A stretch of DNA of 64,000 bases. Source: Gammaproteobacteria bacterium (GTDB lineage: Bacteria; Pseudomonadota; Gammaproteobacteria; Acidiferrobacterales; Sulfurifustaceae). The notes below the pieces were generated by a model. The model saw only the letters and a program-made list of their open reading frames with translations, did not search any database and was not told where the DNA came from. Below, piece by piece: positions 1 through 64,000 of the stretch. The position numbers were made by a program, and so were the translations under genes. Within the stretch, counting starts at the first letter, position 1, and each line of letters starts with the position of its first letter. The stretch is taken from positions 28,975 to 92,974 of the forward strand of contig SCRL01000006.1 in assembly GCA_004298065.1 (NCBI GenBank). Direction: 5' to 3'.

Positions 1-1
1 G

Positions 2-865
2 CTGCGCAAGGCTGGTACTTATTATCCCGACCACCTGCCGACTATTCTCGGTTGCGACGGCGCCGGCGTGGTCGAGGCCGCCGGCAGCGCCGTCACACGC
101 TTTCGCGTCGACGACGAGGTGTATTTCTTCCACGGCGGCATCGGCGGCGAACCCGGCAACTACGCCCAGTACAACGTCGTGCACGAAGATCATCTTGCGC
201 GCATGCCGGAGAACCTGTCGTTCACCGAGGCCGCGGCGGTGCCGCTCGTGCTCCTTACCGCGTGGGAGGCGCTCTACGACCGCGCGCGCCTTCAATCTGG
301 CGAGCGCGTCTTGATCCACGCCGCGGCCGGCGGCGTCGGTCATGTCGCGGTGCAGTTGGCGAAACTCAAAGGCGCACGGGTGGCGGCGACCGTCAGCGGC
401 GGCGACAAATCGGCCTTCGTGAAGGCGCTCGGGGCCGACCGGGTCATCGATTACAAGTCAGAGGATTTCGTGCAGGCGGCGCTCGACTGGACCGGCGGCG
501 CCGGCGTGGATACGACCTTCGATACGGTCGGCGGCGAAACCTTCTGCCGCTCGTTCGCCGCGACCAAGGTTTACGGCAACGTGGTGACGCTGCTGCAAAC
601 GGCGTGCGACGACAAGACGATCAAGCTCGCACGCCTGCGCAACCAGGCAATCCACTACGAACTGATGCTCACGCCGATGCACTTGGGACTGGCCGACGCA
701 CGCCGGGCGCAAACGCGCATCCTCGAAGAAGGCGCACGCCTGATCGAACAGGGCAAGCTCCAGGTCCGCGTCAGCCAGGAGTTTCCGCTGGCGCAAGCCG
801 CCGAGGCGCATCGCCTGATTGAGGCCGGGCACAGCACCGGAAAAATCGTGCTGCGTATAGAATAA
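2..865 (+). CDS. MDR-family NADPH:quinone oxidoreductase / zinc-type alcohol dehydrogenase-like protein (5' end outside window)
   Basis: The frame is open from the window start ([25 protein letters not shown]...). It has the nucleotide-binding stretch [17 protein letters not shown] and a C-terminal GKIVL. The listed start at 68 is an internal GTG. Confidence 0.85.
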
Positions 866-890
866 GCGTCCCGAAACAATAACGCGCGCC

Positions 891-2174
891 ATGCCCTCCA
901 CCTCCTCGCAGCTGTTCCAGGAAGCGCGCCGGCACATCGCCGGCGGCGTCAACTCGGCCGTGCGCGCCTTCAAGGGCGTGGGCGGCGACCCGGTGTTCTT
1001 CACGCGCGGCGCGGGGGCCTACCTGTGGGATGCGGACGAGAAAAAATACATCGACTACGTCGGCTCCTGGGGCCCGGCGATCCTGGGCCACGCCCATCCG
1101 GCCGTGCTCAAGGCGGTGCAGGAAACCGCACGCAACGGCCTATCCTTCGGCGCGCCCACGGCCATCGAGACCGAGATGGCGCAGCTTATAAAGAAGCACC
1201 TGCCCTCCATCGAGAAGGTACGCATGGTGAGCTCGGGCACCGAGGCCACCATGAGCGCGATCCGGCTGGCGCGCGGCTTCACCGGGCGCGACAAGATCGT
1301 CAAGTTCGAGGGCTGCTACCACGGCTCGGGCGATTCGCTGCTGGTCAAGGCCGGCTCGTCGGCGCTCACGCTCGGCGTGCCATCGTCGCCCGGCGTGCCG
1401 GCGGCCCTGGCGAACCTCACGCTCACGCTCGAATACAACAACCTCGAACAGGCGCGCGAATGCTTCGCCAAGCTCGGACATGAAATTGCCTGCATCATCG
1501 TCGAACCGGTGGCCGGCAATATGAACTGCGTGCCGCCGGTGCCGGGTTTTCTCGAAGGCCTGCGCGCGCTGTGCACGCAGCACGGCGCGCTGCTGATCCT
1601 CGACGAGGTCATGACCGGTTTTCGCGTCGGCCTGAACGGCGCGCAGGGACTTTACGGCGTAAAGCCCGACCTCACGACCCTGGGCAAGGTCATCGGCGGC
1701 GGCATGCCGGTCGGCGCCTTCGGCGGGCGCGCCGAGATCATGGACCGGCTGACGCCCGACGGCCCGGTGTTCCACGCCGGCACGCTCTCGGGCAATCCCG
1801 TGGCCATGGCCGCGGGCCTGGCAACACTCAAGGAAATCGCCCAGCCCGGTTTCTTTGAGGCGCTTACGACGAAATCGCGCAAACTCATGGACGGGCTGAA
1901 ACAACGCGCACAGGCGGCGGGCGTGCCGCTCAGCACCCACGTCGTCGGCGGCATGTTCGGCTTCTTCTTCACCGCCGAGCCGAACGTGACGCGCTTCGCG
2001 CAAGTCACCGCCTGCGACATCGAGCGCTTCAGGAAATTCTTCCACGGCATGCTGCGCGAGGGCGTGTATCTCGCGCCGTCGGCGTACGAGGCCGGGTTCG
2101 TGTCATCGGCGCACACCGATGCCGATCTCGACGAAACGCTCGATAAAGCCGAAAAAGCGTTCAAAGCACTCTAG
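891..2174 (+). CDS. hemL: glutamate-1-semialdehyde 2,1-aminomutase
   Basis: 427 aa. The N-terminus [23 protein letters not shown], the class-III aminotransferase core and the [11 protein letters not shown] / TLGKVIGGG motifs are typical of HemL. Confidence 0.95.
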
Positions 2175-2183
2175 AAAAACATT

Positions 2184-2270
2184 TCACAGGATTTGCAAGA
2201 TTGATCAGGATTAACAGGATTAAGACAAATCTTCAGAAAAAATCCTGCAAAATCCTGTTAATCCTGTGAA
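2184..2270. repeat. Imperfect long inverted repeat built from three CAGGATT heptads per arm
   Basis: Left arm tcaCAGGATTtgcaagattgatCAGGATTaaCAGGATT. Right arm AATCCTGcaaAATCCTGttAATCCTGtga. It lies directly downstream of the hemL stop. Confidence 0.8.
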
Positions 2271-2290
2271 AACTTTTTAAGTCTTTCTCA

Positions 2291-2317
2291 AAAAAACGGG
2301 CCGGTTGCCCGGCCCGT
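2291..2317 (-). terminator. rho-independent terminator for the 2343..2579 gene
   Basis: The minus strand reads ACGGGCCGG-GCAA-CCGGCCCGT followed by TTTTTTT. Confidence 0.75.
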
Positions 2318-2342
2318 CACCCCACCCGCACAGCAATCACGA

Positions 2343-2579
2343 TCAGCTGACGAGTATGTTTTCTTCCGAGAAGCGCACGGTCGCCACCTGCGGCTGCACC
2401 GCGCTATCGCTCAGCGCGATGTCGACGCCGAGGATTGCGATCACGCTGTCGTGATCGCGCACGCCCGGCAATTCCTCGCGCAGGTAACCGTAGTGGGTCT
2501 CGTTCATGATCACCACGTTCGGGCGCGCACCGTGGTCGTGCTCGTAGCTCTTCACCAGGTTGACGATGTGGCTCAGCAT
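2343..2579 (-). CDS. small hypothetical protein (78 aa)
   Basis: Isolated ORF with protein-like composition, followed by a clean terminator. I recognise no family. Confidence 0.55.
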   Translation of the reverse strand: MLSHIVNLVKSYEHDHGARPNVVIMNETHYGYLREELPGVRDHDSVIAILGVDIALSDSAVQPQVATVRFSEENILVS

Positions 2580-2923
2580 GGTTTCCCCGACTCGTTACCG
2601 GCAGTTAGTCTTGGGAGATATGAAGCAACAGCCATGCCACCGCCAAATAGATCGTAACTCGCTGTATAAAAATAATATTTTGTTCAGGTCCTGGGCGGCC
2701 TCGTATGCCATTTCACGGCACACCGTAATCGCCGGGCGCGGGCCCTGACAAAAGCCGTCTATACTCGAAATCAAAGCGGATCCTCGACTTACGCAGGGAA
2801 GCGTATGCTGTTCATCATTTCACGATATTTTCCATTCGCACCGCAGCGCACCTGCGGTCGTGTCTCCCCTGCCGACCCTTGTCGCCGACGCCGTGTCGGC
2901 AAACCCGCGGGCGTGAATACTTC

Positions 2924-4582
2924 ATGTCGTTGACGCTGCGCCACAGGGCCATGCTTGGCATCCTGCTGATCGAGGCAGTGCTATTCGCATTGCTCATCTG
3001 GGTGGGCTCGGCCGAGTTCGGAACGCCGGTGACCGGGATCGTCGCCCCGCGCGATATCCTGGTCCAGGGGTTGCTCGTCGGTGGGGGCTTGTTGGTATTG
3101 ACCGCGTTATTCTTGCTGCTCCACGGCAATCACCTCGCGCGCGCGGTTGAGCGCCTGAAACAGGGCGCCGCAGCGCTGGCGGCGGGCCAGGTGGGACTCC
3201 AGGTTCCGGCCCCGGGACACGACGAACTGACCGAGGTCGCCCAGGCGTTCAACAGCATGTCGCGTCGGCTCGCGGAACTTGCCAGCGAACAGGAGCGCAC
3301 GCGTCGCCAGCTTGTGCAGCTTGCCGACCAGGACGCCCTGACCGGCCTTATGAACCGGCGCCGGTTTCACGACGAATTAGACCGGCGTGCCCAGCATGCG
3401 CTGCGCTACCAGCGTCCGCTCAGTCTGCTGTTCATCGACGTGGACCAGTTCAAGTACGTCAACGATACCCTCGGCCACGCCGCCGGTGATCGCTTTCTCT
3501 CCGGCATCGCCGCGCTGATCGTAGGTGATCTGCGCGAAACCGACCTGATGGGACGCATCGGCGGGGACGAATTCGCGGTGTTGCTGCCGGAAACCCCGAT
3601 CGAGGGCGCCCGCCTCATGGCCCAACGGTTGCTTCAGCATTTGCATGCAACCGATTTCGTCGTAGAAAACCGCCGGCTGCGCGGCTCGGTGAGCATCGGC
3701 ATCGCCGCCTGCCCGGAGCATGGCCATGACGTCGAGACGCTACTCACGCGCGCCGACATTGCCATGTACCGCGCCAAGCTGAACGGCCGCGACCGCTTTC
3801 ACGTCTTCAATGACGACGACCTGCGCATCGATCGCCAGATGCGCGACACCATCTACTGGGAAGAGCGTTTGAAGCGCGCGCTGCGGGAGGACCGCCTGAC
3901 ACTGCTGTACCAACCGATCCGGTCGCTGGCCGGCCCACGGCACGAGGCCTACGAAGTGCTGCTACGGCTGGTGGACGATAACAGCGAGCTGATCGCGCCC
4001 GGCGAATTTCTCGGCACCGCGGAGCGCTCCGGACTCATCGAGGAAGTGGATCTGCGCGTGGTGCGCCTCGCGTGCGAAATGCAGGCGCGCTGTCGGCGGG
4101 CGGGGCGCGAACTGCGGCTGTCCATCAATCTGTCAGGCTATCAGTTCAACAACCTGTCGGTGAGCGAGGCGATCCTGGCCGTCATCCGCGAAACCGGCGC
4201 AGATCCCGCATTGCTGACGTTCGAGATTACCGAAACCAGCGCCCTGCAGAACATTGCGCTCGCCGAGAAATTCATCCGCCGCCTGCGCGGACTTGGCTGC
4301 CGCTTCGCGCTCGACGATTTCGGCGCAGGCTTCACCTCCTTGAGCCACCTGCGCAATATTCCGCTGGACGCCATCAAGATCGACGGCTGCTTCGTGCAGC
4401 GCCTGGACCGCAGCCCGCGCGACCAGGCGCTGGTGGAGGCCGTGACCGGCATGGGCCACGCGCTCGGGCTCGAGGTCACCGCGGAATTCGTCGAGAACGA
4501 AGCGACGCTGAAATTGCTGGAACGAATGGGCGTGGACCACGCCCAGGGCTACCACATCGGCCGGCCAGCGGTCTTGAATTAA
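2924..4582 (+). CDS. membrane HAMP-GGDEF-EAL protein (diguanylate cyclase/phosphodiesterase)
   Basis: Two N-terminal hydrophobic segments, a HAMP-like linker, GGDEF (RIGGDEFAVLL) and EAL (EVLLRL, DDFGAGFTS). The ORF opens at 2879; the start at Met 2924 (MSLTLRHR) is preferred but not certain. Confidence 0.9.
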   Translation: MSLTLRHRAMLGILLIEAVLFALLIWVGSAEFGTPVTGIVAPRDILVQGLLVGGGLLVLTALFLLLHGNHLARAVERLKQGAAALAAGQVGLQVPAPGHDELTEVAQAFNSMSRRLAELASEQERTRRQLVQLADQDALTGLMNRRRFHDELDRRAQHALRYQRPLSLLFIDVDQFKYVNDTLGHAAGDRFLSGIAALIVGDLRETDLMGRIGGDEFAVLLPETPIEGARLMAQRLLQHLHATDFVVENRRLRGSVSIGIAACPEHGHDVETLLTRADIAMYRAKLNGRDRFHVFNDDDLRIDRQMRDTIYWEERLKRALREDRLTLLYQPIRSLAGPRHEAYEVLLRLVDDNSELIAPGEFLGTAERSGLIEEVDLRVVRLACEMQARCRRAGRELRLSINLSGYQFNNLSVSEAILAVIRETGADPALLTFEITETSALQNIALAEKFIRRLRGLGCRFALDDFGAGFTSLSHLRNIPLDAIKIDGCFVQRLDRSPRDQALVEAVTGMGHALGLEVTAEFVENEATLKLLERMGVDHAQGYHIGRPAVLN

Positions 4583-4586
4583 GGCC

Positions 4587-4628
4587 AAAACGCACAACGC
4601 CCCGCGATGGCGGGGCGTTGTGCGTTTT
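4587..4628. terminator. bidirectional hairpin terminator between convergent genes
   Basis: Perfect 19-bp stem AAAACGCACAACGCCCCGC / GCGGGGCGTTGTGCGTTTT with an A-run on one side and a T-run on the other. Confidence 0.8.
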
Positions 4629-4646
4629 GCAACCGGTACAACCCGT

Positions 4647-5273
4647 TCAGTGCAGACCGGCCATGTAGTCCGACACCGCCTTGATCTCCTGCTCCGACAT
4701 GCGGAACGCGATGCGCGTCATGATGTCGCCGTCGTTGCTGCGCGCGCCGGACTTGAACGCGAGCATCTGTTTCTCGGTGTAGGCCGGGCCCTGGCCCGAG
4801 ACGCGCGGGTAGCGTGGCGGGATGCCGTGACCCGACGGGCCGTGGCAGCTCATGCACGCCGACACGCCGCGGTTGGTGATGCCGCCGCGGTAGATGCGCT
4901 CGCCCTGCTTGGCGAGCTCGGCGCTCTTGGCCGCGCCCGCCTTGGCCTTGAGGCCGGCGTAGTAGGCGCCGATGTCCTTCGCGTCCTGCGCCGAAAGCGG
5001 CGCGGCCATGCCGGCCATGATCGGGTCCTTGCGCGCGCCGGATTTGAAGTCGACCAATTGCTTGGCGATGTAATCCGCGTCCTGACCGGCAAGTTTGGGC
5101 CAAGTCGGGTCGGCGCCGCCGTTGCCGTCCGCGCCGTGGCAGCCGGCGCAGGCCGCGGCCTTGGTCTGACCGCGGGCGGCATTGCCGGAAGCCGCCAACA
5201 CCGGCGAAGCCAGCGCCGCAGCGAGGAAACTCAGGCCGAGCACGCGCACGGCGATTGACCACGACTTTCTCAT
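4647..5273 (-). CDS. dihaem cytochrome c4
   Basis: Signal peptide, two CxxCH motifs (CAGCHG, CMSCHG) and two repeated cytochrome c domains. Confidence 0.9.
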   Translation of the reverse strand: MRKSWSIAVRVLGLSFLAAALASPVLAASGNAARGQTKAAACAGCHGADGNGGADPTWPKLAGQDADYIAKQLVDFKSGARKDPIMAGMAAPLSAQDAKDIGAYYAGLKAKAGAAKSAELAKQGERIYRGGITNRGVSACMSCHGPSGHGIPPRYPRVSGQGPAYTEKQMLAFKSGARSNDGDIMTRIAFRMSEQEIKAVSDYMAGLH

Positions 5274-5356
5274 CTTGCCCCCATGAGGATGCGCCGACGC
5301 CTATCGGCTCAATTAATTAGGGCCGCTTATATACCAAGCCCCCGGGCGGGGGTCAA

Positions 5357-5385
5357 TTTGATTGGTCAAGCTAACTAACTATGCT
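5357..5385 (+). promoter_or_regulatory. candidate sigma-70 promoter with no protein gene downstream
   Basis: TTGATT (5358-5363), a 16-nt spacer, then TATGCT (5380-5385). Confidence 0.4.
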
Positions 5386-5391
5386 GCACAA

Positions 5392-5607
5392 AGCGCAAAA
5401 AATGTGGGGGACACAAAATTGCCTGGAGCAGGAGCGGTACATGGATGTACCGATTGTGGAGCCGAGGGACGCAAAATTTGGACAGCGGAGCGGTGTGTTG
5501 CGAGAAGTGGCACAGGGACGTGCCGTTTACGGAGCTAAGGACGCACGCTGGCCCATCGCGGCTCCGCCGCGAGGGGTGACCTCCAGGGACGGAGGTCACA
5601 AAAAAAA
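5392..5607 (+). ncRNA. candidate Csr/Rsm-family (CsrA-sequestering) sRNA; 3' end uncertain
   Basis: More than a dozen GGA triplets, several of them in hairpin loops: GGUACA-UGGA-UGUACC (5436-5451), GGCAC-AGGGAC-GUGCC (5509-5524), GUGACCUCC-AGGGAC-GGAGGUCAC (5576-5599). No U-tract terminator on this strand. Confidence 0.4.
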
Positions 5608-5714
5608 CCCCGGAGACAAGGGGAGAGCGTCCGGGGCCGAACTGTCCCGGCTTGTGCCAGGACTCCCCGCTCAGGGAGGAGGAGCGGGGATAGACGAATA
5701 TCCAACCGTCAACA
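5600..5714 (-). ncRNA. candidate sRNA downstream of polA (Spot 42 / ErsA-like genomic position)
   Basis: It lies between an RpoE/AlgU-type promoter (5721-5748) and a strong terminator (hairpin 5608-5636 followed by U8 on the minus strand). An internal hairpin at 5665-5689 has the CU-rich loop UCCUCCUCCCUGA. Confidence 0.4.
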
Positions 5715-5720
5715 TCAAGT

Positions 5721-5748
5721 ATAGACCCGGCGTACAGGCCGCAAGTTC
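5721..5748 (-). promoter_or_regulatory. candidate extracytoplasmic-stress sigma (RpoE/AlgU-type) promoter
   Basis: The minus strand reads GAACTT, a 17-nt spacer, then TCTAT. Compare the consensus GAACTT-N16/17-TCnnA. Confidence 0.4.
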
Positions 5749-5799
5749 CGGCATTATGGATTTATAAGAAATTCCTGCAGGTTTCGTGGAGGTATTGCG

Positions 5800-8574
5800 T
5801 CAGTGGGCGTCGCCCCAGCTGTCGCCGACGCCGATATCCACTACGAGCGGCACGGCAAGCTGCGCGGCCTGCGCCATGCAGCGCAGGATCTCCGCTTTGG
5901 CGCGTTCGACGGCACCTGCCCGAACCTCGAACACCAGCTCGTCGTGCACCTGCATGATCATGCGCACATCCGGGTTCACCTCGCCGACCCAGCGGTCGGC
6001 GGCGAGCATGGCGCGCTTGATGATATCGGCGGCTGTGCCCTGCATCGGCGCGTTGATAGCGGCGCGTTCGGCCGCCTGACGGCGTGTCTGATTGGGAGCA
6101 TTGATCTCGGACAGATAGAGCCGGCGTCCGAACAGCGTCTCGACGTAGCCAAGCTTGCGCGCCGATTCGCGCGTGCGCTCCATGAATGCGCGCACGCCGG
6201 GATAGCGTGCGAAGTAGCGCTCGACGTATTGGGCGGCCGCGGTGCGGTCGATCTTGAGCTGGCGCGCGAGCCCGAACGCCGACATGCCGTAGATGAGACC
6301 GAAGTTGATGGCCTTGGCGGCGCGGCGCATGTCGTCGCTCACGAGCTCGGGTGCAACGCCGAATACTTCGGCCGCGGTCGCACGATGAATGTCGGCGCCT
6401 TCGGCGAACGCGCGGATCAGTCCCTCGTCGCCCGAGAGGTGCGCCATGATGCGCAGCTCCACCTGCGAGTAATCCGCCGCCACGATTTTGAAGCCCTTCT
6501 CCGGGACGAACGCCTGACGGATGCGCCGGCCTTCCTCGGTGCGAATCGGGATGTTCTGCAAATTGGGATCACTCGACGACAGCCGTCCGGTCGCCGCCAC
6601 TGCCTGATGATAAGAGGTATGCACGCGCCCGGTCTTCGGGTTGATCATCGCCGGCAGCTTGTCGGTGTAGGTGGACTTCAGTTTCGACAGCGTGCGGTGT
6701 TCGAGAATGACTCGCGGCAACGGATAGTCGAGCGCAAGTTCCTCCAGCACTTCTTCCGCCGTGGACGGCTGGCCGGTGGGCGTGCGCCGCAGCACCGGCA
6801 GGCCGAGCTTGCCGTACAGCACTTCCTGAATCTGCTTGGGCGAACCCAGATTGAACGCCTGGCCGCCGGCGGCGTGCGCCTGCTGCTCCAGTTCGAGTAC
6901 GCGCTTTTCAAGTTCACGACTCTGGGCGCGCAGCATGTCGGTGTCGATCTTCACGCCGTGGCGCTCCATGCGCGCCAGCACCGGTACCAGCGGCATCTCG
7001 ATGTCTTCGAACAGCTTCACCAGCGCCGGGGTTTCGTTCAGCCGCGGCCACAGATGCTCGTGCAGCCGCAGCGTCACATCTGCGTCCTCGGCGGCGTAGG
7101 TCGCGGCCCGGTCCACCGGCACTTCGCGGAAATTGATCTGGTTCTTGCCCTTACCGGCGACGTCTTCGTACGCGATGGTCTTGTAGCCGAGGTATTTGAG
7201 CGCGAGCGAATCCATGTCGTGGCGCGAGGCCTGCGAGTCGAGCACGTAGGATTCGAGCATGGTGTCGAAACCGAGGCCCTGCATGCGCACGCCGTGGTTG
7301 GCGAGCACGTTCAGGTCGTATTTGAGGTTCTGGCCGATCTTGCGCGGCTGTTCGGCTTCGAGCAGCGGCTTGAGCTTTTCGAGCACGGCCTCGCGGTCGA
7401 GCTGCGCCGGCGCGCCGGGGTAATCGTGCGCCAGCGGCACGTAAGCGCCGGCGCCGGCGCGGTCGGTGAACGATACGCCGACGATCTCGGCCTGCATGGC
7501 ATCCAACGATGTAGTCTCGGTGTCGAAGGCGAAGGCGTCGGTTTTTTTCAGGCGCGCGATCCAGTCGTCGAGCAGCTTCTCGTCGAGAATGGTTTCGTAC
7601 CGATGCTTGGCATCGGCCGCCGCTTCGGGTGAAGCCGACGGCGCCGCACGGTTCATGCCGCCCAGGGCCGCGAGCCAGCTCTTGAATTCGTAGCGCGCAA
7701 ACAACTCGCGCAGAGTGTTTTCATCGAGCGGCGTGCGCGCGAGTTCGGTGGGCTTCACGTCGAGCGCGACGTCGCAGCGGATGGTGGCGAGGTTGCGCGC
7801 CAGCGGCAGTTGCGCCAGCGAAGCGCGCAGGCTCTCGCCCGCCTTGCCCGGCACGTCGGCGGCGCGCGCCACGAGCGCGTCGAGCGAACTGTACTCCTGC
7901 AACCATTTGGTCGCGGTCTTGGGACCGACGCCGGGCACGCCGGGAATGTTGTCCGAGGTGTCGCCCACGAGCGCGAGCCAATCAACGATGCGTTCCGGCG
8001 GCACGCCGAATTTCTCGATCACGCCCGCGCGGTCGAGCACGGTGTCGGTCATGGTGTTGACCAGCTTCACGCCGCCGTCCACGAGCTGGGCCATGTCCTT
8101 GTCGCCGGTGGAGACGAGCGTGTCGAGGCCGGCGGCCGTCGCCTGCGTGGCGAGCGTGCCGATGACGTCGTCGGCCTCGACGCCCTCGATCTGCAGCAGC
8201 GGCAGGCCCATGGCGCGCACGATGGCGTGCAGCGGCTCGATCTGGCCCACGAGCGCGTCCGGCATCGGCGGGCGGTGCGCCTTGTACTCGGGAAAGATGT
8301 CGTCGCGGAAGGTCTTGCCCTTGGCGTCGAACACCACGGCGATGTACCGGGGGTCGTATTCGGTCAGCAGCTTGCGCAGCATGTTGACCACGCCGTAAAC
8401 CGCGCCGGTCGGCTCGCCGCGCGAGTTCATGAGCCCGGGCAGGGCGTGGAACGCGCGGTAGAGATAGGACGAGCCGTCCACCAGCACCAGCAGCGGGCGG
8501 GCGCTTGCGGGGGTGTCCGTGGCCGGCGCCGCTGCGCGCTTGCCCCGGGACGGGGTCGATGTTTTTCGGTTCAT
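5800..8574 (-). CDS. polA: DNA polymerase I
   Basis: 924 aa with a 5'-3' exonuclease N-terminus (LVDGSSYLYRAFHA), a 3'-5' exonuclease domain and a family A polymerase domain (DYSQVELRIMAH, QVHDELVFE). Confidence 0.97.
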   Translation of the reverse strand: MNRKTSTPSRGKRAAAPATDTPASARPLLVLVDGSSYLYRAFHALPGLMNSRGEPTGAVYGVVNMLRKLLTEYDPRYIAVVFDAKGKTFRDDIFPEYKAHRPPMPDALVGQIEPLHAIVRAMGLPLLQIEGVEADDVIGTLATQATAAGLDTLVSTGDKDMAQLVDGGVKLVNTMTDTVLDRAGVIEKFGVPPERIVDWLALVGDTSDNIPGVPGVGPKTATKWLQEYSSLDALVARAADVPGKAGESLRASLAQLPLARNLATIRCDVALDVKPTELARTPLDENTLRELFARYEFKSWLAALGGMNRAAPSASPEAAADAKHRYETILDEKLLDDWIARLKKTDAFAFDTETTSLDAMQAEIVGVSFTDRAGAGAYVPLAHDYPGAPAQLDREAVLEKLKPLLEAEQPRKIGQNLKYDLNVLANHGVRMQGLGFDTMLESYVLDSQASRHDMDSLALKYLGYKTIAYEDVAGKGKNQINFREVPVDRAATYAAEDADVTLRLHEHLWPRLNETPALVKLFEDIEMPLVPVLARMERHGVKIDTDMLRAQSRELEKRVLELEQQAHAAGGQAFNLGSPKQIQEVLYGKLGLPVLRRTPTGQPSTAEEVLEELALDYPLPRVILEHRTLSKLKSTYTDKLPAMINPKTGRVHTSYHQAVAATGRLSSSDPNLQNIPIRTEEGRRIRQAFVPEKGFKIVAADYSQVELRIMAHLSGDEGLIRAFAEGADIHRATAAEVFGVAPELVSDDMRRAAKAINFGLIYGMSAFGLARQLKIDRTAAAQYVERYFARYPGVRAFMERTRESARKLGYVETLFGRRLYLSEINAPNQTRRQAAERAAINAPMQGTAADIIKRAMLAADRWVGEVNPDVRMIMQVHDELVFEVRAGAVERAKAEILRCMAQAAQLAVPLVVDIGVGDSWGDAH

Positions 8575-8620
8575 GCTGGCTGATGTTTGCCGGGACCCGG
8601 CGATTCGCTATGCTTTGAAA

Positions 8621-9370
8621 ATGAAAGACCTGACTGCCGTTCCACCCGAAACCCCGATTCCCTCCCTGGACAGCCGCAGCGCCACCGTGCCCTCGGGCCA
8701 GATGTCGCGCGAGTCGTGGAAGATCTTCCAGATCATGTCCGAGTTCGTCGCCGGCTTCGAGCGCCTGGAGCACATCCAGCCCTCGGTCAGCATCTTCGGC
8801 TCGTCGCGCATCCAGCCCGGGCATCGCTATTATGCCCTGACCGAGGAGATCGGGCGCAAACTCTCGGACGCCGGTTTCACCGTCGTCAGCGGCGGCGGCC
8901 CCGGCCTGATGGAGGCGGCGAACAAGGGCGCGTTCGCCGGCAAGTCGCCCTCGGTCGGGCTCAATATCCGCCTGCCGCAGGAACAGCACGCCAATCACTA
9001 TCTCAACGTCGCCCTCACCTTCCAGCACTTCTTCGCGCGCAAGGTGATGTTCGTGAAGTACGCCAAGGCCTATGTGGTCATGCCCGGCGGCTTCGGCACG
9101 CTCGACGAGGTCATCGAGGCGCTGACCCTGATCCAGACCGGCAAGAGCACGCGCATGCCCATCATCCTGGTGCACCGGCCGTTCTGGTCGGGCATGATCG
9201 ACTGGTTCCGTAACACACTCATCAAGGAAGGGGTCATCGACGAGACCGACTTCGAGCTCTTTACCGTGGTCGATACCGCCGACGAGGTGCTCGAGGCTAT
9301 CTTCCGGTATTATGAACGCCGCGGCTTCGAGCCGTCGGAAGAAGAACGCGAAATCAAACTCAACCTCTGA
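8621..9370 (+). CDS. LOG-family (TIGR00730) Rossmann-fold nucleotide-binding protein
   Basis: GGGPGLMEAANKGA and PGGFGTLDE motifs. The start at Met 8621 (MKDLTAV) avoids overlap with the divergent polA; the ORF opens at 8513. Confidence 0.85.
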   Translation: MKDLTAVPPETPIPSLDSRSATVPSGQMSRESWKIFQIMSEFVAGFERLEHIQPSVSIFGSSRIQPGHRYYALTEEIGRKLSDAGFTVVSGGGPGLMEAANKGAFAGKSPSVGLNIRLPQEQHANHYLNVALTFQHFFARKVMFVKYAKAYVVMPGGFGTLDEVIEALTLIQTGKSTRMPIILVHRPFWSGMIDWFRNTLIKEGVIDETDFELFTVVDTADEVLEAIFRYYERRGFEPSEEEREIKLNL

Positions 9371-9384
9371 CCCCGGACGGAATC

Positions 9385-9729
9385 ATGCGCCTGCCCCTGC
9401 TGTTGCTCGCCACGCTGTTGCCGCTCGCGGCCGTCGCCGCCGAACCGGCCAAGAAGGATCAACCTGCGGTGCCGGCGCCGCCGACGGTGCGCGACAACGG
9501 CGCCGCCATCGAATCGCCGGAAGGCGCGATCGAACCCGAGGTCACCATCACCACCCGCGGTGAGACCACGTACGAGGAGCACCGCGCCAACGGCCGACTG
9601 TACATGGTCAAGGTGATCCCGAAGCGGGGCAAGCCGTATTACCTGGTGTACGACGAGTTCGGACAGGCGCGGCGCACCGACCACCAGCCCTCCACCGTCG
9701 TGCCGCGGTGGGTCATTAAAACCTGGTAG
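9385..9729 (+). CDS. secreted DUF2782-like protein
   Basis: Signal peptide, then the core EEHRANGRLYMVKVIPKRGKPYYLV, which I recognise as DUF2782-like. Confidence 0.7.
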   Translation: MRLPLLLLATLLPLAAVAAEPAKKDQPAVPAPPTVRDNGAAIESPEGAIEPEVTITTRGETTYEEHRANGRLYMVKVIPKRGKPYYLVYDEFGQARRTDHQPSTVVPRWVIKTW

Positions 9730-9742
9730 CTGTCGAACCCCG

Positions 9743-10546
9743 ATGACCGCCGCCAAGCTGCCGGCGCGCGCGGCGCGTGAATGGATCACCTGCGGGCTCG
9801 AGCGCTTGCGTAGCGAACGCGAACGCTGGGGCGGTGCGGCGCTGGTGTATCTGCTGCTGGCGATGGCGCTGCACCGCGTGCCGTTTCTCGGCGACCTGCT
9901 GCTGATCCTGCTCACCCCGCCCCTGCTCGCCGGCCTGTTGCTCACGGCCCAACACGACAACGTCCCGCCGCCCGTGCCATTCGAGCGCACGCGCTGGCGC
10001 GAGCTCGCGCGCGTGCACCTGCTCGCGCCGCTGCGGGTCTATCTGCGCCTGTTCCGCAGCGAGGAGCGTGTGTTGCCGGTGCTGATGCTGAGCGTGCTCG
10101 CACTCGGCGGTTATGTCGCGCTCCAGATCATCGGCTACGTGTTCATCGGCGGCACGCCGGTGGGCGGCGTCGGCGCGGTCGCGGTCGCCGGCGGGCGCGC
10201 GGCGGCACTGCTCGTGCCGCTGCTGGCACTGGTGTACGGTCTGCTCGCGATCGCGCTCTACCACAGCGTGGCGCTGACGGTATTCGACGGCCGCACCCCG
10301 CCCGCGGCGCTCGCCGACAGCCTGCGCGCCTGCGCGCGCAATTGGCTGCCGCTGGTGCTGTTCGCGCTCGTGTTCCTCGCCGCCTGGGCCGTGGTCGCCG
10401 GCGGCTTCGTCGTTTCACGCTGGCTCGGTTATCCGTTGCTGCTCGCGCTGGGTACCGCGGTATTGGCGCTGTTCCTGCCGGCCGTGCATTGCTGCTTCGA
10501 GAGTCTCCACCACGACACGCGGGCCGACATCGCCGACCTCGTTTAG
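9743..10546 (+). CDS. integral membrane protein, function unknown
   Basis: Multiple hydrophobic helices. No family recognised. Confidence 0.65.
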   Translation: MTAAKLPARAAREWITCGLERLRSERERWGGAALVYLLLAMALHRVPFLGDLLLILLTPPLLAGLLLTAQHDNVPPPVPFERTRWRELARVHLLAPLRVYLRLFRSEERVLPVLMLSVLALGGYVALQIIGYVFIGGTPVGGVGAVAVAGGRAAALLVPLLALVYGLLAIALYHSVALTVFDGRTPPAALADSLRACARNWLPLVLFALVFLAAWAVVAGGFVVSRWLGYPLLLALGTAVLALFLPAVHCCFESLHHDTRADIADLV

Positions 10547-10576
10547 CAGAGTCCGACGCACAGGAGGACCGCATTT

Positions 10577-11518
10577 ATGGACGTGCGGGTTTACTACGGC
10601 GCCTCTCTTGCTTCCTACGGTTTCGGGAACAACCACCCCTTCGGCCCCGACCGGCTCGACGCCTTCTGGCGCGAATTCACCCGCCGCGGTCTCGACCGGC
10701 GCTGCGATATCGCCGCGCCGGCAACCTGCACCGATGATGACCTCGCGCGTTTCCACACCCGCGACTACCTCGCGCGCGTCAAACGCCAATCGCAGACCGG
10801 CGAGGGCTATCTCGATTATGGAGATACGCCCGCCTTCCCGGGCGTGTACCAGGCGGCCAGCACTGTCGTCGGTTCGGTGCTCGATGCGCTGCGTGCGATT
10901 CTCGGCGGCGAATGTACGCGTGCGTTTGTGCCGATCGCCGGGTTGCACCACGCACGCCGCGACAGCGCCGCGGGTTTCTGCGTGTTCAACGACCAGGGCG
11001 TGGCCATCGAGACGCTGCGCGCGGTGCACGGTATCCAGCGCATCGCTTATGTCGATATCGACGCGCACCACGGCGATGGCGTGTTCTACGCCTTCGAGGA
11101 CGATCCCAATCTGATTTACGCCGACATCCACGAGGACGGGCGTTATCTCTACCCCGGCACGGGTAGCGCTTCTGAAACCGGCCGCGGCAAGGCAGCCGGC
11201 ACCAAGCTGAATATCCCGCTGTCGCCCGAATCCGGAGACAAGGCATTTTTCGCCGCCTGGGAGCGGGTTGAAGCCTTCGTACGGGAGGCCCGACCCGAAT
11301 TCATCCTGCTGCAGGCCGGGGCCGATTCGCTCGACGGCGACCCGATCACCCACCTGCGCTACACACCCGCGGCCCATACCCACGCCGCGCGCCGGCTGCG
11401 CGTACTCGCCGATGAACTATGCCAAGGGCGCCTGCTCGCCACCGGCGGCGGCGGTTACAACCGCGCCAACTTGGCCTCCGCCTGGTGCGCCGTGGTCGAG
11501 GGGCTGCTCGACGCGTGA
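10577..11518 (+). CDS. histone deacetylase-family protein (acetoin utilisation / acetylpolyamine amidohydrolase-like)
   Basis: GFCVFND, DIDAHHGDG and GGGGY motifs of class I/II HDAC-like enzymes. Confidence 0.9.
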   Translation: MDVRVYYGASLASYGFGNNHPFGPDRLDAFWREFTRRGLDRRCDIAAPATCTDDDLARFHTRDYLARVKRQSQTGEGYLDYGDTPAFPGVYQAASTVVGSVLDALRAILGGECTRAFVPIAGLHHARRDSAAGFCVFNDQGVAIETLRAVHGIQRIAYVDIDAHHGDGVFYAFEDDPNLIYADIHEDGRYLYPGTGSASETGRGKAAGTKLNIPLSPESGDKAFFAAWERVEAFVREARPEFILLQAGADSLDGDPITHLRYTPAAHTHAARRLRVLADELCQGRLLATGGGGYNRANLASAWCAVVEGLLDA

Positions 11519-11544
11519 CGCAGCGTCACAGACAATAGGCGGCC

Positions 11545-12084
11545 ATGAAGCCTTGGCTCGGCCTCGCCCGCGCGATCGATCGCATCAACGAAACCGTCGG
11601 CCGCGCCGTGCTCTGGCTCGTGCTCGCGGCCACGCTCATCTCCGCCGCCAACGCGCTGGCGCGCTACGGCCTCAACCTTTCCTCGAACGCCTGGCTCGAA
11701 ATCCAGTGGTACCTGTTCGGCGCGATCTTTCTCCTCGCCGCCGGCTACACCCTCAAGCACAACGGCCACGTGCGCATCGACGTGCTCTACGGCCGCCGCA
11801 CGCCGCGCGCGCAGGCATGGATCGACCTCATCGGTACCATCGTCGCGCTGCTCCCGCTGTGCGGCCTCATGGTCTGGCTGTCGTGGCCGGGGTTCGTCGA
11901 GTCGTGGCGCAGCGGCGAAATATCGCCTGACGCCGGCGGGCTGATCCGCTGGCCGGTGCGGCTGCTGATTCCGCTCGGCTTCGCCCTGCTCGGGCTGCAA
12001 GGCATCGCCGAGGCCATCAAGCGCATTGCCGTGCTGCGCGGTGCGCTCAGGCTCAAGCCGGAACAGCCGGTGGTGGAGGAGTAA
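11545..12084 (+). CDS. dctQ: TRAP transporter small permease
   Basis: 179 aa, four-helix membrane protein, immediately followed (adjacent codons) by the large permease gene. Confidence 0.85.
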   Translation: MKPWLGLARAIDRINETVGRAVLWLVLAATLISAANALARYGLNLSSNAWLEIQWYLFGAIFLLAAGYTLKHNGHVRIDVLYGRRTPRAQAWIDLIGTIVALLPLCGLMVWLSWPGFVESWRSGEISPDAGGLIRWPVRLLIPLGFALLGLQGIAEAIKRIAVLRGALRLKPEQPVVEE

Positions 12085-13482
12085 ATGAGCTTCGAGCTGA
12101 TGGCGCCGCTCATGTTCGCCGGGCTCGTGGTGCTGCTGCTCTCGGGCTATCCGGTGGCGTTCGCGCTCGCGGCGAATGGATTGCTGTTCGCCTTCCTCGG
12201 TATCCAGGCCGGGTTTTTCGATGCGAGCCTGATGCAGGCGCTGCCCGAGCGCGTGTACGGCATTCTTTCCAACCAGACGCTGCTCGCGATTCCGTTCTTC
12301 ACCTTCATGGGCCTGGTGCTGGAACGCAGCGGCATGGCCGAGGACCTGCTCGACACCATCGGCCGGCTGTTCGGGCGCGTGCGCGGCGGGCTGGCCTACG
12401 CGGTCGTATTCGTCGGCGCCCTGCTCGCCGCCACCACCGGCGTCATGGCCGCCTCGGTGATCGCCATGGGGCTTATTTCGCTTCCCATCATGCTGCGCTA
12501 CGGCTACGACAAGCGCCTGGCCGCGGGCGTAATCGCCGCCTCGGGCACGCTCGCCCAGATCATCCCGCCCTCGATCGTGCTGATCGTGCTCGCCGACCAG
12601 CTCGGCGCCTCGGTCGGTGACATGTACGCCGGCGCGGTCGTTCCCGGCTTGGTGCTTGCCGGGCTGTACATGGCCTACGTGCTGAGCGTGACGCTGACGA
12701 AACCCCAGGCCGCCCCGGCGCTACCGGTCAGTGCGCGCGCGGAATCACCCGGGCGGCTGGCGCGGCGCGTGGTGGTTACGCTCGTGCCGCCGCTGGTGCT
12801 GATCTTTCTGGTGCTCGGCACGATCTTTCTCGGCGTGGCCACGCCGACCGAAGGCGGCGCACTCGGCGCCGTGGGCGCGCTGGTGCTCGCGGCCCTGCAC
12901 CGGCGGCTGAAACCAGACATGCTCAAGCAGGCGCTCGACTCCACCGCCAAGCTCACCAGCTTCGTCATCTTTATCCTCATCGGCTCGACGGTGTTTTCGC
13001 TCGTGTTCCGCGGCGTGGACGGCGACCGCTGGATCGAAGGGCTGCTCACGGCGCTGCCGGGCGGCGAGCTCGGCTTCCTCGTGGCCGTCAACCTGATTGT
13101 GTTCCTGCTCGCGTTCTTTCTCGACTTCTTCGAGATCGCGTTCATCATCGTGCCGCTGTTGGCGCCGGTGGCGCTGAAACTCGGCATCGACCCGATCTGG
13201 TTCGGCGTGCTGCTCGGCGTGAACATGCAGACCTCATTCATGCACCCGCCGTTCGGCTTCGCGCTCTTCTACCTGCGCAGCGTCGCACCGAAGGAAATCA
13301 AAACCTCAGATATCTATTGGGGTGCGGTGCCGTTCGTGGTGATTCAGGTCGCGATGGTGGTGCTGGTGCTGGCATTCCCGCAGCTCGTGGGGCATGCGCC
13401 CATCGCCGCCGCGACTGACATCATCGAGGCGCCGGTCGAGGGTGACGCGGGGGGAAGTTTCCTGCCGCCGGAGTGGAAATGA
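12085..13482 (+). CDS. dctM: TRAP transporter large permease
   Basis: 465 aa polytopic membrane protein with DctM-type organisation. Confidence 0.9.
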   Translation: MSFELMAPLMFAGLVVLLLSGYPVAFALAANGLLFAFLGIQAGFFDASLMQALPERVYGILSNQTLLAIPFFTFMGLVLERSGMAEDLLDTIGRLFGRVRGGLAYAVVFVGALLAATTGVMAASVIAMGLISLPIMLRYGYDKRLAAGVIAASGTLAQIIPPSIVLIVLADQLGASVGDMYAGAVVPGLVLAGLYMAYVLSVTLTKPQAAPALPVSARAESPGRLARRVVVTLVPPLVLIFLVLGTIFLGVATPTEGGALGAVGALVLAALHRRLKPDMLKQALDSTAKLTSFVIFILIGSTVFSLVFRGVDGDRWIEGLLTALPGGELGFLVAVNLIVFLLAFFLDFFEIAFIIVPLLAPVALKLGIDPIWFGVLLGVNMQTSFMHPPFGFALFYLRSVAPKEIKTSDIYWGAVPFVVIQVAMVVLVLAFPQLVGHAPIAAATDIIEAPVEGDAGGSFLPPEWK

Positions 13483-13512
13483 AGGCTATAACGCACACCA
13501 TTTTTACGGCTT

Positions 13513-13544
13513 GACTGAGAGTTTGAGAATGTTGACTATGAGTA
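13513..13544 (+). promoter_or_regulatory. candidate C-protein operator (C-box half-sites) upstream of the methyltransferase gene
   Basis: GACTgagAGTT (13513-13523) and GACTatgAGTA (13534-13544). The second is identical to a half-site in front of the C gene. Confidence 0.5.
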
Positions 13545-13583
13545 GCGTCAAACTTAGATCATAAACTGGTTAAGACCGTCTGA

Positions 13584-15329
13584 ATGAACACCGCGCCCGG
13601 GCTTGCTTATTCTAATCGCTATGCTTCAGCTGCTGATCAGAAGATTAGCGGCGAAACCTACACGCCTGAACTCCTCGCCAATTTTGTTGCCCGTCAAATC
13701 GCCCAAGCCGTACATCTTGAGTCACACACAGGCGTACTCCGTGTTTTGGACCCGGCTGTAGGAAGCGGTGAACTCCTAGTAAGTCTGCTTTCAGAGTTAA
13801 AGCAAAGGTTCAAACTCAAAGTCGAAGTTTATGGCTTTGAGACCAACCCCCAAGCACTGACTAATGCGGTTGTACGGCTTGAGAGGGGCTTTCCGGATGT
13901 CCCTGTACACCTTGAACAGCGCAATTTCCTGGAGTTTGTACTGGAGTGTTTTGGAGATGTACGCAATGGCGATCTATTCCATTCAAAGACAGTCGAGCCT
14001 TTCGACCTAATTATTGCCAACCCACCTTACGTTAGGACCCAGATAATAGGGGCAGATCAGGCACAGCGCTTGGCTAGTCAGTTTGGCCTTGTCGGTCGCG
14101 TAGATCTGTACCACGCGTTCCTTGTTGGCCTGTCTCAAATTCTCAAGCCGTCTGGCGTTGCGGGCATCATAGTTTCCAACAGGTTCATGACTACCAAATC
14201 TGGGGCGGTAGTTCGCTCAACAATTCGTGAGCGTTTTAACCTTCGCCAAGTATGGGACTTGGGAGACACCAAGCTTTTCGATGCAGCAGTTCTGCCGGCT
14301 GTTCTTCTCGTCGAGGGGCGTAACGGTAACGCTGTCGATCCACCTGGATTTATCTCTATCTACGAAACTGATGAAACAGCTAAGTCCAAGGCAGCCGATC
14401 CTATTGATGCTCTGGAACATGAGGGGGTAGTCGAGGTTCCTGACGGTCGCCGTTATCTTGTTCGACACGGCAAACTCAATGTCACGAGCACTACCGATGC
14501 GGTGTGGCGGATCGTCACCGATGACAGCGATGCTTGGCTTGCAACCGTCGAAGCCCACACATGGGGTACGTTCCGCGATATCGGAAAAATTCGCGTTGGC
14601 GTGAAAACGTGTGCCGATAAAGTTTTTATCCGGTCGGATTGGGAAGATTTGCCTACCGATGTTCAGCCAGAACTGCTGTGCTCACTGACTACTCACCACA
14701 TTGCTCGACGCTTCAAGGCACAGGAAAGCAAAAAGACTCGCCGTATTCTCTATCCTCACGAAGTTGAGAATGGCAACCGGCGTGTCGTGGACTTGAACCG
14801 TTACCCGCACACACGTGCTTACTTAGAGCAGCATCGCCCAACTCTTGAAGGGCGCAAGTATGTTATCGAAGCCGGTCGGAAATGGTACGAATTATGGGTT
14901 CCTCAGGATCCAGCGGCATGGGATGTCCCGAAATTGGTTTTCCGTGACATCTCGGACGAGCCGGTGTTTTGGATCGACTATGCAGGAACCGTAGTTAACG
15001 GGGACTGCTACTGGCTCATCACTGAAGAACCGGACTCTGAGGATTTGCTTTGGCTGGCGGTTGCCGTCGGTAACTCCACGTTCATCGAAGCGTTCTACGA
15101 TCACCGTTTTCACAATAAGTTGTATGCAGGGCGCCGGCGTTTCATAACCCAATACGTTGAGCAATTTCCATTGCCTGATCCAGAGAGCAACATCGGCCAT
15201 CGGATCATCGCTATGGCAAGGGCTGCCTACGATGCGGTTGGCAAAGCTGGGTTTGAAAAACTTGCCGATGAACTAGATAGTTTGGTCTGGGAAGCCTTTG
15301 GCTTACCGGTCGAAAAAATCGGCAGGTAG
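13584..15329 (+). CDS. type II N6-adenine DNA methyltransferase (gamma class, Eco57I/TaqI-like)
   Basis: Motif I VLDPAVGSGELL precedes motif IV IIANPPYV. The gene is AT-richer than its flanks and converges on, and overlaps, the endonuclease gene. Confidence 0.9.
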   Translation: MNTAPGLAYSNRYASAADQKISGETYTPELLANFVARQIAQAVHLESHTGVLRVLDPAVGSGELLVSLLSELKQRFKLKVEVYGFETNPQALTNAVVRLERGFPDVPVHLEQRNFLEFVLECFGDVRNGDLFHSKTVEPFDLIIANPPYVRTQIIGADQAQRLASQFGLVGRVDLYHAFLVGLSQILKPSGVAGIIVSNRFMTTKSGAVVRSTIRERFNLRQVWDLGDTKLFDAAVLPAVLLVEGRNGNAVDPPGFISIYETDETAKSKAADPIDALEHEGVVEVPDGRRYLVRHGKLNVTSTTDAVWRIVTDDSDAWLATVEAHTWGTFRDIGKIRVGVKTCADKVFIRSDWEDLPTDVQPELLCSLTTHHIARRFKAQESKKTRRILYPHEVENGNRRVVDLNRYPHTRAYLEQHRPTLEGRKYVIEAGRKWYELWVPQDPAAWDVPKLVFRDISDEPVFWIDYAGTVVNGDCYWLITEEPDSEDLLWLAVAVGNSTFIEAFYDHRFHNKLYAGRRRFITQYVEQFPLPDPESNIGHRIIAMARAAYDAVGKAGFEKLADELDSLVWEAFGLPVEKIGR

Positions 15330-16355
15330 TGGTATCTGGAGCTTCTTGTTAAGCACTTTGCCACGAAACTGCGGAAACCGGCTAAAAAATGCTTCGCCGG
15401 TAGTCAGGAAGAAATGTGTTAGGACCACGCGGTTTCCATCTATGCGCCCACAGAAAACCGCGTAACGCACGTCGCAGTGTCGAATCGGCTGCCGTCCGAT
15501 CTTCGGAACGTCAAGAGACTCGACGCTATCCGGTCGGACTAAACCAAGGTCGATGGTCGGAGAAGTCTGCAACTTTACCTCAAGCAGCTGATGACGTACG
15601 TCAGGGAATCGTCCGTCGTCCTGGTAGCTTCCGTAACCCAGAGCCTTACAAACCAGTCGGTGCAATGCCGCGCCTCGATTGCGCTCTTGGTCGTGGCCGG
15701 TGTCCCTGAAACTCGTTCCCACCAAACGGCTTAAACGCTTGAACAGTATCGTTATGGGGAGTAACTGACCTTCGCGAGGATGGTCGACTGGCGTAGCCGC
15801 GCTTTTTAGGTTAACCCTCCCAGATATCGACCGCCGCAACCGGGTGGTATCTTCGACAGCAATCAGTTCCGTCCGCTGTCCGCCAAGTACGCAACGCGCC
15901 TGATATTTCTGTGTGAGTGTCCCCGTAGTATCGAGTGAAGCCAGAGTGTCGCCGGTTACAACTTTCACTCTGGTGACAACGTCTTTTGCCGAGACGCGGA
16001 TCAGCACGTAACGTCGTGTCGGAGCAAGTTCTTGGTTCCAAACTTGGAGATTGTTGGCTTTCTGAACGTAAGTATCGAAAAACTGGCCCGGAAATCGAGG
16101 TTGTGTCCTTCGGAACGAAACCGGTACGGGATAACCAAGTGCGTGGCAAACGTGCGTCTTCACCACTTTCGAACGGGTCCGCAATGGCAGACCGGCCAAT
16201 GAGATACCTCGCAAGGCCTTGTTGAGAAGGGTTTCGAGTTCAGGCGTCGGAATCCACAAAACCGGATCACCGATCTCGATGGGATCGTAAACACTCAACC
16301 CACTTGATTTGATTGCTCTGACATAGCGCTGTGGATCATTCTTTTTGGCCACCAT
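15303..16355 (-). CDS. type II restriction endonuclease (PD-(D/E)xK-like)
   Basis: It is co-transcribed after a C-protein gene with a 20-nt overlap and converges on the methyltransferase gene with a 27-nt tail overlap. It has a candidate catalytic stretch FPDVRHQLLEVKLQ. Confidence 0.7.
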   Translation of the reverse strand: MVAKKNDPQRYVRAIKSSGLSVYDPIEIGDPVLWIPTPELETLLNKALRGISLAGLPLRTRSKVVKTHVCHALGYPVPVSFRRTQPRFPGQFFDTYVQKANNLQVWNQELAPTRRYVLIRVSAKDVVTRVKVVTGDTLASLDTTGTLTQKYQARCVLGGQRTELIAVEDTTRLRRSISGRVNLKSAATPVDHPREGQLLPITILFKRLSRLVGTSFRDTGHDQERNRGAALHRLVCKALGYGSYQDDGRFPDVRHQLLEVKLQTSPTIDLGLVRPDSVESLDVPKIGRQPIRHCDVRYAVFCGRIDGNRVVLTHFFLTTGEAFFSRFPQFRGKVLNKKLQIPLPADFFDR

Positions 16356-16620
16356 GAGGGACGCCGTCCTTTGTTAGGAGCTGTGGGACGGTTATCCCCA
16401 ATGCTGTCGCGAGCATCTCCAGCGTGCTCAATGTGACATTTCTTTCCCCCCTTTCAACCGCACCGATGTATGTCCGGTGCAAACTACAAATGTCGGCCAG
16501 GGCTTCTTGGGAAAGATGCTTGGCTTCGCGGAATTTCCGCAAATTATCGGCCAGGATTCGTGTAATCCCCTTACTTGGTTTTCGTAATGGTTTTGGGCGC
16601 ACGTGACCGTTTGAACACAA
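16336..16620 (-). CDS. restriction-modification controller (C) protein, XRE-type HTH
   Basis: LRKFREAKHLSQEALADICSLHRTYIGAVERGERNVTLSTLEMLATAL is a typical C-protein HTH. The listed start is a non-ATG codon, and an alternative GTG lies at 16602. Confidence 0.85.
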   Translation of the reverse strand: MCSNGHVRPKPLRKPSKGITRILADNLRKFREAKHLSQEALADICSLHRTYIGAVERGERNVTLSTLEMLATALGITVPQLLTKDGVPHGGQKE

Positions 16621-16652
16621 CCGTCCTGTATTTGAATTTTTCGGACAGTGAT

Positions 16653-16678
16653 GTCTTTGAGTCTACAGACTATGAGTA
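16653..16678 (-). promoter_or_regulatory. C-box operator upstream of the C-R operon
   Basis: GTCTttgAGTC-TACA-GACTatgAGTA. Two GACT-N3-AGTC-like palindromes are separated by 4 nt, the classic C-box layout, 30-50 nt upstream of the C gene. Confidence 0.6.
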
Positions 16679-16744
16679 GCGTGCTGACTAGAGGGAAGGG
16701 TCAGAAGAGTACTTCTTGCAGCAGGAGCGATGCTAAGCCCCGGT

Positions 16745-17815
16745 TTATTTTACGTAATACAGAAAATTCGCGTACGCCGCCTCGGCGACCTTGAGCCACT
16801 GGTTGCTGGCATCGGCGTATTTCTTCCAGTCGGTGTAAAGGCGCTTGAAGGCCGGATTCTTGCGCGCCTCGGCGTCGTACATCTCGAAGGCAATCTTGCG
16901 CGCGGCAAGCATCATGTCCTTGGGGAAGGCGTGCAGTTTCACGCCGGCCTTGAGCAGCCGTTGCAGCGCCGGCGGGTTTTTCATGTCGTACTCGGCCAGC
17001 ATGCGCTGGTTGGCCTCGGCGCAGGCGACCTCGAACGCCGCCTGGTACGGCGGCGGCAGCTCGCGCCACTTCTTCAGGTTCACGTAGAACGAAATCTGCG
17101 GCCCGCCCTCCCACCAGCCGGGGTAGTAATAGTGCTTGGCAACCTTGTGGAAGCCGAGCTTCTCGTCGTCGTACGGCCCGACCCACTCCGTGGCATCGAG
17201 CGCGCCGCGTTCGAGCGCGGGATAGATGTCGCCGCCCGCTAGCGTCTGCGGCACCACACCGAGCTTGGCCATGATCTGCCCGCCGAGGCCGGGAATGCGC
17301 ATCTTGAGGCCCTTCAGGTCGGCGAGCGATTTGATCTCGTGGCGGAACCAGCCGCCCATCTGCACCCCGGTGTTACCGCCGGGGAAGGAAACCAACCCGT
17401 GGTCCCGGAAAAACTCGCGCATCAGCTCGCGCCCACCGCCGGCGTGCATCCACGCGATCTGCTGGCGCGAGGTGAGCCCGAACGGCAGCGCGGTGTCGAA
17501 CGCGAACGCCATGTTCTTGCCGACGTAGTAGTAGCCCGCCGACTGGCCGCACTCGACGGTGGCGTTCTGCACCGCATCGAGCACCTGCAGCCCTGGGACG
17601 ATTTCGCCGCCGGCGAACACGCGGATCTGGAACTTGCCGGACGTGAGTTGCTGGATGCGCGCCGCGATCGCTTCGGCCGCGCCGTAGATGGTGTCGAGAC
17701 TCTTGGGAAAGCTTGAGGCCAGGCGCCAGCGGATTGTGGGCAGATCGGCAGCGAGGGCCGGCGACAGCGGCGCAGCCAGCAGGCCGGCGCCCTTGAGGAG
17801 GTCGCGTCGTTTCAT
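16745..17815 (-). CDS. dctP: TRAP transporter substrate-binding protein (Tat-exported)
   Basis: The true start is MKRRDLLKGAGLLAAPLSPALAA (twin-arginine signal) at 17815. The 570-aa ORF in the track is an Arg-rich over-extension. Confidence 0.88.
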   Translation of the reverse strand: MKRRDLLKGAGLLAAPLSPALAADLPTIRWRLASSFPKSLDTIYGAAEAIAARIQQLTSGKFQIRVFAGGEIVPGLQVLDAVQNATVECGQSAGYYYVGKNMAFAFDTALPFGLTSRQQIAWMHAGGGRELMREFFRDHGLVSFPGGNTGVQMGGWFRHEIKSLADLKGLKMRIPGLGGQIMAKLGVVPQTLAGGDIYPALERGALDATEWVGPYDDEKLGFHKVAKHYYYPGWWEGGPQISFYVNLKKWRELPPPYQAAFEVACAEANQRMLAEYDMKNPPALQRLLKAGVKLHAFPKDMMLAARKIAFEMYDAEARKNPAFKRLYTDWKKYADASNQWLKVAEAAYANFLYYVK

Positions 17816-17880
17816 GTCGAAAGGGCCGGCGGCATAGGCGGGAGCGATTCTAGCCCCAACCGGAACCGGACTGAAGCGAC

Positions 17881-18705
17881 TTAAGCGGTCTTGCGCGCAA
17901 CGACGAGGTTGCGCCCGCCGTGCTTGGCGGCGTGCAGCGCCTTGTCCACGCGCGCGAGCAGCTGCTCCAGGTCCTCGCCCTTGCGGAACTGGGTCAGGCC
18001 CACGCTGACGGTGAGCCGGAGCTTGGTGCCCTTGTCGGACGCGAACTCCCAGCGGTGGACGCCGGCGCGCAGGCGCTCGGCGATCTTGCGCCCGCCGACC
18101 AGGGTGGTGTGCGGCAGGATGATGAGAAACTCCTCGCCGCCGTAGCGCCCGACCTTGTCCGGCATGCGCAGCGCGTCCGACAGGATGCCGGCGAGCTCGG
18201 TGAGTATCTGGTCGCCGACTTTGTGGCCGTGGGTGTCGTTGATCGGTTTGAAGTGGTCGAGGTCGGCCATGGCCACGCACAACGGCGCGTTGTAGCGCTC
18301 CGACTGCGCCATGGCGTCGAGCAGCGCCACGGTGATGCCGCGGCGGTTCATCATGCGCGTGAGTGGATCGGTGATCGCCAGCCGCCCGAGGTTCTCCGCC
18401 CGGCTGGCCGCGAGGCGCTTCTCGTACTCGCGCCGCACCGGGATCAGCACCAGCCAATAGATCGGCGGCGCCACGATGACAGCGAGCAGCGCGGCATCGA
18501 GCAACATTGCGTCGATATCGCCGGCGGGATAGCCAAGCAACGCGAACACGCCCGTGGTCACGAACTCGGCCGCGAACACGATGGCGACGATGGCCGCCAT
18601 GGTCCGGGCAGCGGCTGCGGTTTCGTTGCGGATAGTCGACGGCATCAGCGGTGTATGAATTTCAGGAATGGCGCCGGCCCCCCACTTGCCCGGTACCCCC
18701 GTCAT
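17881..18705 (-). CDS. membrane-anchored GGDEF diguanylate cyclase
   Basis: Two transmembrane helices, then a GGDEF domain (RYGGEEFLIIL). An alternative start at Met 18645 is possible. Confidence 0.88.
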   Translation of the reverse strand: MTGVPGKWGAGAIPEIHTPLMPSTIRNETAAAARTMAAIVAIVFAAEFVTTGVFALLGYPAGDIDAMLLDAALLAVIVAPPIYWLVLIPVRREYEKRLAASRAENLGRLAITDPLTRMMNRRGITVALLDAMAQSERYNAPLCVAMADLDHFKPINDTHGHKVGDQILTELAGILSDALRMPDKVGRYGGEEFLIILPHTTLVGGRKIAERLRAGVHRWEFASDKGTKLRLTVSVGLTQFRKGEDLEQLLARVDKALHAAKHGGRNLVVARKTA

Positions 18706-18708
18706 CCT

Positions 18709-18739
18709 GGTCTATGGTCTCCTTGCCAGACTATAGACC
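18709..18739. repeat. 12-bp inverted repeat (hairpin or operator) between uvrD and the GGDEF gene
   Basis: GGTCTATGGTCT - 7 nt - AGACTATAGACC, with one mismatch. There is no U-tract, so a terminator role is uncertain. Confidence 0.5.
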
Positions 18740-18796
18740 ATGTCGGCGTTGCTGCCGGCGGAGATGCCACCGGTGGACCGAATATTCCCCCGGCGC

Positions 18797-20971
18797 CTAA
18801 AGGGTTTGCAGACGGGCGTAGCCGACCACAAGCCATTTGGTGCCCACGCTCTCAAAATTGACCTGCACCCGCGCCTGCGGACCCTGGCCCTCGTAGTGCA
18901 GCACCACGCCCTCGCCGAAGGTCTCGTGCCGCACCCGTCCGCCGAGACGCATGCCCGCCGCGGGTGCGCCCGATTCCGGCGCGGTTGAGCGTGTAACCGT
19001 GCCGGCGGCGCGGACTTCCTGGATCAAGTCGTCCGGCATCTCGCCCAGGAAACGCGACGGGCTGGTGTAGTGCTCCTGGCCGTGCAGCCGTCGCACCTCG
19101 GCATGGCTCAAAACCAATTGCTCGCGCGCCCGCGTCATGCCGACGTAGCACAACCGGCGCTCTTCTTCGAGCCGTCCCGGCTCTTGCAGCGAATGCTGAT
19201 GCGGGAAAAGCCCCTCTTCGAGGCCGGTGAGGAACACCAGCGGAAATTCCAATCCCTTGGCCGAGTGCAGGCTCATGAGCTGCACGCAGTCCTCCCACGC
19301 ATCGGCCTCGCCCTCGCCGGCCTCAAGCGCGGCGTGCGCCAGGAACGCCGCCAGCGGGTCGAAGCCGTCGGCCTCGTCATGTTCGAAGCCGCGCGCGGCC
19401 GAGATTAATTCCTCCAGGTTCTCCACGCGCGACTCGGCCTTCTCGCCCTTCTCTTTTTTATAGTGCTCGATGAGCCCGCTGAGCGAGAGCATGTGCTCGA
19501 CCTGCTCCGCCAGGACGAAACCTTTCGTCTCGTTCGCTAACCGTTCGATGAGGTCGAGAAAACCCTTGAGCGCCGTGGCCGCGCGCGCGGGCAATTGATT
19601 CTCGGCGAGCAGCTTCTGCGCCGATTCCCACAGCGACACGTTGCCGCTCTTGGCGTGCTCACGCAGCGTGTCGAGCGTTTTGGTACCGAGCCCGCGCGTC
19701 GGTTGGTTGCACACGCGCTCGAACGAGGGATCGTCGTGGCGCGACGCCATCAGGCGCAGGTACGCGAGCGCGTCCTTGATTTCCTGGCGCTCGAAGAACC
19801 GCAGGCCGCCGTACACACGGTACGGCACGCCGGCCTGGATCAGCTGTTCCTCGATCACGCGCGACTGGGCGTTGGAGCGATACAGCACCGCGGTGCTCGC
19901 GCGCGGATGCCCCTGCGCCACCCACGCCTCGATGCGGCTCACCACGAAGCGCGCCTCGTCGAGGTCGGTGTAGGCGCTGTAGAGCAGGATCGGCTCGCCC
20001 TCGGCACCCGCGGTCCACAGTTCCTTGCCGAGCCGGCCGCTGTTGTGAGCGATGACATGGTTCGCCGCTTTCAGAATGGTGCCGGTGGAACGGTAGTTCT
20101 GCTCCAGGCGGATCGTGCGCGTGCCGGGATGGTCGCGGTCGAAGCGCAGGATGTTCTCCACGCGCGCGCCGCGCCAGCCGTAGATCGACTGGTCGTCGTC
20201 GCCGACAACGAACAGATTCCCGTGCGCTGCGGCGAACTGTTCGAGCCAGCGGTACTGGATGCGGTTGGTGTCCTGGAACTCATCCACCAGCACGTGGCGG
20301 AAGCGGCCCTGGTAGTGCGTGCGCAGCGGCTCGTTGTCGCGCAGCAGCTCATAGGCGCGCAGCAACAGCTCCGCGAAGTCCACCACGCCGGAGCGCTGGC
20401 AGGTGTCCTCGTAGGCCTGGTAGACCCGCGCCAGCTGCTGCTGCGTGGGGTCGGCCGTCGGCGGCAGCTGCTGCGGGCGCCGGCCCTCCTCCTTGTGGCC
20501 GTTGATGAACCACTGCGCCTGTTTCGGTGGCCAGTAACCTTCATCGAGGTTCAGACCCTTGAGCACGCGCCGGATCAGGCGGTGCTGGTCCTCGGCATCG
20601 AGAATCTGGAAGCCCTGCGGCAGGCCGGCCTCCTTCCAGTGCGCGCGCAACAGCCGGTGCGACAGGCCGTGGAAGGTACCGATCCACATGCCGCTCACCG
20701 GGTGCTGCAGCATGCGCTCGATGCGCGTGCGCATCTCGGCCGCGGCCTTGTTGGTGAAGGTGACCGCGAGGATCGCGTGCGGCGACAGGCCCTCGACGCC
20801 CACGAGCCACGCGACGCGGTGCGTGAGCACGCGCGTCTTGCCGGAGCCGGCGCCGGCGAGCACCAGCAGCGGCCCGGGACCGGCGGTCACGGCCTCGCGC
20901 TGGGCGGGATTGAGATCGGCCAACAGGGGGGTTACATCCACGGACGCAATAATATCATTGCCGGCTTGCAT
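18797..20971 (-). CDS. uvrD: ATP-dependent DNA helicase II (UvrD/Rep superfamily 1)
   Basis: Walker A AGAGSGKT, the VDEFQDTN motif and the rest of the SF1 helicase motif set. The start at Met 20971 (MQAGNDII) is preferred over the ORF opening at 21091. Confidence 0.93.
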   Translation of the reverse strand: MQAGNDIIASVDVTPLLADLNPAQREAVTAGPGPLLVLAGAGSGKTRVLTHRVAWLVGVEGLSPHAILAVTFTNKAAAEMRTRIERMLQHPVSGMWIGTFHGLSHRLLRAHWKEAGLPQGFQILDAEDQHRLIRRVLKGLNLDEGYWPPKQAQWFINGHKEEGRRPQQLPPTADPTQQQLARVYQAYEDTCQRSGVVDFAELLLRAYELLRDNEPLRTHYQGRFRHVLVDEFQDTNRIQYRWLEQFAAAHGNLFVVGDDDQSIYGWRGARVENILRFDRDHPGTRTIRLEQNYRSTGTILKAANHVIAHNSGRLGKELWTAGAEGEPILLYSAYTDLDEARFVVSRIEAWVAQGHPRASTAVLYRSNAQSRVIEEQLIQAGVPYRVYGGLRFFERQEIKDALAYLRLMASRHDDPSFERVCNQPTRGLGTKTLDTLREHAKSGNVSLWESAQKLLAENQLPARAATALKGFLDLIERLANETKGFVLAEQVEHMLSLSGLIEHYKKEKGEKAESRVENLEELISAARGFEHDEADGFDPLAAFLAHAALEAGEGEADAWEDCVQLMSLHSAKGLEFPLVFLTGLEEGLFPHQHSLQEPGRLEEERRLCYVGMTRAREQLVLSHAEVRRLHGQEHYTSPSRFLGEMPDDLIQEVRAAGTVTRSTAPESGAPAAGMRLGGRVRHETFGEGVVLHYEGQGPQARVQVNFESVGTKWLVVGYARLQTL

Positions 20972-21029
20972 GCCGCTTGGCTCGGGGTAAGATGAATCCG
21001 GATTCAAGGCCAAGGAGTCACACAACAAC

Positions 21030-21362
21030 ATGAAACCCGAACGCCGCGACACCCCGCGCATCCCGGTCGCGCTCGAAGCGATCGTCAGCACCTCGAAGAG
21101 CGGTTACCAGCGCACCGTGACGCGCGACGTGAGCCTCGACGGCGCGTTCGTGGTCACCGGCAAGCAGAAGGTCGGCAAGCGCAAGCCGGTGGAGGTCGCC
21201 CTGAAGTTGCCGTTCGACGGCGAGGAGAAGTTCCACCGCTTCCGCGCCCAGGTCGTGCGCACCGCCGGCGGCGGCAGCGGCGTGCTGTTCGAGGGCGTGG
21301 ATTCCGAGGCCTACGCGGCGCTGATGAACCTGGTGTTTTCGCGCCAGGCCAAGGCGCGTTAG
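21030..21362 (+). CDS. PilZ-domain protein (c-di-GMP receptor-like)
   Basis: 110 aa with an N-terminal RRDTPRIPV (RxxxR) and a DVSLDGAFV (D/NxSxxG) motif pair. Confidence 0.8.
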   Translation: MKPERRDTPRIPVALEAIVSTSKSGYQRTVTRDVSLDGAFVVTGKQKVGKRKPVEVALKLPFDGEEKFHRFRAQVVRTAGGGSGVLFEGVDSEAYAALMNLVFSRQAKAR

Positions 21363-21382
21363 TTCTTTATGTAAAATTACAA

Positions 21383-22198
21383 TCAGGTGCTCGGAAAGAA
21401 TACCGAAGACGATTTCTTGTTACTCAAGTAGTCAGTGGTGAAACGCTTTAAATAACGCATATCATCGAGAGTAACCTCGTTTTCCGATCGGACTTCGGCA
21501 TCAACTAATTGAATTCCACCGCATTTCCTAAATAGCTTTCCAAGCTGGTCGATTACGAGCTGTGCCTTAGTGCGTAGTGAAGCCTGCTTATAGAGATTCA
21601 CAGGCATTACTGCATATAGATTAACTTTGTACGACTCATCTTCACGCACATCTACATCATCCGGCTCGATTCCGATCAGGATTGCGCTGATTTCAGCACC
21701 CTCCCTATTAAGAATCGATTCAATATTGTCTTTCACCTGCTCTAAACGGTTGAGGAAAACATCTGGAAACGCACTACGGTTGTAACGCTGCGCCAACCAT
21801 GAGCGCAACAGAGATACACTTTCCGATGGAAGGTGCGATTGTGGATCAGGTGTAATAGTTTCTAAGATGCGGCGATCGATGTGGTACCGATCACTTGCAT
21901 GGCCGATAAAGCTTGTATCGCACCCATCCACACGAATTTGGAAATCGATTTCTCTCGGGCTCTTCCCGAAAGTGCGCCCACCTTTCTTCTCCGTTCTCGG
22001 ATAGACAACGAAAAGCTCGACGGTGGGTTCCTTTTCGTACGATCCGTTCGTGACATCGCAATCGTGGCTAACAACCACGATGGAAGCGTCTAAACGAAGA
22101 GAAGACCGGATATTCTCGTCTAGCTTTGCGTGGTCGGCTTGTCGAAGTACGGAACCTTGACGCCATCCGTTGCGGCCGATCGGGGTATCGATCGGCAT
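21383..22198 (-). CDS. hypothetical protein (271 aa), third gene of an AT-rich operon
   Basis: Protein-like composition. It starts 3 nt after the upstream gene's stop. No motif assignable; the notable stretch is IVVVSHDCDV. Confidence 0.7.
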   Translation of the reverse strand: MPIDTPIGRNGWRQGSVLRQADHAKLDENIRSSLRLDASIVVVSHDCDVTNGSYEKEPTVELFVVYPRTEKKGGRTFGKSPREIDFQIRVDGCDTSFIGHASDRYHIDRRILETITPDPQSHLPSESVSLLRSWLAQRYNRSAFPDVFLNRLEQVKDNIESILNREGAEISAILIGIEPDDVDVREDESYKVNLYAVMPVNLYKQASLRTKAQLVIDQLGKLFRKCGGIQLVDAEVRSENEVTLDDMRYLKRFTTDYLSNKKSSSVFFPST

Positions 22199-22201
22199 AA
22201 A

Positions 22202-22951
22202 CTACTCCTTGTCGTGGTCGGGAAAACTCACGAGTGGGGCAATGGTGTCGAGATTGGCCTGGAACTCCTCGTTTGATACTGGCCTGAAACCCTTGGCACG
22301 CATTCGCTCGGCGATTGATCTACGTTGACGGGCTTCGTGAGCCGCTGTCACAACCGTACACATTTGGCGCATAGCAACTCGTACGCGTTGGTCATCGACA
22401 ACTTCGGCGGAAAGCAAATCGCTCAGCGACTTGCCCTTATCCACCGGTTGCTGAATGTACTTACCAATTGGCCATGAACACGCTTGATTCCAGAAACTGG
22501 CCAATCGACTCAAATGATCTATTCGGCGCAAACTGTCTCTGCGAGGAATTTGGCCATCCATCCAGTCATAGATTGTTTGCCGCGATGTCTTTAAAAAGGC
22601 TCCCAAATCGGCAATTGATACTCCCAAGCTTGCTCGAATAAAAGCGATCGTTTCCTGTGCGGTGTGTAGGGCCGCTGGTTTTTCCACAACGTCAGGCATG
22701 ATAAACAACAGATCATCTTTGGCGGAAACGTAATCACTGGATAACAACGCAGCGCGGTAGATACTGCCACTCGCTGTCATCGTGATAGCCATTGGTTCAA
22801 GTGGATACCCGAACCATGCCATTATTTCCATGCAGGAACGGGGAGGCACTGGATTAGTAAAGCGCGCAGCGGTTGTCGACTCGTCGAACCATAACGGGTC
22901 AAGCAACGTGCTGCTTCCAGTTGATAGTGTATCTAGTGCCATTTGTTCCAT
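22202..22951 (-). CDS. HTH-domain protein (249 aa), second gene of the AT-rich operon
   Basis: Central HTH-like segment SIADLGAFLKTSRQTIYDWMDGQ. It overlaps the upstream gene by 19 nt, and the start could be a few codons later. Confidence 0.7.
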   Translation of the reverse strand: MEQMALDTLSTGSSTLLDPLWFDESTTAARFTNPVPPRSCMEIMAWFGYPLEPMAITMTASGSIYRAALLSSDYVSAKDDLLFIMPDVVEKPAALHTAQETIAFIRASLGVSIADLGAFLKTSRQTIYDWMDGQIPRRDSLRRIDHLSRLASFWNQACSWPIGKYIQQPVDKGKSLSDLLSAEVVDDQRVRVAMRQMCTVVTAAHEARQRRSIAERMRAKGFRPVSNEEFQANLDTIAPLVSFPDHDKE

Positions 22952-23727
22952 GCGTAATCCGTCACGATCGTTTTAAATGCTTCTGAACTTATGTCATGTA
23001 GCCGATTCAAACGGCTTGTTACATCTTCCACGTTAAACTCCGTGTCCACCTGCGAGTAATGGTCCGTATCTAGAATAGCCTTAGGACGACCATCGGGGTG
23101 AGTACGACATGGAGTAAGTGTATGGTCAGCGAGATCCGGTGGAAGAATGGCGCTGCTCTGGTCTTGACGAAAACGCAACGTAAGTACGCCTTCTGTAGTT
23201 TTGATCCTTGCAACGGTTTGCTGCTGTCCAGGATTGGGACTGATCTTCCCGAGTGGGAACCCCAACAGGCTCTCTGTTACATACTGACGAAGCTGTTCCC
23301 CTTCATCAGGAGATATAAGATCAATATATCGAATCCCCACGCGACTTGTTAGCGCGATGCGCAATTCTTCGTGGATTTGTATTAGCCCAAGCCGCAGTTT
23401 CTCAAGAAATTCCTCGAAGGTCGTATAGTCAGTTGTGTGATACGTAATCGCATCTTCCAAAACAACGAATCCAGACCTGTTGGCACGGTCGCTAAAATCC
23501 CAACGAGGACTCGTGACAACCTGCACAAATGGACCACCAGCTGCCATTGGAACAGCCGCCTCTTGGGGCTGGGTATGCTGAAACCGTGGGTAATTTTGGC
23601 GAAGCCGTTCCTGAATGTTTGGAATGTATTTTTCCCCCAGCTTTGTAATTGCGCTGAACCGAACTTGAGCAAGCACGTAGACAACTGGGGCGTTAGTTAG
23701 CCGCCCGATTTTGTTTGATTTGGTCAC
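22933..23727 (-). CDS. TIGR04255-family-like uncharacterised protein (264 aa), first gene of the AT-rich operon
   Basis: LTNAPVVYVLAQVRF at the N-terminus, VGIRYIDLI in the middle and ILDTDHY near the C-terminus match my recollection of TIGR04255 hallmarks. GTG start. Confidence 0.65.
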   Translation of the reverse strand: MTKSNKIGRLTNAPVVYVLAQVRFSAITKLGEKYIPNIQERLRQNYPRFQHTQPQEAAVPMAAGGPFVQVVTSPRWDFSDRANRSGFVVLEDAITYHTTDYTTFEEFLEKLRLGLIQIHEELRIALTSRVGIRYIDLISPDEGEQLRQYVTESLLGFPLGKISPNPGQQQTVARIKTTEGVLTLRFRQDQSSAILPPDLADHTLTPCRTHPDGRPKAILDTDHYSQVDTEFNVEDVTSRLNRLHDISSEAFKTIVTDYAWNKWH

Positions 23728-24007
23728 AAGTGTTTCCCGGTCGTTATGACTGGATAAGACTGAAAGAGGGATGTAAACAAGTTTACATCAAATTTGACAC
23801 TTGCAACGAGGACTCGTTCAATTAAATAAGTATTTGATAAATAATGATAATATATAAAATTTAACGGGTAACAAATAAGTTTTAGCCAAATAAGGCGCTA
23901 ACTTGTTGATTCGCCATTAGCCCAGATTTACCTACCACGGGCTAAAGTCTTTGCCATCGTCGAGACGGAACAATAAAGTTGTTCCGACTAAAACAAATGA
24001 GGTCAGC
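23728..24007. repeat. AT-rich non-coding block with same-orientation (A/C)AA(A)TAAG repeats; possible transposon-end or TnsB-site region
   Basis: Copies at 23824-23830, 23871-23879, 23887-23894, 23970-23978 (ACAATAAAG) and 23992-24000. There is also the palindrome ATGTAAAC-AA-GTTTACAT at 23771-23788. Confidence 0.4.
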
Positions 24008-25858
24008 TCAATCTCCGGTTCCTTGGCCTGAAACGAGCTCTTGAATAACTGAGTTAAGTCTCGGACTGAGCTCCTTACCTAAAAGTCTAGACAGGTGCTT
24101 CAACACCCAATCCTTTAGTGGCAACCCCCTATCCCTCGCCTGACTTGCTGCCGCTCGCAAACGCCTCTCACGTGAATCATCGAGCGACGGCTCGGAGTAT
24201 TCATTAAGAACTGCCCGGCAGAGTGGCAGGCGATCAAGATAAGAACATATCGATCGTGGAAGCCCCGATGCGTTGACTATGGTTACCGGAGTTACGCGTC
24301 GGGGTAGTTTCCATGCCTTAACTTTCTGGGCGGCCACTCTTAACACCTTGCTCCACTCCATGTCGCGTGCCTGCCAGTCGATCCGGTTGCTTGGCTTGCG
24401 CCTCGCACTTCCGAACTGTGGCTGGGCGAATAACCAATCCCTGTCCCAGCGCCGCAGCCTCTTGTAGAGGCTGCCGTTCATTTTGCGAGCAAGGACACGC
24501 CTTCGATTGGGCACCTGTACTAGCAGCTTCACCCACTCTTGCCTCCACTGTTCTATTAGGTTGCTCGAAACCTGGCTTGCGGGCGAATTCCCCGTAATAA
24601 GCTGTTTTGCAGTTTTAAAGGCGATGTCCAATTTCTTCGCGATTGCCCAGACGCTCAGACCGCTTCGCCGAAGCCGCTTCGCCTCGTGTACCCAGGTCGG
24701 CCCGAGTCCGCGTGTGCACCTCACGACCGGCAGGCTGGGGTCTACATCGGACGTGTGCGAAAACGTGAAGCAGTAACCGCAGCTGCACTTCGCGGAAGCC
24801 ACGAGTTCGCCCGAAGGTGAGACTCTAACCGATACCGATGTCCGTTTGATTGGAAGCCGTTCCTCGTGCGTTGCGTAAGGATTTGGGCACTTCCAGGGCC
24901 CAAGACCCAGGAACATCTTTTTCGAGGCATGAACCGGTAGGCTTTCGAGAAAGATCTGCATCAAGGCGTGTTGGAGCGAATGATACGAACGCGAATTGGA
25001 TCGACAACGAAAAATATTTCTGACCCAGTTCGCTTCGTTGCCTAGCTCGATCCCGCAACCCTGCCTTGAAAGCAGGGATTCGCCGTAAAACCCGACGAAG
25101 GCGCGTTCGATCCCCGCGGAAGATAACAAGGTCGCGCGGTTGGAGAAACCGCGTTCCAGGGCCGCCAGGCGGTAAACTTGCGGCACGTTTTCTCGCGGCC
25201 AAAGCGGTATGCACCCCGAAAGCATCTCTCGGCAACGCTTCGCTATCTTGAGGGCGTTCGCCGCCTCGGTCGTCCCGAGATCCGGGGCGTGCGCCGATGC
25301 GGTATCGGCCGTGACGTCCGTCGCGTCTATGAAATACGCCCTGAAGCTCGTCGGCTTCATCAGCGCGGTCGACTCGACGAGTGGGGTTCCGTGGTCCGGA
25401 CAAACGAGCACTCCGGGAATCTGGTGGGTCCGGCGCCAATATGTTTCTCCATGAAGGGACAGATCGTGTGCTCGACAGGTGGGACAAAAACGGAGAAATC
25501 TCGGGGTTCGGACACGACTTCCGTTCACGCCAAGCCGCGTGTGAACACCTACGCCGTTATCGGACCTCAATGCTCTGAGACACCGAGCGGCGCGCACGCC
25601 GGGCACATAGCGGGCGTAGTATGGAAACAGCGTCAACCGATCGGCGATCTCTTCCCCGGTCATGCCCCAAACCAGCCATGTCCGCTCGGATACCGCGTTC
25701 AATGAACTCGGCAAGTCTATGCTGGAAATCCTTATTCTCCTCCCGAAAACATCGGCCACCACAGCACCAGCCACCGAAGCGCCCGTTCGATTCAGATAAC
25801 GCGTGATGACGCTGTACAGGAGTTCGTCCGGATAAGGGGCGGGCAGGTGGCACAGCAT
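24008..25858 (-). CDS. tniQ: TniQ/TnsD-family target-selection protein
   Basis: The N-terminus MLCHLPAPYPDELLYSVITRY and the zinc-ribbon cysteines (CPTC ... CPDH) are typical of the TniQ domain. The long C-terminus has HTH-like segments, as in TnsD. Confidence 0.85.
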   Translation of the reverse strand: MLCHLPAPYPDELLYSVITRYLNRTGASVAGAVVADVFGRRIRISSIDLPSSLNAVSERTWLVWGMTGEEIADRLTLFPYYARYVPGVRAARCLRALRSDNGVGVHTRLGVNGSRVRTPRFLRFCPTCRAHDLSLHGETYWRRTHQIPGVLVCPDHGTPLVESTALMKPTSFRAYFIDATDVTADTASAHAPDLGTTEAANALKIAKRCREMLSGCIPLWPRENVPQVYRLAALERGFSNRATLLSSAGIERAFVGFYGESLLSRQGCGIELGNEANWVRNIFRCRSNSRSYHSLQHALMQIFLESLPVHASKKMFLGLGPWKCPNPYATHEERLPIKRTSVSVRVSPSGELVASAKCSCGYCFTFSHTSDVDPSLPVVRCTRGLGPTWVHEAKRLRRSGLSVWAIAKKLDIAFKTAKQLITGNSPASQVSSNLIEQWRQEWVKLLVQVPNRRRVLARKMNGSLYKRLRRWDRDWLFAQPQFGSARRKPSNRIDWQARDMEWSKVLRVAAQKVKAWKLPRRVTPVTIVNASGLPRSICSYLDRLPLCRAVLNEYSEPSLDDSRERRLRAAASQARDRGLPLKDWVLKHLSRLLGKELSPRLNSVIQELVSGQGTGD

Positions 25859-25859
25859 G

Positions 25860-27428
25860 TCACGCTACCTTTACATCGCGCTCGACAACGCAAGCCGAGG
25901 CCAGCGCATCCGCCGGGCTGACGCCGGAAGCAGCCGCCGACTCCACGATTTCCTTGAGGCTCTTGCTGGTTGTCTCCGCTTTTGATCCCCTGTCTTCATC
26001 CAACCCCTCAAGGATCATCCGCACGGCGGCGGCGCAGGTGAGGCCCGGGGTGGAGTCGAAAAGCGAGTTCACGGCTTCCTGTACACGGTCCTGCTCCAGC
26101 CCCGTCGCGATGAGCGCCGAGATCGTATTAAGCCGCTCTGCGGAACTCTGATTTCTCGACTGAGCCTGCGCCTTCAACAAGGAGAGTTTCGCCTCGCGAT
26201 CAACATCCTTGTCGAGCTTGATAAGCAGGTCCTCATAGTTCTTGATGGCCTCCTTGTTGCCCGCCCTGAGCGCCGCCAGCATCGGCGCGACCAGTTTAAA
26301 CATCCTTGATGCGACATCTTCGATCAGCGCCTCCGAGATGCACTCAGTGCCGTCGCCGATGGCCTGCATCTGCGTCAGCTGAAACAGCCTGACGACGAGG
26401 GCGTGGATTCCCTGGGTATGCTTGTACATGCAGGATTCGAGCGCCGGGGTCAACGACGCGACTTGCGCCGTCCACTGGTATTCCCAGAGCCTCCCCAGGA
26501 AATGCATCCACTCCTCACCTTTGGACAAGGCATCCCAGACGTAGGTGCCTTGGTCGCCGACGCGGCGCGCCTCACGGAAGGTTCTCTCGAGCAGGCCCAG
26601 CGCGCGCGGCGTGCCCACCGTCACGACGGGGATCTTCGCCTCGTTCGCGAAGGTCACGAAGAAGTTGAGCATCTTCGCCTGACCCACGCCGCTCGCGTCA
26701 AGAAGGTTTTGGATCTCGTCGATGACCAGAACCCCGAGGTGGTGCTGCGCGGCGATCTTGGCCACGTCGAGAATGAGTTCGTCGATGGTGCGGCTGCGAC
26801 CGATGGACTTGCGGTAAGAGGTTCCGAGCATGTCGTCGAACTTCGCGAGCATTCCGCGCAGCAGCTGCTTGAGGCTGCCATCCAAGGGGCAGTCGAGCTT
26901 CATCCAGACCACCTGCACGAAGCGATGCCTTTCATGCCGGACGATCTGCGGAAGGAACGAAAGCGCGCGCTCGACGACCGTCGACTTGCCCACGCCCGAC
27001 ACGCCGAAGAGCGCGAACGACGGCGCGGTGGACGGCGTCGAGTGGCCCAACGCGCGGATTTCTCCCGACATCGCGTCGCGGTAGAGACCCACCAGCCACC
27101 TCCGGTACCCGTCTTTCAAAGGATTGCGGTGCGTGTAGCCGGCCCTGACGATGAGGCCGATCTTCTCGATGACGTCGAGATGGCAGGGCAGCGGCTCCAA
27201 GTACGCGCCGAGCCGCGATATCGCGAGCATGCGCGCCGCCTTGGGAAGCTTGCGCTCGTCGTCGGTGATGCACGGATACCGTCCGAACTCGTGAATGAGT
27301 TCTCCGGCCTGACGGAACGGCGGCAGCGCCTCGATGAGGGGGTTGCCCACGTGCTCCGGCAAGTCCGCCGGCCGGTATTGCGCGTCGAGCATGTTGAACG
27401 GCACTTCGATCCGCGGTTTCTTAGCCAT
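25860..27428 (-). CDS. tnsC: TnsC-like AAA+ ATPase
   Basis: Walker A GVSGVGKST and Walker B LVIDEIQ. The position between tnsB and tniQ fits. The start at Met 27428 or 27452 overlaps the tnsB stop. Confidence 0.85.
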   Translation of the reverse strand: MAKKPRIEVPFNMLDAQYRPADLPEHVGNPLIEALPPFRQAGELIHEFGRYPCITDDERKLPKAARMLAISRLGAYLEPLPCHLDVIEKIGLIVRAGYTHRNPLKDGYRRWLVGLYRDAMSGEIRALGHSTPSTAPSFALFGVSGVGKSTVVERALSFLPQIVRHERHRFVQVVWMKLDCPLDGSLKQLLRGMLAKFDDMLGTSYRKSIGRSRTIDELILDVAKIAAQHHLGVLVIDEIQNLLDASGVGQAKMLNFFVTFANEAKIPVVTVGTPRALGLLERTFREARRVGDQGTYVWDALSKGEEWMHFLGRLWEYQWTAQVASLTPALESCMYKHTQGIHALVVRLFQLTQMQAIGDGTECISEALIEDVASRMFKLVAPMLAALRAGNKEAIKNYEDLLIKLDKDVDREAKLSLLKAQAQSRNQSSAERLNTISALIATGLEQDRVQEAVNSLFDSTPGLTCAAAVRMILEGLDEDRGSKAETTSKSLKEIVESAAASGVSPADALASACVVERDVKVA

Positions 27429-29616
27429 TTTGGCCTCCTTCGGGTTGCGCATCGCGCGTGCTTTTCAACAGCGCCAACGCGTTCTTGGATCGTTGGATAG
27501 CGAGGGATGATGTCTGCGCGGGCGGGTCCGGCGTGTCCGCGCCCCGGCCGCTTCCCGCCCCACCCAGGAAGAGCGTTTCCGCGCCGCGCTGGATTTCCTT
27601 TTCGTCGGCCCTGTTGTTTCGGATGTCTGACGTCCTTTTGGACTTCGGCGTATGCGCATCCGCCACGGCGCGCGTGGCCTTCCTCGCATTGGACTCGATC
27701 TCGGCCATGCGCTGGTCGATGAGCAGCCGCTTCGCCTGACGGTCGTTCTCGCCCGCGGCCTCGGCGCGCTTCGCGGCGAGCCCGAGTTCCTCGACCTCGA
27801 AGAGTGACTTGCCCCCGTAGACGGCGCTGGGGTCGAGCAGCCTGCACGGCTCGAAACCGCGGGGCAGCTTGGGACTGCGCAGGTAGACGTTCTCCATGTT
27901 TCGTGGGTCGAACGACACGTCGACCGTCCACTCGTCTCGCCGCGCCCTGGCGAACCAGTCCTCGCGCATCGCCGTGGGGCATGTGTAGTAGCCGTTCTTG
28001 AACTTGATGCCCTTCGCCGTCACGCGCGCGGTGTCCGAAGGCATCACGTTCAGCGACACTTCCTCGACGGTCAGCGTCTTGAGAAAGCCACTGCGGTTCA
28101 CAACACCCCACTCCCAGAGATCGATGGGCGCGGCCGACAGCCCGTCGGTCACCATGTCGGCCGGCAGACGCACGTCCCGGATGGGGGTGAAGTTGTGCTC
28201 GAGGACGGCGTAGATGACCAGCTGCGTGAACTCGTGCAGGTCGAGGGCGGCATCCAGCCGGTAGTCCCTCGATCCCCGTTCGTTGAAGTCCTTCTCGACG
28301 TAGCCCGGCGCGAACTGCCTGAACTTGGCCGGCACGATCCCGAACCGGCGCTCGACCATGGCCTTGAGGTCGGCCCGCCCCGGACTCGCGTTTTCGATAT
28401 CGATACCGAGCGACTTCACGATGTTCTCCGCGAGGGATACGCTGATAAGCTCGCCCCGGTCTCCCATAATGCGCCGGGGCGCGTAATGCGAGGGCCAGTC
28501 CGCCTCGACGATGTCGATGCCATGGCGCCGGCAGAACTCGACCTTCGGCGTGACCATGTTGACCAGCGCCATCATCGCCCCGGCCCACGAGGGACCCTCG
28601 AAGCCGACGTACACCCCCGTGATCAGGCGGCTGAAGACGTCGACGACGAAGTAGATGACGGGACGCCCGACGATCCGCCGACGGTCGAACTGCGAGACGA
28701 GATAGACGTCGGCGACGGTCGCGTCGATCTGGAAGCGGTCCCCGGGCCCCAGCACGTCGCCATCGGCCGCGCCGAGCAGCTCGCGTTCGTGCAGGTTCCA
28801 GTCCTTGTCGCCGTTACGCCGCCGTCGGATGTAACGATGCGGGAAGTGGGTGTCGATGTAGTACTGCAGTTGCCGAACCGTGGGCTTCGCGTCCGGCTCG
28901 ACCTCGAACGCCACCACCCGGTGGTTCTCGTCCTTGACGCGCCTGCAGAAGTAAAGGCCGACGATGTAGTCCAACGCCTCCCGCAGGGTCGGCTGCTTGC
29001 GCGACAGATAGAAGTCCGCGCCGACGCGCAGCATCCGGCGTATCTCCTCGGCGGCGGCGTTGATTCCAACTCCAGGGGTGACGGTGCGGGGCGCGCCGAC
29101 CTTCTTCTTGCCCGCGAGATCGCGCCGCTTGCCGGGCGATCCGCAGTTCGCGTAGTCGGTGCGTAGCGCCTCGAAGGTCATCCCCCGCTTCCAGTACAGC
29201 TTCAGCAGGGCGCAGATCGTCTGGCGTGTGCTCTTGATTTCCTCCAGCCGCTTCTCGATCAGCGCCTTGCGGTCACGCTTGTAGAGAAGATCGCGGGCGT
29301 TGTCGCTTCCAACGAGAGGCGCGATCAGCGCGTACCGCTGCTCGTGCCGCGTGGCGGCGGCACCGGTCTCGACCACGCGAACGCCCGGGCGCGCCCATGG
29401 ATCGTTCGGCTCCACGACGAAGCGGCCGTTCTCGGGGTCGAGCTCCTCCTGCAGCCGGTGCGACGGCATGGGATAGGGCCAGGAGTCGTCGTCCATGCGA
29501 CACAGCCAAGTGTGCCGCGTAGCGGGGTCGATAAAAACGATGCGCAGCAGCGCGTCCTGTTCGCGGTCCCTGACGAGCATCCGCTCGACGGGCAACACCG
29601 TGTGGTTCGTCGTCAT
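27421..29616 (-). CDS. tnsB: TnsB-like DDE (Mu-type) transposase
   Basis: About 730 aa with an rve-type core (RFQIDATVADV ... MGDRGE). The start at Met 29616 (MTTNHTVLP) forms an ATGA overlap with the tnsA stop. The ORF opening at 29772 is an over-extension. Confidence 0.88.
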   Translation of the reverse strand: MTTNHTVLPVERMLVRDREQDALLRIVFIDPATRHTWLCRMDDDSWPYPMPSHRLQEELDPENGRFVVEPNDPWARPGVRVVETGAAATRHEQRYALIAPLVGSDNARDLLYKRDRKALIEKRLEEIKSTRQTICALLKLYWKRGMTFEALRTDYANCGSPGKRRDLAGKKKVGAPRTVTPGVGINAAAEEIRRMLRVGADFYLSRKQPTLREALDYIVGLYFCRRVKDENHRVVAFEVEPDAKPTVRQLQYYIDTHFPHRYIRRRRNGDKDWNLHERELLGAADGDVLGPGDRFQIDATVADVYLVSQFDRRRIVGRPVIYFVVDVFSRLITGVYVGFEGPSWAGAMMALVNMVTPKVEFCRRHGIDIVEADWPSHYAPRRIMGDRGELISVSLAENIVKSLGIDIENASPGRADLKAMVERRFGIVPAKFRQFAPGYVEKDFNERGSRDYRLDAALDLHEFTQLVIYAVLEHNFTPIRDVRLPADMVTDGLSAAPIDLWEWGVVNRSGFLKTLTVEEVSLNVMPSDTARVTAKGIKFKNGYYTCPTAMREDWFARARRDEWTVDVSFDPRNMENVYLRSPKLPRGFEPCRLLDPSAVYGGKSLFEVEELGLAAKRAEAAGENDRQAKRLLIDQRMAEIESNARKATRAVADAHTPKSKRTSDIRNNRADEKEIQRGAETLFLGGAGSGRGADTPDPPAQTSSLAIQRSKNALALLKSTRDAQPEGGQNG

Positions 29617-30437
29617 GCCGCACCTCCTGATATAGAAAGGTCTCCGACCGGCAACTCCTGGATGAACCGCGCGCGAAGGTCCGCGCGGACTTGCTTCGTG
29701 CCCAGCAGCCGCCGTAGCGCCGCCAGCGCGATGCCGGGCCTGCGCCCGAGTTTTCCGTCGATCGCGCCGCACGCGATCCGGACTGGCGCATGCGGCCGTG
29801 CCTGCCGCTCCATGGCGAGCTCGCGATAAACGGCCATGTCGGCGCCGTCGTCAACGGTGTTTCCCGCATCCGGCTGGCCTGAATCCAAGATCCACGCGAG
29901 ATTCCGCGTGAAGGTGGTCTTGACCTCGCGGTCGGTGAGCACGCTCCACGGCACCTCGTGGCGTTCCCAATACCGCCGCTCTATCTCGAGCTTCTCGAGA
30001 GTCCGATCGTCGGCGAGCGCCTCGGCCTGCTTCACCGCATAGGCCGCGGTTTCGGTGCCCCGCGACGTGCGCCGGGTCAGAACCAAGTCGGTTGTCATCA
30101 CCCACAGCGCGCCGCTGATTGGGTCGACCGGATGGCGCACGTTGCACAGCGCCGCGATCTCGAGCGTCTCTCTCCGGTCGACGAGAGGAAATTGCTCACG
30201 GATGTCGACTACCTCGTCGTCCCACCATTGCAGGAGGAACGCGTAGTACTCGTTGTCGGAAAGCAGGTGATGCGTCCGACCGGTCTTCGGGCAGTAGACC
30301 CGGTGAACGCGCCCGAGCGACGGTACGTCGGCCACCGTCAGCCAGGGCTTGTAGCTCGCGCCCGTGCCCTTCCCGCGACCCTGCTTGATGAAGCGCAGGA
30401 TCTTCTGCTCAGTGAAACCGTATCGGCGTCTCGCCAT
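29613..30437 (-). CDS. tnsA: TnsA-like transposition endonuclease
   Basis: 274 aa. The N-terminal KQGRGKGTGASYKPWL and the LSDNEYYAFLLQWWDDEVVDIREQ restriction-endonuclease-like fold are typical of TnsA. Confidence 0.85.
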   Translation of the reverse strand: MARRRYGFTEQKILRFIKQGRGKGTGASYKPWLTVADVPSLGRVHRVYCPKTGRTHHLLSDNEYYAFLLQWWDDEVVDIREQFPLVDRRETLEIAALCNVRHPVDPISGALWVMTTDLVLTRRTSRGTETAAYAVKQAEALADDRTLEKLEIERRYWERHEVPWSVLTDREVKTTFTRNLAWILDSGQPDAGNTVDDGADMAVYRELAMERQARPHAPVRIACGAIDGKLGRRPGIALAALRRLLGTKQVRADLRARFIQELPVGDLSISGGAA

Positions 30438-30648
30438 AAATCCTCCTTAGATTCGCCTCGACGAGCGTTCGGCTTTCCTCGCTCGCGACATGCGTCGAGA
30501 TGACGTGGCAAGCGACCGCGTCGGTGACGCAGTAAACGATCGGCCGTTCGACGGACTTGGCGTCGCGCCCGGCCGCCACGAACGCATCGGCGCGAAAGGC
30601 CTCGATGCGGCAACGGGCGGCGCGGCGCGGAATCTGATTCGCGCGCAT
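30409..30648 (-). CDS. small hypothetical protein (79 aa) upstream of and overlapping tnsA
   Basis: A strong Shine-Dalgarno (AAGGAG) lies 6 nt before the ATG at 30648. The gene overlaps the tnsA start by 29 nt. No family recognised. Confidence 0.45.
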   Translation of the reverse strand: MRANQIPRRAARCRIEAFRADAFVAAGRDAKSVERPIVYCVTDAVACHVISTHVASEESRTLVEANLRRIYGETPIRFH

Positions 30649-31366
30649 GAGCACTCCTTCGCCGACGGGTCGGCGAAACATGAAAAAGGAAGGAGCTTGA
30701 CTGCGCGGGAGGCGTGGCGGATACTGATGTTGCTAGACAGTCGGTATCCACCGACCGCGCCCCTGGCGGCAAGCTCCGGTTTGTCGTTAGGGGTTTTTTA
30801 TTTCCCCCTCCAACCAACTCCAATCGTCGTTACTTCATATCTCCTCCTCGCGACAGATCGCGCGATATTTTAGGAATCGTCCGGCGACGGAACTGCTCGA
30901 AAAAACCCGGTAAAAACAGACTCCAAACGCCATGCACACACGCGCATCGCCGCGTGATTCAGCGGCCTTCCGGATCGGATTTGCATATTTTACTACAAGA
31001 CCGCGCGTTCCGAATAATGCGAAGCGCGTTTTCTCGTGCATGTCTTCACACGCATGAGAAATGACGTGCGACGTTATTCCATAGAGATTAGGTCTTCGTC
31101 CGTCGTTGTCGCGAGATCGATTCGCGCGATGTTTTCGCGCGCGACCGTCAACATGTACAGAATGTGTACCGGTTGAGTTTTTGTTAACCGGTCACAAAAA
31201 ATAAACGGCGCCCCCGACGGGACAAGCGGGTTGCGTGCTCACCTGCATGAGCAGCAATTGACCGGCCACCGTCACGCGCATACCCTCATCCGCATGACCA
31301 AGCTCCGGATGACAACACTCCGAGCGCGGCGCGAGATCGTGTTGGCCGCCCCGGATCAGATTCTTC

Positions 31367-31822
31367 ATGGCGTATATGCGTAACCGCACGCGCCAGATCG
31401 TGCTCGGCACGGAGGGCGAGTTCGAGATGTACGGCCTGACGCTGCGGGGCGCCGGGAACGTGGACCCCGCGTCGCCTGTGTGCCTGCCGCTTGAGCGCGC
31501 CCTGGCGCGGCTCCTTCCCATCCTCGAAACGCTCTGGAAGCTCGACCGCGCCACCCAGGCGAGGCTTCTCAAGGTGCGCCCGTCCACCCTGGAGCGTTAC
31601 CGCCGCGGCCAGTCCGTCCCGCGCAGGCGCGAGCAGCTCGAACGTATCGCGGACCTGACTCGCATCTACGCGGCCCTGCGCGTCCTCCTGCCGCGCCCCG
31701 AGGCCGCGGACGCGTGGCCCACGCGTTCCAACACGCGCTTTCGCCCCAACCCCGTCGCCTACATGAAGCGCCACGGGATAAAGGGCGTGGAGCGCTACCT
31801 GTGGGCGGAACTGGCGGGGTAG
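31367..31822 (+). CDS. Xre-type antitoxin with DUF2384 (ParS/MbcA-like) C-terminal domain
   Basis: HTH-like LDRATQARLLKVRPSTLERYRRG, followed by AADAWPTRSNTRFRPNPVAYMKRHGIKGVERYLW, which resembles the DUF2384 toxin-binding domain. No RES-domain partner follows. Confidence 0.6.
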   Translation: MAYMRNRTRQIVLGTEGEFEMYGLTLRGAGNVDPASPVCLPLERALARLLPILETLWKLDRATQARLLKVRPSTLERYRRGQSVPRRREQLERIADLTRIYAALRVLLPRPEAADAWPTRSNTRFRPNPVAYMKRHGIKGVERYLWAELAG

Positions 31823-31849
31823 TGAGGCGATGTACACGGTGGTCGTGAT

Positions 31850-32424
31850 ATGAAGCTCTCCGAACTGGTGGCCTCCGTCGGCTGGGCCGAGGCGCGGGCC
31901 TCACTCCTTTGGAGTTACTCGGACGTGGAGAAATCCATCGAGGGCTACCGGCGGGTGTTCGATTCCCTGCGAAGACTGAAGCCGGCCGCCTCGACCATGC
32001 GGCTCGTCGTCCACCGGACCTTCCGGGAAGAACTCGACGACGCCCCCTTCGCTCAGGTGAGCGGGCGAAACGGGACGCGCAACCGGGACAAGCGGACTTC
32101 AAGCACCTCGGCCAGTCCGCCGATCCGGACTACGCCGATGCGGAAACGAACTTCTCGCTTGCGTTCGAGCCTTGGGAGCAGTGGCTCGGCATGGACATCG
32201 ATCCGCAGACGCTTCGAGACTACACGCCCGCGCAGATCATGGCGCACTGCCTGTGGGAGATGACCTTCCACGGCTTCGAGCAGTCCGAGATCCAGGCCGA
32301 GCGCGACGAGATCAAACGGCGCGTCGAGGAACTCGATTCCATGACCGAGGAGGAGCGCAGGAAACGCCTCATTCCCTGGGAGCAGGTGAAGAAGGACCTG
32401 CTGGGCGACCAAGAGCAGGAGTGA
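31850..32424 (+). pseudogene. frameshifted gene of unknown function
   Basis: The N-terminal half is in the frame of ORF 31850..32263. The convincing C-terminal half (FSLAFEPWEQWLGMDIDPQTLRDYTPAQIMAHCLWEMTFHGFEQSEIQ...) is in the frame of ORF 31909..32424. The frame switch lies near 32085-32100. Confidence 0.6.
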
Positions 32425-32432
32425 ACCGACCG

Positions 32433-33119
32433 ATGCGCCACAAACCGAAACGCAGCCGAACGACACGTCGGGTCGCCAGGAAAACGCCGGCCTACGAGCG
32501 GGACGACGGACCGCTGACTGAAGAGCAGATCGCAGCGATCAAGAAGCTCGTGCCGCAGGGGCGCGGCATGAGGATTGCGTCGTCCTGTTTCCGGACGAGA
32601 CGGCGCGGACAGGCGGTCGCACCGGAAAGCGGCGCGGGAAATGATACGCATCGGGTTGAATGGAACCATGACCAGGAAAATCACCAGACACACCAAGACG
32701 CCGTGCGCGAAGAGGGGCGGCAAGGGGTGGAAAGCTTTCCAGGCGATGCTGGACCGGCCGGCCCGCCGCAATCCGAAGCTCGCGCGGCTTCTCAAGACCA
32801 AGGCCCTGTGGGACTAAAACTACGCAATGGCATTTCGATGAGAAAGCGCGAGACAACCAACCGCCGCGGGAAAGAAGCGACGCAACGCCGGCCGAGGAAG
32901 CGGGCCGACAGCCAGCCGATCGCGAAGCAGATCGCAGCGATCCAAAGGCTGGCGGCCGCAGGGCTGCGGCAGGGCGGCAGCGTCGTCCTCGTTTCCGAAC
33001 GGACCGAACCGGGGGACGCCGCAGGGTCAAGCACCGGCATCCTTCGTAAGGCGGGTGGTTTTGCCCGTGCCCGCCGAGCTATACGCAAGTTAACCCAGGT
33101 TATCGTCCTAGGCGTATAA
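32433..33119 (+). pseudogene. tandemly duplicated, partly frameshifted small basic ORFs
   Basis: Two units start at 32433 (MRHKPKRSRTT...EEQIAAIKKL) and 32838 (MRKRETTNRR...AKQIAAIQRL). They share identical 16-mers about 402 nt apart, and unit 1 carries a 1-nt indel relative to unit 2. Confidence 0.4.
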
Positions 33120-33218
33120 ATGGGTAACTTCCGTATAAATGCGGATCGGTCCTCCGGCGGCTGGCCAACGGTGCGCACGACGAGGACCTGGGGCAATACG
33201 CTCACTGACGGAGACGCC

Positions 33219-33572
33219 ATGTTCACGATCACGGCACGAAAGCCCTCAAGCCCCGGGGAAATCCTCAAGGAGGAATTCATGGCGCCGGCGGGCCTGACCC
33301 AGGAAGGGCTTGCCGATGCTATCCACGTCGAGCGTCGCTGGATAAACGAGATCGTCGGCGACAAGCGCGGGATCACACCGGACACGGCGATACGCCTGGG
33401 CCGCTACTTCGGCGTGAGCGCGCGGTTCTGGATGAACCTGCAGGCGCGCCACAACCTCTGGCATGTTCTGGCGGAGCGCAGGAAGGAGTACGAGCGTATC
33501 AAGCCGCACAAGGCAAGGCTGGCATATCGGCCCGTAATGCGGAAGAAACTCCATGGGCGCGGGCGTTCATGA
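33219..33572 (+). CDS. higA: HigA-family antitoxin (HTH), apparently orphan
   Basis: PGEILKEEFMAPAGLTQEGLADAIHVERRWINEIVGDKRGITPDTAIRLGRYFGVSARFWMNLQ is a typical HigA/VapI HTH. No intact HigB ORF lies upstream. Confidence 0.8.
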   Translation: MFTITARKPSSPGEILKEEFMAPAGLTQEGLADAIHVERRWINEIVGDKRGITPDTAIRLGRYFGVSARFWMNLQARHNLWHVLAERRKEYERIKPHKARLAYRPVMRKKLHGRGRS

Positions 33573-33575
33573 AAA

Positions 33576-33607
33576 GAAACGGCGGCCAACCCCTTGGCCG
33601 CCGTTTC
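33576..33607. terminator. stable hairpin (14-bp perfect stem) after higA
   Basis: GAAACGGCGGCCAA-CCCC-TTGGCCGCCGTTTC. The U-tract is weak on the plus strand, while a TTTT run follows on the minus strand. Confidence 0.55.
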
Positions 33608-33972
33608 CTCGCCGCGCTCCACGGCAACACCCCCTGTGTTCAGATCATCGGGCGCGGGTGACGGACGAAGGTTATAACACGGCCGTCCATTCTGTGTTGT
33701 AACTCCGGCCACCCGTGGCATTATCCCTCTCACCCATGCCAAGCTTCACAGCTCAGCACTTCCACTTCGGCACCTAGCGGACCCGAAGCAAAGATGTCCC
33801 TGCCTGGGATGGCCTTGAGGACTTCTTCTGCATGGATACATATGACGTGATGCCGGACCGGTAATGCGCAGAAAGCGCCAGTTGCATCAGTCCCACGCTC
33901 GGCGTCTGATGCGCGGCGGCCAGGAGACGCGGGGCGCCTCTGGATCCACCGGCCTCGACCGGGGGGTTCGGT

Positions 33973-34350
33973 TCAGGGGAATACACCGTTCGGCCCGCGG
34001 TGGTAAATCAAGTCCTCCACGGGCTGTCCGCCGACGAAATGCTCGCGGATGATCCGGTCCAGGTTCGCCTCGGTCACGTTGTAATACCAGATGCCATCCG
34101 GTTGCACGCAGACGATCGGCCCGGATTTGCAGGTGGCGAAGCAGTACGTGCGGGTGCGTTTGACACGTTGTTCGCCTTGATCGAGACCGGCTGCCTTGAA
34201 TTTCTCGCCGAGGCCGTCGAACAACGCCTGGGATTCGCCGTTCTCCGTGCAGCGCGGGCCGACGCAGACCAGCAGGTGGCGTTTGTAAGGCTGCATTTTC
34301 GGTTTTGCGATCTCCACCGGGATCGCGCCGACAGGCCCGGCGTCAGACAT
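33973..34350 (-). CDS. thioredoxin-like [2Fe-2S] ferredoxin, last gene of the cobalamin operon
   Basis: The cysteine pattern LLVCVGPRC ... CFATCKSGP is typical of the thioredoxin-like ferredoxin family. It overlaps the preceding cbiH gene by 8 nt. Confidence 0.75.
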   Translation of the reverse strand: MSDAGPVGAIPVEIAKPKMQPYKRHLLVCVGPRCTENGESQALFDGLGEKFKAAGLDQGEQRVKRTRTYCFATCKSGPIVCVQPDGIWYYNVTEANLDRIIREHFVGGQPVEDLIYHRGPNGVFP

Positions 34351-35287
34351 CCTTACTCTCCTCGTTCCGAACCGACTCGATCTCGATTACCGGCAGATCG
34401 AAATGACGGGCGATCGCCTCCGACGACTCGCCGCGCAACAGGCGTTCGCGCACGCTCATCTTCCAGCCGTCCAGCCCGTGGCTGAGCGAACGCCCGGCCT
34501 GTTCGCCTGCCAGCGTCTCGCCGGTGACGCCATCGTATTTATTGGCATAACCGCGCGGCGTAATCATCAGGCCGTCCTGCATGAAGGTGTTGCTGTTGCC
34601 GACCAGCACGGTGGTGAGCATGCCGATCTCGCAGTCGGCCATCTGCGCGAGGCGCGTCATCTGGATGGATTGTTTTTTGCGGTACGCCGATTTGACCACC
34701 GCGACCGGTGTGTCCGGCGCGCGGTGCCGCAGCAGGATGCGTTGCGCCTCGACGATCTGCTGCGTGCGCCGCCCGCTCTTGGGGTTGTAAAGCGCGATCA
34801 CGAAGTCCGCGCGCGCCGCGGCGTCCAGCCGGCGCGCGATCACCGGCCAGGGCGTGAGCAGGTCGGAGAGCGAGATCGAGCAGAAGTCGTGGGTGAGTGG
34901 CGCACCGACCAAGGCCGCGCACGCCGAAAGCGCCGTGGTGCCCGGGACCGCCTCGACCTCGATGCCGTCGCCGGGATGCCAGCCGGATTGCAGCAACACC
35001 TCATACGTGGGTCCGGCCATGCCGTAGACGCCGATGTCGCCCGACGAGATCAGTGCCACGATCCGGCCCTGGCGCGCGCGGTCGTACGCCTCGGTGCAGC
35101 GATCGAGCTCTTCCGTCATGCCCTTGCGTATCACTTCCTTGCCGTCCAGCAAGTCTTGTACCAGCTTGATGTAGGTCGAGTAGCCGATGACGACATCAGC
35201 CTCGGCGATGGCGGCGCGTGCGCGGAAGCTCATGTGCTCCTGCGCGCCGGGCCCGAAGCCCACCAGATATATTTTTCCATTACTCAT
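34343..35287 (-). CDS. cbiH: precorrin-3B / cobalt-factor III C17-methyltransferase
   Basis: GFGPG tetrapyrrole methylase N-terminus, SSGDIGVYGMAG, and a roughly 60-aa C-terminal extension. Confidence 0.88.
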   Translation of the reverse strand: MSNGKIYLVGFGPGAQEHMSFRARAAIAEADVVIGYSTYIKLVQDLLDGKEVIRKGMTEELDRCTEAYDRARQGRIVALISSGDIGVYGMAGPTYEVLLQSGWHPGDGIEVEAVPGTTALSACAALVGAPLTHDFCSISLSDLLTPWPVIARRLDAAARADFVIALYNPKSGRRTQQIVEAQRILLRHRAPDTPVAVVKSAYRKKQSIQMTRLAQMADCEIGMLTTVLVGNSNTFMQDGLMITPRGYANKYDGVTGETLAGEQAGRSLSHGLDGWKMSVRERLLRGESSEAIARHFDLPVIEIESVRNEESKDV

Positions 35288-35678
35288 TTCCTGTCCTCAC
35301 GATGGAAACCGTGGCGTTCCTGCCGTCCGCGCCGCGGTGTTTGTGTTTCTCGACCAGCAGATGTTTGAGCCCGGCATGCGCCGCGAGCAGCGCGGCCGCC
35401 TCGGCCACCGCCGGCGTGCCCATGTACTTCAATACCGTCGCGGAGGGATTCGGCACAGGCACCTTCGCCAGTTCCTCCGCGCTGAAAAAATGCAGCGGCC
35501 AGTTCCAGCGCGCGGCCAGCATCAGGATGCATGCCTCGTCGCTCTTCTTGTCGATGGTCGCCAGTCCCTGCACCGCCACCCGGTCGAGGCCGGCCAGCTT
35601 CAGCGCCTGATCCACGGCGGTCTCCAGCGTTTCGAGCGGCGTGCCGCGATCGCAACCCACGCCCAATAACACGCGCAT
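35280..35678 (-). CDS. CbiG C-terminal / CobE-like domain protein
   Basis: MRVLLGVGCDRGTP ... VLKYMGTPAVAEAAAL matches the CobE/CbiG C-terminal domain. ATGA overlap with the upstream gene. Confidence 0.8.
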   Translation of the reverse strand: MRVLLGVGCDRGTPLETLETAVDQALKLAGLDRVAVQGLATIDKKSDEACILMLAARWNWPLHFFSAEELAKVPVPNPSATVLKYMGTPAVAEAAALLAAHAGLKHLLVEKHKHRGADGRNATVSIVRTGNE

Positions 35679-36424
35679 CAGTCCTGGCCCTCTGGCGGCC
35701 GGTAGACCACCAGACGCTCGTGCAATTGTTGCCATAGCGCCGCGGTTATCTCGCGGCGCGTCACCCACAGCACGGCGCGAAAGTCTTCGAGCTTCACGTC
35801 ATCGAAGCGTTCGAAGAGATGGATGTTGCGCGGCAGGGCGGTCGGTCGCGTCCACCATTTTGTCGAGCCCGCCTCCTGCACGAAGGCGACCGGCTCGCCG
35901 TTGACCACGTGCGCCGAGACGCGCGTGATATTGATCTTAGGCGCCTCGACCCGCCATCCGAGTTCGCGCCCGAGAATATCGACAGGGACGGTCTTGCCGA
36001 CGTCGGAGGCGGTGGTCAGCACCGCCGTCGCGCCGAGCAGTGCGGCGATTGTCTCGGCGCAGGCGTTGGCGCCGCCGACGTGGCCGGAGAGCACCGGGAT
36101 GACGAAGCGCGCGGCGTCGTCCACCACCAGCACGCCCGGGTCTTCGTCCTTCGATTTGAGATGTGGCGCGATAAGCCGCACGACGGCGCCGAGCGAAACG
36201 AAAAACACGATCTGATCGTAGACCGCGAACAGTTGGGCGATTTGGGCGCTGAGGGCGCCGGCATACGGCTTCACTGCATTCGGTACATCTCCAAGCCGCG
36301 CGGCGAATTTCTCCGCGACGATCACGTCCGCCGCTGGCAGCCGGGGCGCGAGTTTTTCCAGCAGCGAGGAGCCGTGTTTGGTGATGGCCACCAGCGCCAC
36401 GCGCGCTTGTCCGGGGATACTCAC
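35678..36424 (-). CDS. cbiG: cobalamin biosynthesis protein CbiG (N-terminal and middle domains)
   Basis: LVAITKHGS ... VVDDAARFVIPVLSGHVGGANA is typical of CbiG. Confidence 0.85.
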   Translation of the reverse strand: MSIPGQARVALVAITKHGSSLLEKLAPRLPAADVIVAEKFAARLGDVPNAVKPYAGALSAQIAQLFAVYDQIVFFVSLGAVVRLIAPHLKSKDEDPGVLVVDDAARFVIPVLSGHVGGANACAETIAALLGATAVLTTASDVGKTVPVDILGRELGWRVEAPKINITRVSAHVVNGEPVAFVQEAGSTKWWTRPTALPRNIHLFERFDDVKLEDFRAVLWVTRREITAALWQQLHERLVVYRPPEGQD

Positions 36425-37200
36425 GCGTTTTCCCCGGCGGATTTCTTGCGGCAGCCGCGTTGCAGCGCGCCACGTGGCCGATCCGGATTGCGCACCAGCA
36501 GCAGCGAGAGGTAGTTTACTTTCTCGCCGCGCAGCCGCGCCACGTCGCGCACCACGCGCTCCTCGGGCGTGCCGACCTTTTCGAGAAAGCAGCTCTTGGC
36601 GAGCAGACCGCGGCGTACGAGCAGGTCGATCAGGTCGTCGAGCAGCGGCTTGACCTTGAGCAACACGAGCGTGTCGAACTCCGGTAACAGCCGCTCGACG
36701 GTGTCTACGCCGTAGCCGGCGGGCAGGATCGCGAGCGTTTCGTCGCTCTCGGCGAGCGGCTCCCCCAGGTGCGCGGCGGAGGCGTGGTACGAGGGTACAC
36801 CGGCGATCGTCTCCACCTCGATATCGCCGTCGAGCGCGCGAATGCTGCGCACGAGATAGGTGAAGGTGGAATAAGTGGAGGCATCGCCCTCGACCAGGAA
36901 CGTCACGTCGCGGCCGGTGGCCAGGATATCGAGCGCGGTCTGCGCCGCTTGCAGCCAGTAGCGCGCCAGGATTGCCGTGTCATGGGTCATGGGAAAGACC
37001 AGCGGCGTGTGCGCCGCGGGCAGGCTCAACCCCGCGCGTCGGACGATGTCGAGCGCGTAACTGCTGTCGCCCTGGCGGCGCACCGGATAGGTCCAGTGCG
37101 CCGGACCCTGCAGGGCCTCCCAGGCGCGGCGCGTGATGAGTCCCGGATCGCCGGGTCCCAGCGATACTCCCATCAGCCTGCCTTTTTGCGGGATACTCAT
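36421..37200 (-). CDS. cbiL: precorrin-2 / cobalt-factor II C20-methyltransferase
   Basis: GVSLGPGDPGLIT methylase N-terminus. The start at Met 37200 forms an ATGA overlap with the upstream stop. Confidence 0.88.
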   Translation of the reverse strand: MSIPQKGRLMGVSLGPGDPGLITRRAWEALQGPAHWTYPVRRQGDSSYALDIVRRAGLSLPAAHTPLVFPMTHDTAILARYWLQAAQTALDILATGRDVTFLVEGDASTYSTFTYLVRSIRALDGDIEVETIAGVPSYHASAAHLGEPLAESDETLAILPAGYGVDTVERLLPEFDTLVLLKVKPLLDDLIDLLVRRGLLAKSCFLEKVGTPEERVVRDVARLRGEKVNYLSLLLVRNPDRPRGALQRGCRKKSAGENA

Positions 37201-38480
37201 GGCTGTCCTCGTTGTGCCGTGACAATCCACACTGGGTTTTCCGCCGCCAGCCGGTGCATGTCGAGAATGGGGCGGCTGCGTGCGGCTTGCAGTTGCGTCA
37301 CGTCCCAGGCCGCGCCGGTTTCCTTCAGGGTTTCAATGGCGGCGGCCAGGTTCTCGAAGGTCGCGAAATTCATCACCAGCGTGTCGCCGGTTTTCAGGCG
37401 CGAGATGCAGAGCCGTATCAGGTCTGCCAGCTCGCCGCCCGAGCCGCCGATAAACACGGCGTCCGGGTCGGGCCAGGTCTCGAGTCCCTGCGGCGCCTTG
37501 CCGTGCACCAGTGTGTAGTTGTGCACGCGCAGCCGGCGGCGGTTGTCGAGGGCGATGGCGGCGTCCTCGGCGTTCTTCTCGATGGCGTACACATGGCCAT
37601 CAGGGGCGAGCCGCGCGGCTTCGAGGCCGACGCTGCCGGAACCCGCGCCGATGTCCCAGACGATGCTGTCCGTACGCAGATGCATGTGCGCGAGCGATAC
37701 CGCGCGCACTTCGCGCTTGGTGATGAGCCCCTTGTCGGGTTTACGCTGGTGAAAGCTGTCATCGGAAAGTCCGAACAGCACTTCGCGTCGTGTCGCATCG
37801 TCGCGCCACAGCAGCACCACGTTCGGTTCGGCGAAGCGCCGACCGGCGACCTCGGCCACGGTGCAATCGGTCACCAGCCGCTCGTCGTCCCGTAACAGGC
37901 GTTCGGCGACGGCGATACGGAACCGGACATCGAGCCCCTCGCTCACCAGCATGCGCGCGATGCGATCCGGCGAGTTGTCGGGGCTGGTGAAGACCGCGAG
38001 CCGATCGTGCCGGCTTGCGGCGCGCAATAATTCGTAGAGGCCGTGCTCCGGACCCGCGCCCTCGTGCCACTCGCCGGCGTCGTGACTGTGAACGGAGAGA
38101 ATTTTCATGTCCTGCCAGGGGAGCCCGAGACGCGCGCAGGCGAGCTGCACCGTGGACACGTTGGGCATGACTTCGCAGGCCTCGATGCACAGCCGCGCCT
38201 GGAGAAAGCCGGCGATGCCGTGGCACAGCGGGTCGCCGGTGGCGAGCACCACCACGCGCCGGTCCTCGGCCTGCGCGGCGCGTATCCACTCCGGCACCTG
38301 ACTGAGCTTGCCGGTGAGATCGCGGCGTTCGGCGTGCGGCGCTAGCCGGCTGGCGAAGAGGTCGAGCGTGCGTGCGCCGCCGATGACGAGATCGGCGGTT
38401 TCGATGTGCGCCAGCGCGCGCGGCGAGAGGCCGTCCGCGCCGTTGTCGAGCACGCCGACGATGCGGCAGGGATTGTTCAT
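37197..38480 (-). CDS. precorrin-6Y C5,15-methyltransferase (decarboxylating), fused CbiE-CbiT
   Basis: An N-terminal tetrapyrrole methylase domain plus a C-terminal SAM-MTase domain (WDIGAGSGSVGLEAA). The start MNNPCRIVGV at 38480 has an ATGA overlap. The 605-aa ORF in the track is an over-extension. Confidence 0.88.
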   Translation of the reverse strand: MNNPCRIVGVLDNGADGLSPRALAHIETADLVIGGARTLDLFASRLAPHAERRDLTGKLSQVPEWIRAAQAEDRRVVVLATGDPLCHGIAGFLQARLCIEACEVMPNVSTVQLACARLGLPWQDMKILSVHSHDAGEWHEGAGPEHGLYELLRAASRHDRLAVFTSPDNSPDRIARMLVSEGLDVRFRIAVAERLLRDDERLVTDCTVAEVAGRRFAEPNVVLLWRDDATRREVLFGLSDDSFHQRKPDKGLITKREVRAVSLAHMHLRTDSIVWDIGAGSGSVGLEAARLAPDGHVYAIEKNAEDAAIALDNRRRLRVHNYTLVHGKAPQGLETWPDPDAVFIGGSGGELADLIRLCISRLKTGDTLVMNFATFENLAAAIETLKETGAAWDVTQLQAARSRPILDMHRLAAENPVWIVTAQRGQP

Positions 38481-39586
38481 GGCGTGTTCCCCGTGGCCTC
38501 GGCGATTTTCTTTCCTTCGAAATCGCAGACCAGCACCTTCAGCTGAAACTTGCCGGGATAACGGCCGGCGAGCGTGTCGATCACGCGCCGCGCGAGCGCG
38601 TGGTAAAACGCATCGCCCAGGCCCAGCGCCTCCAGGCGTTCGGCGGCGTAGCGCGCGGTTTCGGCGGCACGGATGTCCGCGCACACCTCGGCCGGCGCGC
38701 CCACGGCGGCGGCGATGTCCGCCACCAGTTCCGTGTCCACGGGATTGCGGCCGGCGTGGGTGATGGTTTCGCCCTGGGCCATCTTGGTGAGCTTGCCTAC
38801 CATGCCGCCGATCACCACGTGGCGAATACCTTCCTCGACCGCCGTGTCGAGCGCGTAGCGCAGGAAATCGCCCATCTGCACGAAGCACGCGGGCGGCAAC
38901 TGCGGCAGCTCCTGCATGACGAATTTCTCCGTGCGCCCGCCGGTGGTGAGCACCACCGTATCCTGGCCCTGCCTCGCCGCCACCTGAATGCCCTGGACGA
39001 CGCTGGCGCGCCAAGCCGCCGTGGAATAGGGACGCACGATGCCGGTAGTGCCGAGGATCGAGATGCCGCCGACGATCCCCAGCCGCGCGTTCAAGGTCTT
39101 TTTCGCCATCTTCTCGCCCTCCGGGACCGAGATGACGATTTCAAGCCCCATCCGCTTGAGCAAGTCGCGGGCCGCGGCGCGCACGTTTTCCTCGATGTTG
39201 CGCCGCGGCACCGGGTTGATCGCCGGGCCGCCGACTTCGAGCCCCAGACCCGGCATCGTGACCCTGCCCACGCCCGCGCCACCCTTGAGCATCACGGTGT
39301 CGGGCACCTCCAGCTTCAGGTACGCGTCGGCGGTCAGGTGCGCGCCGTGGGTGCAGTCCGGGTCGTCGCCGGCGTCCTTGACGACGACGGCGTGCGCCCA
39401 GTGCCCGTCGCAGCGGCCGTCGGCAACGGCAAAACGGACGATTTGCTCGTTCGGCAGATGGCAGTCGATTTCGTCCGGCACTCGTCCGGTGGCCAAGCCG
39501 AGCGCCGCCGCCCGCGCCGCGGCCGCCGCGCAGGCGCCGGTGGTGAAGCCGGTGCGCGTGCCTTTCTTTTTCGTGGTCTCCATCAA
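38477..39586 (-). CDS. cbiD: cobalt-precorrin-5B C1-methyltransferase
   Basis: 369 aa with GFTTGACAAAAA at the N-terminus and GGISILGTTGIV, both typical of CbiD. Confidence 0.9.
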   Translation of the reverse strand: MMETTKKKGTRTGFTTGACAAAAARAAALGLATGRVPDEIDCHLPNEQIVRFAVADGRCDGHWAHAVVVKDAGDDPDCTHGAHLTADAYLKLEVPDTVMLKGGAGVGRVTMPGLGLEVGGPAINPVPRRNIEENVRAAARDLLKRMGLEIVISVPEGEKMAKKTLNARLGIVGGISILGTTGIVRPYSTAAWRASVVQGIQVAARQGQDTVVLTTGGRTEKFVMQELPQLPPACFVQMGDFLRYALDTAVEEGIRHVVIGGMVGKLTKMAQGETITHAGRNPVDTELVADIAAAVGAPAEVCADIRAAETARYAAERLEALGLGDAFYHALARRVIDTLAGRYPGKFQLKVLVCDFEGKKIAEATGNTP

Positions 39587-39599
39587 GGCTGGGGCGTCC

Positions 39600-40262
39600 T
39601 CATGCCTTCCGCCGCGCCTCGGCCAGCGCCAGCAGCGCGTGCAGCGCTGCCACCGCCAGCGTCGAGCCGCCCTTGCGGCCGTCGGTCACGATCCAGGGAA
39701 CGTCCGCGCGCGCGGCAAGCGCCGCCTTCGATTCTGCCGCCGACACGAACCCGACCGGCATGCCGATGACGAGCGCCGGGCGCGCGCCTTCCTCGCGAAC
39801 TAGGCGCACGGCCTCGATGAGCGCCGTAGGCGCGTTGCCGACGGCGACGATGCCGCCGTCGAGCAGGCCGAGGCGTTGCGCCTTGCGCATCGCCTGCACC
39901 GCGCGCGTGCTGTTATCGATGCGCGCCTGCGCGATCACGTCGGCGTCGGCGATAAACTGGTGGGTGGCCACGCCGAAATGCGCCAGGCGTGGTTGCGACA
40001 AACCGGAGAGAATCATCTCCACGTCTGCCACGATCGGTCGGCCGGCCAGGATGGCCTCGACGCCGGCACGCACCGCATCTGGATGGAAGCGTGTGAGGCC
40101 GTTGAACTCGAAGTCGGCGGTAGCGTGGATCATGCGTCGCACGATCGGCCACTGCTCGGGGGTGTAGCCGTGCGGCCCGGCCTCGCGGTCGATGATGGCG
40201 AACGACTCGTGCTCGATGTCCCGGCCGGCGCGGGTCAGTTGTTCGGTCACCGTCGCGTTCAT
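39600..40262 (-). CDS. cbiC: precorrin-8X / cobalt-precorrin-8 methylmutase
   Basis: IVRRMIHATADFEF, VAVGNAPTAL and GMPVGFV motifs. The start MNATVTEQ at 40262 has an ATGA overlap. Confidence 0.9.
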   Translation of the reverse strand: MNATVTEQLTRAGRDIEHESFAIIDREAGPHGYTPEQWPIVRRMIHATADFEFNGLTRFHPDAVRAGVEAILAGRPIVADVEMILSGLSQPRLAHFGVATHQFIADADVIAQARIDNSTRAVQAMRKAQRLGLLDGGIVAVGNAPTALIEAVRLVREEGARPALVIGMPVGFVSAAESKAALAARADVPWIVTDGRKGGSTLAVAALHALLALAEARRKA

Positions 40263-41140
40263 GACACGTGTGCCTCCTCGGCATGAGCGGGATGGAGCGG
40301 GTGGCGATGGTCCCGATCGTCGTGACGATGACCGTGGCCATGTTCTGCGGCCAATGCGCGAACCTTGCAGCCGTCGCAGGGCATGAGCGCGGGGTTGATA
40401 CCGGCACACGCCGCGCGCACGCGGTGCTCCACCAGTTGGAAAATCTCTTCCTCGGAACCGAAATAGTCGCCGCGTGCGAAGCGGATGCGCGGATATTGCA
40501 TCTCGAGATGCTCCACTTGGCGCTTGATGCGCCCGATCAGTGTGCCGGCGAAGAGGTAATAGGGCAGCACCACGATCTGGGTCATGCCGCACCAAACCTG
40601 CCGCTGCACCACGCGTTCGAGACGCGGATAGGTGATGCCGGTGAAGGCGACGTCCACCAGCTCATGGTCGCTTTCTTCCTGGAGCCAACGCGCCATCTTC
40701 GCCACCTCGCCGTTGGCCATGCGGTCCGACGAGCCGCGGCCGAGCAGGATCACGCCGGTGGTCGTGGGGTCGGGCACGTCGAGCGCGCGCATGGCCGCGT
40801 GCAGCCGCCGTTTCAGGATGGCGAGGATCGAATCGCAGGCACCCAGATGCGGTGCGTAAATGAATTCCGTCCATGGATGTCGTGCGCGCGCTGCCTCGAT
40901 ATGTTCCGGGATTTCCATTTTCACGTGGCCGGCGGCGTTCAGGATCAGGGGCACGACGATGACGCGACCGCCGCTGCGCGCCAGGCCTTCGTCGACCAGC
41001 GGCGTGGCGAACTCGATGAAGCACGCTTGGACGTTCCAATCCGGTTGCCGCGCGCGTAAGGTTCGCGCGAACTCTTCGATCTCGCGGTTGCCGGCGGCGT
41101 CTCGTGAGCCGTGACCTATCAGTAAGATCGTTTCGTTCAT
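40259..41140 (-). CDS. cbiX: sirohydrochlorin cobaltochelatase, long form with Cys/His-rich tail
   Basis: Two CbiX repeats (LLIGHGSRD, ILLGRGSSD), a C-terminal MPCDGC motif and the His-rich tail HGHGHRHDDRDHRH. Start MNETILL at 41140. Confidence 0.88.
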   Translation of the reverse strand: MNETILLIGHGSRDAAGNREIEEFARTLRARQPDWNVQACFIEFATPLVDEGLARSGGRVIVVPLILNAAGHVKMEIPEHIEAARARHPWTEFIYAPHLGACDSILAILKRRLHAAMRALDVPDPTTTGVILLGRGSSDRMANGEVAKMARWLQEESDHELVDVAFTGITYPRLERVVQRQVWCGMTQIVVLPYYLFAGTLIGRIKRQVEHLEMQYPRIRFARGDYFGSEEEIFQLVEHRVRAACAGINPALMPCDGCKVRALAAEHGHGHRHDDRDHRHPLHPAHAEEAHVS

Positions 41141-41186
41141 GATGCCTCCTTCCCATTGCGCAAGGCACGCATCCGGGCCGTGTCCG

Positions 41187-42539
41187 TCAGCCGAGCGCAT
41201 GTTTGAAAACCGTCTCCGTGCCCTCGTCCCAGCCGTCCCACAGGTAGTCGTCGGCGATCCCATCGGCGATGAGGCGAAAGGCATAACGCACCTGCTCCTT
41301 GTAGAAGCCGCAGAAGGCACCGGTGCGGTCCATGCCGCCGTTCATCTCATGCGCCTCCGCCGGGCAGGGGGAGCCGCAGAAATGGCGGATGGCGCAGTCG
41401 CGACAGGGCGCGAAGGCATCCACGTCGCGGCCGGTAACGAGGCGGAAACCCTCGGAATCGAGCGCCGCCTCCGCGCCCGATTCGAACAGGTTGCCGCCGC
41501 GGAAGCGCGACAAGCCGATGAACTCGCTGCACGGGTAAAGACCCCCATCGGCGGCCAAGGCGAAGAAGGCGCGGCCGCCGCCGCAGGGCGAGATGTCGCA
41601 CATCAGACGCCGCGCCGTCGGTGCGAGGATGGCGATGAGAATGTTAGCGAAGTTGGCGACCACCAGCTTGCGCCCGGTCTCCCGGTACAATTCGTGGCTG
41701 CGGTCGAGGGCGGCGATGAAGGCGCGCGCCATATCGGGGTCGGCCGGTTTCACGCCGCGAGCCCCGGGCAGGGTGCAGCGGACGGTGTTGAGCATGCAGG
41801 TGGGCACCTCGCGGGCGTGGAACAGCTCGATCATCCGCGGCAGATGGGCGAGGTTCTCCGTCGTGCACGTGGTGATCACGCTCCACGCATCGTAGCCGCG
41901 CAGGGCGTCCATCGCCGTCAGCACCCGCGCGTGCACGCTGCGGCCGGACCAGGTATGGCGGGTCGAATCGGTGATCGCGGCTTCGGGACCGTCAAGCGAG
42001 AGGCCGATGCTGACCTCGCGGGCGGTGAGGAAATCGATCGCCGCCCGGTCGAGCAGCGTGCCGTTGGTCTGGAGGCCGAAGATGAAATCGTCGTCGAAGG
42101 TCTCGATGGCGGCGAACACCGCCTTGCGGTTCATCAGCGGCTCGGAACCGTGGAAGATGATCCGCGGCCGGCGCCCCTCGGGCATCACCGTCGCGAAGTA
42201 GCGACGCAGCTTGTCCAGTGCCGCCAGCAGCTTGTCTTGCGGCATATGCCCGCCGTCGCGACGCATCTTGCCGGGCAGGTAGCAATAGGTGCAGTCGAGA
42301 TTGCAACGCTCGGTGGGGTTCACGTAGACAGCCGACGGCTTTAACCCGAAGCGCAGCGCATGCAGCTCGCGGGCGAAGTCACCGGCCTTCTCGCGGTAGG
42401 CGTCGAGCAACGGACCGCCGGCCAAGATGTCGGCAACCTGCGTCTTGTCCACCAGCGCCCAGAAGGCGGTGCCGGGATCAGTCAGCGCCATGTAACGGGC
42501 GTGACCGATGTCCACCGGCGTCAGAAGAGGTACCGTCAT
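41187..42539 (-). CDS. radical SAM / SPASM-domain peptide-modifying enzyme
   Basis: CNLDCTYC (CxxxCxxC) radical SAM cluster motif. The C-terminal SPASM cysteines are CDISPCGGG ... YPC ... CRDCAIRHFCGSPC ... FCGFY. An N-terminal extension of about 70 aa precedes the core. Confidence 0.88.
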   Translation of the reverse strand: MTVPLLTPVDIGHARYMALTDPGTAFWALVDKTQVADILAGGPLLDAYREKAGDFARELHALRFGLKPSAVYVNPTERCNLDCTYCYLPGKMRRDGGHMPQDKLLAALDKLRRYFATVMPEGRRPRIIFHGSEPLMNRKAVFAAIETFDDDFIFGLQTNGTLLDRAAIDFLTAREVSIGLSLDGPEAAITDSTRHTWSGRSVHARVLTAMDALRGYDAWSVITTCTTENLAHLPRMIELFHAREVPTCMLNTVRCTLPGARGVKPADPDMARAFIAALDRSHELYRETGRKLVVANFANILIAILAPTARRLMCDISPCGGGRAFFALAADGGLYPCSEFIGLSRFRGGNLFESGAEAALDSEGFRLVTGRDVDAFAPCRDCAIRHFCGSPCPAEAHEMNGGMDRTGAFCGFYKEQVRYAFRLIADGIADDYLWDGWDEGTETVFKHALG

Positions 42540-42685
42540 TTCACCTTTTTCCGATCCATCAGCACGTAGTGCGAGAGACCAACCCCGTCGGGGTTGCAGC
42601 TCTTGCGCACGGCGATGGTCGGTGCTGGCGCCGCCGGGGCGATGGGGACGGTTTGCTGGCGTTGCTTGGGCTTGGTTTTCTGCAT
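42536..42685 (-). CDS. 49-aa candidate precursor peptide for the adjacent radical SAM enzyme
   Basis: MQKTKPKQRQQTVPIAPAAPAPTIAVRKSCNPDGVGLSHYVLMDRKKVK. An AAGGAGA Shine-Dalgarno lies 6 nt upstream of the ATG at 42685. Its stop overlaps the rSAM start (ATGA). Confidence 0.6.
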   Translation of the reverse strand: MQKTKPKQRQQTVPIAPAAPAPTIAVRKSCNPDGVGLSHYVLMDRKKVK

Positions 42686-42708
42686 GGTCGTCTCCTTGTG
42701 AAAGAGGA

Positions 42709-43497
42709 TTATCGTGTTGCCGTCTTCATGCCCTTGCGGAAACGGTGCGTGAATGCGACGTCGTACAGCTTGGATTTTTTCAGCTCCGGCCACCGGCGCG
42801 CGCCCAGTGCAGGGCTCACGATAATCATGGCCTGGCTCGCGATCTTCTCAGCGCGGCACTTGTCGCGGATGTCGGCGAGCGTGCCGCGGACGATTTTTTC
42901 CTCCCCCGGCCAGCTTGCCTTGTGCACCACCAGCACCGGGCTGTCGTCACGCCAGCCGGCCGCGAGCAGCGCTTCTTTGACCTTGTGCAGCAGCGTGATG
43001 GAAAGAAACAGGCACAGCGTGCAGCGATGTCGCGCCAGCTCCTCCAGCGATTCGCCCGGCGGCATGGGCGTGCGGCCCTGGAGGCGGGTAAAGATCACCG
43101 TTTGCGTGACCTCGGGCAAGGTCAGGCTTTCGACCGCCGCCGCCGCAGAGGCCATGGCCGAGGATACGCCGGGTACCACGCCGACCTCGATGCCGGCGAT
43201 ATCCAGCGGCTGCACCAGCTCGATCAGCGTTCCATAGAGCGTGGGGTCGCCGGTCTGCAAGCGCACGACGGTGTCGTGCGCTTGCGCCTTGCCGATGAGC
43301 CACGCGCTGATCTGCTCCAAGGTCATCTCCTTCGAATCCGCGATCTCGCAGCCTGCCGGCGCGAAGCGCGTAGCGACTTCCGACACCAGCGAACCGGCGT
43401 ACAGGATGGCGCCGGCGCGCGCGATCAGGTCGCGGCCCTTGACCGTGATCAGCTCCGGATCGCCCGGACCCGCGCCCACGAACCAGACCTTGCCCAT
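42709..43497 (-). CDS. cbiF: precorrin-4 / cobalt-precorrin-4 C11-methyltransferase
   Basis: MGKVWFVGAGPGDPELITVKG, GDPTLYG. The true start is at 43497; the 611-aa ORF in the track is an over-extension. Confidence 0.9.
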   Translation of the reverse strand: MGKVWFVGAGPGDPELITVKGRDLIARAGAILYAGSLVSEVATRFAPAGCEIADSKEMTLEQISAWLIGKAQAHDTVVRLQTGDPTLYGTLIELVQPLDIAGIEVGVVPGVSSAMASAAAAVESLTLPEVTQTVIFTRLQGRTPMPPGESLEELARHRCTLCLFLSITLLHKVKEALLAAGWRDDSPVLVVHKASWPGEEKIVRGTLADIRDKCRAEKIASQAMIIVSPALGARRWPELKKSKLYDVAFTHRFRKGMKTATR

Positions 43498-43505
43498 GCT
43501 CGGCC

Positions 43506-44159
43506 TTACGCGAGCCTGAGCCCGTGCACCGCGAAGCAGAAGCGCACCCACGGCCGGTGCTCGTAGCGCTTGAGCAGCCGCAGGGTCGCATAGGTGAACA
43601 CCGGCTCGAACGCGACCACCGCGAGATACGACGCGGCGAACGCCGCCCAGGCGGCGAACGGCGTGGCCACGTCGCCCGCCAGCAGCCAGAAGCCGACCAT
43701 GGCGGTGACGCCGCCGTAGTACATGGCGTCGAGCCTCAGGATCGTGCGCCAGCCGATGCGGTGACCGTTGGTCGTCTCGCGCAGCGTGCGGCCAAGCGTG
43801 TAATGCACCGCGATCAGCGGCAAAACCAGCGACAGCGAGTTCACCGCGAGATGCACCAGGTCCGCCGGCTCGAACAGCAGGCCCTGCAGCAGCAGGCCGG
43901 CCGCGAATCCGAATAGTGTCGGGAGGAAGCCGAGCGTCAGGTAGATCGCCATGGCGCCGACGAAGTGCAGCTCCGACGGCCCAACGCCCACGTGGAAACT
44001 CTGCATGAAGAGCGAGAAGAATACTGCCGCGAGCAGCGTACGCAGAATGTCCGCCGGCCGCCGGAGCAGGTCCTTCGCGTACCAGCCCAGTACGCTCACG
44101 GCGCCGGCGTTGGCCAGCATGATTTTGGTCTGGGCGATGAAGCCGGGTTCGATGTGCAT
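43506..44159 (-). CDS. CbiM/NikM-like metal (cobalt) uptake membrane protein
   Basis: The MHIEPGF N-terminus (Met-His metal-binding start), a polytopic membrane profile and its position in the B12 operon support the call. No cbiN/Q/O genes are nearby. Confidence 0.7.
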   Translation of the reverse strand: MHIEPGFIAQTKIMLANAGAVSVLGWYAKDLLRRPADILRTLLAAVFFSLFMQSFHVGVGPSELHFVGAMAIYLTLGFLPTLFGFAAGLLLQGLLFEPADLVHLAVNSLSLVLPLIAVHYTLGRTLRETTNGHRIGWRTILRLDAMYYGGVTAMVGFWLLAGDVATPFAAWAAFAASYLAVVAFEPVFTYATLRLLKRYEHRPWVRFCFAVHGLRLA

Positions 44160-44180
44160 GACGATCTCCTCTGGGTGATT

Positions 44181-45527
44181 TCAGTTGACGGCATTTCCCG
44201 ACCGCGTCGCGTCGGGCATGAACAGGCGCGCCGCTGCCTCGGGGTTCGACGGAAAATAAAGATGCAGATAGGCCGCGTGCAGCCGCCCGAGGCGGTACAC
44301 CGGCTCGCCGCGCCGGCCGGCACGCGCGCCCTCGCTCCAGGCGACGGGCGCGAGCGGGCTCTCCATCCGCGAGTAGTGAAACGTATGGCCGCGCACCGTT
44401 CCCTCGGGCAGCGCGACGCAGTGCATCCCGAGACTCGCGAGCCGTTCCTGCATGACCGCGTGACCCGGTAGCAGGCTGAGCAGCTTCGCGCGCCGGCCGT
44501 GCACATCGGTGAGCGATTCGAGGAGATACAGCATCCCGCCGCACTCGGCGACTATCGGCTTGCCGGCGGCGTGGTGGGCGCGGATCGCGTCGGCCATGGT
44601 GCGGTTGTCTTCCAGCTCGGCGAGGTGCAATTCGGGATAGCCGCCGGGCAGATACAGCGCATCGACCTCGGGCAGAGTGTGGTCTGCGAGCGGCGAGAAG
44701 AAGAGAAGCTCCGCGCCGAGCGCGCCCAAGAGATCGAGATTGGCGCGATAGAGGAACGAGAATGCCGCGTCGCGTGCGCAGGCGATGCGCACCCCGGCCA
44801 GCCGCTTCGGCGGCGTCACCGTTTGCATCCTAGGCTCCGTAACCGGTGCAAATTCGGCCGGCGCGGGCAGCGTGTCGTTCGTCATGACGAGCGACGCGGC
44901 GGCGCGTTCGATGCGCATATCGAGATCGGCGATTTCCGTCGCCTGCGTCAGGCCCAGATGCCGTTCGGGCAGTGCGATCTCGGTCGCGCGCGGCAGCCAG
45001 CCGAGCAGGGGCAGCCCGGGCGGCAGGCTCTCGGCGAGCACCCGATGATGGCGCTCGCCGGCGAGGCGGTTGGCCAATACACCGGCAAAGGGAAGATCCT
45101 TACGATACGTCGCGAGCCCATGCGCCACGGCGCCGAAGGTCTGGGCCATGGCCGAGCCGTCGATCACCGCGAGCACCGGCAGGCCGAACCGGGCGGCGAG
45201 ATCGGCGCTGGAGTTGTCGCCGTCGAACAGGCCCATCACGCCTTCAATCAGGATCAGGTCGGCCGCACCCGCCGCTTCATATAATAAGGATCGGCAGTGC
45301 TCCTCGCCGCCCATCCACAGATCGAGCTGATAGACCGGGTTGCCGGAGGCCCGCTCCAGGATCATCGGGTCGAGAAAATCCGGCCCGGTTTTGAACACGC
45401 GCACGCGCAGGCCCCGATCGCGGTAGTAACGAGCGAGCGCGGCGGTAACCGTGGTCTTGCCCTGGCCCGAGGCCGGTGCGCTGATCAACAGGGCCGGGCA
45501 GAGGCGCATGTTCTTTCCGTGACTCAC
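44181..45527 (-). CDS. cbiA: cobyrinate a,c-diamide synthase
   Basis: ISAPASGQGKTTVTAAL P-loop and a C-terminal glutamine amidotransferase domain (CGGMLYL). An alternative start at Met 45509 is possible. Confidence 0.9.
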   Translation of the reverse strand: MSHGKNMRLCPALLISAPASGQGKTTVTAALARYYRDRGLRVRVFKTGPDFLDPMILERASGNPVYQLDLWMGGEEHCRSLLYEAAGAADLILIEGVMGLFDGDNSSADLAARFGLPVLAVIDGSAMAQTFGAVAHGLATYRKDLPFAGVLANRLAGERHHRVLAESLPPGLPLLGWLPRATEIALPERHLGLTQATEIADLDMRIERAAASLVMTNDTLPAPAEFAPVTEPRMQTVTPPKRLAGVRIACARDAAFSFLYRANLDLLGALGAELLFFSPLADHTLPEVDALYLPGGYPELHLAELEDNRTMADAIRAHHAAGKPIVAECGGMLYLLESLTDVHGRRAKLLSLLPGHAVMQERLASLGMHCVALPEGTVRGHTFHYSRMESPLAPVAWSEGARAGRRGEPVYRLGRLHAAYLHLYFPSNPEAAARLFMPDATRSGNAVN

Positions 45528-45759
45528 CGATCACCGCCTCCCGGTCCAGCGCGGCGATGTATCCCGCGCGCACGGCGTGTTGCACCGAGCTCTCGTCTCG
45601 GGGAAGCAGCCTTCGATGCGGTGGAAGCCGCCGTTTAAGATCGGGAACGCCGTTGGCGGACAGCGTTTTTGCATGTTTTCCCCTCCGCGCGCGCCCGCGC
45701 GATAGCGTCCTGGCCGATCCGAAGGTCGTGGAGGGAAAAAACGAACGGGCGTGGTCAGA

Positions 45760-45995
45760 GAAGATCTGCGCGCCGTGTATCGCCCTCCGCGATATCCTCG
45801 TGGTATCGCTTCAGGCCGGTCTCCGGGCTTGCGAGCGGGTTTCCCCGGACCTGCGCCTTCCCGTGCCATTGCACAGTGGCGTGATGCAGATCCTTGACTC
45901 GTTTACCGTTGCGGGGGCAGCGCCGGACTGGTTCCATTCTGGAACGCACCGGCTTCCCGTTTCACCCCGTGGATGGATTACCCACGGGGAACCTG
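45760..45995 (-). promoter_or_regulatory. cobalamin (B12) riboswitch leader of the cob operon
   Basis: The minus strand reads ...GGGAAGCCGGTGCG...GCTGCCCCCGCAACGGTAA...AGCCCGGAGACCGGCC. The last string is the B12 box (plus-strand coordinates 45814-45829). Confidence 0.85.
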
Positions 45996-46055
45996 AAGCT
46001 TTACTAAAGATGCGCCGAGTCTATGCCGCGGGTGGCAAGCTGTCAAAACCCTGCA

Positions 46056-46547
46056 TCACGACCCCAAAAGCAGCGGGGGTTCCGACGGTTCCGGTGAGAA
46101 CCGCGCGGTGACAATACGCAACACGACGAGCGTGACGATCACCCCCAGACCGAGCAGCACCTTGCCGGGCGAGAACTCCCGGAACCATAAACCCATGAGC
46201 TCCGTGATGAGCACCACCAGCGCGGTGTCGAGGATGAAGGTCACGCGCACGCGCCCGAGATTCAGATAGATCTGCAGCGTGCGGACCACCTCGAGCAGGG
46301 CGAGGACGAGGAGCGCGTTGATGATCGTGCGCTCGGCGACCGCCGCCCAACCTTGTTCGAAGATCTCTTTGAGCCCGGACAGGATATTCACCACGCCCGC
46401 CGCCATCCACAGGCACAGCGCCACGATGAGCATGCCGGTGAGGATGCGGACCAACGAGGGATAGAGCGTGTCAGTAAAGAAGCCGATAGCCTCGCCGACT
46501 CTGGCGTCACTGCGCGACCGCATATCCATGGTATTTACCCCTTCCAT
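46056..46547 (-). CDS. psiE: PsiE-family (phosphate-starvation-inducible) membrane protein
   Basis: Four-helix membrane protein with the LLEVVRTL ... FILDTALVV pattern I associate with PsiE. Confidence 0.65.
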   Translation of the reverse strand: MEGVNTMDMRSRSDARVGEAIGFFTDTLYPSLVRILTGMLIVALCLWMAAGVVNILSGLKEIFEQGWAAVAERTIINALLVLALLEVVRTLQIYLNLGRVRVTFILDTALVVLITELMGLWFREFSPGKVLLGLGVIVTLVVLRIVTARFSPEPSEPPLLLGS

Positions 46548-46653
46548 CTATATATAAGACGTGCGGATATTAGCCGGTGCAGATGAATACGGGATTAAAC
46601 CGGCGTGAAATCCTTCTGAAGGCATAGGCGGGACGATCGGTGGTCAGCCGCGG

Positions 46654-46869
46654 TCATGCCGGCCGCCCGGCGAGACCCTTGGCCCGAACGATCGCATGCC
46701 GACGCGCCTCGACCGTGGCGGCCAAGTCAGCGGGCGACAGCACGCCCTCGCCGCATGCATCGCACCAGTCCCCCGGTTGGTCGACCTCGACGGTGGCGCC
46801 GCGATACGAGAACGGCACCAATCGCGCCTCTCGCTTCAGTTGTCCTTTTCCGCAGACCGGGCACTTCAC
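46654..46869 (-). CDS. YgiT/MqsA-type zinc-finger protein (N-terminal domain only)
   Basis: MKCPVCGKGQL ... CDACGEGVL, a four-Cys zinc ribbon like the MqsA N-terminus. It has no C-terminal HTH, and no MqsR-like partner is nearby. Confidence 0.65.
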   Translation of the reverse strand: MKCPVCGKGQLKREARLVPFSYRGATVEVDQPGDWCDACGEGVLSPADLAATVEARRHAIVRAKGLAGRPA

Positions 46870-47021
46870 GACATTTCAGATCTTGGGCTCAAACGGGTTC
46901 TGATAATATCAAACTGCGAAAACACAACTAACTGATTGCAATATTTTAAATCTTTCGCCTGTAACTTGTGGGTTCAACCAAATCCCGAAAACGCCACTCT
47001 ACCTCGCGATGGACCTGCACC

Positions 47022-47519
47022 ATGATCGGCGACGAGCCCCGCGTTTCCATCGATTACCTAGCCGACCATCCCCGGTTCGTGCTCACGGTCGCGAAGTGGG
47101 TGTTCGACCACTGGGGGAAGATGTACCGCATGCAGTCGGTCGAGGAACAGATCGGGCGGCTCTCCGAACGGCTGAACAAGGACGCCTTCCCGATCGCCTT
47201 CGTCGCGCTGGTCGACGGCAAGCCCGTCGGCACGGCGAGCCTCAAGCTCCGCGAGATGACTACCTATCCCCATCTCGAGCACTGGCTCGGCACCGTGTAC
47301 GTCGACGAAAAGTTTCGCGGCCACGGCATCGGCACCGCACTTGTCGTATGGGCAACGAGGGAGGCGAAGCGGCTCGGCGTGGAGACGCTCTACCTGCATA
47401 CGCCGGACAAGGCGAGCTTCTACCGGCGGCTTGGATGGGAGCCGATCGAGAGACCGGTCTACTTCGGCATGCCCGTCGTTGTCATGAGAAAGGTCTTGCG
47501 CGTGGTAGAAGAGAAATGA
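47022..47519 (+). CDS. GNAT-family N-acetyltransferase
   Basis: The acetyl-CoA binding stretch VYVDEKFRGHGIGTALVVWATREAKRLG. The start at Met 47022 is preferred. Confidence 0.85.
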   Translation: MIGDEPRVSIDYLADHPRFVLTVAKWVFDHWGKMYRMQSVEEQIGRLSERLNKDAFPIAFVALVDGKPVGTASLKLREMTTYPHLEHWLGTVYVDEKFRGHGIGTALVVWATREAKRLGVETLYLHTPDKASFYRRLGWEPIERPVYFGMPVVVMRKVLRVVEEK

Positions 47520-47975
47520 TCGTATCGTCCGTCGCCGACGAAAGGTAGAAGTTTCTGGCATCGCGCGTCAGGCAGGATGCACAACGAGCGCCGCTCTGCT
47601 GAATTCTTTCGGGTTCGTTTAACTTTGAAATCCTGACTCTTGTCATGGAATGGGATACCCAGCAGGTATCCCGTTAAATTCATGCAACTTAGCGGATTCA
47701 AGCCCTCCCAGATTCATGGAACTGGTCTAAACTCTAGGTTTAATCGCCTCCCCTTAGAATATAAGTAGGCGATATCTTCCGGTCTTCTTCATTATTTAAG
47801 CGACGAGAGTTTCAGGCGTCTGCCGAACCCCTGGAGGCAAGGGAATGTGCCCCTATACCAAGACTAAAGGTATCGAGTCTCTTTCCAGACCACCGGATAC
47901 GTTCCTGCCGGACGAATACGGTTGCGCGGCAGCGTGTTCCTTTGCACCTACCCATGCAACCTGGGAGGTCGAGGA

Positions 47976-50438
47976 ATGATACGGGTATCGTCTACTCCCT
48001 TGATTGCGTGCGCCCAGGCTGCGGCGGCCTTCGCGATGCTCGTTGGCGGGCTGGTGCTGATCGGCGGCTGGGCACTCGACATCGCCGCCCTGCGCAGCGT
48101 GCTTCCCGGCCTCGCCACCATGAAGGCCAACACCGCGCTCGGTCTGGCCGGCGCCGGCACCGCGTTGTGGCTGCTGCGGGAAGGCGCCGGCGGGTGGCGT
48201 CGCCGCGCAGGCTTGGCCTGCGCGGGGATCGCGGTCTTGATCGGGGTGCTCACGCTCGCGCAGTATGCCTTCGGCTGGAATCTCGGCATTGACGAGTTGC
48301 TGTTCGCCGATCCTGAAAGCCTGGCAGCGGGCACACCGCCCGGGCGGCCGGCACCGAATACCGCCCTCGCCATCCTGTTGCTCGGTCTCGCGCCGTTGTT
48401 CCTCGATTACGAGACCCGCCGCGGTCGCCGGCCGGCGGAAGGACTGACGCTCGCCGCGGGACTGATCGCTTTCCTCGGCCTGCTCGGCTACGCCTACGGG
48501 GTACGGTCGCTTTACGGCGTCGCGCTTTATTCCTCGATGGCCGTGCATACCGCGTTCGTCGCCCTGCTGCTCGCGCTCGGCGTTCTCTTTGCCCGACCGC
48601 GACGCGGCCTGATGGCGGTCGTCACGGGCGACAGCGCCGGCGGGTACATGGCGCGGCGGCTCCTGCCCACGGCCCTGATCGTGCCGCCGCTCCTGGGCGG
48701 CATCCGGTTGATCGGCGAGCGCGCCGGGCTGTACGGCCTGGAGTTCGGTTTAGCGCTGTTCGCTGCCTCGAACGTCGTGGTGTTCACCGCCCTTGTCTGG
48801 TGGAACGCACATCTGCTGGCGCGCCTCGACCGGCAACGGCACGGCGTGCTGGAGGAACTCCGGCAGGCGAACGAATCGCTGGAACAGCGTGTCGCCGAGC
48901 GTACCGCGGCGTTGCAAGGGGAAGTCGTCGAACGCCGGAAGATCGAGCAGCGGTTCCGCGGCCTCTTCGAGTCCGCGCCGGACGCCATCGTCGTCAGCGA
49001 ACCCGGCGGCAGGATCGTGCTGGCGAACTCGCAGGCGGAGCAGTTGTTCGGCTATACCCGGGAAGAACTGGTCGGACAAACTATCGAGCTGCTCGTCCCC
49101 GAGCGTTTTCATGCCGCGCATCTGACCCACCGCGCCGGGTATGTCGCCGAACCGCGCACGCGCATGATGGGTGCAGGCATGGAGCTGTTCGCGCAGCGCA
49201 AGGACGGCAGCGAATTCCCCGTGGGCATCAGCTTGAGTCCGATCCAGACCGAGCAAGGAACGCTCATCTTCAGCGACATCCGCGACGTCAGCTGGCGCAA
49301 GAAGACCGAACGCGAGCTGCGAGCGAGCGAGGCGCGTTTCCGCGCCGTGTCCGAGACCGCGAACGACGCCGTGATCACCGCGGACCGCGAGGGGAACATC
49401 GTCTATTTCAACCGGGCGGCGGAACGCATCTTCGGTTACAGCGTCGACCAAGCGGTCGGCCAGTCGCTCACGCTGCTCATGCCCGAGCGTTTCCGGGCGT
49501 CCCATGGCGAGGGACTGAAGCGGTTTCTCTCGACCGGCGAGGCGCACGTGGTCGGCAAGACGGTGGAACTGGCCGGCCGGAGACGCGAGGGAGCCGAGTT
49601 TCCGCTGGAGCTGTCGCTCGCGAGCTGGAAGGTCGGCGAGGAGACGTACTTTACCGGGCTGGTGCGCGACATCACGCGACGCCGCCAGGCCGAGCAAGAC
49701 ATCCGGCAATTGAACGACAGTCTGCGGGAGCGGGCCGCCGAGCTGGAGGTCGTCAACAAAGAACTCGAGGCCTTCAGCTATTCGGTCTCGCACGACCTGC
49801 GCGCGCCGCTGCGCGCCATCGACGGTTTCAGCCGCATCCTGCTCGCCGAACATGCCGGCGCGCTGGACGCAACGGCCCGCGACCGCCTGGCGCGCGTGCG
49901 CCGCGCCGCCCAGCACATGGCGGCATTGATCGACGACCTGCTCAAGCTCTCGCGCGTCACGCGCGCCGAGTTGAGCCTGGAGGAAGTGGACCTCGGCGCG
50001 CTCGCGCAAGCGGTCGCGGAGGGATTGCGCGGGCAGGACCCGGCGCGGACCGTGCGTTTCGACATCGCCCGGGGGCTCGCGGCGCGCGCCGATCCCCGCC
50101 TGCTGCGCGTCGCGCTTGAGAACCTGCTCGGCAACGCCTGGAAGTTCACCGGTCGCCGGGCCGAGGCGCACATCGAATTCGGCGCGACCGAACGGGACGG
50201 CCAGGCGGCCTATTTCGTGCGCGACGACGGCGCCGGCTTCGACATGGCCTACGCCGACAAGTTGTTCGGCGCGTTCCAGCGGTTGCACGACGCCGCCGAG
50301 TTCCCCGGCACGGGCATTGGCCTAGCCACGGTACAGCGCATCGTGCACAAGCACGGCGGGCGCGTCTGGGCCGAGGCGGCCGTGGACCGGGGCGCCACGT
50401 TCTACTTCACGCTCGCACAGGAGGGCGTTTATGGATGA
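47976..50438 (+). CDS. membrane-bound PAS/PAS sensor histidine kinase
   Basis: A multi-helix N-terminus, two PAS modules, HisKA ([13 protein letters not shown]) and HATPase (DDGAGFD, GTGIGLA). The start at Met 47976 is preceded by GGAGG. Confidence 0.9.
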
Positions 50439-50868
50439 AAAAGTGATCTTGCTGGTGGAGGACAACCCGGACGACGAGGCACTGACGCTGCACGCGCTCG
50501 CGACCAATAACATCAAGAACCAGGTGGTCGTGGCGCGCAACGGCGTCGAGGCGCTCGACTACCTGTTCGGCACGGGCGTGCACGCCGGGCGCGACGTGCG
50601 CGACCTGCCGGCGGTGGTGCTGCTCGACCTGAAGCTGCCGAAGGTGGACGGCCTGGAGGTGCTCAAACGCATCCGCGCCGACGAGCGCACGCGCGTGTTG
50701 CCGGTGGTGATCCTTACCTCCTCGCGGGAGGAACAGGACCTGGCCAACGGCTACCGTTTGGGCTGCAACAGCTACGTGCGCAAGCCGGTGGACTTCGACG
50801 AGTTCACGCAGGCGTCGCGCCAGCTCGGGCTGTATTGGTTGCTCTTGAACGAGTCGCCGCCGCGTTAG
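50431..50868 (+). CDS. single-domain response regulator (receiver)
   Basis: [10 protein letters not shown] ... [11 protein letters not shown] ... KP receiver motifs. It overlaps the kinase stop by 8 nt. Confidence 0.9.
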
Positions 50869-50887
50869 GGCGGTTGGGGGTCTCGCC

Positions 50888-53113
50888 ATGGAGACGGACA
50901 TGCCGCTGCGCGCGCTGATCGTCGAGGACTCGGAGGACGACGCGCTGCTGCTGGTGCAGCACCTGCGGGAGGGCGGCTACGCGCCGCGCTGGCGGCGCGT
51001 GGACACGCCCGAGGCCCTGGCCGCGGCGATCGAGGCCGAAGAATGGGACATCGTCTTCGCTGACTACACCATGCCGCGCTTCAGCGGCACCCGGGCGCTG
51101 GCCCTGATCCGCGAGCGCGGTCTCGACATGCCGTTCATCTTCGTCTCGGGCACGATCGGGGAAGAGATCGCGGTGCAGGCGATGAAGTCGGGCGCGCACG
51201 ACTACGTCATGAAGAACAACACCAAGCGCCTGCTGCCGGCGATCGAGCGCGAGCTGCGCGAGGCGCAACTGCGGCGTGGGCGCAAACGCGCCGAGGAAGC
51301 GCTGCGTCTGCTGCAGACCGTCACCCAAGCCGCGGCCGAGGCCGGCGACGTGCCCGCGGCGCTGACCGTGACCCTCGAGAAGGTCTGCGAGACCGCCGGC
51401 TGTGCCCTGGGGCAGGCCTGGCTCCCGCGCGCCGACGGAGTGGCGATCGAGTGCAGCCCGGCCTGGTACAGCCGTGGCGGCAACCGCGTGGGGTTTCGTA
51501 CCGCGAGCCTCGGTTTCGCGTTCGCGCCCGGCGAGGGGCTGCCCGGGCGCGTGTGGGCCACGCGTCAACCGGCGTGGGTGTCGGACGTGACGCAGGACGA
51601 TAACTTTCCGCGCGCGCCGTTCGCCCGCGAGGCGGGACTCAAGGCCGCGCTCGGCGTCCCGGTGACGGCCGGCGAGGAGGTGCTCGCGGTGCTCGAGTTC
51701 TTCCTGGACAAACCGCGCCCGCAGGACGCGCAGACGGTCGACCTCGTCGCCGGCGTCGCGGCGCAGCTCGGGAGCGTCCTCCAGCGCAAGCGCGCCGAGG
51801 AGCGCCTGCACTATCTTGCCCACCACGACGCCCTCACGGGCTTGCCCAACCGCGTGTTGTTCACCGACCGCCTCAAACAGGCGTTGGTCGAGGCCGCCCG
51901 GCGCGAGCGCCTGGTGGGGGTTGCGTTCCTGGATCTCGACCGCTTCAAGACCATCAACGACAGCCTCGGCCACGGCATCGGCGATCAGTTCCTCAAGGCC
52001 GTGGCCGAGCGCCTGGCGCGGTGCGTGCGCGAGGGCGATACCGTGGCACGGCTCGCCGGCGACGAATTCACCTTGATCCTGGCCGACATGGGTCACGCTG
52101 ACCACGCTGCGCACGTCACGCAGAAGGTTCTCGATAGCCTCGCGCAGCCGTTTAGCGTAGCCGGGCACGAGCTCTACACCAGCGCGAGCCTGGGCGTCAC
52201 GCTTTACCCGCTCGACGACGGCGACGTAGAGGGGCTGTTGCGCAATGCCGACATCGCCATGTACCGCGCCAAGGAGCGCGGCGGCAACACCTGCGAGTTC
52301 TACGCCGCCGACATGACCGCCAAGGCGCAGGCGCGGCTCGCGCTCGAGAACGCCCTGCGCCGGGCGCTGGAGCGCAGCGAGTTCCTGCTGCACTACCAGC
52401 CGGTGGTGGACCTGAAGAGCGGGCGGATCGCGGGAATCGAGGCGCTCGTCCGCTGGCGCCACCCGGAACGCGGGCTCGTTCCCCCGGCCGAGTTCGTCCC
52501 GGTCGCGGAAGAGACCGGCCTCATCGCGCGCCTCGGCGAGTGGGTGTTGCGCGAAGCCTGCGAGCAGTGCCGGCGCTGCGAGCACGGGGCGGACGGAACG
52601 CCGCCGCGCCTGGCCGTGAATGTCTCGCCGCGCCAGTTCCAGCAGGGCAGTCTCCTCAAGACCGTGACGCGCGCGCTCGAGGACACCGGCTTCGACCCGC
52701 GGCGGCTGGACCTCGAGATCACCGAGACGCTGCTGATGCAGAACGCCGAGAGCGTGCTCGCGGCCATGCGCGAGCTGGGACAGCTCGGGGTGCGGTTCTC
52801 CGTGGACGACTTCGGCACCGGCTACTCGAGCCTCGCCTATCTCAAGCACCTGCCCATCGGCCACGTCAAGATCGACCGCTCGTTCGTGCGCGACATCCCC
52901 GCCGACACCAACGACGCGGCCATCGTCACGGCCATCCTCTCCATGGCGCACAGCCTCGGCATCCAGGTGATCGCCGAAGGCGTGGAGACCGAGGCGCAGT
53001 TTGAGTTCCTGCGCGCCCGGGGCTGCGACGCGATCCAGGGTTTTTACTTCAGCCCACCATTGCCGGCGGAGGAGTTGGCGTTATTGCTGAAGGTAGGAAG
53101 GCCGCCGCTATAG
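50888..53113 (+). CDS. response regulator with REC-GAF-GGDEF-EAL architecture
   Basis: Receiver N-terminus, a GAF-like middle, GGDEF (LAGDEFTLIL) and EAL (EALVRW, DDFGTGYSS). Confidence 0.9.
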   Translation: METDMPLRALIVEDSEDDALLLVQHLREGGYAPRWRRVDTPEALAAAIEAEEWDIVFADYTMPRFSGTRALALIRERGLDMPFIFVSGTIGEEIAVQAMKSGAHDYVMKNNTKRLLPAIERELREAQLRRGRKRAEEALRLLQTVTQAAAEAGDVPAALTVTLEKVCETAGCALGQAWLPRADGVAIECSPAWYSRGGNRVGFRTASLGFAFAPGEGLPGRVWATRQPAWVSDVTQDDNFPRAPFAREAGLKAALGVPVTAGEEVLAVLEFFLDKPRPQDAQTVDLVAGVAAQLGSVLQRKRAEERLHYLAHHDALTGLPNRVLFTDRLKQALVEAARRERLVGVAFLDLDRFKTINDSLGHGIGDQFLKAVAERLARCVREGDTVARLAGDEFTLILADMGHADHAAHVTQKVLDSLAQPFSVAGHELYTSASLGVTLYPLDDGDVEGLLRNADIAMYRAKERGGNTCEFYAADMTAKAQARLALENALRRALERSEFLLHYQPVVDLKSGRIAGIEALVRWRHPERGLVPPAEFVPVAEETGLIARLGEWVLREACEQCRRCEHGADGTPPRLAVNVSPRQFQQGSLLKTVTRALEDTGFDPRRLDLEITETLLMQNAESVLAAMRELGQLGVRFSVDDFGTGYSSLAYLKHLPIGHVKIDRSFVRDIPADTNDAAIVTAILSMAHSLGIQVIAEGVETEAQFEFLRARGCDAIQGFYFSPPLPAEELALLLKVGRPPL

Positions 53114-53396
53114 CGATAAAGGTTGCAGCTACGCAAGGACATGCGCGCGCCAAAGGAACTGCGCCGGAGGATTCGGTCGAGCGCCGATCTCCCGATTTAT
53201 AGTCAGCCGAAGCGCCTGCACAGTTCGTCCATATCTTTGCGACAGATTTTTCGAAATCGCATCGAAGCCGGAGCGACTGATGTAAAATAAAAATCATAAC
53301 CTTCTCTAGCGGTTGCGCATCGCTCTGCATGTTCCGCCCCGCCACCGGCGAACCCGATCAACCAAACAAGGATGGTGATGAAACGTTCTTGGCCGA

Positions 53397-54593
53397 ATGC
53401 CGGGTGTAGCAGCACGCACTCGCAGTCAGGTGGGAGCGGCGCGTCTCGAGCCGGCGCAGCTCGGCCGCATCATCGTCGCGCGTTTTCTGGAGCTGCCCCT
53501 GCGCGCCTTCGAGCGGCGCGTGCACGCGCTGGAGCAAGCACCGGACTTCCGCGCCCTCGACGGGATTTTGTACGTCGGCCGCCTCACGGGTCTGGCGCCG
53601 CTTCGCGCGCGCGGCACGACCGGCAATCGGCTATTGGGCGTCATTCACGTTGACGGCGACAAGCTTGCTTTCCGGTATGCCAGCCCCGCCTTCGACTGCG
53701 TGTACCTCTTCGACGAAACGGCGGTCGCCGAACGTGCGGCGAAAAGCCGCACGACGGCCCGGCTGATCGGCAATCTGCGCTTGGTCAACACCCGCAATCG
53801 GCTGACCCACGCCGTGGTTCAAACATTAATGGGAGCACAAACCGAATTTCTCCTGAGCGGCGACCCGTTGGGATTGCGTGCCCTCAGCCAAGCGGCGCTG
53901 GCGCGGCGGCTGCGAACGGACGGTGTCTGCCCGGTGGACGCGGACCCGAGCCGCCTCTCGCGGCTGCTGCGCTACCTTACGGTGCGCCTGCCCGATGGAG
54001 AGATCGCACCGTTGCGAAGCCTCTGTCCGGCGGCACGGACCTTGCACCGGTATTACGTCGGACAGATTCTCCGGCAGGAACAGGCAATACTGATCGAGGA
54101 CGAAACGCTCGTGCCCATGACCGACCGGGAGATCGCGCGCGCAGCGCTGCGTCAGTTCGACGCACGGCTACTCACGCGGACGGTTTCCTACATCCGCCAC
54201 GACCTCGGCATCCCGGCCGCGCGCGAGCGGCGCCATCGTTCCAAATACCTAGCCGCCACGGTCGGATTCTCCCCGGTCCTGCCCCTGAGCGAGGAGGTCC
54301 TGCGTGTGAGGGTACCGCCGGGGCCGGGGGTCTACGAGCTGCGCTGCGACCGGGCAGCGCCGGATACGTGTCCTATAATCTACCTCGGCAGCGCGCGAAA
54401 CTTGCCGAAGCGCCTCGTGGAGCACCTGCGAGGATACAGCGGCAACGCGCTGTTACGGCCGTTCGTCGAGGAAGGTGTCCGTTTCCGCTATCTGCGGGTG
54501 GCCGAGGGCTGGCGCGAGGTCGAGCGCGCGGTTTATCGAGCGTACTGCGCGACCTTTGATGGTCCGCCGGCGTGCAACCGGCTAAGTCCGTGA
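53397..54593 (+). CDS. sigma-54 (RpoN) C-terminal DNA-binding-region-like protein fused to a GIY-YIG nuclease domain
   Basis: The RpoN-like HTH segment is LSQAALARRL...DPSRLSRLLRYLTVRLPDGEIAPLRSL. The RpoN-box-like string is LTRTVSYIRHDLGIP. The C-terminus GVYELRC...IIYLGSARNLPKRLVEHL...REVERAVY resembles GIY-YIG. The exact start is uncertain. Confidence 0.6.
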   Translation: MPGVAARTRSQVGAARLEPAQLGRIIVARFLELPLRAFERRVHALEQAPDFRALDGILYVGRLTGLAPLRARGTTGNRLLGVIHVDGDKLAFRYASPAFDCVYLFDETAVAERAAKSRTTARLIGNLRLVNTRNRLTHAVVQTLMGAQTEFLLSGDPLGLRALSQAALARRLRTDGVCPVDADPSRLSRLLRYLTVRLPDGEIAPLRSLCPAARTLHRYYVGQILRQEQAILIEDETLVPMTDREIARAALRQFDARLLTRTVSYIRHDLGIPAARERRHRSKYLAATVGFSPVLPLSEEVLRVRVPPGPGVYELRCDRAAPDTCPIIYLGSARNLPKRLVEHLRGYSGNALLRPFVEEGVRFRYLRVAEGWREVERAVYRAYCATFDGPPACNRLSP

Positions 54594-54651
54594 ACGGACG
54601 CACGGTCGACAACAAGAAAAGGGGGTATCAAGTACATGGAAAGAACCTTGC

Positions 54652-54673
54652 GCAAGCAAGCAAGCAAGCAAGC
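54652..54673. repeat. (GCAA)5 tetranucleotide microsatellite
   Basis: gcaagcaagcaagcaagcaagc, about 80 nt upstream of the 54753 sensor gene. Confidence 0.9.
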
Positions 54674-54752
54674 CTGACGTCCACGCCGTTTCGCACGGCC
54701 TAGGCCGGCGGGAAGACGTAGCGATGAAGGAAGCGTTTGCCGCCGCGTCCGC

Positions 54753-57743
54753 GTGCGATGTAATCGGCGCGCGTTCCACGACCTGAGGCGAACGGTCGTG
54801 GCGTCGTCGGTGTCAGGTTCCCCGTTTCCGCTCGTCACACTGCGCGCGCGGCTGCTCGTGCTGGTGGTGCTCACCGTGCTGCCGGTGCTCGCCATCCTCG
54901 TCTATACCGGACTCGAACAGCGCCGCGTGGCGGCCGACGACGCGCAGGAACACGCGGCGTTGATCGCGCGCCTCGTGGCGGACGATTACCGGCGGCTCCT
55001 CGACGATGGACGCCAGCGGCTTTCGCTCCTCGCGGCCGTTCCCCAAGTCGCGGACGCCGACCCCGGATCCTGTCCGGCGCTGCTCGCGCGATTCCTTCAT
55101 AAGGATGATGCGCGCTTCGCCAACTTCGGCGTCATCGGACGCGACGGGCGCGTGCGCTGCAGTGCCGTGCCCGTGAAAGGACCGGTGAGTACCGCTGATC
55201 GGCCTTACTTCAGGCGGGCGCTCGAAACGCGCACCTTCGCCGTCGGCGAGTTCCAGATCGGACGCATCACGCGCGCGCCGGTGCTCGTCCAGGCCCTTCC
55301 GGTCCTGGACGCGTCCGGCGCGGTCAAGAGCATGGTCTTCGCGGCCGTCAAGCTCGCCTGGCTCGGCGAGCTCGCGCGCGGGACCGGGCTGCCCGAGGGC
55401 GTCACCGTCACCGCGCTCGACGCGCGTCTTACGATCCTCGCGCGTTATCCGGATTCGGGGAATCTCGTCGGCGAGCGCGTGCCGGAAGGGCCGCTGGCGC
55501 GCCACCTCGCGGCGCCCGAGAAAACGGGCGTGGAGGAGTTCGAGGACCTCGACGGCGTGCGGCGGTTGTTGGCCTTCGTGCGCCTCGATGACCGGCCGGC
55601 CGGCCCGGGCCTGCTTGTCGCCGTGGGTGTCCCGGTAGAGCTCGCCTACGCCCGTGCCGCTGTCGCCACCCAGCGCAATCACGCGCTGCTCGCCTTCATC
55701 ACCACGCTTGCGCTCGCGACGGCATGGCTCGGTGCGGACCGGTTCGTGCTGCGCCGCCTCGATGCCGTGACCGCCGCCGCCCGCCGCCTAGAAACCGGTG
55801 ATCTCGCGGCACGCACCGGCCTGCCGAAGCGGGACGACGAGATCGGCCAGCTCGCCGGCGCGTTCGACGGCATGGCCGAGACGCTGGCGCAGCAGGTTAC
55901 CCGGGTGGCGGCCTTGAACCGCGTATACACCGTGATCAGCCGCATCAACGGTGCGATCATGCGCCTGCGCGACAAGGATGCGCTGCTTAACGAGGCTTGC
56001 CGGACCGCGGTGGAGGCGGGCGGCTTCCGCCTCGCATGGATCGGCCTGCCCGACCCGAAGGCCGGCGAGGTTCGCCCCGTCGTCCAGGCCGGCGAGGGCG
56101 CGGCTTATCTCGACGGCCTTCGGATCGCGCTCGATGTGGATACGCCCGAGGGCCGCGGGCCCGTGGCCACGGCGCTGCGCGAGGGGCAGACCCAGGTGTG
56201 CAACGACATCGAGCACAACCCGCGCATGACGCCGTGGCGCGAGCGGGCGCGCGCGTTCGGGCTGCGCTCCCTAATCGCGCTGCCGTTGCGCCTCGAAGGC
56301 AAGACGGTGGGGGCGTTCAACCTGTACGCGCCGCAATCCGGATTCTTCGACCAGCAGGAGGTGCGTCTGCTCGAGGAGCTCGCCGCCGACACCTCGCTCG
56401 GGCTCGAACGCATCGAGAAGGCGCAACAACTCAGCCACCTCGCCAATTACGACACCCTGACGGGGTTGCCCAACCGGACGCTGTTCGAAGACCGGCTGCA
56501 CCAGGCGCTGGCACGGGCGCGGCACACGCGGCGCCCCGTGGCGGCGCTGGCTGTGCGCTTGGAGAACGTGCGCCAGGTGTCCGGCGCCCTCGGCCGGCAC
56601 GTGGGCGACGCGCTGCTGCGGGAAGTGGGCGCGCGCCTGGCCGTCGCCCTGCGCCCGGGAGACACCGTGGCCCGCCTGAGCGGCGCGAACTTCGGTGTGA
56701 TCCTGGCCGATCTCGCGCGTTCGCAGGACGTGACGCTGGTGGTGCGCCGCCTGCTGGACGACATCCCCGAGGCGCTCGTCGTCGAGAAGGAGAAGGTCGT
56801 GCTGGCGCTGCGCGTGGGCGTGGCCGTCTATCCGGCCGACGGCGAGGACGGCGAGGCGCTCCTGCGCAACGCCGAACTCGCGCTGCACGAGGCGAGCGAG
56901 GAATCCGCCGAACACCTCGCCTTCTACTCCGCCGAACTCGGCGAACAAACGAAGGAGCGTCACCGCATCGAACAGGAACTGCACGGCGCCATCGAGCGCG
57001 GCGAGCTGGCGTTGCACTACCAACCCGTCGTCGAACTCGCCACCCGCCGGGCCATGGGCCTGGAGGCACTCCTGCGCTGGGAGAGCCCGGCGCTCGGCGC
57101 AGTCCCGCCGGACAAGTTTATCCCGGTGGCCGAGCAGACCGGTCTGATCGTCCCGCTCGGCGAGTGGGTGATCGAGACGGCCTGCCGCCAGGCCATGCGG
57201 TGGGCGGACGCGGGGTTCGCCAGGCTGCGCGTCGCGGTCAACGTCTCGGCGAGGCAATTGCACGACATGGGTTTCGTCGAGCGAGCGCGCACCGCACTGC
57301 AAAGGGCCGGGTACGACCCGAAACGCGCCGCCTTGGCGCTCGAGATCACGGAATCCGAGCTGATGCACGACCCCGAACAGGCGATCGATCTCCTGAAACA
57401 GCTCAAGGAGCTTGGATTGCTCGTTTACGTCGACGACTTTGGCACCGGCTATTCTTCGCTCAACTACCTCAGGCGGCTGCCGGTGGACGTTCTCAAGATC
57501 GATCAATCGTTCGTGCGCGACCTCGGCAAGGCCCCCGAGACCCTGACCGTGGTGAAGGCGATCGTCGCGCTCGCCGGCAGCCTCGGGCTCGAAGTGGTGG
57601 CGGAAGGGGTGGAGACGCGCCAGCAGCGCGACATCCTGCGCAAGTTGCGCTGTCGCTTGGGCCAAGGCTATTTCTTCAGCCGGCCGCAGCCGGCGGAAGA
57701 CATCGAGGCGCTGCTGAACCAAGCCAAGCCGCGCAAACGCTGA
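54753..57743 (+). CDS. periplasmic-sensor (Cache-like)-HAMP-GAF-GGDEF-EAL signalling protein
   Basis: A transmembrane helix, an extracytoplasmic domain of about 270 aa, a second transmembrane helix, HAMP, GAF, a degenerate GGDEF (LSGANFGVIL) and EAL (EALLRW, DDFGTGYSS). Confidence 0.88.
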   Translation: MRCNRRAFHDLRRTVVASSVSGSPFPLVTLRARLLVLVVLTVLPVLAILVYTGLEQRRVAADDAQEHAALIARLVADDYRRLLDDGRQRLSLLAAVPQVADADPGSCPALLARFLHKDDARFANFGVIGRDGRVRCSAVPVKGPVSTADRPYFRRALETRTFAVGEFQIGRITRAPVLVQALPVLDASGAVKSMVFAAVKLAWLGELARGTGLPEGVTVTALDARLTILARYPDSGNLVGERVPEGPLARHLAAPEKTGVEEFEDLDGVRRLLAFVRLDDRPAGPGLLVAVGVPVELAYARAAVATQRNHALLAFITTLALATAWLGADRFVLRRLDAVTAAARRLETGDLAARTGLPKRDDEIGQLAGAFDGMAETLAQQVTRVAALNRVYTVISRINGAIMRLRDKDALLNEACRTAVEAGGFRLAWIGLPDPKAGEVRPVVQAGEGAAYLDGLRIALDVDTPEGRGPVATALREGQTQVCNDIEHNPRMTPWRERARAFGLRSLIALPLRLEGKTVGAFNLYAPQSGFFDQQEVRLLEELAADTSLGLERIEKAQQLSHLANYDTLTGLPNRTLFEDRLHQALARARHTRRPVAALAVRLENVRQVSGALGRHVGDALLREVGARLAVALRPGDTVARLSGANFGVILADLARSQDVTLVVRRLLDDIPEALVVEKEKVVLALRVGVAVYPADGEDGEALLRNAELALHEASEESAEHLAFYSAELGEQTKERHRIEQELHGAIERGELALHYQPVVELATRRAMGLEALLRWESPALGAVPPDKFIPVAEQTGLIVPLGEWVIETACRQAMRWADAGFARLRVAVNVSARQLHDMGFVERARTALQRAGYDPKRAALALEITESELMHDPEQAIDLLKQLKELGLLVYVDDFGTGYSSLNYLRRLPVDVLKIDQSFVRDLGKAPETLTVVKAIVALAGSLGLEVVAEGVETRQQRDILRKLRCRLGQGYFFSRPQPAEDIEALLNQAKPRKR

Positions 57744-57829
57744 GGGAGGCGCTCACCGCCGCAACGGGCCGCGCGCTGGCCGCGGCCGTCCCGTGGACTA
57801 GACTTTAAACAAGGGATTCCACCGCAGCG

Positions 57830-58039
57830 ATGCTCGCACTGGCCCTCAAGGACGGCCAGACCGTCAGGATTTCCCCCGACGAAACCCCGGATCCGGCGAC
57901 CCCGGCGGGAGAACTCTTCCGGGACGGGGCCATCGAGGTGACGGTGGTCCGCCACGAAAGCGGCCGGGTGTGGCTCGCGTTTCGCGCGCCTCGCGAACCC
58001 CTCATCCTGCGCACCAGGCTGCCGTGGCGAGGCGGCTAG
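57830..58039 (+). CDS. divergent CsrA-like small protein (69 aa) with an internal insertion
   Basis: MLALALKDGQTVRI resembles CsrA MLILTRRVGETLMI. IEVTVVRHESGRVWLAFRAPREPLILR resembles [27 protein letters not shown]. A Pro-rich insert of about 20 aa lies between them. Confidence 0.4.
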   Translation: MLALALKDGQTVRISPDETPDPATPAGELFRDGAIEVTVVRHESGRVWLAFRAPREPLILRTRLPWRGG

Positions 58040-58154
58040 AGCGCATCTCGCACGCTGGCGCCACGTCTTTCCTCGTGAATTCCGCTGCGATTGCCTCAGG
58101 CCGCACACCGGGTGCATAGTATCCGGACACAACACGAACCGACAGGGAGGTACC

Positions 58155-58433
58155 ATGAAGAAGCTAATCGCCGTTCTCGGGCTGGCGCTGGTTGTCTTCG
58201 CGGGTGCCGTGTCCGCGGATCAATCCGTGCGCGGTTACTACCGCAACGACGGCACGTACGTGCAACCGCACTATCGTTCGTCTCCCGACCGTTCCTACAA
58301 CAACAACTGGAGCGTGTCGCCCAACGTCAATCCCTACACGGGTGAACGGGGCGCGCGTCAGCCCACCTACAACGACCGCCCTCCCAATAATTCCTGGGAC
58401 AACGGCTACAACAGCAATCGACGTCGCTGGTAG
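58155..58433 (+). CDS. small secreted protein (92 aa)
   Basis: Signal peptide MKKLIAVLGLALVVFAGAVSA, then a Tyr/Asn/Pro-rich mature part. Confidence 0.65.
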   Translation: MKKLIAVLGLALVVFAGAVSADQSVRGYYRNDGTYVQPHYRSSPDRSYNNNWSVSPNVNPYTGERGARQPTYNDRPPNNSWDNGYNSNRRRW

Positions 58434-58505
58434 CCAGCCTCGTCTGCCCAATTGCGTCGGGCGGACAGACGCGTTCAGTCGACTCGCACCTGAAGGAGCA
58501 ACGAC

Positions 58506-58712
58506 ATGGCCAGTTACTACGTCAACAAGAACGCGCAGCTCAACGGCGACCACGAAGTGCACGTGACCGGATGCTCGTTCATGCCCGATGCGGGCAACCG
58601 GATCTACTTGGGAGATTTTTCGAACTGTCGGGACGCGGTGAGGGAGGCGAAGAAGCACTACCCCCAGTCCAACGGTTGCTATTACTGCTCAAGGGATTGT
58701 CATACCGGGTAG
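58506..58712 (+). CDS. small Cys-rich hypothetical protein (68 aa)
   Basis: An AGGAG lies upstream of the ATG. The protein is compact, with the C-terminal cysteine pattern CYYCSRDC. Confidence 0.55.
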   Translation: MASYYVNKNAQLNGDHEVHVTGCSFMPDAGNRIYLGDFSNCRDAVREAKKHYPQSNGCYYCSRDCHTG

Positions 58713-58782
58713 CTAGAATCGGGCACTTTCCCTGTTTGGGCGTTCGTTACGGAACGGAGCGCCGCCCAGCCTCGCCGGGGCT

Positions 58783-59220
58783 TTACCCGTCGGTGTGGAT
58801 GCCGATTTTGACGGCCCACCACTTCCATTTCGGGACGTAGCGGACTGAATCGAACGTGTCCTTGCCCGGGATGTTCTTGAGGACTTCCTCGTGGAACGTG
58901 CCGTCTGCCATCGAGAGCCGGCCACCTCTGTCCTTGTACCAGCACTCCCAGTTCTTTTTATCTCGCACCGTGCAGCTTGTAAGCGTTGCTGGAGATCCGG
59001 TATCCGTCCAGTAGGCGACCTCTTGTCGATCAGGGGATACCCGGTACGTGATCGACGGCAGGTTGATGCATTTGCCTTCCTCGCCCGTGTCCTTCCCGCA
59101 GAAGACCGAGTACACAGTGATCTCGGAAGAAAAGGGATTCAGGTCAAAGGACCACAGCGCGACCGCAATCAACAAGACGACCGCTATCGAACCCCAGACA
59201 GCATTACTTCTCCTGTTCAT
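58783..59220 (-). CDS. membrane-anchored hypothetical protein (145 aa)
   Basis: The start MNRRSNAVWGSIAVVLLIAVALW gives a single N-terminal helix. The 253-aa ORF in the track is an over-extension. Confidence 0.6.
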   Translation of the reverse strand: MNRRSNAVWGSIAVVLLIAVALWSFDLNPFSSEITVYSVFCGKDTGEEGKCINLPSITYRVSPDRQEVAYWTDTGSPATLTSCTVRDKKNWECWYKDRGGRLSMADGTFHEEVLKNIPGKDTFDSVRYVPKWKWWAVKIGIHTDG

Positions 59221-59249
59221 GACGGTAATGGACAGTGCGCCAGACAGCT

Positions 59250-59492
59250 TTATTTCTTCTTCGGTGCCACGTTCTTTCGCGTGCTTCCGTCGGTCGCATT
59301 GAGTTGCCTGAGCATCTCTGCCTTCGAATCGAAATGCTGGCCGGCCAATGGTCCCCGGTGGCAGTGGTAGCCGCCCGCTTTCCGGTTGTGGTGGCACCCG
59401 TAGCTGTCGAGCCCACCACCATGGGCCCATGCGCCGCTCGTGCCCAGTAAACAAAGTGCACCGAGGGCTACGAGAATCGTGTATTTCTGCAT
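59250..59492 (-). CDS. secreted YHYH-domain protein
   Basis: Signal peptide MQKYTILVALGALCLLGTSGAWA, then GGLDSYGCHHNRKAGGYHCHRG. Confidence 0.7.
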   Translation of the reverse strand: MQKYTILVALGALCLLGTSGAWAHGGGLDSYGCHHNRKAGGYHCHRGPLAGQHFDSKAEMLRQLNATDGSTRKNVAPKKK

Positions 59493-59503
59493 GGAGATTC
59501 CTC

Positions 59504-59917
59504 CTACAACGCGCACGCCTGCTCGACTTTGACCGTGAACTCACAGGCTTTCGGCGGATTGGCCTGCCAGAGATGCGCGTCGAGCTTGGCGCTGCAGCCG
59601 GCGTCCTCGATCAGGCCGCGGGTTTTGTCTTTCGTGCACAAGAGGACGATGGCGTGGCGGTCTTGGCTCATCGCCTTGACGGTGTAATTCTCGAACGGTT
59701 TGAGCAGTGACGGGTCGTGCTGCGTGGCGAGCCTGAGCAGTTCTTGCTCGCCAATTCCCGGCTGGGGGTCCTCGTAGCGCACCGTGGCTTCGACTGCGGC
59801 GCTCAGCTTCGTCAGTGCCGAGGCGAGCCGATACATTTCCTCTTCGTCCGCCCCGCTGACACGGCAACCGGCGACAAACGTGAGCGCAACTACGAAAAGA
59901 ACGATCTTGGCGCGCAT
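59504..59917 (-). CDS. lipoprotein, function unknown
   Basis: Lipobox LTFVAGC after a signal sequence. It starts 3 nt after the upstream stop. Confidence 0.65.
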   Translation of the reverse strand: MRAKIVLFVVALTFVAGCRVSGADEEEMYRLASALTKLSAAVEATVRYEDPQPGIGEQELLRLATQHDPSLLKPFENYTVKAMSQDRHAIVLLCTKDKTRGLIEDAGCSAKLDAHLWQANPPKACEFTVKVEQACAL

Positions 59918-59920
59918 GGG

Positions 59921-60850
59921 TCAGCTCCAGAAAACGTGGCGACCGGCGGGATCCCTGCCGGTATCGAGATTCCAGTTTCCGATCCGCGTGGCGTAGTCCT
60001 CGTCGTTTTGCAGGACGCCGGCGGCGACCCAGCCCCACACCTGCCCGACGTTCCCGATTGCCCGGTCGAAGATCTGGTCGTAGTGCAGGCGTCCGTTCGG
60101 GATGGCGAGGTCCTCGATGTACTCTTTCATGTCCACCTCGTCGCGCGTGGGATAGGTGAGGCCCTGGTCCACGGCGACGTGACGCGCGAACGGCAGGAGC
60201 TTCTCGCCCTCTTCGGCGAAGTTGTCGACGACGAGCTTGAAGCCGCGGTGCCACTTGTCGAAGTTGGGGGCGTTGGCGGCGTGGTCCTGGGGATGCACGT
60301 CACGCAGCATGCCCTCCCACAGGGTACGGACGTCGGCATCGAGCGCCTTGGCGCCGTCACTCCCGCAGGCGCCGATGCCCGCATCCAGGTGCTCGGCGAG
60401 GCCGATGCCACCGAGGTTGAGCCGCCGGAAGATATAAGCGTCCTGGTTCATCTCGCAGACGCGGTGATGTTTCTTGTTCTGTTCGTAGGGGCCGACCTTG
60501 AGTTCGACCACGGGATGGATGGTGACGTCGGTGGCGACGTGCGCGGCGTAGCCGAGGAGCCACGCCAGACACTTCTGCTGCGCCGATCCCTGCAGTGCCC
60601 GCAGCCGCCGCACGCCGGCGTGGATCATCTCGCCCGTGCGGGTGTAGTGCATGGCATCCGCCCAAGCCGCCGCCCCTTTGTCGCCGACGGCGAGGTAGGG
60701 GTAGTCGGGACTCACGGCGCCGAGCTCGCTGTACTTGAAGTACTTGAGCACGGCGGCCTTGGCCGCATTCGGGAAACCGGCGATGGCGTCGAGGCGCGCC
60801 GGCTCCTTGAGGACGTTCACCAGCGTGATGTGGGTGTAGGCGCCGGGCAC
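59921..60850 (-). CDS. zinc-dependent phospholipase C-family-like protein
   Basis: A GTG start at 60850 gives MPGAYTHITLVN... A later stretch is LLGYAAHVATDVTIHP. The His/Asp pattern is reminiscent of the zinc PLC fold. The upstream part of the 378-aa ORF overlaps the DUF3892 gene and is rejected. Confidence 0.6.
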   Translation of the reverse strand: MPGAYTHITLVNVLKEPARLDAIAGFPNAAKAAVLKYFKYSELGAVSPDYPYLAVGDKGAAAWADAMHYTRTGEMIHAGVRRLRALQGSAQQKCLAWLLGYAAHVATDVTIHPVVELKVGPYEQNKKHHRVCEMNQDAYIFRRLNLGGIGLAEHLDAGIGACGSDGAKALDADVRTLWEGMLRDVHPQDHAANAPNFDKWHRGFKLVVDNFAEEGEKLLPFARHVAVDQGLTYPTRDEVDMKEYIEDLAIPNGRLHYDQIFDRAIGNVGQVWGWVAAGVLQNDEDYATRIGNWNLDTGRDPAGRHVFWS

Positions 60851-60854
60851 GTTC

Positions 60855-61121
60855 TTAATAGCAGTCCGGTAGGTCGTCGAGGTTGTTCTTGGATGTTGTG
60901 TCCTTGTCAGTGCGGAGATATTTTCCGTATGGACCTTTGACCACGTGCACGTTCGCGCGAATACCTCCTGGTAGCATGACATAGTACGTGTGCGCTTTAC
61001 TTTCGATGTCGTTGATCGCATCCTGCTTGGCGCGTGGCGACCAGTAATTCCCTGCATTGCAAAGCGCCAGGATATCGCCGTCCTTGTCCTTCTTGGTCTG
61101 CCTCACTTCGCGGTCCGCCAT
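60855..61121 (-). CDS. DUF3892-like small protein
   Basis: DGDILALCN...WSPRAKQDAINDIESKAHTYYV...YLRTDKDTTSKNNLDDLPDC matches my recollection of DUF3892. Confidence 0.6.
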   Translation of the reverse strand: MADREVRQTKKDKDGDILALCNAGNYWSPRAKQDAINDIESKAHTYYVMLPGGIRANVHVVKGPYGKYLRTDKDTTSKNNLDDLPDCY

Positions 61122-61184
61122 AGAGCCTCCCTTGCGTTAGTTGATGGTGAAACTTGTCCGCGTACCGCGCGCTTCCGCGGCGCG

Positions 61185-61961
61185 CTAGTTACAGTTCTCC
61201 AGAATCTGCTGCACCTTCTCGCCCTCGGCCTCGGTCATCTCGAGCTCCCAGTCGCGCTTGATCTTGGTCCAGATCCTCACGTACTCGCAGTGGTAGGCGG
61301 CGTTGGGCGGCATGTACCGGTCCGGCCCCTTGTCGGCTTTCTTGCGGTTCTCGGAGGCCGAGACGGCCAGGAGGTGCTTCTCGTACTGGAGGTAGTTGGC
61401 GTACTGCTTCTTGCGCTCGGCCGACCAAGTCCAGGCGCCGGACTCGTGGGCGTTCTTGAGCGGCACCACGTGGTCGACGTCGAGGTCCTTGGGGTTGGTG
61501 AAGGTCTTGCCGGTGTAGGGATCCTTCCAGGCGCTTGCTTCCACCTTGCAGTGGTCCTCGTCCTGGTAGGCGACCTTGGCGTCGGCGTCGCGGATCAGGA
61601 CCTCCTGGCGGGTGTCCTGGCAGTCGCCGTCCTCGTCGATCCAGTGCTTGTAGAACGTGCGCTTGTAGGCGACGTAGCCGGGGTGCTGGCCCTTGTAGCG
61701 GCGGACGTAGGACTGGTAGATCCAGCCCTTCTCGTTGGCCCCGGGGAGGTTTACCTGGTAGTAGCCCTTGGTCTTGGCTCCCGAGGCGAGCTTAAGGAGA
61801 TAGGGACTGCGCTCGGCGGGGTCGACGGTGACAAGCTTCTCGGACTTCTTCGAGGGCTCCTTGTAGACCGCGGTCTCGCGACGGACCTCGAGATAGTCGG
61901 CAAGTCCCGCAAGCGGGAACAGGACGAGCCAGGCGACCGTGAGTAAACGAATCCTTGTCAT
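61185..61961 (-). CDS. secreted HNH / DUF1524-type nuclease with an N-terminal SH3-like domain
   Basis: Signal peptide, then the His-Me finger stretch DVDHVVPLKNAHESGAW ... LLAVSASENRKKADKGP. Confidence 0.7.
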   Translation of the reverse strand: MTRIRLLTVAWLVLFPLAGLADYLEVRRETAVYKEPSKKSEKLVTVDPAERSPYLLKLASGAKTKGYYQVNLPGANEKGWIYQSYVRRYKGQHPGYVAYKRTFYKHWIDEDGDCQDTRQEVLIRDADAKVAYQDEDHCKVEASAWKDPYTGKTFTNPKDLDVDHVVPLKNAHESGAWTWSAERKKQYANYLQYEKHLLAVSASENRKKADKGPDRYMPPNAAYHCEYVRIWTKIKRDWELEMTEAEGEKVQQILENCN

Positions 61962-61983
61962 GTTCGCCGTCCCTGGTTTCGTC

Positions 61984-62367
61984 TTAGCCTTTGGCCTTCA
62001 CTTCCTTGGTCGCCTGCAATTGCCTCAAGGCCGCGCTCTTGGTGCCCATGACGTCGTGGAAGAGCTTGATCGAGGCCTTGCTGCCGCCGGCGATGATGGC
62101 GGCTGTTATTGCGTAGCCCCACCAGGTGGTGGTGTCGGAGTGGAACAGGACGCTCAGGGCGTCGAAGTTCCAGTAGCGCACCACGAGCAGGGACACGACG
62201 AAGGCGATGGGCTCCTTGAGGCCCCTCTGGGCGAGTTGCTTGACGAAGAGGCGGTGCTCGAAGAGGAGCGAGAGCGCGCGCTCGATGAAGAAGGACAGGA
62301 CGACGATGGCGGCCAGGACCTCGGCGAGGACTTCCCAGTCGATCCGGAACAAAGACGGATCTTCCAT
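61984..62367 (-). CDS. membrane protein, function unknown (127 aa)
   Basis: Three hydrophobic segments. It ends 22 nt upstream of the nuclease gene. Confidence 0.55.
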   Translation of the reverse strand: MEDPSLFRIDWEVLAEVLAAIVVLSFFIERALSLLFEHRLFVKQLAQRGLKEPIAFVVSLLVVRYWNFDALSVLFHSDTTTWWGYAITAAIIAGGSKASIKLFHDVMGTKSAALRQLQATKEVKAKG

Positions 62368-62692
62368 ACCCCACCTCCCTTGGGTTGTTGGTTTGGCGGG
62401 TATCCTACCGGCGACCGGAACTGCTGTCTAATCTCGGGAAAAACCTCACCAGACCTCGCATCCATGGGTGGACATCGGTCTATTTCCGGTTGCCGCTTAT
62501 GCGCTTATGTTTGGGAACCTCTTTTCGGGAGATTCCCAAGCGGTGTCATGGGCGATGTTTTCCTGTGGCGTGATTTGGCTGACTCATCAACACGGATATC
62601 CCGTGCGGTTGGTGATAATAAAATTACCGGTAATTTTTTAATGCGGCATCGCAACCGTGATGTCACGGTGAACTAACAATAACGTTACACAT

Positions 62693-62941
62693 CTAAGAAT
62701 GACTGCTTCGCTTATGTCTCTGGCTTGAACGCTGTGCCAGCGCCTCTTCGACCAGCGCGCGAAGCTCTCCCGCGCGGGAGTTCCCGGAAAACTTCGTTTC
62801 TTTTTCGATCGTACGCAACGTTTGCTTGGACAGCGTCAGTTCAACGCGGATATTTCCTAAAGCATCGAGACGTGCACGGTGCCGCGATGCGAGTTCACGT
62901 GCAGTGAGTCTACGATTGCCGAGGATACGCCGCCGCCCCAT
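62693..62941 (-). CDS. small basic protein, possibly ribbon-helix-helix (82 aa)
   Basis: It starts immediately after the jetD-like stop. IRVELTLSKQTLRTIEKETKFSGNSRAGELRALVEEAL is compatible with a beta-alpha-alpha RHH fold. Confidence 0.45.
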   Translation of the reverse strand: MGRRRILGNRRLTARELASRHRARLDALGNIRVELTLSKQTLRTIEKETKFSGNSRAGELRALVEEALAQRSSQRHKRSSHS

Positions 62942-64000
62942 TTAGAGCGTCCCACCGACCAAAGCTGACAAACGAGCTTCATTAAAATAACCTTCTTGTT
63001 CGCCTTTCGAGTTAGCCGTGAGTAATGCCTGACGTAAGGCATCCAGCTGCGAAGGCAATTTGCCCAGCCGCGTTAAAGTCTCTTTGTCCCATGGCGAAAG
63101 GGGCGTACGGGAAGGAAGTTGATCGAGCGCAAATGCGTCCATTCCGGCAACGCTCCACGCCAAACCCCGATCTTCCCAAAGACCGATTACTCTTGCGACG
63201 ATTTCAATACCGGCCGGGTCCGGGTCACACGCAATAACGGCATGGGTGGGTGCACGATCCAACAGCGTGCCAACGGCGTCCAACCACCAAGTGGGGGCGT
63301 AACCTGGTACCCAAAGTAGCCCTACGTTTGGTCGCAAGGCACAGGCTTTATCGAAAACCGTCCTGTTCTCAAGGATGATCCAGGCTGTGGGTGTGGTCAC
63401 CTTGGCCGCGTGAATAATGGCTGACGCTGGAAGACCAATCGGTCCGTGGGCAATCGACACATCAAGCATGCACTGCTGCCCGTCGGAGATGGCAAACGTG
63501 CCACCCACGAGCAACAACGGAACATGTTCGACGATGCCCGAAGGTTCGAGAACACCGTTCGTTTCCAGCCATCGCCAATCGGCATCTTCGATTCCCTTCG
63601 TGTGTCCCGTTGCGAAAAGCGCGAAGTCACGCCGCGTCCCTGACCTGCCATTTTCAAGCCAACGATCAAGATGCGGGATCAGGCGGGCTCTCCGCAACCT
63701 GACATCGAGGCGGCCTGTATCAAGCTGGGTTTGCAACTTATGCGTCAGCGCCGTACGTCCTTCGTATTCACGCGCTTTGGTCAACTCTGCCAGCAGGCCA
63801 TCGCGTTCCTGTATCCCGGCCAGAGCACGCAGCTCCCGTGCCGCAATTGGAATGACGCGTATCGGCTGCCAACCGCGCGCGTCCCTGCGCTCCACGAGCT
63901 TGATGTATCCCGCCTCCAACAACGTGGATAAGAGTAAGTGTGCGATCTCAACCCGTTGATGACCCGCTACCGCCAGCACGCGATCCCACCGCCAGTCGTT
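62942..64000 (-). CDS. jetD: Wadjet JetD-like protein (DUF3322 + Toprim-like DUF2220), 5' end outside window
   Basis: The frame is open to the window edge. The C-terminal WIILENRTVF ... VPGYAPTWW ... IACDPDPAGIEIVARV matches the DUF2220/Toprim signature of JetD. Confidence 0.65.
   Translation of the reverse strand, partial: NDWRWDRVLAVAGHQRVEIAHLLLSTLLEAGYIKLVERRDARGWQPIRVIPIAARELRALAGIQERDGLLAELTKAREYEGRTALTHKLQTQLDTGRLDVRLRRARLIPHLDRWLENGRSGTRRDFALFATGHTKGIEDADWRWLETNGVLEPSGIVEHVPLLLVGGTFAISDGQQCMLDVSIAHGPIGLPASAIIHAAKVTTPTAWIILENRTVFDKACALRPNVGLLWVPGYAPTWWLDAVGTLLDRAPTHAVIACDPDPAGIEIVARVIGLWEDRGLAWSVAGMDAFALDQLPSRTPLSPWDKETLTRLGKLPSQLDALRQALLTANSKGEQEGYFNEARLSALVGGTL

Follow-up and report, generated by a model that had tools for sequence, protein, structure and literature searches.

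The window, a stretch of 64,000 nt from a Gammaproteobacteria bacterium, carries a Tn7-like set of transposition genes, which raises the question of where the element they belong to begins and ends, which attachment site it occupies, and how it relates to the genes on either side. A preliminary description had drawn a single composite island of ~12.5 kb (21363-33970) flanked by pilZ and the cobalamin operon; both of these borders turn out to be internal joints of a 52.7-kb interval that runs from pilZ to glmS and has the cobalamin operon inside it (Table 1). The explanation we favor, and consider probable, is a prototypic Tn7-family element of 7,336 bp (window 23861-31196) that lies within a stack of insertions at the glmS attTn7 site. 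From its right end to its left end the element is ordered R1, a predicted small antisense-type RNA unit, a 79-codon ORF, tnsA, tnsB, tnsC, tnsD and L1, and its content is tnsABCD, the 79-codon ORF and ~750 bp of non-coding DNA.

Table 1. Features in and bordering the pilZ-glmS interval, in positions of the window
Feature	Position	Strand	Basis or remark
pilZ, host gene, fixed left flank of interval	21030-21362	+	Pfam PilZ, E 5e-11
Three-ORF low-GC block, outside L1	21365-23860	-	o271, o249, o264
o271	21383-22198	-	ORF of low-GC block
o249	22202-22951	-	Weak HTH
o264	22933-23727	-	TIGR04255 protein, E 3e-50
Promoter/operator region of three-ORF block, predicted	23728-23860		Palindrome GATGTAAAC..GTTTACATC
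L1, left end, 147 bp	23861-24007	+	Adjoins tnsD stop; homology with five diverged copies ends here
tnsD, target selector, 616 aa	24008-25858	-	Pfam TnsD 1.8e-55, TniQ 3.5e-22
tnsC, AAA+ regulator, 522 aa	25860-27428	-	PDB match Tn7 TnsC, E 1e-69; Pfam TniB/AAA_22
tnsB, DDE transposase, 731 aa	27421-29616	-	PDB match Tn7 TnsB 7pik, E 4e-103, 650 residues
tnsA, endonuclease, 274 aa	29613-30437	-	PDB match Tn7 TnsA 1f1z, E 3e-50
79-codon ORF (MRANQIPRR...)	30409-30648	-	Overlaps tnsA start; called as gene in L102-L109
sRNA-like transcription unit, predicted	30697-30805	+	Promoter and terminator scans
R1, right end	31100-31210	-	Homology with L021, L105, L108, L109 ends here
Decayed toxin-antitoxin remnants	31367-33572	+	Stretch from R1 to cob; NCBIfam, Pfam matches
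Xre/ParS-type antitoxin	31367-31822	+	NCBIfam/Pfam
DUF6557 gene, frameshifted	31850-32424	+	NCBIfam/Pfam
HigA antitoxin	33120-33572	+	NCBIfam/Pfam
High-GC3 middle of interval	33973-62367		Pfam matches
L_X, candidate left end of second, tns-less Tn7-type element	62597-62690	+	TGCGG tip as at R_X

The four core genes lie on the minus strand in the canonical order tnsA-tnsB-tnsC-tniQ/tnsD (24008-30437), as had been described, with the reported overlaps of tnsA with tnsB (ATGA, 29613-29616) and of tnsB with tnsC (8 nt, 27421-27428) and with an AAGGAGG upstream of the tnsC ATG. Order and overlapping junctions are those of Tn7 from Escherichia coli (TnsABC plus TnsD, attTn7 downstream of glmS), and all four proteins match their Tn7 counterparts in the PDB with catalytic and nucleotide-binding motifs kept; inactivating mutations in catalytic residues, which would have spoken against the preliminary description, are not present. 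In the PDB match of TnsA, the counterparts of Tn7 E63, D114 and K132 are E63, D117 and the lysine of 'YAVK'. TnsB D298, D386 and E422, located in the motifs IDAT, DRGE and VE aligned with 7pik, are invariant throughout alignment A1, and we take them to be the counterparts of Tn7 D273, D361 and E396. The Walker A (GVSGVGKST) and Walker B (LVIDEIQ) motifs of TnsC align with those of Tn7 TnsC, and TnsD combines an N-terminal TniQ zinc-finger with a TnsD domain and matches Tn7 TnsD (8glu, E 1e-24) with both its CPxC and CPxH motifs aligned. A Tn5053/Tn402-type element (TniABQR) is ruled out by the intact TnsA and by the lack of a resolvase gene, and a CRISPR-associated transposon (CAST) was rejected, there being no Cas family among the Pfam matches and no CRISPR-like array in a repeat search of 20900-34500. 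Unlike Tn7, the element has no tnsE, no integron and no internal cargo between R1 and L1, and the 616-aa length of its TnsD is a further difference.

All of tnsABCD are open in the five diverged copies of the element (79-86% identical), and dN/dS is 0.16-0.29 for each of the four genes over a dS of 0.4-1.6, which argues for purifying selection on the transposition proteins. The values for tnsD are 0.19-0.22 at a dS of 1.2-1.6, two to three times the dS of tnsABC. The tnsABCD core of the window is intact, and the element is a well preserved, yet ordinary, sort of mobile element.

Homology among the copies also defines the ends. The AT-rich block 3' of tniQ, previously singled out as bearing TnsB sites, corresponds to L1, both by homology to the diverged copies and by its predicted sites. 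The five (A/C)AA(A)TAAG copies reported there are present at 23824, 23871, 23887, 23970 and 23992; the last four fall inside L1, in four dispersed, inward-pointing TnsB-type sites (23868-23881, 23884-23896, 23967-23980 and 23989-24002), and the first falls outside it, in DNA that is also present in sister genomes without any transposon. A further likeness to Tn7 is that the ends carry ACAA(A)TAAG-type sites in packed or dispersed arrangement. The L1 tip reads (AT)TTAACGGG in the window and TGTTAACGGG in the relative L105, which alone among seven copies has the terminal TGT; the window has ATT/TTT at this place, and just the first two bases look damaged. This tip without TGT, another departure from Tn7, makes the present-day mobility of the window copy uncertain. 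The same tip as in L105, TGTTAACGG, occurs at the right end of an Acidithiobacillus element that adjoins glmS (L041).

At the other end, the guess of a minus-strand right end starting at 31196 (TGTGACCGGTTAAC...) was correct, as judged from a homology break at ~31196-31210 beyond which three unrelated flank types follow. The R1 tip, read leftwards from 31196, is TGTGACCGGTTAACAAAAAC. The palindrome noticed at this string is real: a near-palindrome of ~24 nt, kept in five diverged copies, encloses the tip TGTGA(A)CCGG, and R1 has one clear TnsB-type site and weak ones but no obvious four-site array, in which it differs from Tn7. Outside the TGTG, 14 further nucleotides (GCnGTTTATTTTT) are conserved in the three otherwise unrelated flanks; given these and the palindromic tip region, the right terminus is approximate, and the tip region may have an operator role. 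R1 and L1 are imperfect inverted repeats of each other, as L109 shows most clearly (AACCGGTTAACAAAAAC versus AACCGGT-AACAAATAAG), and have ~15/17 bases in common after the first four. A clean or consistent 5-bp duplication around R1 and L1 was absent from all six copies compared.

The attachment site, left open in the preliminary description, is by our inference the attTn7 site of glmS. In the host family, the gap between the convergent glmS and pilZ genes is a Tn7 attachment site: pilZ belongs to a uvrD-pilZ pair conserved in the family, its stop codon lies 14 nt from that of glmS in the relative G005, and the glmS-pilZ distance is 2.9-10 kb in three other family genomes. In the window genome, glmS shares both contig and strand with the tns genes and has its stop at window-equivalent 74094, 10 kb past the window end, and the gap (pilZ stop 21362 to glmS stop 74094) is 52.7 kb as opposed to ~14 nt. 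The proposed comparison with relatives yielded an empty allele in the sister genomes L116-L118, which have glmS, the three-ORF block, pilZ and nothing more. Relative to this allele, the insert is window 23865-74069 (50.2 kb), placed in Tn7 orientation ~25 nt after the glmS stop; on the empty allele, both of its junctions fall 17-25 nt past the stop codon of glmS. The insert begins on the glmS side with R_X, a second Tn7-type right end (window-equivalent 74069) that has three packed sites and lies 25 nt after the glmS stop; AATTTTAT stands on both sides of the R_X/L1 pair, a duplication of up to 8 nt that could hold a 5-bp target duplication.

By homology with Tn7, TnsD would bind the conserved 3' end of the glmS coding sequence and recruit TnsC; TnsA and TnsB would then excise the element and reinsert it ~25 nt beyond the glmS stop, its tnsA-proximal end towards glmS. 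The tnsA-proximal end of the element is indeed oriented towards glmS, although, unlike in Tn7, R1 is now 42.9 kb away from it, behind other insertions, and no copy with R1 directly beside glmS was found in the close family. More distant relatives from Acidithiobacillus (L041), Rhodocyclus (L064) and Pseudomonas (L099), with TnsB 35-38% identical, have right ends beginning 23-25 nt past the stop codon of glmS; in contrast to R1, these still touch glmS and contain 3-4 regularly spaced, near-identical sites. The closest TnsD relatives outside the host group are not adjacent to glmS.

From glmS to pilZ, the interval consists of R_X with defense cargo, c-di-GMP signaling genes and the cobalamin operon, toxin-antitoxin debris, the tnsABCD element and the three-ORF block. 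Because it contains two sets of Tn7-type ends and one set of tns genes, the only one in the window genome, a stack built up by successive insertions is the best-fitting reading; of the alternatives offered earlier, this one stands, while its qualifier 'immobilised' finds no support, all four genes being intact and under purifying selection. The R_X cargo is a CBASS-type defense region, including patatin, SMODS nucleotidyltransferase and SMC-like ATPase genes, and has no tns genes. The partner of R_X may be L_X, where two inward sites (ATAATAAAATT, ACAATAACGTT) coincide with a change in GC3; a search for a target duplication at L_X found none, and the assignment is therefore tentative. The high-GC3 stretch, comprising the cobalamin operon (33973 to ~46000) followed by PAS-kinase, GGDEF-EAL, phospholipase C and GmrSD-like genes, is wholly absent between glmS and pilZ in L116-L118. 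The toxin-antitoxin remnants also include duplicated basic ORFs. Compared with L102, the window copy shows five indels of 1-2 nt; one affects the DUF6557 region, where the window has a 137-aa ORF versus a 191-aa gene called in L102. The three-ORF block, which gave no PADLOC match, is missing from L102-L104, loci of 98% identity in which L1 directly adjoins the pilZ stop, and is the sole insert in L116-L118, where it is 99.2% identical; it is presumably older than the other members of the stack.

The Tn6022/AbaR islands found at comM in Acinetobacter likewise combine several Tn7-type ends with a smaller number of transposase sets at a single att site; there, too, flanking modules differ between close strains and defense or resistance cargo is present (PMC11014353). 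Unlike in those islands, the att gene here is glmS, there is no TnsF or TnsE partner, and the stack includes a complete cobalamin operon and signaling genes with host-like codon bias. Strong target immunity is reported for Tn6022 (PMC11014353), and by analogy the stacking at glmS would imply that the ends differ in specificity or have decayed.

We consider it unlikely that the whole 50.2 kb is a single large Tn7-type transposon with R_X and L1 as its working ends, in which the tns operon would lie, unusually, on the left-end side, the cobalamin, signaling and defense genes would fill the space from the right end to tnsA as cargo, and R1 would be left as an internal relic or serve as an operator. 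A canonical packed right end and L1 do bound this stretch, with target nucleotides duplicated relative to the empty allele, but repeated insertions at one attTn7 position would yield the same duplication, and L_X, if genuine, would give R_X an 11.5-kb element of its own. The strict TnsB-site motif of L1 recurs within 56 kb only at R_X, inverted, and not at R1; nevertheless, R1 and L1 are plainly inverted repeats of each other, whereas the R_X tip (TGCGG) appears internally shortened relative to TGTTAACGG. That R1 always adjoins the same 14 nt and then variable DNA resembles a core/cargo border, L102 has at least the part from cob to L1 (but another L1 flank), and the cob methylase gave no match at E<=1e-30 in 12 family genomes, in a search run without a positive control. 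Against these observations, the unit conserved across lineages is the 7.3 kb from R1 to L1, the DNA upstream of R1 is completely different between lineages, and in more distant relatives, such as L035, the right end is <1 kb from tnsA.

Less probable still is a vertically inherited, immobile resident, its genes kept for another host benefit or not yet decaying and its ends differing through ordinary deletions and unrelated insertions: all copies found adjoin pilZ in related gammaproteobacterial contexts, the window copy, L102 and L105 have the pilZ junction bases GCGCGTTAGT in common, and TGT-less left tips and the lack of a readable R1/L1 duplication would suit it, but the selection on all four genes argues otherwise, the transposase is absent from 42 other species genomes of the family and so is not a fixed family trait, the DNA beside L1 in the window agrees with the empty-site allele and there is a duplication at the canonical distance from glmS, as expected of real insertion and not of descent, and the copies have five different L1 flanks (pilZ at two positions, the three-ORF block, a helicase gene and, between L1 and pilZ in L108, a tnsD remnant).

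Lastly, the 79-codon ORF that overlaps the tnsA start had no match in Pfam and NCBIfam searches, and its protein-coding status is uncertain; its dN/dS of 0.46-0.97 was obtained at low dS, and nucleotide-level constraint may account for it. The predicted sRNA-like unit upstream of tnsA, a conserved feature in which the element differs from Tn7, diverges from the tnsA leader and is antisense to it; the unit consists of a TTGACT-17-GATACT promoter, a short hairpin and a terminator with a 16-bp stem followed by a T run. It had no match in Rfam, and is 91-98% identical among copies that are ~79% identical overall, making it the best-conserved non-coding part of the element.

The four consecutive minus-strand genes that the preliminary description had read as tnsA, tnsB, tnsC and a TniQ/TnsD-like gene were borne out by Pfam searches (table below), and the junctions it reported, an ATGA at 29613-29616 and an 8-nt tnsB/tnsC overlap at 27421-27428, are present; AAGGAGG stands upstream of the tnsC ATG. 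In comparisons with the Tn7 proteins in the PDB, TnsA matched at E 3e-50 with E63, D117 and a lysine aligned with Tn7 E63, D114 and K132, and TnsB matched at E 4e-103 over 650 residues, with D298, D386 and E422, invariant in five relatives, lying within IDAT, DRGE and VE motifs. TnsC matched at E 1e-69, its Walker A motif reading GVSGVGKST and its Walker B motif LVIDEIQ; for TnsD it was the N-terminus that matched (E 1e-24), in an alignment that takes in the two halves of the zinc finger. Inactivation of catalytic residues, raised earlier as a possible objection, is not what we find, those of TnsA and TnsB being intact. All four genes are open, with dN/dS of 0.16-0.29 among five copies (~79-86% identical). 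In the same copy pairs, however, dS is two to three times higher for tnsD (1.2-1.6) than for tnsABC (0.4-0.7), and GC content is 55-60% versus 64-67%, which hints at a separate history of the target-selector module and suggests that it has been exchanged on its own. With every protein-level hallmark of the family, and with ends and target duplication partly readable, the element is assigned to the prototypic Tn7 family as a new member.

Features of the pilZ-glmS region (window coordinates; window-equivalent positions continue the numbering past the window end on the same contig)
Feature	Position	Strand	Remarks
tnsD	24008-25858	-	Pfam TniQ + TnsD, E 1.8e-55
tnsC	25860-27428	-	Pfam TniB/AAA_22
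tnsB	27421-29616	-	Pfam Mu-transpos_C
tnsA	29613-30437	-	Pfam Tn7_TnsA-like_N and C domains
Small transcription unit	30697-30805	+	Sigma-70-like promoter, short hairpin, strong terminator
Antitoxin remnants	31197-33970		Small indels differing from L102
cob operon and signalling genes	33973-62367		Host-like GC3; cobalamin operon at 33973-46000
Second Tn7-type element, without tns genes	window-equivalent 62597-74069 (G000:C33 about 91571-103043)		Adjoins glmS; left end at 62597 is a candidate

Internal repeat searches within the window gave no convincing inverted termini, as inspection by eye had found before; the ends are too degenerate to be found without comparison. Copies were gathered by protein searches and contig look-ups, yielding diverged loci 79-86% identical to the window (L021, L105/L106, L107, L108, L109) and close ones at 98% (L102-L104). 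Homology of the window to its relatives runs from 30862 down to 23861/23867 and resumes for ~45 nt at 31156-31211. In element orientation the right tip reads (T)TGTGAACCGGTTAACAAAAAC in every copy (with a one-base deletion in the window and TGCG in L021), and beyond it stand three unrelated types of DNA; on the left, immediately past the tnsD stop, every copy terminates in ...ACTTATTTGT(T/C)ACC(C/G/T)G(T/A)TA. The right end (R1) and left end (L1) form an imperfect inverted repeat, clearest in L109 (TGTG followed by AACCGGTTAACAAAAAC versus GACT followed by AACCGGT-AACAAATAAG), and the left tip of L105 (TGTTAACGG) has exactly the sequence found at the right tip of an element of Acidithiobacillus located 23 nt after glmS. 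The homology breaks, the inverted repeat and this tip identity put R1 at 31196 and L1 at 23861-24007, giving a unit of 7,336 bp with no internal cargo. The precise right terminus is uncertain, since the 14 nt outside the R1 TGTG (GCnGTTTATTTTT) are kept in all three flank groups and the tip lies inside a near-palindrome of ~24 nt; this region might also serve as an operator. Both the five (A/C)AA(A)TAAG copies and TGTGACCGGTTAACAAAAACTC, read leftwards from 31196, are as first reported. The first bases of the left tip vary (ATT in the window, AGT in L102, ACT in L021, L107 and L109), the canonical TGT occurring only in L105; the Tn6022/AbaR study (PMC11014353) reported target immunity and the immobilisation of an element by mutation of its terminal TGT/ACA, both of which bear on the mutated L1 tip of the window. 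Two matches to the pattern TGTSACCGGTT were rejected as ends: that at 15947 (+) sits inside an unrelated R-M cassette, and that at L035 16885 is false, the true L035 ends resembling TGTC(A/T)GAAAATTGGA. A metagenome scan for the R1 tip returned chance matches only, and the whole region found no match in a plasmid collection.

The attachment site emerged from alignment with relatives that lack the island, the comparison the preliminary description had proposed. Among family genomes, glmS and pilZ are convergent in G005 with stop codons 14 nt apart, and are separated by 10 kb in G004, 6.5 kb in G003 and 2.9 kb in G011; in the source genome glmS lies at window-equivalent 74094-75920, ~10 kb beyond the end of the window, sharing contig and strand with the tns genes. 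Loci L116-L118, found through the first ORF of a low-GC three-ORF block (o271, o249 and o264, at 21365-23860 in the window), read glmU, glmS, 150 nt, o264, o249, o271, pilZ, uvrD, with no transposon. The empty site from the L116 alignment is GTCGAGTAG-GCGGCCCCCAGTCTTTAATTTTAT followed by ATATTATC..., while the glmS-side junction of the source genome reads ...AATTTTATC-TGCGGACAATTAAGTT and the pilZ-side junction in the window ...TTGTTACCCGTTAA-ATTTTATATATTATC. By these junctions, positions 23865-74069 (50,205 bp) are an insertion relative to L116 that starts 25 nt past the glmS stop, with AATTTTAT found on both sides. The tns genes are thus not a fixture of this locus without junction polymorphism: L116-L118 lack the transposon, and TnsB of the element is absent from all 42 other species genomes of the host family. 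The host itself is an uncultured gammaproteobacterium whose UvrD has its closest counterpart (76%) in a Sulfurifustaceae MAG.

Elements touching glmS in other bacteria begin 23-25 nt after its stop codon, the known Tn7 geometry (PMC2918618), and the tnsA-proximal end faces glmS, fitting Tn7 orientation; together these strongly suggest glmS as the target. Because every copy adjoins pilZ, we also considered pilZ as the attachment gene, and rejected it because it stands at the tnsD-side end, because in L108 a decayed tnsD remnant separates the intact element from it, and because in the empty-site allele the junction falls at the canonical spacing from glmS. No attachment gene shared by the nearest non-host relatives (TnsB 45-67% identical) emerged from their flanks.

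The three-ORF block, between L1 and pilZ, lies outside the transposon. In L102-L104 the sequence jumps from window position 23861 to 21364, so that the 2,496 bp of the block are missing and L1 runs straight into the pilZ stop codon; the most plausible origin of the L102 allele is a later loss of the DNA between the L1 tip and the pilZ stop, the joint showing a TT microhomology. The same slot in L105 (79% identical; 8187-12545) holds a gene for a 1,452-aa AAA_11/AAA_12 helicase matching candidate defence families (PDC-S37, Mokosh MkoA/C), in L108 it holds the tnsD remnant, and in L021 and L107 it is empty, pilZ there reading into the left end. Just past the pilZ stop in the window and overlapping the o271 stop, the 11-mer ACAATCAGGTG (21381-21391) matches the L021/L107-type left tip (ACTATCAGGTG) at 10 of 11 positions. 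A former left end may have left it behind, a reading that we considered and set aside, as no TnsB sites follow it.

The composite island of ~12.5 kb first proposed had borders at 21363 and 33970. Its flanking genes are as described, PilZ (21030-21362) and uvrD on one side and the ferredoxin and methylase genes of the cob operon 3' end on the other, but neither border is a natural limit, both being internal joints. With the stacked structure extending to glmS, the natural interval runs from the pilZ stop to the glmS stop, 52,731 bp. Abutting glmS, 25 nt after its stop, is a well-formed Tn7-type right end (R_X) with three packed sites, GACAATTAAGTT, GACAATAGAATT and GACAACAAAGTT. The lower-GC3 segment that follows (64177-73181) encodes an M78 peptidase, a SMODS nucleotidyltransferase, a patatin and an SMC-like ATPase (~1,000 aa), the nucleotidyltransferase and patatin forming a CBASS-like pair; the source genome contains no second tns gene set. 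The cobalamin operon lies within the 50.2 kb absent from the empty-site allele, and a search of 12 same-family genomes, run without a positive control, gave no match to the cob methylase at E<=1e-30; the operon may thus be a horizontal acquisition. Among the antitoxin remnants, the DUF6557 frame is broken in the source genome (a 137-aa ORF against one 191-aa gene called in L102); a one-base indel relative to L102 maps near 32085-32100, and four further small indels separate the window from L102 over 31197-34000.

Since the L1 flank agrees with the empty allele, at the canonical spacing from glmS, an L1-terminated unit most likely inserted by Tn7-type transposition at a site already holding the three-ORF block. 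Possibly the 7.3-kb element came first and other DNA was later placed on its glmS side, in which case further insertions at the fixed attTn7 position would recreate the same duplication. In favour of this order stand the existence of the R1/L1 inverted repeat, the conservation across lineages of the 7.3-kb unit alone, and a candidate left end belonging to R_X itself. Stacking of Tn7-type islands at a single attachment site has precedents such as Tn6022/AbaR at comM (PMC11014353). Alternatively, a 50-kb composite may have been assembled beforehand and have moved in a single event with R_X and L1 as its ends, a history consistent with the strict L1 site motif, which recurs within 56 kb only at R_X, and with the constant 14-nt neighbour at R1. 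That the 50.2 kb from R_X to L1 is a single, still mobilisable Tn7-type transposon, which would have moved as one piece into the block-bearing attTn7 site, its cargo comprising a complete operon for anaerobic cobalamin synthesis and genes for c-di-GMP signalling and CBASS-type defence, we regard as improbable.

The understanding of Tn7 function is unchanged by these results, and their main interest lies in the clean natural attTn7 alleles and the possible large metabolic cargo. In closely related uncultured gammaproteobacteria, one attTn7 site occurs in three natural forms: with the three-ORF block as its sole content, with the block and a further 50 kb, and, as read on the pilZ side, with the same tns locus directly against pilZ and no block. 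Together they show a landing site growing into a 50-kb accessory region with vitamin B12 synthesis and defence genes. With its defined ends and lack of cargo, this compact Tn7 relative could be tried as a tool for site-specific insertion in high-GC hosts.

A smaller novelty may lie upstream of tnsA, where a unit of ~70 nt runs antisense to the tnsA leader, with a promoter (TTGACT-17-GATACT) at 30697-30725 and a terminator with a 16-bp stem at 30759-30794. It is 91-98% identical among copies that are otherwise ~79% identical, has no match in Rfam, and may regulate the transposase by an antisense mechanism; with the 24-nt palindrome at R1 it could form a previously undescribed circuit through which this Tn7 lineage controls expression of tnsA. 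Gene calls in all copies include an ORF of 79 codons that overlaps the start of tnsA; with dN/dS of 0.46-0.97 it is a putative coding sequence at most. More distant relatives (L111 1-8599 and L113/L115, TnsB 60-67% identical) have two TnsD/TniQ paralogues, and the DNA upstream of their tnsA holds either defence islands (Wadjet JetABCD, a Lamassu LmuB fragment) or what is left of other transposons.

Follow-up and report, generated by a model that had tools for sequence, protein, structure and literature searches.

Three small genes packed on an AT-rich island beside the core of a Tn7-like transposon raise two questions: what do these genes do, and did the transposon bring them there? A sequence-only reading of the window (the whole 64,000-nt stretch of DNA analysed here) had taken the trio for a candidate undescribed defence or toxin-antitoxin module, present either as transposon cargo or as the remnant of an earlier insertion at the same site. 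Here, we present a computational analysis of the three genes, of their relatives in other genomes and of the site that they occupy. The features under discussion are the following.

22933-23727, minus strand: gene 1, encoding a TIGR04255-family protein of 264 aa, with a GTG start
22202-22951, minus strand: gene 2, encoding a candidate repressor and antitoxin of 249 aa with an HTH
21383-22198, minus strand: gene 3, encoding a candidate effector or toxin of 271 aa
23728-23864, minus strand: leader and promoter region of the cassette, AT-rich (30% GC)
21363-21382, no strand: distal island edge, the 20 nt from the gene 3 stop to the convergent PilZ stop
24008-30437, minus strand: Tn7-like core, context outside the cassette, assigned by Pfam matches
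24008-25858, minus strand: tniQ/tnsD (Pfam TnsD and TniQ)
25860-27452, minus strand: tnsC (Pfam TniB/AAA_22)
27421-29772, minus strand: tnsB (Pfam Mu-transpos_C)
29613-30437, minus strand: tnsA (Pfam TnsA N and C domains)

The three open reading frames lie on the minus strand exactly where the sequence-only reading had placed them, with a 19-nt overlap of genes 1 and 2 (22933-22951) and a 3-nt gap between genes 2 and 3 (22199-22201). The abrupt switch to AT-rich DNA that it described after the PilZ stop at 21362 was also borne out, with the GC content falling from 0.64-0.69 to 0.44-0.54. The trio consists of foreign genes and forms an island of 48% GC within a backbone of 67% GC (47.7% over 21363-23864 compared with 66.8%), and GC3 is 0.46-0.52 in the trio compared with 0.87 in the backbone gene uvrD. 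Based on a comparison with a 75-84% identical copy (L043), dN/dS is 0.10 for gene 1, 0.21 for gene 2 and 0.12 for gene 3, and all three genes are under purifying selection. These low values, together with a three-gene order that recurs in dozens of unrelated loci, argue that the trio represents real genes and not chance open reading frames. Upstream of gene 1, the leader region (23728-23864) is common to related strains and contains a perfect 9-bp inverted repeat, GATGTAAAC-2-GTTTACATC, at 23770-23789; this candidate operator is not kept in L043. A sigma-70-like match at 23874-23847 is weak and not above chance expectation, the promoter and terminator scan gave nothing beyond chance, and Rfam and tRNA scans of the island returned no matches.

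The sequence-only reading had named a failure of the three genes to co-occur in other genomes as evidence against a module. Instead, we found that the gene 1-2-3 order and strand are kept in all 18 genome loci, which represent at least nine phyla and were located by gene 3 alone using a scan profile that is a subset of the gene 3 alignment. The order is also kept in four unrelated metagenome loci and in plasmid copies from Klebsiella, Acinetobacter, Rhizobium, Chroococcidiopsis, Paenarthrobacter, Sphingomonas, Kocuria and Sinorhizobium. A TIGR04255 protein is encoded in 21 plasmid records, in 11 of which gene 3 is detected by tblastn. Phage records seldom contain the cassette (2 of 50,697), E. 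coli genomes contain no DNA match to the Klebsiella copy, and there is no conserved fourth gene among the sampled neighbourhoods. Its distribution across phyla and plasmids is patchy. Altogether, the trio is the common version of a widespread, self-contained, horizontally mobile and never-studied three-gene cassette.

Gene 1 had been associated with TIGR04255 on the basis of a few short strings, and this assignment holds: the NCBIfam model is matched at E 2.7e-50 with 171.5 bits against a cutoff of 30, and the match is full-length and above the curated cutoff, spanning model positions 1-251 of 252. Homologues are already named TIGR04255 in the source databases. The AF2 model (pLDDT 92.5) suggests a pseudo-two-fold alpha/beta sandwich of the TBP-like/AdoMetDC-like type. 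Using Foldseek, the match to AdoMetDC/prozyme has an E value of 6.6e-5, yet a TM score of only ~0.3, and further matches are to a phage SAM lyase, TBP and EspG. Across homologues, R133, P196, D220 and D222 are invariant and the motifs GLRYxD, LPPDL and LDxDH are conserved; in the model, the invariant polar residues are located on adjacent strands. The first position of the cassette is always taken by gene 1, which is retained even in one locus with other partners (L047). A PDB sequence search with gene 1 gave nothing meaningful, a literature search for TIGR04255 and its synonyms returned no paper mentioning either, and TIGR04255 is absent from the supplement of the Tn7 cargo paper. With structural matches as low as TM ~0.3, any role proposed for gene 1 is a guess.

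In gene 2, the sequence-only reading had seen a central HTH behind an unassignable N-terminal domain. Pfam matches to this HTH (residues 103-147) are sub-threshold only, and the HTH is conserved in 28 homologues. The protein begins with a variable N-terminal third, has the HTH in its centre (approximately residues 100-150) and ends in a conserved helical region. Among the 28 homologues, 19 match HTH_17, 14 match HTH_3 and six match the antitoxin Xre-like-HTH family PF20432. Moreover, a profile search matched gene 2 to MbcA (6fkg_C) at E 0.0088, and hhalign against MbcA gave 92.5% over residues 108-156. Based on these sequence matches, the HTH of gene 2 appears to be Xre/MbcA-antitoxin-like. 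The alignment to MbcA ends at residue 156 of gene 2, and a DUF2384-type C-terminal toxin-binding domain had no match in the Pfam results of the 28 homologues. In the metagenome copy L042, gene 2 is frameshifted while gene 3 is intact; this frameshift, if real, argues against the C-terminal part of gene 2 as an essential antitoxin.

Gene 3 had been described as matching nothing recognisable, and it is indeed without a Pfam, NCBIfam or PADLOC match and falls into PHROG 34320, of unknown function. That it might be a rare orphan was suggested by a word-indexed search, which returned 40 matches; however, a full HMMER search returned 3117 representatives, and we rejected this idea. The gene 3 family is large and unnamed, with about 3100 clusters at 50% identity. 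In the AF2 model (pLDDT 90.4), the N-terminal domain (~1-137) is predicted to adopt a MazF/CcdB-like SH3-barrel fold with a C-terminal helix, and the C-terminal domain (~146-260) an alpha/beta, ferredoxin-like fold. The top PDB matches in Foldseek are all MazF toxins (from S. aureus, M. tuberculosis and E. coli), with probabilities of 0.99-1.0, E values of 2.6e-3 to 1.6e-2 and target TM scores of 0.54-0.63. Thus, judged by the AF2 model, gene 3 has the SH3-like barrel and C-terminal helix of the MazF/PemK family. At the level of sequence profiles, gene 3 falls outside this family: Pfam gave no match to the PemK/MazF profile at E <= 0.1, and when the gene 3 family was compared by hhalign with an alignment of MazF, Kid and EndoA, in which the MazF sequences are approximate, the probability was 0.2%. 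W12-R13-Q14-G15, C47-D48, W134, R141 and F148 are invariant in gene 3, and S44, D46, E57-P58, E61 and the RYxRSAFPD motif are nearly so. A PDB sequence search gave nothing meaningful, and a viral structure library gave weak matches only. Gene 3 is a candidate effector or toxin.

What occupies the third position in other copies bears on this assignment. In two Ralstonia replicons, the TIGR04255 gene and the HTH gene are followed by a different third gene, which overlaps the HTH gene by 4 nt. At L038, this gene encodes a Zeta toxin (Zeta_toxin, PF06414, E 9.1e-10, above cutoff); at L045, it is a homologue of the L038 Zeta, the Pfam scan having covered L038. Most often the third position holds a member of the gene 3 family; a Zeta toxin takes its place occasionally, and unrelated genes do so in one case. 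The presence of a Zeta toxin in place of gene 3 in Ralstonia argues that position 3 is a toxin slot.

We suggest that the trio is most likely a candidate tripartite toxin-antitoxin-like or abortive-infection module, a reading in which we have about even confidence. According to this model, a constant pair, the TIGR04255 protein and the Xre/MbcA-type HTH protein, would be combined with an effector slot in the third position. Gene 2 would bind the promoter region and repress the operon and, alone or together with gene 1, would hold gene 3 inactive. A trigger, e.g. phage infection or loss of the element, would free gene 3, and its N-terminal site (WRQG, SHDCD, EPxVE and RYxRSAFPD) would then hit an essential target, causing growth to stop. 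Gene 1, with its conserved polar residues on neighbouring strands, may be a ligand-binding or enzymatic partner that serves as a sensor or co-neutraliser. We also speculate, more tentatively, that the TIGR04255 and HTH proteins could be a sensor-and-neutraliser pair for interchangeable toxins, that the cassettes could form a phylum-spanning abortive-infection family and that gene 3 could represent a new enzymatic branch of the MazF/CcdB fold whose active site relies on acidic and cysteine residues and which has gained a regulatory domain; this wider version is possible but rather doubtful.

The module proposed here resembles several known systems in part. In the model, the N-terminal half of gene 3 would have the same SH3-like barrel and C-terminal helix as the toxins of MazEF, Kid-Kis and CcdAB, and these systems are likewise small, mobile and patchy, with a gene for a DNA-binding protein located just before the toxin gene at near-zero spacing. 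An antitoxin gene directly before the toxin gene is the usual antitoxin-toxin layout, and the type II gene order is found here, with the conserved HTH gene 2 followed, after the 3-nt gap, by gene 3. However, gene 3 has no sequence similarity to MazF and, at 271 aa, includes the extra alpha/beta domain. MazF catalysis depends on an Arg in the strand 1-2 region and a Thr/Ser; the conserved residues of gene 3 in the WRQG, SHDCD, EPxVE and RYxRSAFPD motifs, which include acidic residues and a Cys, are unlike the catalytic Arg and Thr of MazF. Moreover, the gene 2 partner has an Xre-type HTH and not an AbrB or RHH fold, and a third conserved gene of 264 aa is obligatory in the cassette. In the case of Xre-RES, MbcTA and ParST, the gene 2 HTH and the following helix align with MbcA and the antitoxin gene precedes the effector gene; however, gene 3 is not an ADP-ribosyl/NAD enzyme of the RES, MbcT or ParT type, and gene 2 carries a variable N-terminal stretch of ~95 aa in addition. 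In omega-epsilon-zeta, pasABC, paaR-paaA-parE and the toxin-antitoxin-chaperone systems, too, three genes are co-transcribed, and DNA binding is the task of a separate component. A Zeta-family toxin as in omega-epsilon-zeta is present in the Ralstonia variant of the cassette, whereas the effector in this window is not a Zeta, and gene 1 is unrelated to epsilon, the SecB-like chaperones and PasC. Panacea-type antitoxins show combinatorial design, and a constant pair combined with an exchangeable toxin slot, if confirmed, would be a further case of it. Confirmation would also provide a function for two uncharacterised families, TIGR04255 and the unnamed gene 3 family, add a widespread three-gene module to the toxin-antitoxin and anti-phage catalogue, and show that the MazF/CcdB fold has been re-used with different chemistry.

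The genomic neighbourhoods give the defence part of the proposal mixed support. One copy is located inside a type 2 BREX operon (PglX, PDC-S49, trio, PglZ, BrxD, BrxHI), where it lies between PglX and PglZ, beside PDC-S49; in this it resembles the PADLOC PDC candidates and BREX accessory effectors, which are candidate defence genes recognised by their embedding in known systems. However, this embedding was found in a single locus only, and none of the three proteins matches a PADLOC-DB v2 model; for each of them, PADLOC-DB v2.0.0 returned no family at E <= 1, among systems or candidates. Cases of auxiliary effectors lying within BREX loci have been described (PMC12839542, PMC8565348), and the BREX diversity paper (PMC12839542) does not mention MazF, PemK, TBP or AdoMetDC. 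A further copy (L012/L044) has a DruE-like helicase/Eco57I methylase/UvrD cluster on one side and SbcCD-like, BrxR, HNH and JAB genes on the other, assuming that two contigs of one sample are adjacent, and the L047 copy adjoins a multiubiquitin/ThiF cluster. Some copies are located in prophage-like DNA, near methylase genes or beside IS66, IS110 or IS3 elements, integrases and recombinases; copies are likewise located near conjugation and mobilisation genes and inside integrated elements. Most of the ~25 sampled neighbourhoods are ordinary (PolA, MetRS, transporters, kinases), only about four to five have clear defence neighbours, and any enrichment of the cassette in defence islands appears modest. 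The defence or toxin-antitoxin reading agrees with the MazF-like fold, the MbcA-like HTH, the Zeta swap and the one BREX copy, and no housekeeping function emerged for the trio, but many neighbourhoods are non-defensive.

The same observations can be arranged differently. The active enzyme or toxin could be gene 1 itself, with a small molecule or a nucleic acid as the target of its conserved R/D/D/H site and with gene 3 as adaptor, sensor or immunity partner. With a dN/dS of 0.10, gene 1 is the most conserved of the three genes, it is the sole invariant member across the variants, including L047, its invariant polar residues lie on adjacent strands and its fold weakly matches those of SAM-handling enzymes. 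Nevertheless, we consider this assignment unlikely: the swap to a known toxin (Zeta) occurs at the third gene and not at gene 1, the non-enzymes TBP and EspG are among the fold matches at TM ~0.3, and a partner that stays constant while the effectors vary would more typically be a sensor or neutraliser. It also appears improbable that the cassette is no conflict system but an ordinary accessory unit with a regulatory or metabolic task, consisting of an enzyme, its HTH regulator and a partner protein and spread horizontally. While many neighbourhoods consist of housekeeping or transport genes, the trio lacks a PADLOC match, and diverged lineages have kept the cassette vertically at the glmS site under purifying selection, neither a metabolic gene nor a transporter gene is conserved beside it. 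Insertion into a BREX operon and defence islands, substitution of gene 3 by a Zeta toxin, an HTH of antitoxin type in gene 2, the toxin-like fold of gene 3 and the patchy spread over phyla and plasmids likewise argue against such a unit. Finally, a pure addiction or stabilisation toxin-antitoxin module of plasmids and islands, without an anti-phage role, would account for copies on plasmids, near conjugation and mobilisation genes and inside integrated elements; however, the copies embedded in BREX and other defence clusters and the stable chromosomal residence at glmS make this very unlikely. Addiction or stabilisation and anti-phage roles are not mutually exclusive.

As for the second question, the site directly downstream of glmS is attTn7, and the option that the trio is cargo of the Tn7-like element is not supported by comparison with other genomes. 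In related strains, glmS is followed by 14 nt, the trio and PilZ without tns genes, and a more divergent lineage has the same arrangement. The presence of the trio after glmS without Tn7 genes in related strains argues that it is a resident of the glmS hot spot and only putative cargo. The synonymous divergence of the trio (0.69-1.16) resembles that of the flanking PilZ gene (0.83), suggesting long vertical residence at this site. Homology to the Tn7-free related strains stops at 23862-23865, ~143 nt past the tniQ stop, as expected if the transposon edge is located there. The trio does directly follow tniQ on the distal side, 280 nt past its stop and oriented alike, no clear left end separates it from tniQ, and defence genes abound in the cargo of Tn7-like elements (PMC8649781), all of which would fit a trio located between tniQ and the left end and moving with the transposon. 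However, besides the Tn7-free strains and lineage, the PilZ-like divergence and the position of the homology stop, the trio is unlike tnsABC in composition, with GC3 of 0.46-0.52 compared with 0.83-0.85 in tnsB and tnsC (0.64 in tniQ), and tns genes are present at 0 of ~30 other trio loci. Also, a Tn7 left end would fit into the 20 nt between gene 3 and PilZ only by extending into gene 3, and this stretch contains no inverted match to the tnsA side. Based on these observations, we regard carriage by the transposon as quite improbable. The other option of the sequence-only reading, that the trio had come to this site earlier, agrees better with the data than cargo does, although a transposon remnant is unproven. 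We conclude that the cassette has long occupied the site downstream of glmS and that the Tn7-like core adjoins it, probably without carrying it. For this genome, an old foreign cassette at the glmS-downstream site with a later, adjoining Tn7-like insertion matters for delimiting transposon cargo.

The ends of the element were searched for more widely. Inverted matches between the tnsA side (30440-31320 and 31320-34400) and 10000-24100 and 23800-24060 were not found, and a Tn7 left end was found neither beyond gene 3 nor, in clear form, between tniQ and the trio. By eye, the string TAACAAA is present at both edges, which is too weak to call. Neither glmS nor glmU is present in the 64,000-nt window, and the glmS tail string is absent. 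An exact 31-mer from the tnsA side had no match in the metagenomes, the TnsA relatives at L035-L037 have no glmS alongside, and the TnsD relatives encoded on plasmids are at most 30% identical.

The three ORFs that the sequence-only reading had proposed are real and lie on the minus strand with the packing it described; genes 1 and 2 overlap by 19 nt, and genes 2 and 3 are spaced by 3 nt.

22933-23727, minus strand: gene 1, 264 aa, GTG start
22202-22951, minus strand: gene 2, 249 aa
21383-22198, minus strand: gene 3, 271 aa

The abrupt compositional switch noted after the stop codon of the PilZ gene at 21362 was also measurable, as GC content drops from 0.64-0.69 to 0.44-0.54 immediately past this position. 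The island (21363-23864) has a GC content of 47.7% and a GC3 of 0.46-0.52, compared with 66.8% GC in the backbone and a GC3 of 0.87 in uvrD. Relative to the copy in L043, a metagenome contig of a more divergent lineage (75-84% identical), dN/dS is 0.10 for gene 1, 0.21 for gene 2, and 0.12 for gene 3; therefore, all three genes are kept by selection.

In every context that we opened, the three genes have the same order and strand. This includes four unrelated metagenome loci (BLASTP E values between 1e-35 and 1e-54 for genes 1 and 3 and between 1e-11 and 1e-14 for gene 2) and 18 of 18 species-representative genomes, picked via gene 3 motifs alone, among them Planctomycetota, Cyanobacteria, Actinomycetota, Myxococcota, Acidobacteriota, Chloroflexi, Gemmatimonadales, Chthoniobacterales, and Idiomarina. 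No fourth conserved gene is present in the neighborhoods compared. The trio is also carried, in this arrangement, on plasmids of Klebsiella, Acinetobacter, Rhizobium, Chroococcidiopsis, Paenarthrobacter, Sphingomonas, Kocuria, and Sinorhizobium, and further copies are located within prophage-like DNA or next to IS elements, integrases, or recombinases. In a Kofleriaceae MAG (L021 2266-17405), it lies within a type 2 BREX operon (PglX, PDC-S49, trio, PglZ, BrxD, BrxHI), in which two units, the PDC-S49 candidate gene and the trio, are inserted between PglX and PglZ; accessory effectors located inside BREX loci have been described (PMC12839542; PMC8565348). In sample ERR10750395, the trio is split over two contigs and, if these are adjacent, sits in a defense island, with a DruE-like helicase/Eco57I methylase/UvrD cluster on one flank and SbcCD-like, BrxR, HNH, and JAB genes on the other.

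Gene 3 had been said to match nothing recognizable, and it indeed has no match in Pfam, NCBIfam, or PADLOC. A word-indexed search gave only 40 relatives; a full HMMER profile search gave 3117 cluster representatives (1306 at E ≤ 1e-30), so that gene 3 belongs to a large family that has no name. The AF2 model (pLDDT 90.4) has two domains. For residues ~1-137, the best PDB matches are MazF toxins (Foldseek probability 1.0, E 2.6e-3; target-normalized TM 0.57-0.63), and the modeled strand order and closing helix agree with the MazF/CcdB barrel. However, there is no link to MazF at the sequence level (hhalign 0.2%), and the likeness in the predicted structure is one of fold and not of family membership. 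Residues ~146-260 form an alpha/beta domain for which Foldseek gave no informative match. The invariant or nearly invariant residues of the family fall in the N-terminal domain and linker: W12-R13-Q14-G15, S44/D46/C47/D48, E57-P58-x-x-E61, R82, W134, and R138-Y-x-R-x-A-F-P-D146.

In gene 2, an N-terminal third that varies among homologues precedes a conserved core. HTH matches in the Pfam scan were all subthreshold; nevertheless, the central HTH recognized by eye aligns with that of the antitoxin MbcA (PDB profile match E 0.0088; hhalign 92.5% across residues 108-156), and 6 of 28 gene 2 homologues match the Pfam antitoxin Xre-like-HTH family.

Gene 1 is a TIGR04255 member over its full length (E 2.7e-50), as had been supposed from short motifs. 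It has no Pfam family, PHROGs lists it, like gene 3, only as unknown, and the literature searched contained no mention of TIGR04255. Its AF2 model (pLDDT 92.5) is a pseudo-two-fold alpha/beta sandwich. Because the Foldseek matches (AdoMetDC/prozyme [E 6.6e-5], phage SAM lyase, and TBP) reach a TM of only ~0.3, we take just the fold class from them. Among its polar residues, the invariant R133, D220, and D222, together with R185, H223, T98, and Q21, lie on adjacent strands in the model, suggesting a binding or catalytic face.

In two Ralstonia replicons, the gene after genes 1 and 2 is not gene 3 but another one, and it shares 4 nt with the HTH gene.

L038, 3974-6182, Ralstonia plasmid: TIGR04255 gene, HTH gene, and Zeta-family gene (Pfam match)
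L045, 3974-6200, Ralstonia plasmid: variant cassette, third gene homologous to that of L038

The L038 gene encodes a Zeta-toxin family P-loop kinase (PF06414, 38.7 bits versus a cutoff of 22.3), while the L045 gene is assigned via homology to L038 only. A phage-integrase fragment adjoins the L038 cassette. On a plasmid of Rhizobium sp. CB3060 (L047 3686-6129), two unrelated genes of 293 and 218 aa, neither matched by the gene 2 or gene 3 profile, come after a TIGR04255 gene; the set lies beside a multiubiquitin/ThiF/DUF6527 cluster, a further defense-island setting, and an IS110 element. Based on these variants, position 3 appears to behave as a swappable toxin slot, with gene 1 as the constant element.

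On the grounds of synteny, selection, predicted folds, effector swap, and contexts, we propose, at about even confidence, that the trio is a tripartite toxin-antitoxin-like or abortive-infection module. Gene 2 would repress the operon, and the candidate operator, at 23770-23789, is a perfect 9-bp inverted repeat that is not conserved in L043. Gene 2, alone or jointly with gene 1, would hold gene 3 inactive until a trigger allows the conserved N-terminal site of gene 3 to act on an essential target. The putative face on gene 1 and its constancy would fit gene 1 being the true effector; given the exchange of third genes, we consider this unlikely. Several observations count against a defense function: ordinary genes surround the trio in many neighborhoods, only two phage records carry it, none of the three components has a PADLOC model, and in L042, a groundwater metagenome contig and sister of L043, gene 3 is intact beside a frameshifted gene 2 (1017-1760, cut short after the HTH). 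The frameshift may be an assembly error because L043 has an intact gene 2. A non-conflict accessory unit would agree with the ordinary neighborhoods and the absence of PADLOC matches and less readily with the BREX insertion, and we hold it to be an improbable reading. A pure addiction module would suit the plasmid copies; set against the BREX and ERR10750395 contexts, it seems very improbable.

The trio had also been read as either cargo of the Tn7-like element or what is left of an earlier insertion at the same site. Its neighbors are a bona fide TnsA, TnsB, TnsC, and TnsD/TniQ core by Pfam. However, contigs of related strains have the order atpC, glmU, glmS, 14 nt, trio, PilZ, and UvrD without tns genes, and a more divergent lineage likewise has glmS, trio, and PilZ, with synonymous divergence of 0.69-1.16 for the trio, similar to that of PilZ (0.83). 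Homology with the Tn7-free strains stops at 23862-23865, ~143 nt past the tniQ stop, and the codon composition of the trio is sharply unlike that of tnsB and tnsC. Cargo is thus quite unlikely; most probably, the trio is foreign DNA that has long occupied the hot spot downstream of glmS, the classical attTn7 position, and is older there than the Tn7-like core beside it. Identity to the related strains is 99.2% across the trio and 92-93% in the flanks; against L005, this block (20961-23864) extends from the uvrD start through PilZ and the trio, suggesting recent recombination across the island. An indel of ~155 bp lies near 20800-21000.

A search for inverted matches between the tnsA side (30440-31320 and 31320-34400) and 10000-24100 revealed no transposon ends. 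In all related contigs (L005-L007 and L042-L043), the trio comes immediately after glmS, yet the window contains neither glmS nor glmU; here, the tnsA side is followed by four small genes and then by an operon for cobalamin biosynthesis. A rearrangement that broke at the attTn7 site is thus implied. The junction is not peculiar to the window, since the independent contig L016 matches 23683-34836 with 100% identity. Altogether, mobile toxin-antitoxin/defense cassettes are known as a category, while the composition of the trio is not a known one; judged from sequence, it is a well-supported candidate system with a testable architecture in a crowded field of candidate systems.

Several further features were found in the window.

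5600-5690: anti-hemB (Burkholderia RNA 7) sRNA
Within 13584-16355, plus strand: 581-aa Eco57I/N6_Mtase/TaqI_C methyltransferase (family matches)
Within 13584-16355, convergent to the methyltransferase gene: 350-aa protein without a family
31367-33572, plus strand: four small genes from the tnsA side to the cobalamin operon (151 aa; DUF6557, 77 aa; 228 aa; HTH_3, 150 aa)
45797-46011: cobalamin riboswitch

The sRNA suggests that the host is of Burkholderia type. The tniQ/tnsD gene (24008-25858; GC 57%, GC3 0.64) is below tnsA, tnsB, and tnsC (62-66% GC; GC3 of 0.83-0.85 for tnsB and tnsC), a hint of mosaicism in the transposon's targeting gene. Around the tnsB/tnsC junction (27400-27800), T is in strong excess over A (AT skew down to −0.43), and 31367-33572 has a strong A-over-T skew (0.33-0.42). 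In the latter region, the 228-aa gene contains an internal repeat of ~118 bp (32483-32597 and 32884-33001), and the HTH_3 protein matches PHROG 1381 (plasmid antitoxin with HTH domain). The segment at 13584-16355 is a second low-GC island (52%), between dctM and dctP. In the related contig L005, a RelE/HTH_3 pair and a DUF2321/Ymh protein occupy this position, which makes it a variable hot spot within a TRAP-transporter cluster.

Follow-up and report, generated by a model that had tools for sequence, protein, structure and literature searches.

CbpA/CbpB, a catalogued pair of precursor peptide and radical SAM/SPASM enzyme in a riboswitch-headed cobalamin operon, with a probable accessory role in oxygen-independent B12 synthesis

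In the PqqA/PqqE and MftA/MftC systems a short precursor, its core highly conserved, is encoded beside a SPASM enzyme, and the product is a housekeeping, intracellular compound, not an antibiotic. PQQ and mycofactocin are made with the help of a separate chaperone that binds the peptide (PqqD, MftB), of a peptidase and of additional enzymes. The SCIFF/ScfB unit of Clostridia (Tte1186) is an autonomous and widely distributed pair of peptide and radical SAM/SPASM maturase, with neither exporter nor protease and with unknown physiological role. CteB (thermocellin synthase, PDB 5wgg/5why) and the ranthipeptide synthase PapB both form Cys thioether cross-links; in CteB an open iron site of auxiliary cluster I binds the substrate Cys. 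anSME (PDB 4k36-4k39) has a SPASM domain with two fully Cys-ligated auxiliary clusters and oxidises one Cys in a short motif, C-x-[P/A]-x-R. On the side of B12 synthesis, CobW delivers cobalt and CobE carries intermediates; both are accessory, non-catalytic factors of the aerobic pathway. The oxygen-independent route is regarded as enzymatically complete.

We analysed a 64,000-nucleotide stretch of gammaproteobacterial DNA (the window) in which a peptide-maturase pair lies within a cobalamin operon. A first-pass annotation, made from the letters alone, had mentioned a radical SAM family associated with cobalamin operons in the databases, and this proved correct: the family is TIGR04163 (rSAM_cobopep, CbpB), with TIGR04164 (cobo_pep, CbpA) as its peptide. 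The NCBIfam search that it suggested placed the window pair in both, with no difference at the family level. The matches span the full profiles, both for CbpB (residues 7-433 on positions 2-428 of 428, 716.3 bits, cutoff 375) and for CbpA (residues 23-47 on positions 1-25 of 25, 55.5 bits, cutoff 35). Homologues in public genomes already carry the names CbpB (‘peptide-modifying radical SAM enzyme’) and CbpA (‘modified peptide precursor’). The pair is thus catalogued and named and is not a new kind of element, and its novelty had been overrated at first. The family is defined computationally: TIGRFAMs of this kind were made where a radical SAM subfamily co-clusters with a family of precursors (PMC3531188). 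A literature search found no paper mentioning the CbpA/CbpB pair and no experimental report. What the analysis offers is a sharper, testable picture of a known family. The features of the locus are as follows.

46018..46046, minus strand: sigma-70-like promoter candidate (TTGACA-17-TAGACT) just 5' of the riboswitch; 10/12 consensus matches, a consensus match only and not evidence of function.
45797..46011, minus strand: cobalamin riboswitch aptamer (RF00174) at the head of the operon; Rfam 125.8 bits against a gathering score of 31.5, full model 1-189.
44181..45527, minus strand: cbiA/cobB, cobyrinic acid a,c-diamide synthase (NF002204, 443.9 bits, cutoff 254).
43506..44159, minus strand: CbiM-family cobalt-uptake membrane protein (PF01891, 113.9 bits; NCBIfam CbiM models match below their cutoffs only).
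42709..43500, minus strand: cbiF, (cobalt-)precorrin-4 C11-methyltransferase (TIGR01465, 316.6 bits, cutoff 259.65); TAA stop at 42711..42709.
42691..42697, minus strand: Shine-Dalgarno sequence AAGGAGA of cbpA, read from the sequence, with a 5 nt spacer (CGACC) to the ATG at 42685.
42536..42685 (stop codon counted in), minus strand: cbpA, 49-aa precursor peptide (TIGR04164).
42554..42616, minus strand: conserved CbpA core I24-D44, IAVRKSCNPDGVGLSHYVLMD, with Cys30, Ser38, His39 and Tyr40; (near-)invariant positions judged over 51 + 41 distinct cores.
41187..42539, minus strand: cbpB, 450-aa radical SAM/SPASM enzyme (TIGR04163; AlphaFold2 model).
42336..42539, minus strand: CbpB N-terminal domain (residues 1-68), candidate peptide-binding element; three strands and two helices, conserved D10-I-G-H13 and A25-F-W27.
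42282..42305, minus strand: radical SAM cluster motif C79-x3-C83-x2-C86, from sequence and homologue alignment.
41310..41600, minus strand: SPASM region with eight invariant Cys (C314, C319, C337, C379, C382, C388, C392, C410).
40259..41140, minus strand: cbiX, long-form cobalt chelatase (PF01903, 150.3 bits in two stretches), whose translation shows a Cys motif and a C-terminal tail rich in His.
39600..40250, minus strand: cbiC, (cobalt-)precorrin-8 methylmutase, by profile match; start approximate.
38477..39586, minus strand: cbiD, cobalt-precorrin-5B C1-methyltransferase (NF000849, 498 bits).
37197..38465, minus strand: cbiE-cbiT fusion (TIGR02467 + TIGR02469).
36421..37230, minus strand: cbiL (TIGR01467, 223.5 bits).
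35678..36424, minus strand: cbiG, N-terminal and middle part, by profile match.
35280..35681, minus strand: CbiG_C as an ORF of its own (PF01890, 128.6 bits).
34343..35287, minus strand: cbiH (TIGR01466, 327.8 bits).
33973..34350, minus strand: [2Fe-2S] ferredoxin-like gene, last of the operon; matches below curated cutoffs.

The gene order is cbiF-cbpA-cbpB-cbiX on the minus strand, with the riboswitch upstream. The cbpA stop (TGA, 42538..42536) overlaps the cbpB start (ATG, 42539..42537), and the cbpB stop is the TGA at 41189..41187. cbiG is in two parts, since CbiG_C forms a separate ORF. A scan of the window found no terminator-like sites within the intergenic gaps from cbiA to cbiX. The same-strand RF00174 aptamer upstream, the tight packing of the genes and the terminator-free gaps support cbpAB as a predicted member of the B12 regulon. 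Of the known steps of the anaerobic ring pathway, only CbiJ is missing from the operon. The first-pass annotation had read here a 49-codon ORF with a strong Shine-Dalgarno sequence between cbiF and cbiX, an ATGA overlap (42539..42536) with a 450-aa gene and a riboswitch-headed cobalamin operon around the pair; the sequence, the Rfam match and the gene packing bear out all three.

The pair is present in at least 560 species genomes from several phyla, with hosts that include Betaproteobacteria, Sedimenticola, Planctomycetota, Myxococcota, Syntrophales and Nitrospinales. CbpB identity is 61-91% across phyla and ∼ 40% between two clades, I and II, from each of which the neighbourhoods of 80 loci were surveyed (80 + 80). 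A CbpA-like ORF lies directly 5' of cbpB on the same strand at 77/77 testable loci of clade I (limited to those with upstream DNA) and at 65/66 of clade II. This survey had been proposed at the outset, with non-conservation of the short ORF named as one outcome that would speak against a peptide-enzyme pair; the ORF is kept, and together with the matches to both family models this upholds the arrangement of a radical SAM/SPASM enzyme with an adjacent short peptide.

The two clades differ in layout. The usual clade I unit is a stand-alone riboswitch-cbpA-cbpB, the riboswitch being found in 69/72 loci with our own nhmmer profile; by Rfam a dedicated RF00174 lies directly 5' of cbpA at the 11/11 testable loci of one run, and also at four further loci, L081-L083 and L085. 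In most relatives cbpA starts 50-150 nt past the aptamer. Many clade I genomes carry the pair among unrelated genes, often without cob genes within 10 kb, and corrin-ring genes occur within 10 kb at about 22/80 loci. The embedded layout seen in the window (also in L001 and L002) is a rare form within this clade. In clade II the pair lies inside cob/cbi operons at ∼ 90% of loci and has no adjacent riboswitch; within 1.5 kb on the same strand, a cob/cbi or transport gene is found upstream at 42/46 loci and downstream at 40/47. The gene downstream of the pair is often convergent. All-against-all ORF clustering (80 loci; 80 + 80 surveyed) gave no consistently adjacent third gene family.

The translation of cbpA is MQKTKPKQRQQTVPIAPAAPAPTIAVRKSCNPDGVGLSHYVLMDRKKVK, with 10 K/R versus 2 D/E; its only Cys is residue 30. 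This agrees with the basic N-terminus and the lone Cys first noted. The Pro/Ala-rich centre that had also been pointed out is present, but belongs to the variable region; conservation lies in residues 24-44. The pattern common to the cores of both clades is C-x3-[GA]-x-G-L-[ST]-H-[YF]-[VIL] (Cys as position 0). Over 77 distinct core DNA sequences, pairwise identity at codon positions 1/2/3 is 0.78/0.86/0.54, and the invariant Leu, Ser and Gly are written with 4 to 6 synonymous codons. Judged at the DNA level, the codon-position pattern and the synonymous codon use show that CbpA is translated and under protein-level selection. It is scarcely credible, then, that the ORF is no gene and arose by chance or as part of the riboswitch expression platform. 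Its shortness and its distance from the aptamer in most relatives would suit such an origin, but third-codon-position divergence with invariant amino acids contradicts it, the window ORF has a strong Shine-Dalgarno sequence and the ATGA overlap at a locus without an adjacent riboswitch, and the ORF is conserved throughout a clade, II, that has none.

Several variants of the precursor bear on how it may be used. Sedimenticola precursors contain two core copies in tandem, which fits the core as a substrate module. A precursor of 31 aa has only 9 residues ahead of the Cys, so recognition must reside in the core. In one lineage the core is fused in frame to the C-terminus of an AsnB-like protein. 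We also count the sharing of one core by clades whose enzymes are only ∼ 40% identical as evidence that the core is the substrate.

Two further ideas about the peptide were rejected. The core is not a piece of a larger protein: the 120 matches listed of 272 are all 44-81 aa long, the AsnB-like fusion lineage being the sole exception. Natural CbpA-CbpB fusions, which would have allowed a pseudo-complex model, were looked for among longer database entries and not found; these have N- or C-terminal extensions only.

CbpB has the features expected from the first reading, a CxxxCxxC motif (CNLDCTYC, C79/C83/C86) and a full SPASM set (the seven Cys from C319 to C410, with C314 upstream), and all these Cys are invariant in 40 homologues. 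Pfam Radical_SAM (58.9 bits) and the NCBIfam SPASM model TIGR04085 (48.5 bits, cutoff 27) both match. From their number, the eight SPASM Cys could ligate two auxiliary [4Fe-4S] clusters completely. Among the other NCBIfam families, the peptide maturases PapB (111 bits) and DynA (103) come next. The enzyme stays below the cutoffs for the thioether and SCIFF maturases (PapB, 340; TIGR03974, 84 versus 425), the anaerobic sulfatase maturase (TIGR03942, 96.2 versus 349.45) and the tetrapyrrole enzymes NirJ (54 versus 515) and AhbD (51 versus 500). The PqqE (TIGR02109) and MftC (TIGR03962) models were absent from the matches reported in the NCBIfam search of the window enzyme; P0367, a divergent CbpB homologue, scores 54.7 bits on TIGR02109 (cutoff 381). 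The invariant C248/C255 were considered as catalytic residues (for example as the H-atom donor of an epimerase) and dropped, because their conservation fails in clade II enzymes passing the TIGR04163 cutoff.

The AlphaFold2 model of CbpB (pLDDT 85, pTM 0.88) is matched best, over its whole length, by the sactipeptide thioether synthase CteB (E 9e-20, TM 0.70). anSME is second, followed by ChlB, TigE and SuiB, all of which modify peptides or proteins; PqqE (6c8v) is also among the matches. These comparisons weigh against a tetrapyrrole substrate for CbpB (a cobalt-precorrin or a corrinoid), on the model of NirJ or AhbC/AhbD, a reading in which CbpA would be a small accessory or regulatory subunit. 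The pair does sit among corrin-ring enzymes, SPASM enzymes that modify tetrapyrroles exist, and NirJ and AhbD give the weak matches above. Peptide maturases nevertheless reach about double the scores of the tetrapyrrole enzymes, the nearest structures are all peptide or protein modifiers, and tandem cores and a core attached C-terminally to another enzyme suit a substrate better than a subunit. Moreover, the ring steps other than CbiJ are already in the operon, and CbiJ is found with the pair elsewhere. We regard action on a tetrapyrrole as very unlikely.

The N-terminal ∼ 65-68 residues of CbpB form a conserved domain of three strands and two helices (AlphaFold2 model, alignment). The first-pass annotation had taken this extension for a possible peptide-recognition element, and it is a candidate for peptide binding; kinship with known RRE proteins did not emerge. 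A sequence profile of the domain gave 0 matches in the PDB. In Foldseek the isolated domain reached an E-value of 0.84 at best, and TbiB1, LynD and ThcOx, all RRE proteins, turn up only among non-significant matches.

Compared with CteB, CbpB shares the full-length fold, including the N-terminal domain, and CbpA offers an invariant Cys of the kind that CteB and PapB cross-link. Sequence identity to CteB is only ∼ 19%, however, and CteB has no Cys at the position aligned with C314. On the evidence of this alignment, C314 weakens, without excluding, a CteB-like thioether mechanism; since the fold is closest to that of CteB, CbpB may still work in the same way. In the fourth Cys for auxiliary cluster I, CbpB resembles anSME, and the clade I cores, which read C-x-[P/A]-x-G, recall the sulfatase motif. 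Unlike CbpB, anSME lacks the N-terminal domain, and CbpA cores lack the Arg at +4 of the motif. Clade II has C-A-K-T-A with Lys at +2, so the resemblance fails across the CbpA family; a sulfatase-like Cys-to-formylglycine conversion is thereby rejected as an argument from the motif, not as a chemistry. The Cys-x3-Asp acceptor logic of PapB likewise fails for CbpA, because the Asp of C-N-P-D varies among cores (D/E/K/T/R), and with it we discard a PapB-like Cys-x-x-Asp thioether. Chemistry that needs a Tyr hydroxyl was also set aside, position +10 being Phe in 35/41 clade II cores.

In the mechanism that we propose, CbpB would bind the ∼ 22-residue CbpA core, probably aided by the conserved N-terminal domain. 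The C79/C83/C86 cluster would cleave SAM to the 5'-deoxyadenosyl radical, which would take a hydrogen atom from the core, and electrons would leave through the two auxiliary [4Fe-4S] clusters, presumed to be fully Cys-ligated. The modification most consistent with the conserved residues would be an intramolecular cross-link or an oxidation involving the invariant Cys (0) and G-L-[S/T]-H-[Y/F] (+6 to +10). A Cys-to-Ser/Thr thioether closing a 9-residue ring is one product that could result.

The same arrangement of a radical SAM/SPASM enzyme and a short ORF is canonical for RiPPs, and in the precursor the N-terminal half varies and the C-terminal half is conserved. One might take CbpA for an ordinary secreted RiPP, an antimicrobial or a signal, that lies in a cobalamin operon by chance. 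This we consider highly improbable. A linked leader peptidase or exporter, the general mark of a RiPP, is missing from the 80 + 80 loci, and in all 160 no linked protease, exporter/transporter or immunity gene was found. Natural-product cores usually vary, but the CbpA core is nearly invariant across phyla, the enzyme keeps the identity given above over the same range, and a riboswitch or a link to a cob operon is present at nearly every locus. The preference expressed in the first-pass annotation for a role in B12 supply over a generic natural product is strengthened by these data (riboswitch at 69/72 clade I loci, operon embedding in clade II, no exporter or protease).

With no linked protease, exporter or tailoring enzyme, and with embedding in or co-regulation with cob/cbi genes, modified CbpA is most likely intracellular. 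In this it would resemble the products of PqqA/PqqE and MftA/MftC, likewise housekeeping compounds made from a short precursor; partner genes such as those needed for PQQ and mycofactocin are not linked to cbpAB, however, and the core residues differ. As an autonomous two-gene unit cbpAB resembles SCIFF/ScfB, although SCIFF has six Cys, as opposed to the one invariant Cys of CbpA, and no link to cobalamin riboswitches or operons.

We propose, with moderate confidence, that CbpA is a precursor modified by CbpB and that the product is an intracellular accessory to oxygen-independent B12 synthesis. Cobalamin would shut off transcription through the riboswitch, which lies 5' of cbiA in the window and is dedicated to cbpA in most of clade I. 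The strongly basic modified peptide would stay in the cell and assist the early-cobalt-insertion route. Cobalamin riboswitches also govern B12-independent isozymes, so regulation alone is no proof of a biosynthetic role. A modified peptide could instead spare B12, replacing or compensating a B12-dependent process under scarcity in the manner of riboswitch-controlled metE and nrdAB. The stand-alone riboswitch-cbpA-cbpB units of clade I (69/72) match the pattern of such isozymes, as do the clade I neighbourhoods that often lack cob genes inside 10 kb. The pair nevertheless lies mid-operon among cob/cbi genes at ∼ 90% of clade II loci, in the window and in L001 and L002, and about 22/80 clade I loci do have corrin-ring genes within 10 kb. 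Genes of B12-independent isozymes are normally not interleaved with cbi genes, and we know of no B12-dependent reaction that a peptide and one radical SAM enzyme could replace. On balance a B12-sparing function seems unlikely, if the strongest of the competing explanations.

Within the proposed accessory role, a more specific function is a tentative suggestion that we regard as possible but doubtful: modified CbpA could serve the oxygen-independent cobalamin pathway as its own peptide-derived metallochaperone or cofactor. The His, and possibly a Ser/Thr or Cys-derived group, would be offered by a cross-linked loop to Co(II) or cobalt-corrinoid intermediates. Our guess is that the His at +9 is a ligand and that the peptide handles these species between CbiMNQO, the chelatase CbiX/CbiK and the enzymes of ring synthesis. 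Such a role would be analogous to those of CobW and CobE in function only, as neither has any sequence or structural relation to CbpA. To our knowledge, Salmonella, Priestia megaterium and Propionibacterium, the models of the anaerobic pathway, make B12 without such a pair; if so, the pair is at most accessory.

The interest of the locus lies in finding a riboswitch-controlled or operon-embedded peptide-maturase pair, with a nearly invariant core, beside a B12 route supposed to be complete. If the peptide does deliver cobalt or carry labile cobalt-corrinoids, it would represent an accessory layer of B12 synthesis undescribed for anaerobes and would extend RiPP-type chemistry to primary cofactor metabolism; it could also bear on the engineering of B12 production and on the cobalt economy of anoxic environments. 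With a metallochaperone, in particular, a RiPP-type product would for the first time have a housekeeping part in the synthesis of a tetrapyrrole cofactor, and the anaerobic route would have its functional counterpart of CobW or CobE.

The commonest upstream neighbour of the clade II pair is cbiO, the ATPase gene of cbiMNQO (20/46), an adjacency that may partly reflect common ancestry of the loci and not selection. The absence of cbiJ from the window operon raised the idea of cbpAB as its stand-in, which was rejected because the two co-occur: in a Planctomycete-type locus CbiJ (PF02571) is encoded in the cbi cluster adjoining cbpAB.

The pair lies in the window as the first-pass annotation had described it, with the cbiF stop, the AAGGAGA, the 49-codon ORF, the ATGA-type overlap, the 450-aa radical SAM/SPASM gene and cbiX all present:

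42711..42709, minus strand, cbiF stop codon TAA (read from the sequence)
42697..42691, minus strand, AAGGAGA, 5 nt ahead of the cbpA ATG at 42685
42685 (ATG) to 42538..42536 (TGA), minus strand, cbpA ORF, 49 codons, MQKTKPKQRQQTVPIAPAAPAPTIAVRKSCNPDGVGLSHYVLMDRKKVK
42539..42537 (ATG) to 41187, minus strand, cbpB ORF, 450 aa, its ATG overlapped by the cbpA TGA
41140, minus strand, cbiX start, 46 nt past the cbpB end

Pfam Radical_SAM and NCBIfam SPASM TIGR04085 both match CbpB, which contains the motif CNLDCTYC (C79/C83/C86) together with all cysteines of the SPASM set. The cobalamin-operon-associated radical SAM family that the annotation had mentioned does exist, and the locus is a member: both products exceed the curated NCBIfam cutoffs in the search proposed there, CbpB matching TIGR04163 rSAM_cobopep ('peptide-modifying radical SAM enzyme CbpB') over its full length (716.3 bits, cutoff 375) and CbpA matching TIGR04164 cobo_pep ('modified peptide precursor CbpA') over residues 23-47 (55.5 bits, cutoff 35). 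The names CbpA and CbpB are already attached to public homologues, among them those from Aromatoleum, Thauera, Dechloromonas, Propionivibrio and many metagenome-assembled genomes. The pair is already known as a family, which standard annotation would name automatically. TIGRFAM models of this sort were built computationally, from radical SAM subfamilies that co-cluster with precursor families (PMC3531188). Full-text searches found no literature mention of the pair; the family is catalogued and uncharacterised.

A genome scan located close CbpB relatives in at least 560 species genomes. Its best 80 loci (clade I, 61-91% enzyme identity) come from Betaproteobacteria, Sedimenticola, Planctomycetota, Myxococcota, Syntrophales/Smithella and Nitrospinales. 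An exhaustive scan covering 1.84 billion representative proteins added full-length relatives at 39-45% identity; the four that were checked all score above the TIGR04163 cutoff, and one member of this group seeded a metagenome scan that supplied 80 further loci (clade II). The suggested survey of short ORFs beside homologues bore the peptide out: at 77/77 clade I loci with upstream DNA, a profile made from 11 peptides detects a co-oriented CbpA-like ORF immediately ahead of the enzyme gene, and the peptide is present at 65 of the 66 testable clade II loci. Pairwise comparison of 77 distinct core DNA sequences gives identities of 0.78, 0.86 and 0.54 at the first, second and third codon positions, and the invariant Leu, Ser and Gly use 4-6 synonymous codons. 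These patterns show that the ORF is translated and its amino-acid sequence under selection.

Conservation is concentrated in a core of ∼ 22 residues, numbered here from its invariant Cys (position 0, Cys30 in the window). The clade I core is [V/T]-I-A-x-R-K-x-C-x-[A/P]-x-G-x-G-L-S-H-Y-[I/V]-L-M-D (51 distinct cores) and that of clade II is [I/V]-S-[Y/F]-[H/R]-[L/M]-K-C-A-K-T-A-N-G-L-[T/S]-H-[F/Y]-V-M-Y-G-D (41 distinct cores); common to both are [R/H] at -3, C at 0, [G/A] at +4, G at +6, L at +7, [S/T] at +8, H at +9, [Y/F] at +10, [V/I/L] at +11 and [L/M/F] at +12. In the N-terminal half, Thr, Gln, Ala and Pro abound in Betaproteobacteria and Lys in the other lineages. Because this half varies, the Pro/Ala-rich centre noted in the first-pass annotation, which falls within it, is not the functional part.

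Three precursor variants bear on the core. In Sedimenticola two full cores occur in tandem, ...VIALRKSCRADGVGLSHYILMDK...VMASRKSCRADGVGLSHYILMDKK... (loci L058:9450-9932 and L059:2078-2461). A 31-aa precursor, MSVMMCRMECKVDGNGLSHYIIYDEQGELPF (L092:7864-9675), has only nine residues ahead of the Cys; its CbpB is above the TIGR04163 cutoff (494.8 bits) and is followed by a 60-aa 2x[4Fe-4S] ferredoxin. In a low-GC lineage (L089:6911-10033; also L090 and L091) the core is fused in frame, without an intervening stop codon, to the C-terminus of a truncated asparagine-synthetase-like protein (PF00733). All three variants indicate that the core is sufficient in itself as a recognition-and-modification module, which is what a substrate should show.

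Several of these loci have further features. L059 carries a second cobalamin riboswitch after cbpB, ahead of cbiA. In the L089 lineage cbpB is followed by a diphthine-ammonia-ligase-like PP-loop ATPase, within a riboswitch-controlled operon cobC-cobU-cobT-cobS-cbiB-cobD-...-btuFCD-btuB; L089 and L094 share one contig. The presence of two ATP-dependent carboxylate-amidating enzymes hints that the lineage may add a further tailoring or conjugation step, and a Dph6-like gene adjoins the pair again in L099, L108, L122 and L125. At L088:326-454, directly after the 3' end of cbiB, a 42-aa ORF ending ...RAICFRLRSSRRRSGLTHYVEK lies 280 nt from a 42%-identical CbpB. It has the G-L-T-H-Y motif, with the Cys 10 residues ahead of the Gly instead of the usual 5, and the CbpA profile gave no match to it; it may be a divergent precursor. 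Two metagenome-assembled genomes each hold two different cbpAB modules (L002 and L037 in DYFV01, L034 and L045 in JAJZUT01). In DYFV01 one module is part of the cbi operon and the other is free-standing with a riboswitch of its own; their core variants are SCNPDG versus RCEADG.

The AlphaFold2 model of CbpB (40 homologues as input) is confident (pLDDT 85, pTM 0.88). Its best PDB match, over the whole length including the N-terminal domain, is the sactipeptide synthase CteB (E 9e-20, TM 0.70), followed by anSME, ChlB, TigE, SuiB, SkfB and PqqE. All of these listed matches act on peptides or proteins, and it is very improbable that CbpB, for all its place among corrin-ring genes in the window, has a tetrapyrrole as substrate. 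With eight invariant Cys residues, the SPASM region has enough ligands for full coordination of two auxiliary clusters, the situation in anSME; no counterpart of C314 exists in CteB. Residues ∼ 1-65, predicted to form three strands and two helices, contain invariant D-I-G-H and A-F-W motifs, and this domain in isolation gave no significant sequence or fold match. The earlier suggestion that it may be a peptide-recognition element is plausible. A sister radical SAM/SPASM group (proteins P0388, P0399, P0411 and relatives; 26-32% identity) shares the N-terminal domain motif (..D-P-x-T-x-F-W..) as well as the two C-x4-C cysteines, and scores just under the TIGR04163 cutoff (267-338 bits). Its contigs are short; a membrane transporter-like gene comes next in L087 and an ABC ATPase in L093.

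We propose that CbpA would be the substrate of CbpB, which would modify the core by hydrogen-atom abstraction; the target may be a Cys-centred cross-link or oxidation, with the G-L-[S/T]-H-[Y/F] segment also involved. Checked against conservation across the family, four ideas were dropped: a motif of the sulfatase type, a Cys-x-x-Asp link as made by PapB, Tyr-hydroxyl-dependent chemistry and C248/C255 as catalytic residues.

The two clades differ in architecture. The typical clade I unit is a stand-alone riboswitch-cbpA-cbpB. RF00174 lies directly upstream of cbpA at all 11 testable loci of a 14-locus Rfam run and at four more in two later runs (L081-L083, L085), and a profile made from the Rfam matches detects the riboswitch at 69 of 72 testable loci, all except L001 and L002, embedded as in the window, and L006. 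The last (L006:1300-1840) is the sole clade I locus with ample upstream DNA but neither riboswitch nor cbi-operon embedding; the DNA ahead of its cbpA is AT-rich, differs from the remainder of the contig, looks foreign, and could be an insertion or assembly join. Clustering of all flanking ORFs in clade I found no third conserved gene; what lies downstream differs from locus to locus and often points towards the pair. Since cbiF directly adjoins cbiX in nine clade I loci, we infer that in the window's lineage cbpAB inserted between them and its private riboswitch was dropped. Group II intron domains (RF02003, RF02005) match at L002:5107-5245, just upstream of the cob operon's riboswitch, and at L055:1379-1494.

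Clade II pairs sit within cob/cbi operons, with a same-strand cob/cbi or transport gene within 1.5 kb upstream at 42/46 loci and downstream at 40/47; a private riboswitch immediately upstream was seen at only one of 62 loci. The gene most often found upstream encodes the ATPase of the cobalt transporter cbiMNQO (20/46; CbiM, CbiQ and the ABC ATPase were confirmed in L123), and cbiB ranks next; cbiD, cobA or cbiA usually follow the pair. Given the clade I riboswitches and this embedding, B12 regulation or a place among B12 genes is close to universal for the pair. L092, where neither a riboswitch nor a cob gene was found within 8 kb, is the clearest case of a pair without visible B12 context.

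No protease, exporter or immunity gene was linked to the pair in either clade. This, together with cbi-operon embedding in two independent clades, frequent adjacency to cobalt-uptake and chelatase genes, and riboswitch control, favours an accessory role in oxygen-independent B12 synthesis over a B12-sparing substitute, which, riboswitch control notwithstanding, we consider unlikely. That CbpB modifies CbpA to yield an intracellular accessory of this pathway is, on balance, our reading of the locus, held with some reserve. Our preferred, unproven guess is that the product handles Co(II) or a cobalt-corrinoid intermediate, with His +9 as ligand. The interest is moderate: a widespread, strongly conserved, B12-controlled peptide system is known from sequence alone, and the picture assembled here (two architectures, a 13-position core, an autonomous pair and a link to cobalt transport genes) makes direct experiments straightforward.

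The window's operon begins with two control elements:

45797..46011, minus strand, full-length cobalamin riboswitch (Rfam, 125.8 bits)
just upstream of the riboswitch, minus strand, promoter-like TTGACA-17-TAGACT (consensus match)

Then follow, on the same strand, cbiA, a CbiM-family membrane protein, cbiF, cbpA, cbpB, cbiX, cbiC, cbiD, cbiET, cbiL, cbiG (two ORFs), cbiH and a [2Fe-2S] ferredoxin-like gene. From cbiA to cbiX genes overlap or are 5-46 nt apart, and no terminator-like sites were found in the gaps. This is the early-cobalt-insertion ('anaerobic') ring pathway: the operon (33973-45527) encodes all its ring enzymes except the cobalt-precorrin-6A reductase CbiJ, whose gene may lie elsewhere in the genome. 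A role for cbpAB as CbiJ replacement was dropped, as CbiJ adjoins the pair at one locus. The ring-gene order recurs in L038, L040, L043 and L052 (tblastn, with queries that excluded cbiJ). Within cbiG (35280-36424), the N-terminal and middle part spans 35678..36424 and a separate CbiG_C ORF starts from ∼ 35681 in another frame (PF01890, 128.6 bits); a cbiG-cbiH match spacing of ∼ 400 nt is also seen in L001, L002 and L038. The CbiM-family protein between cbiA and cbiF (43506-44159; PF01891, 113.9 bits) is under every NCBIfam CbiM cutoff, and no cbiN, cbiQ or cbiO is recognisable beside it. The long-form CbiX terminates with the Cys motif MPCDGC and a tail rich in His, HGHGHRHDDRDHRHPLHPAH (40259-40400), reminiscent of Priestia megaterium CbiXL and its Fe-S, His-rich tail.

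Three mobile-element-type genes lie directly past the operon end (25860-33572):

27421..29772, Mu-type transposase-like ORF (PF09299)
25860..27452, TniB-like AAA ATPase
33120..33572, HigA antitoxin

Their presence suggests an adjoining Tn7- or Tn5053-like element. Two matches assign the window to a betaproteobacterium: its CbpB is 91% identical to that of a Hydrogenophilus MAG, and a Burkholderia sRNA, anti-hemB, matches at 5600-5690 on the minus strand (RF02837, 65.5 bits versus a gathering score of 49.5).
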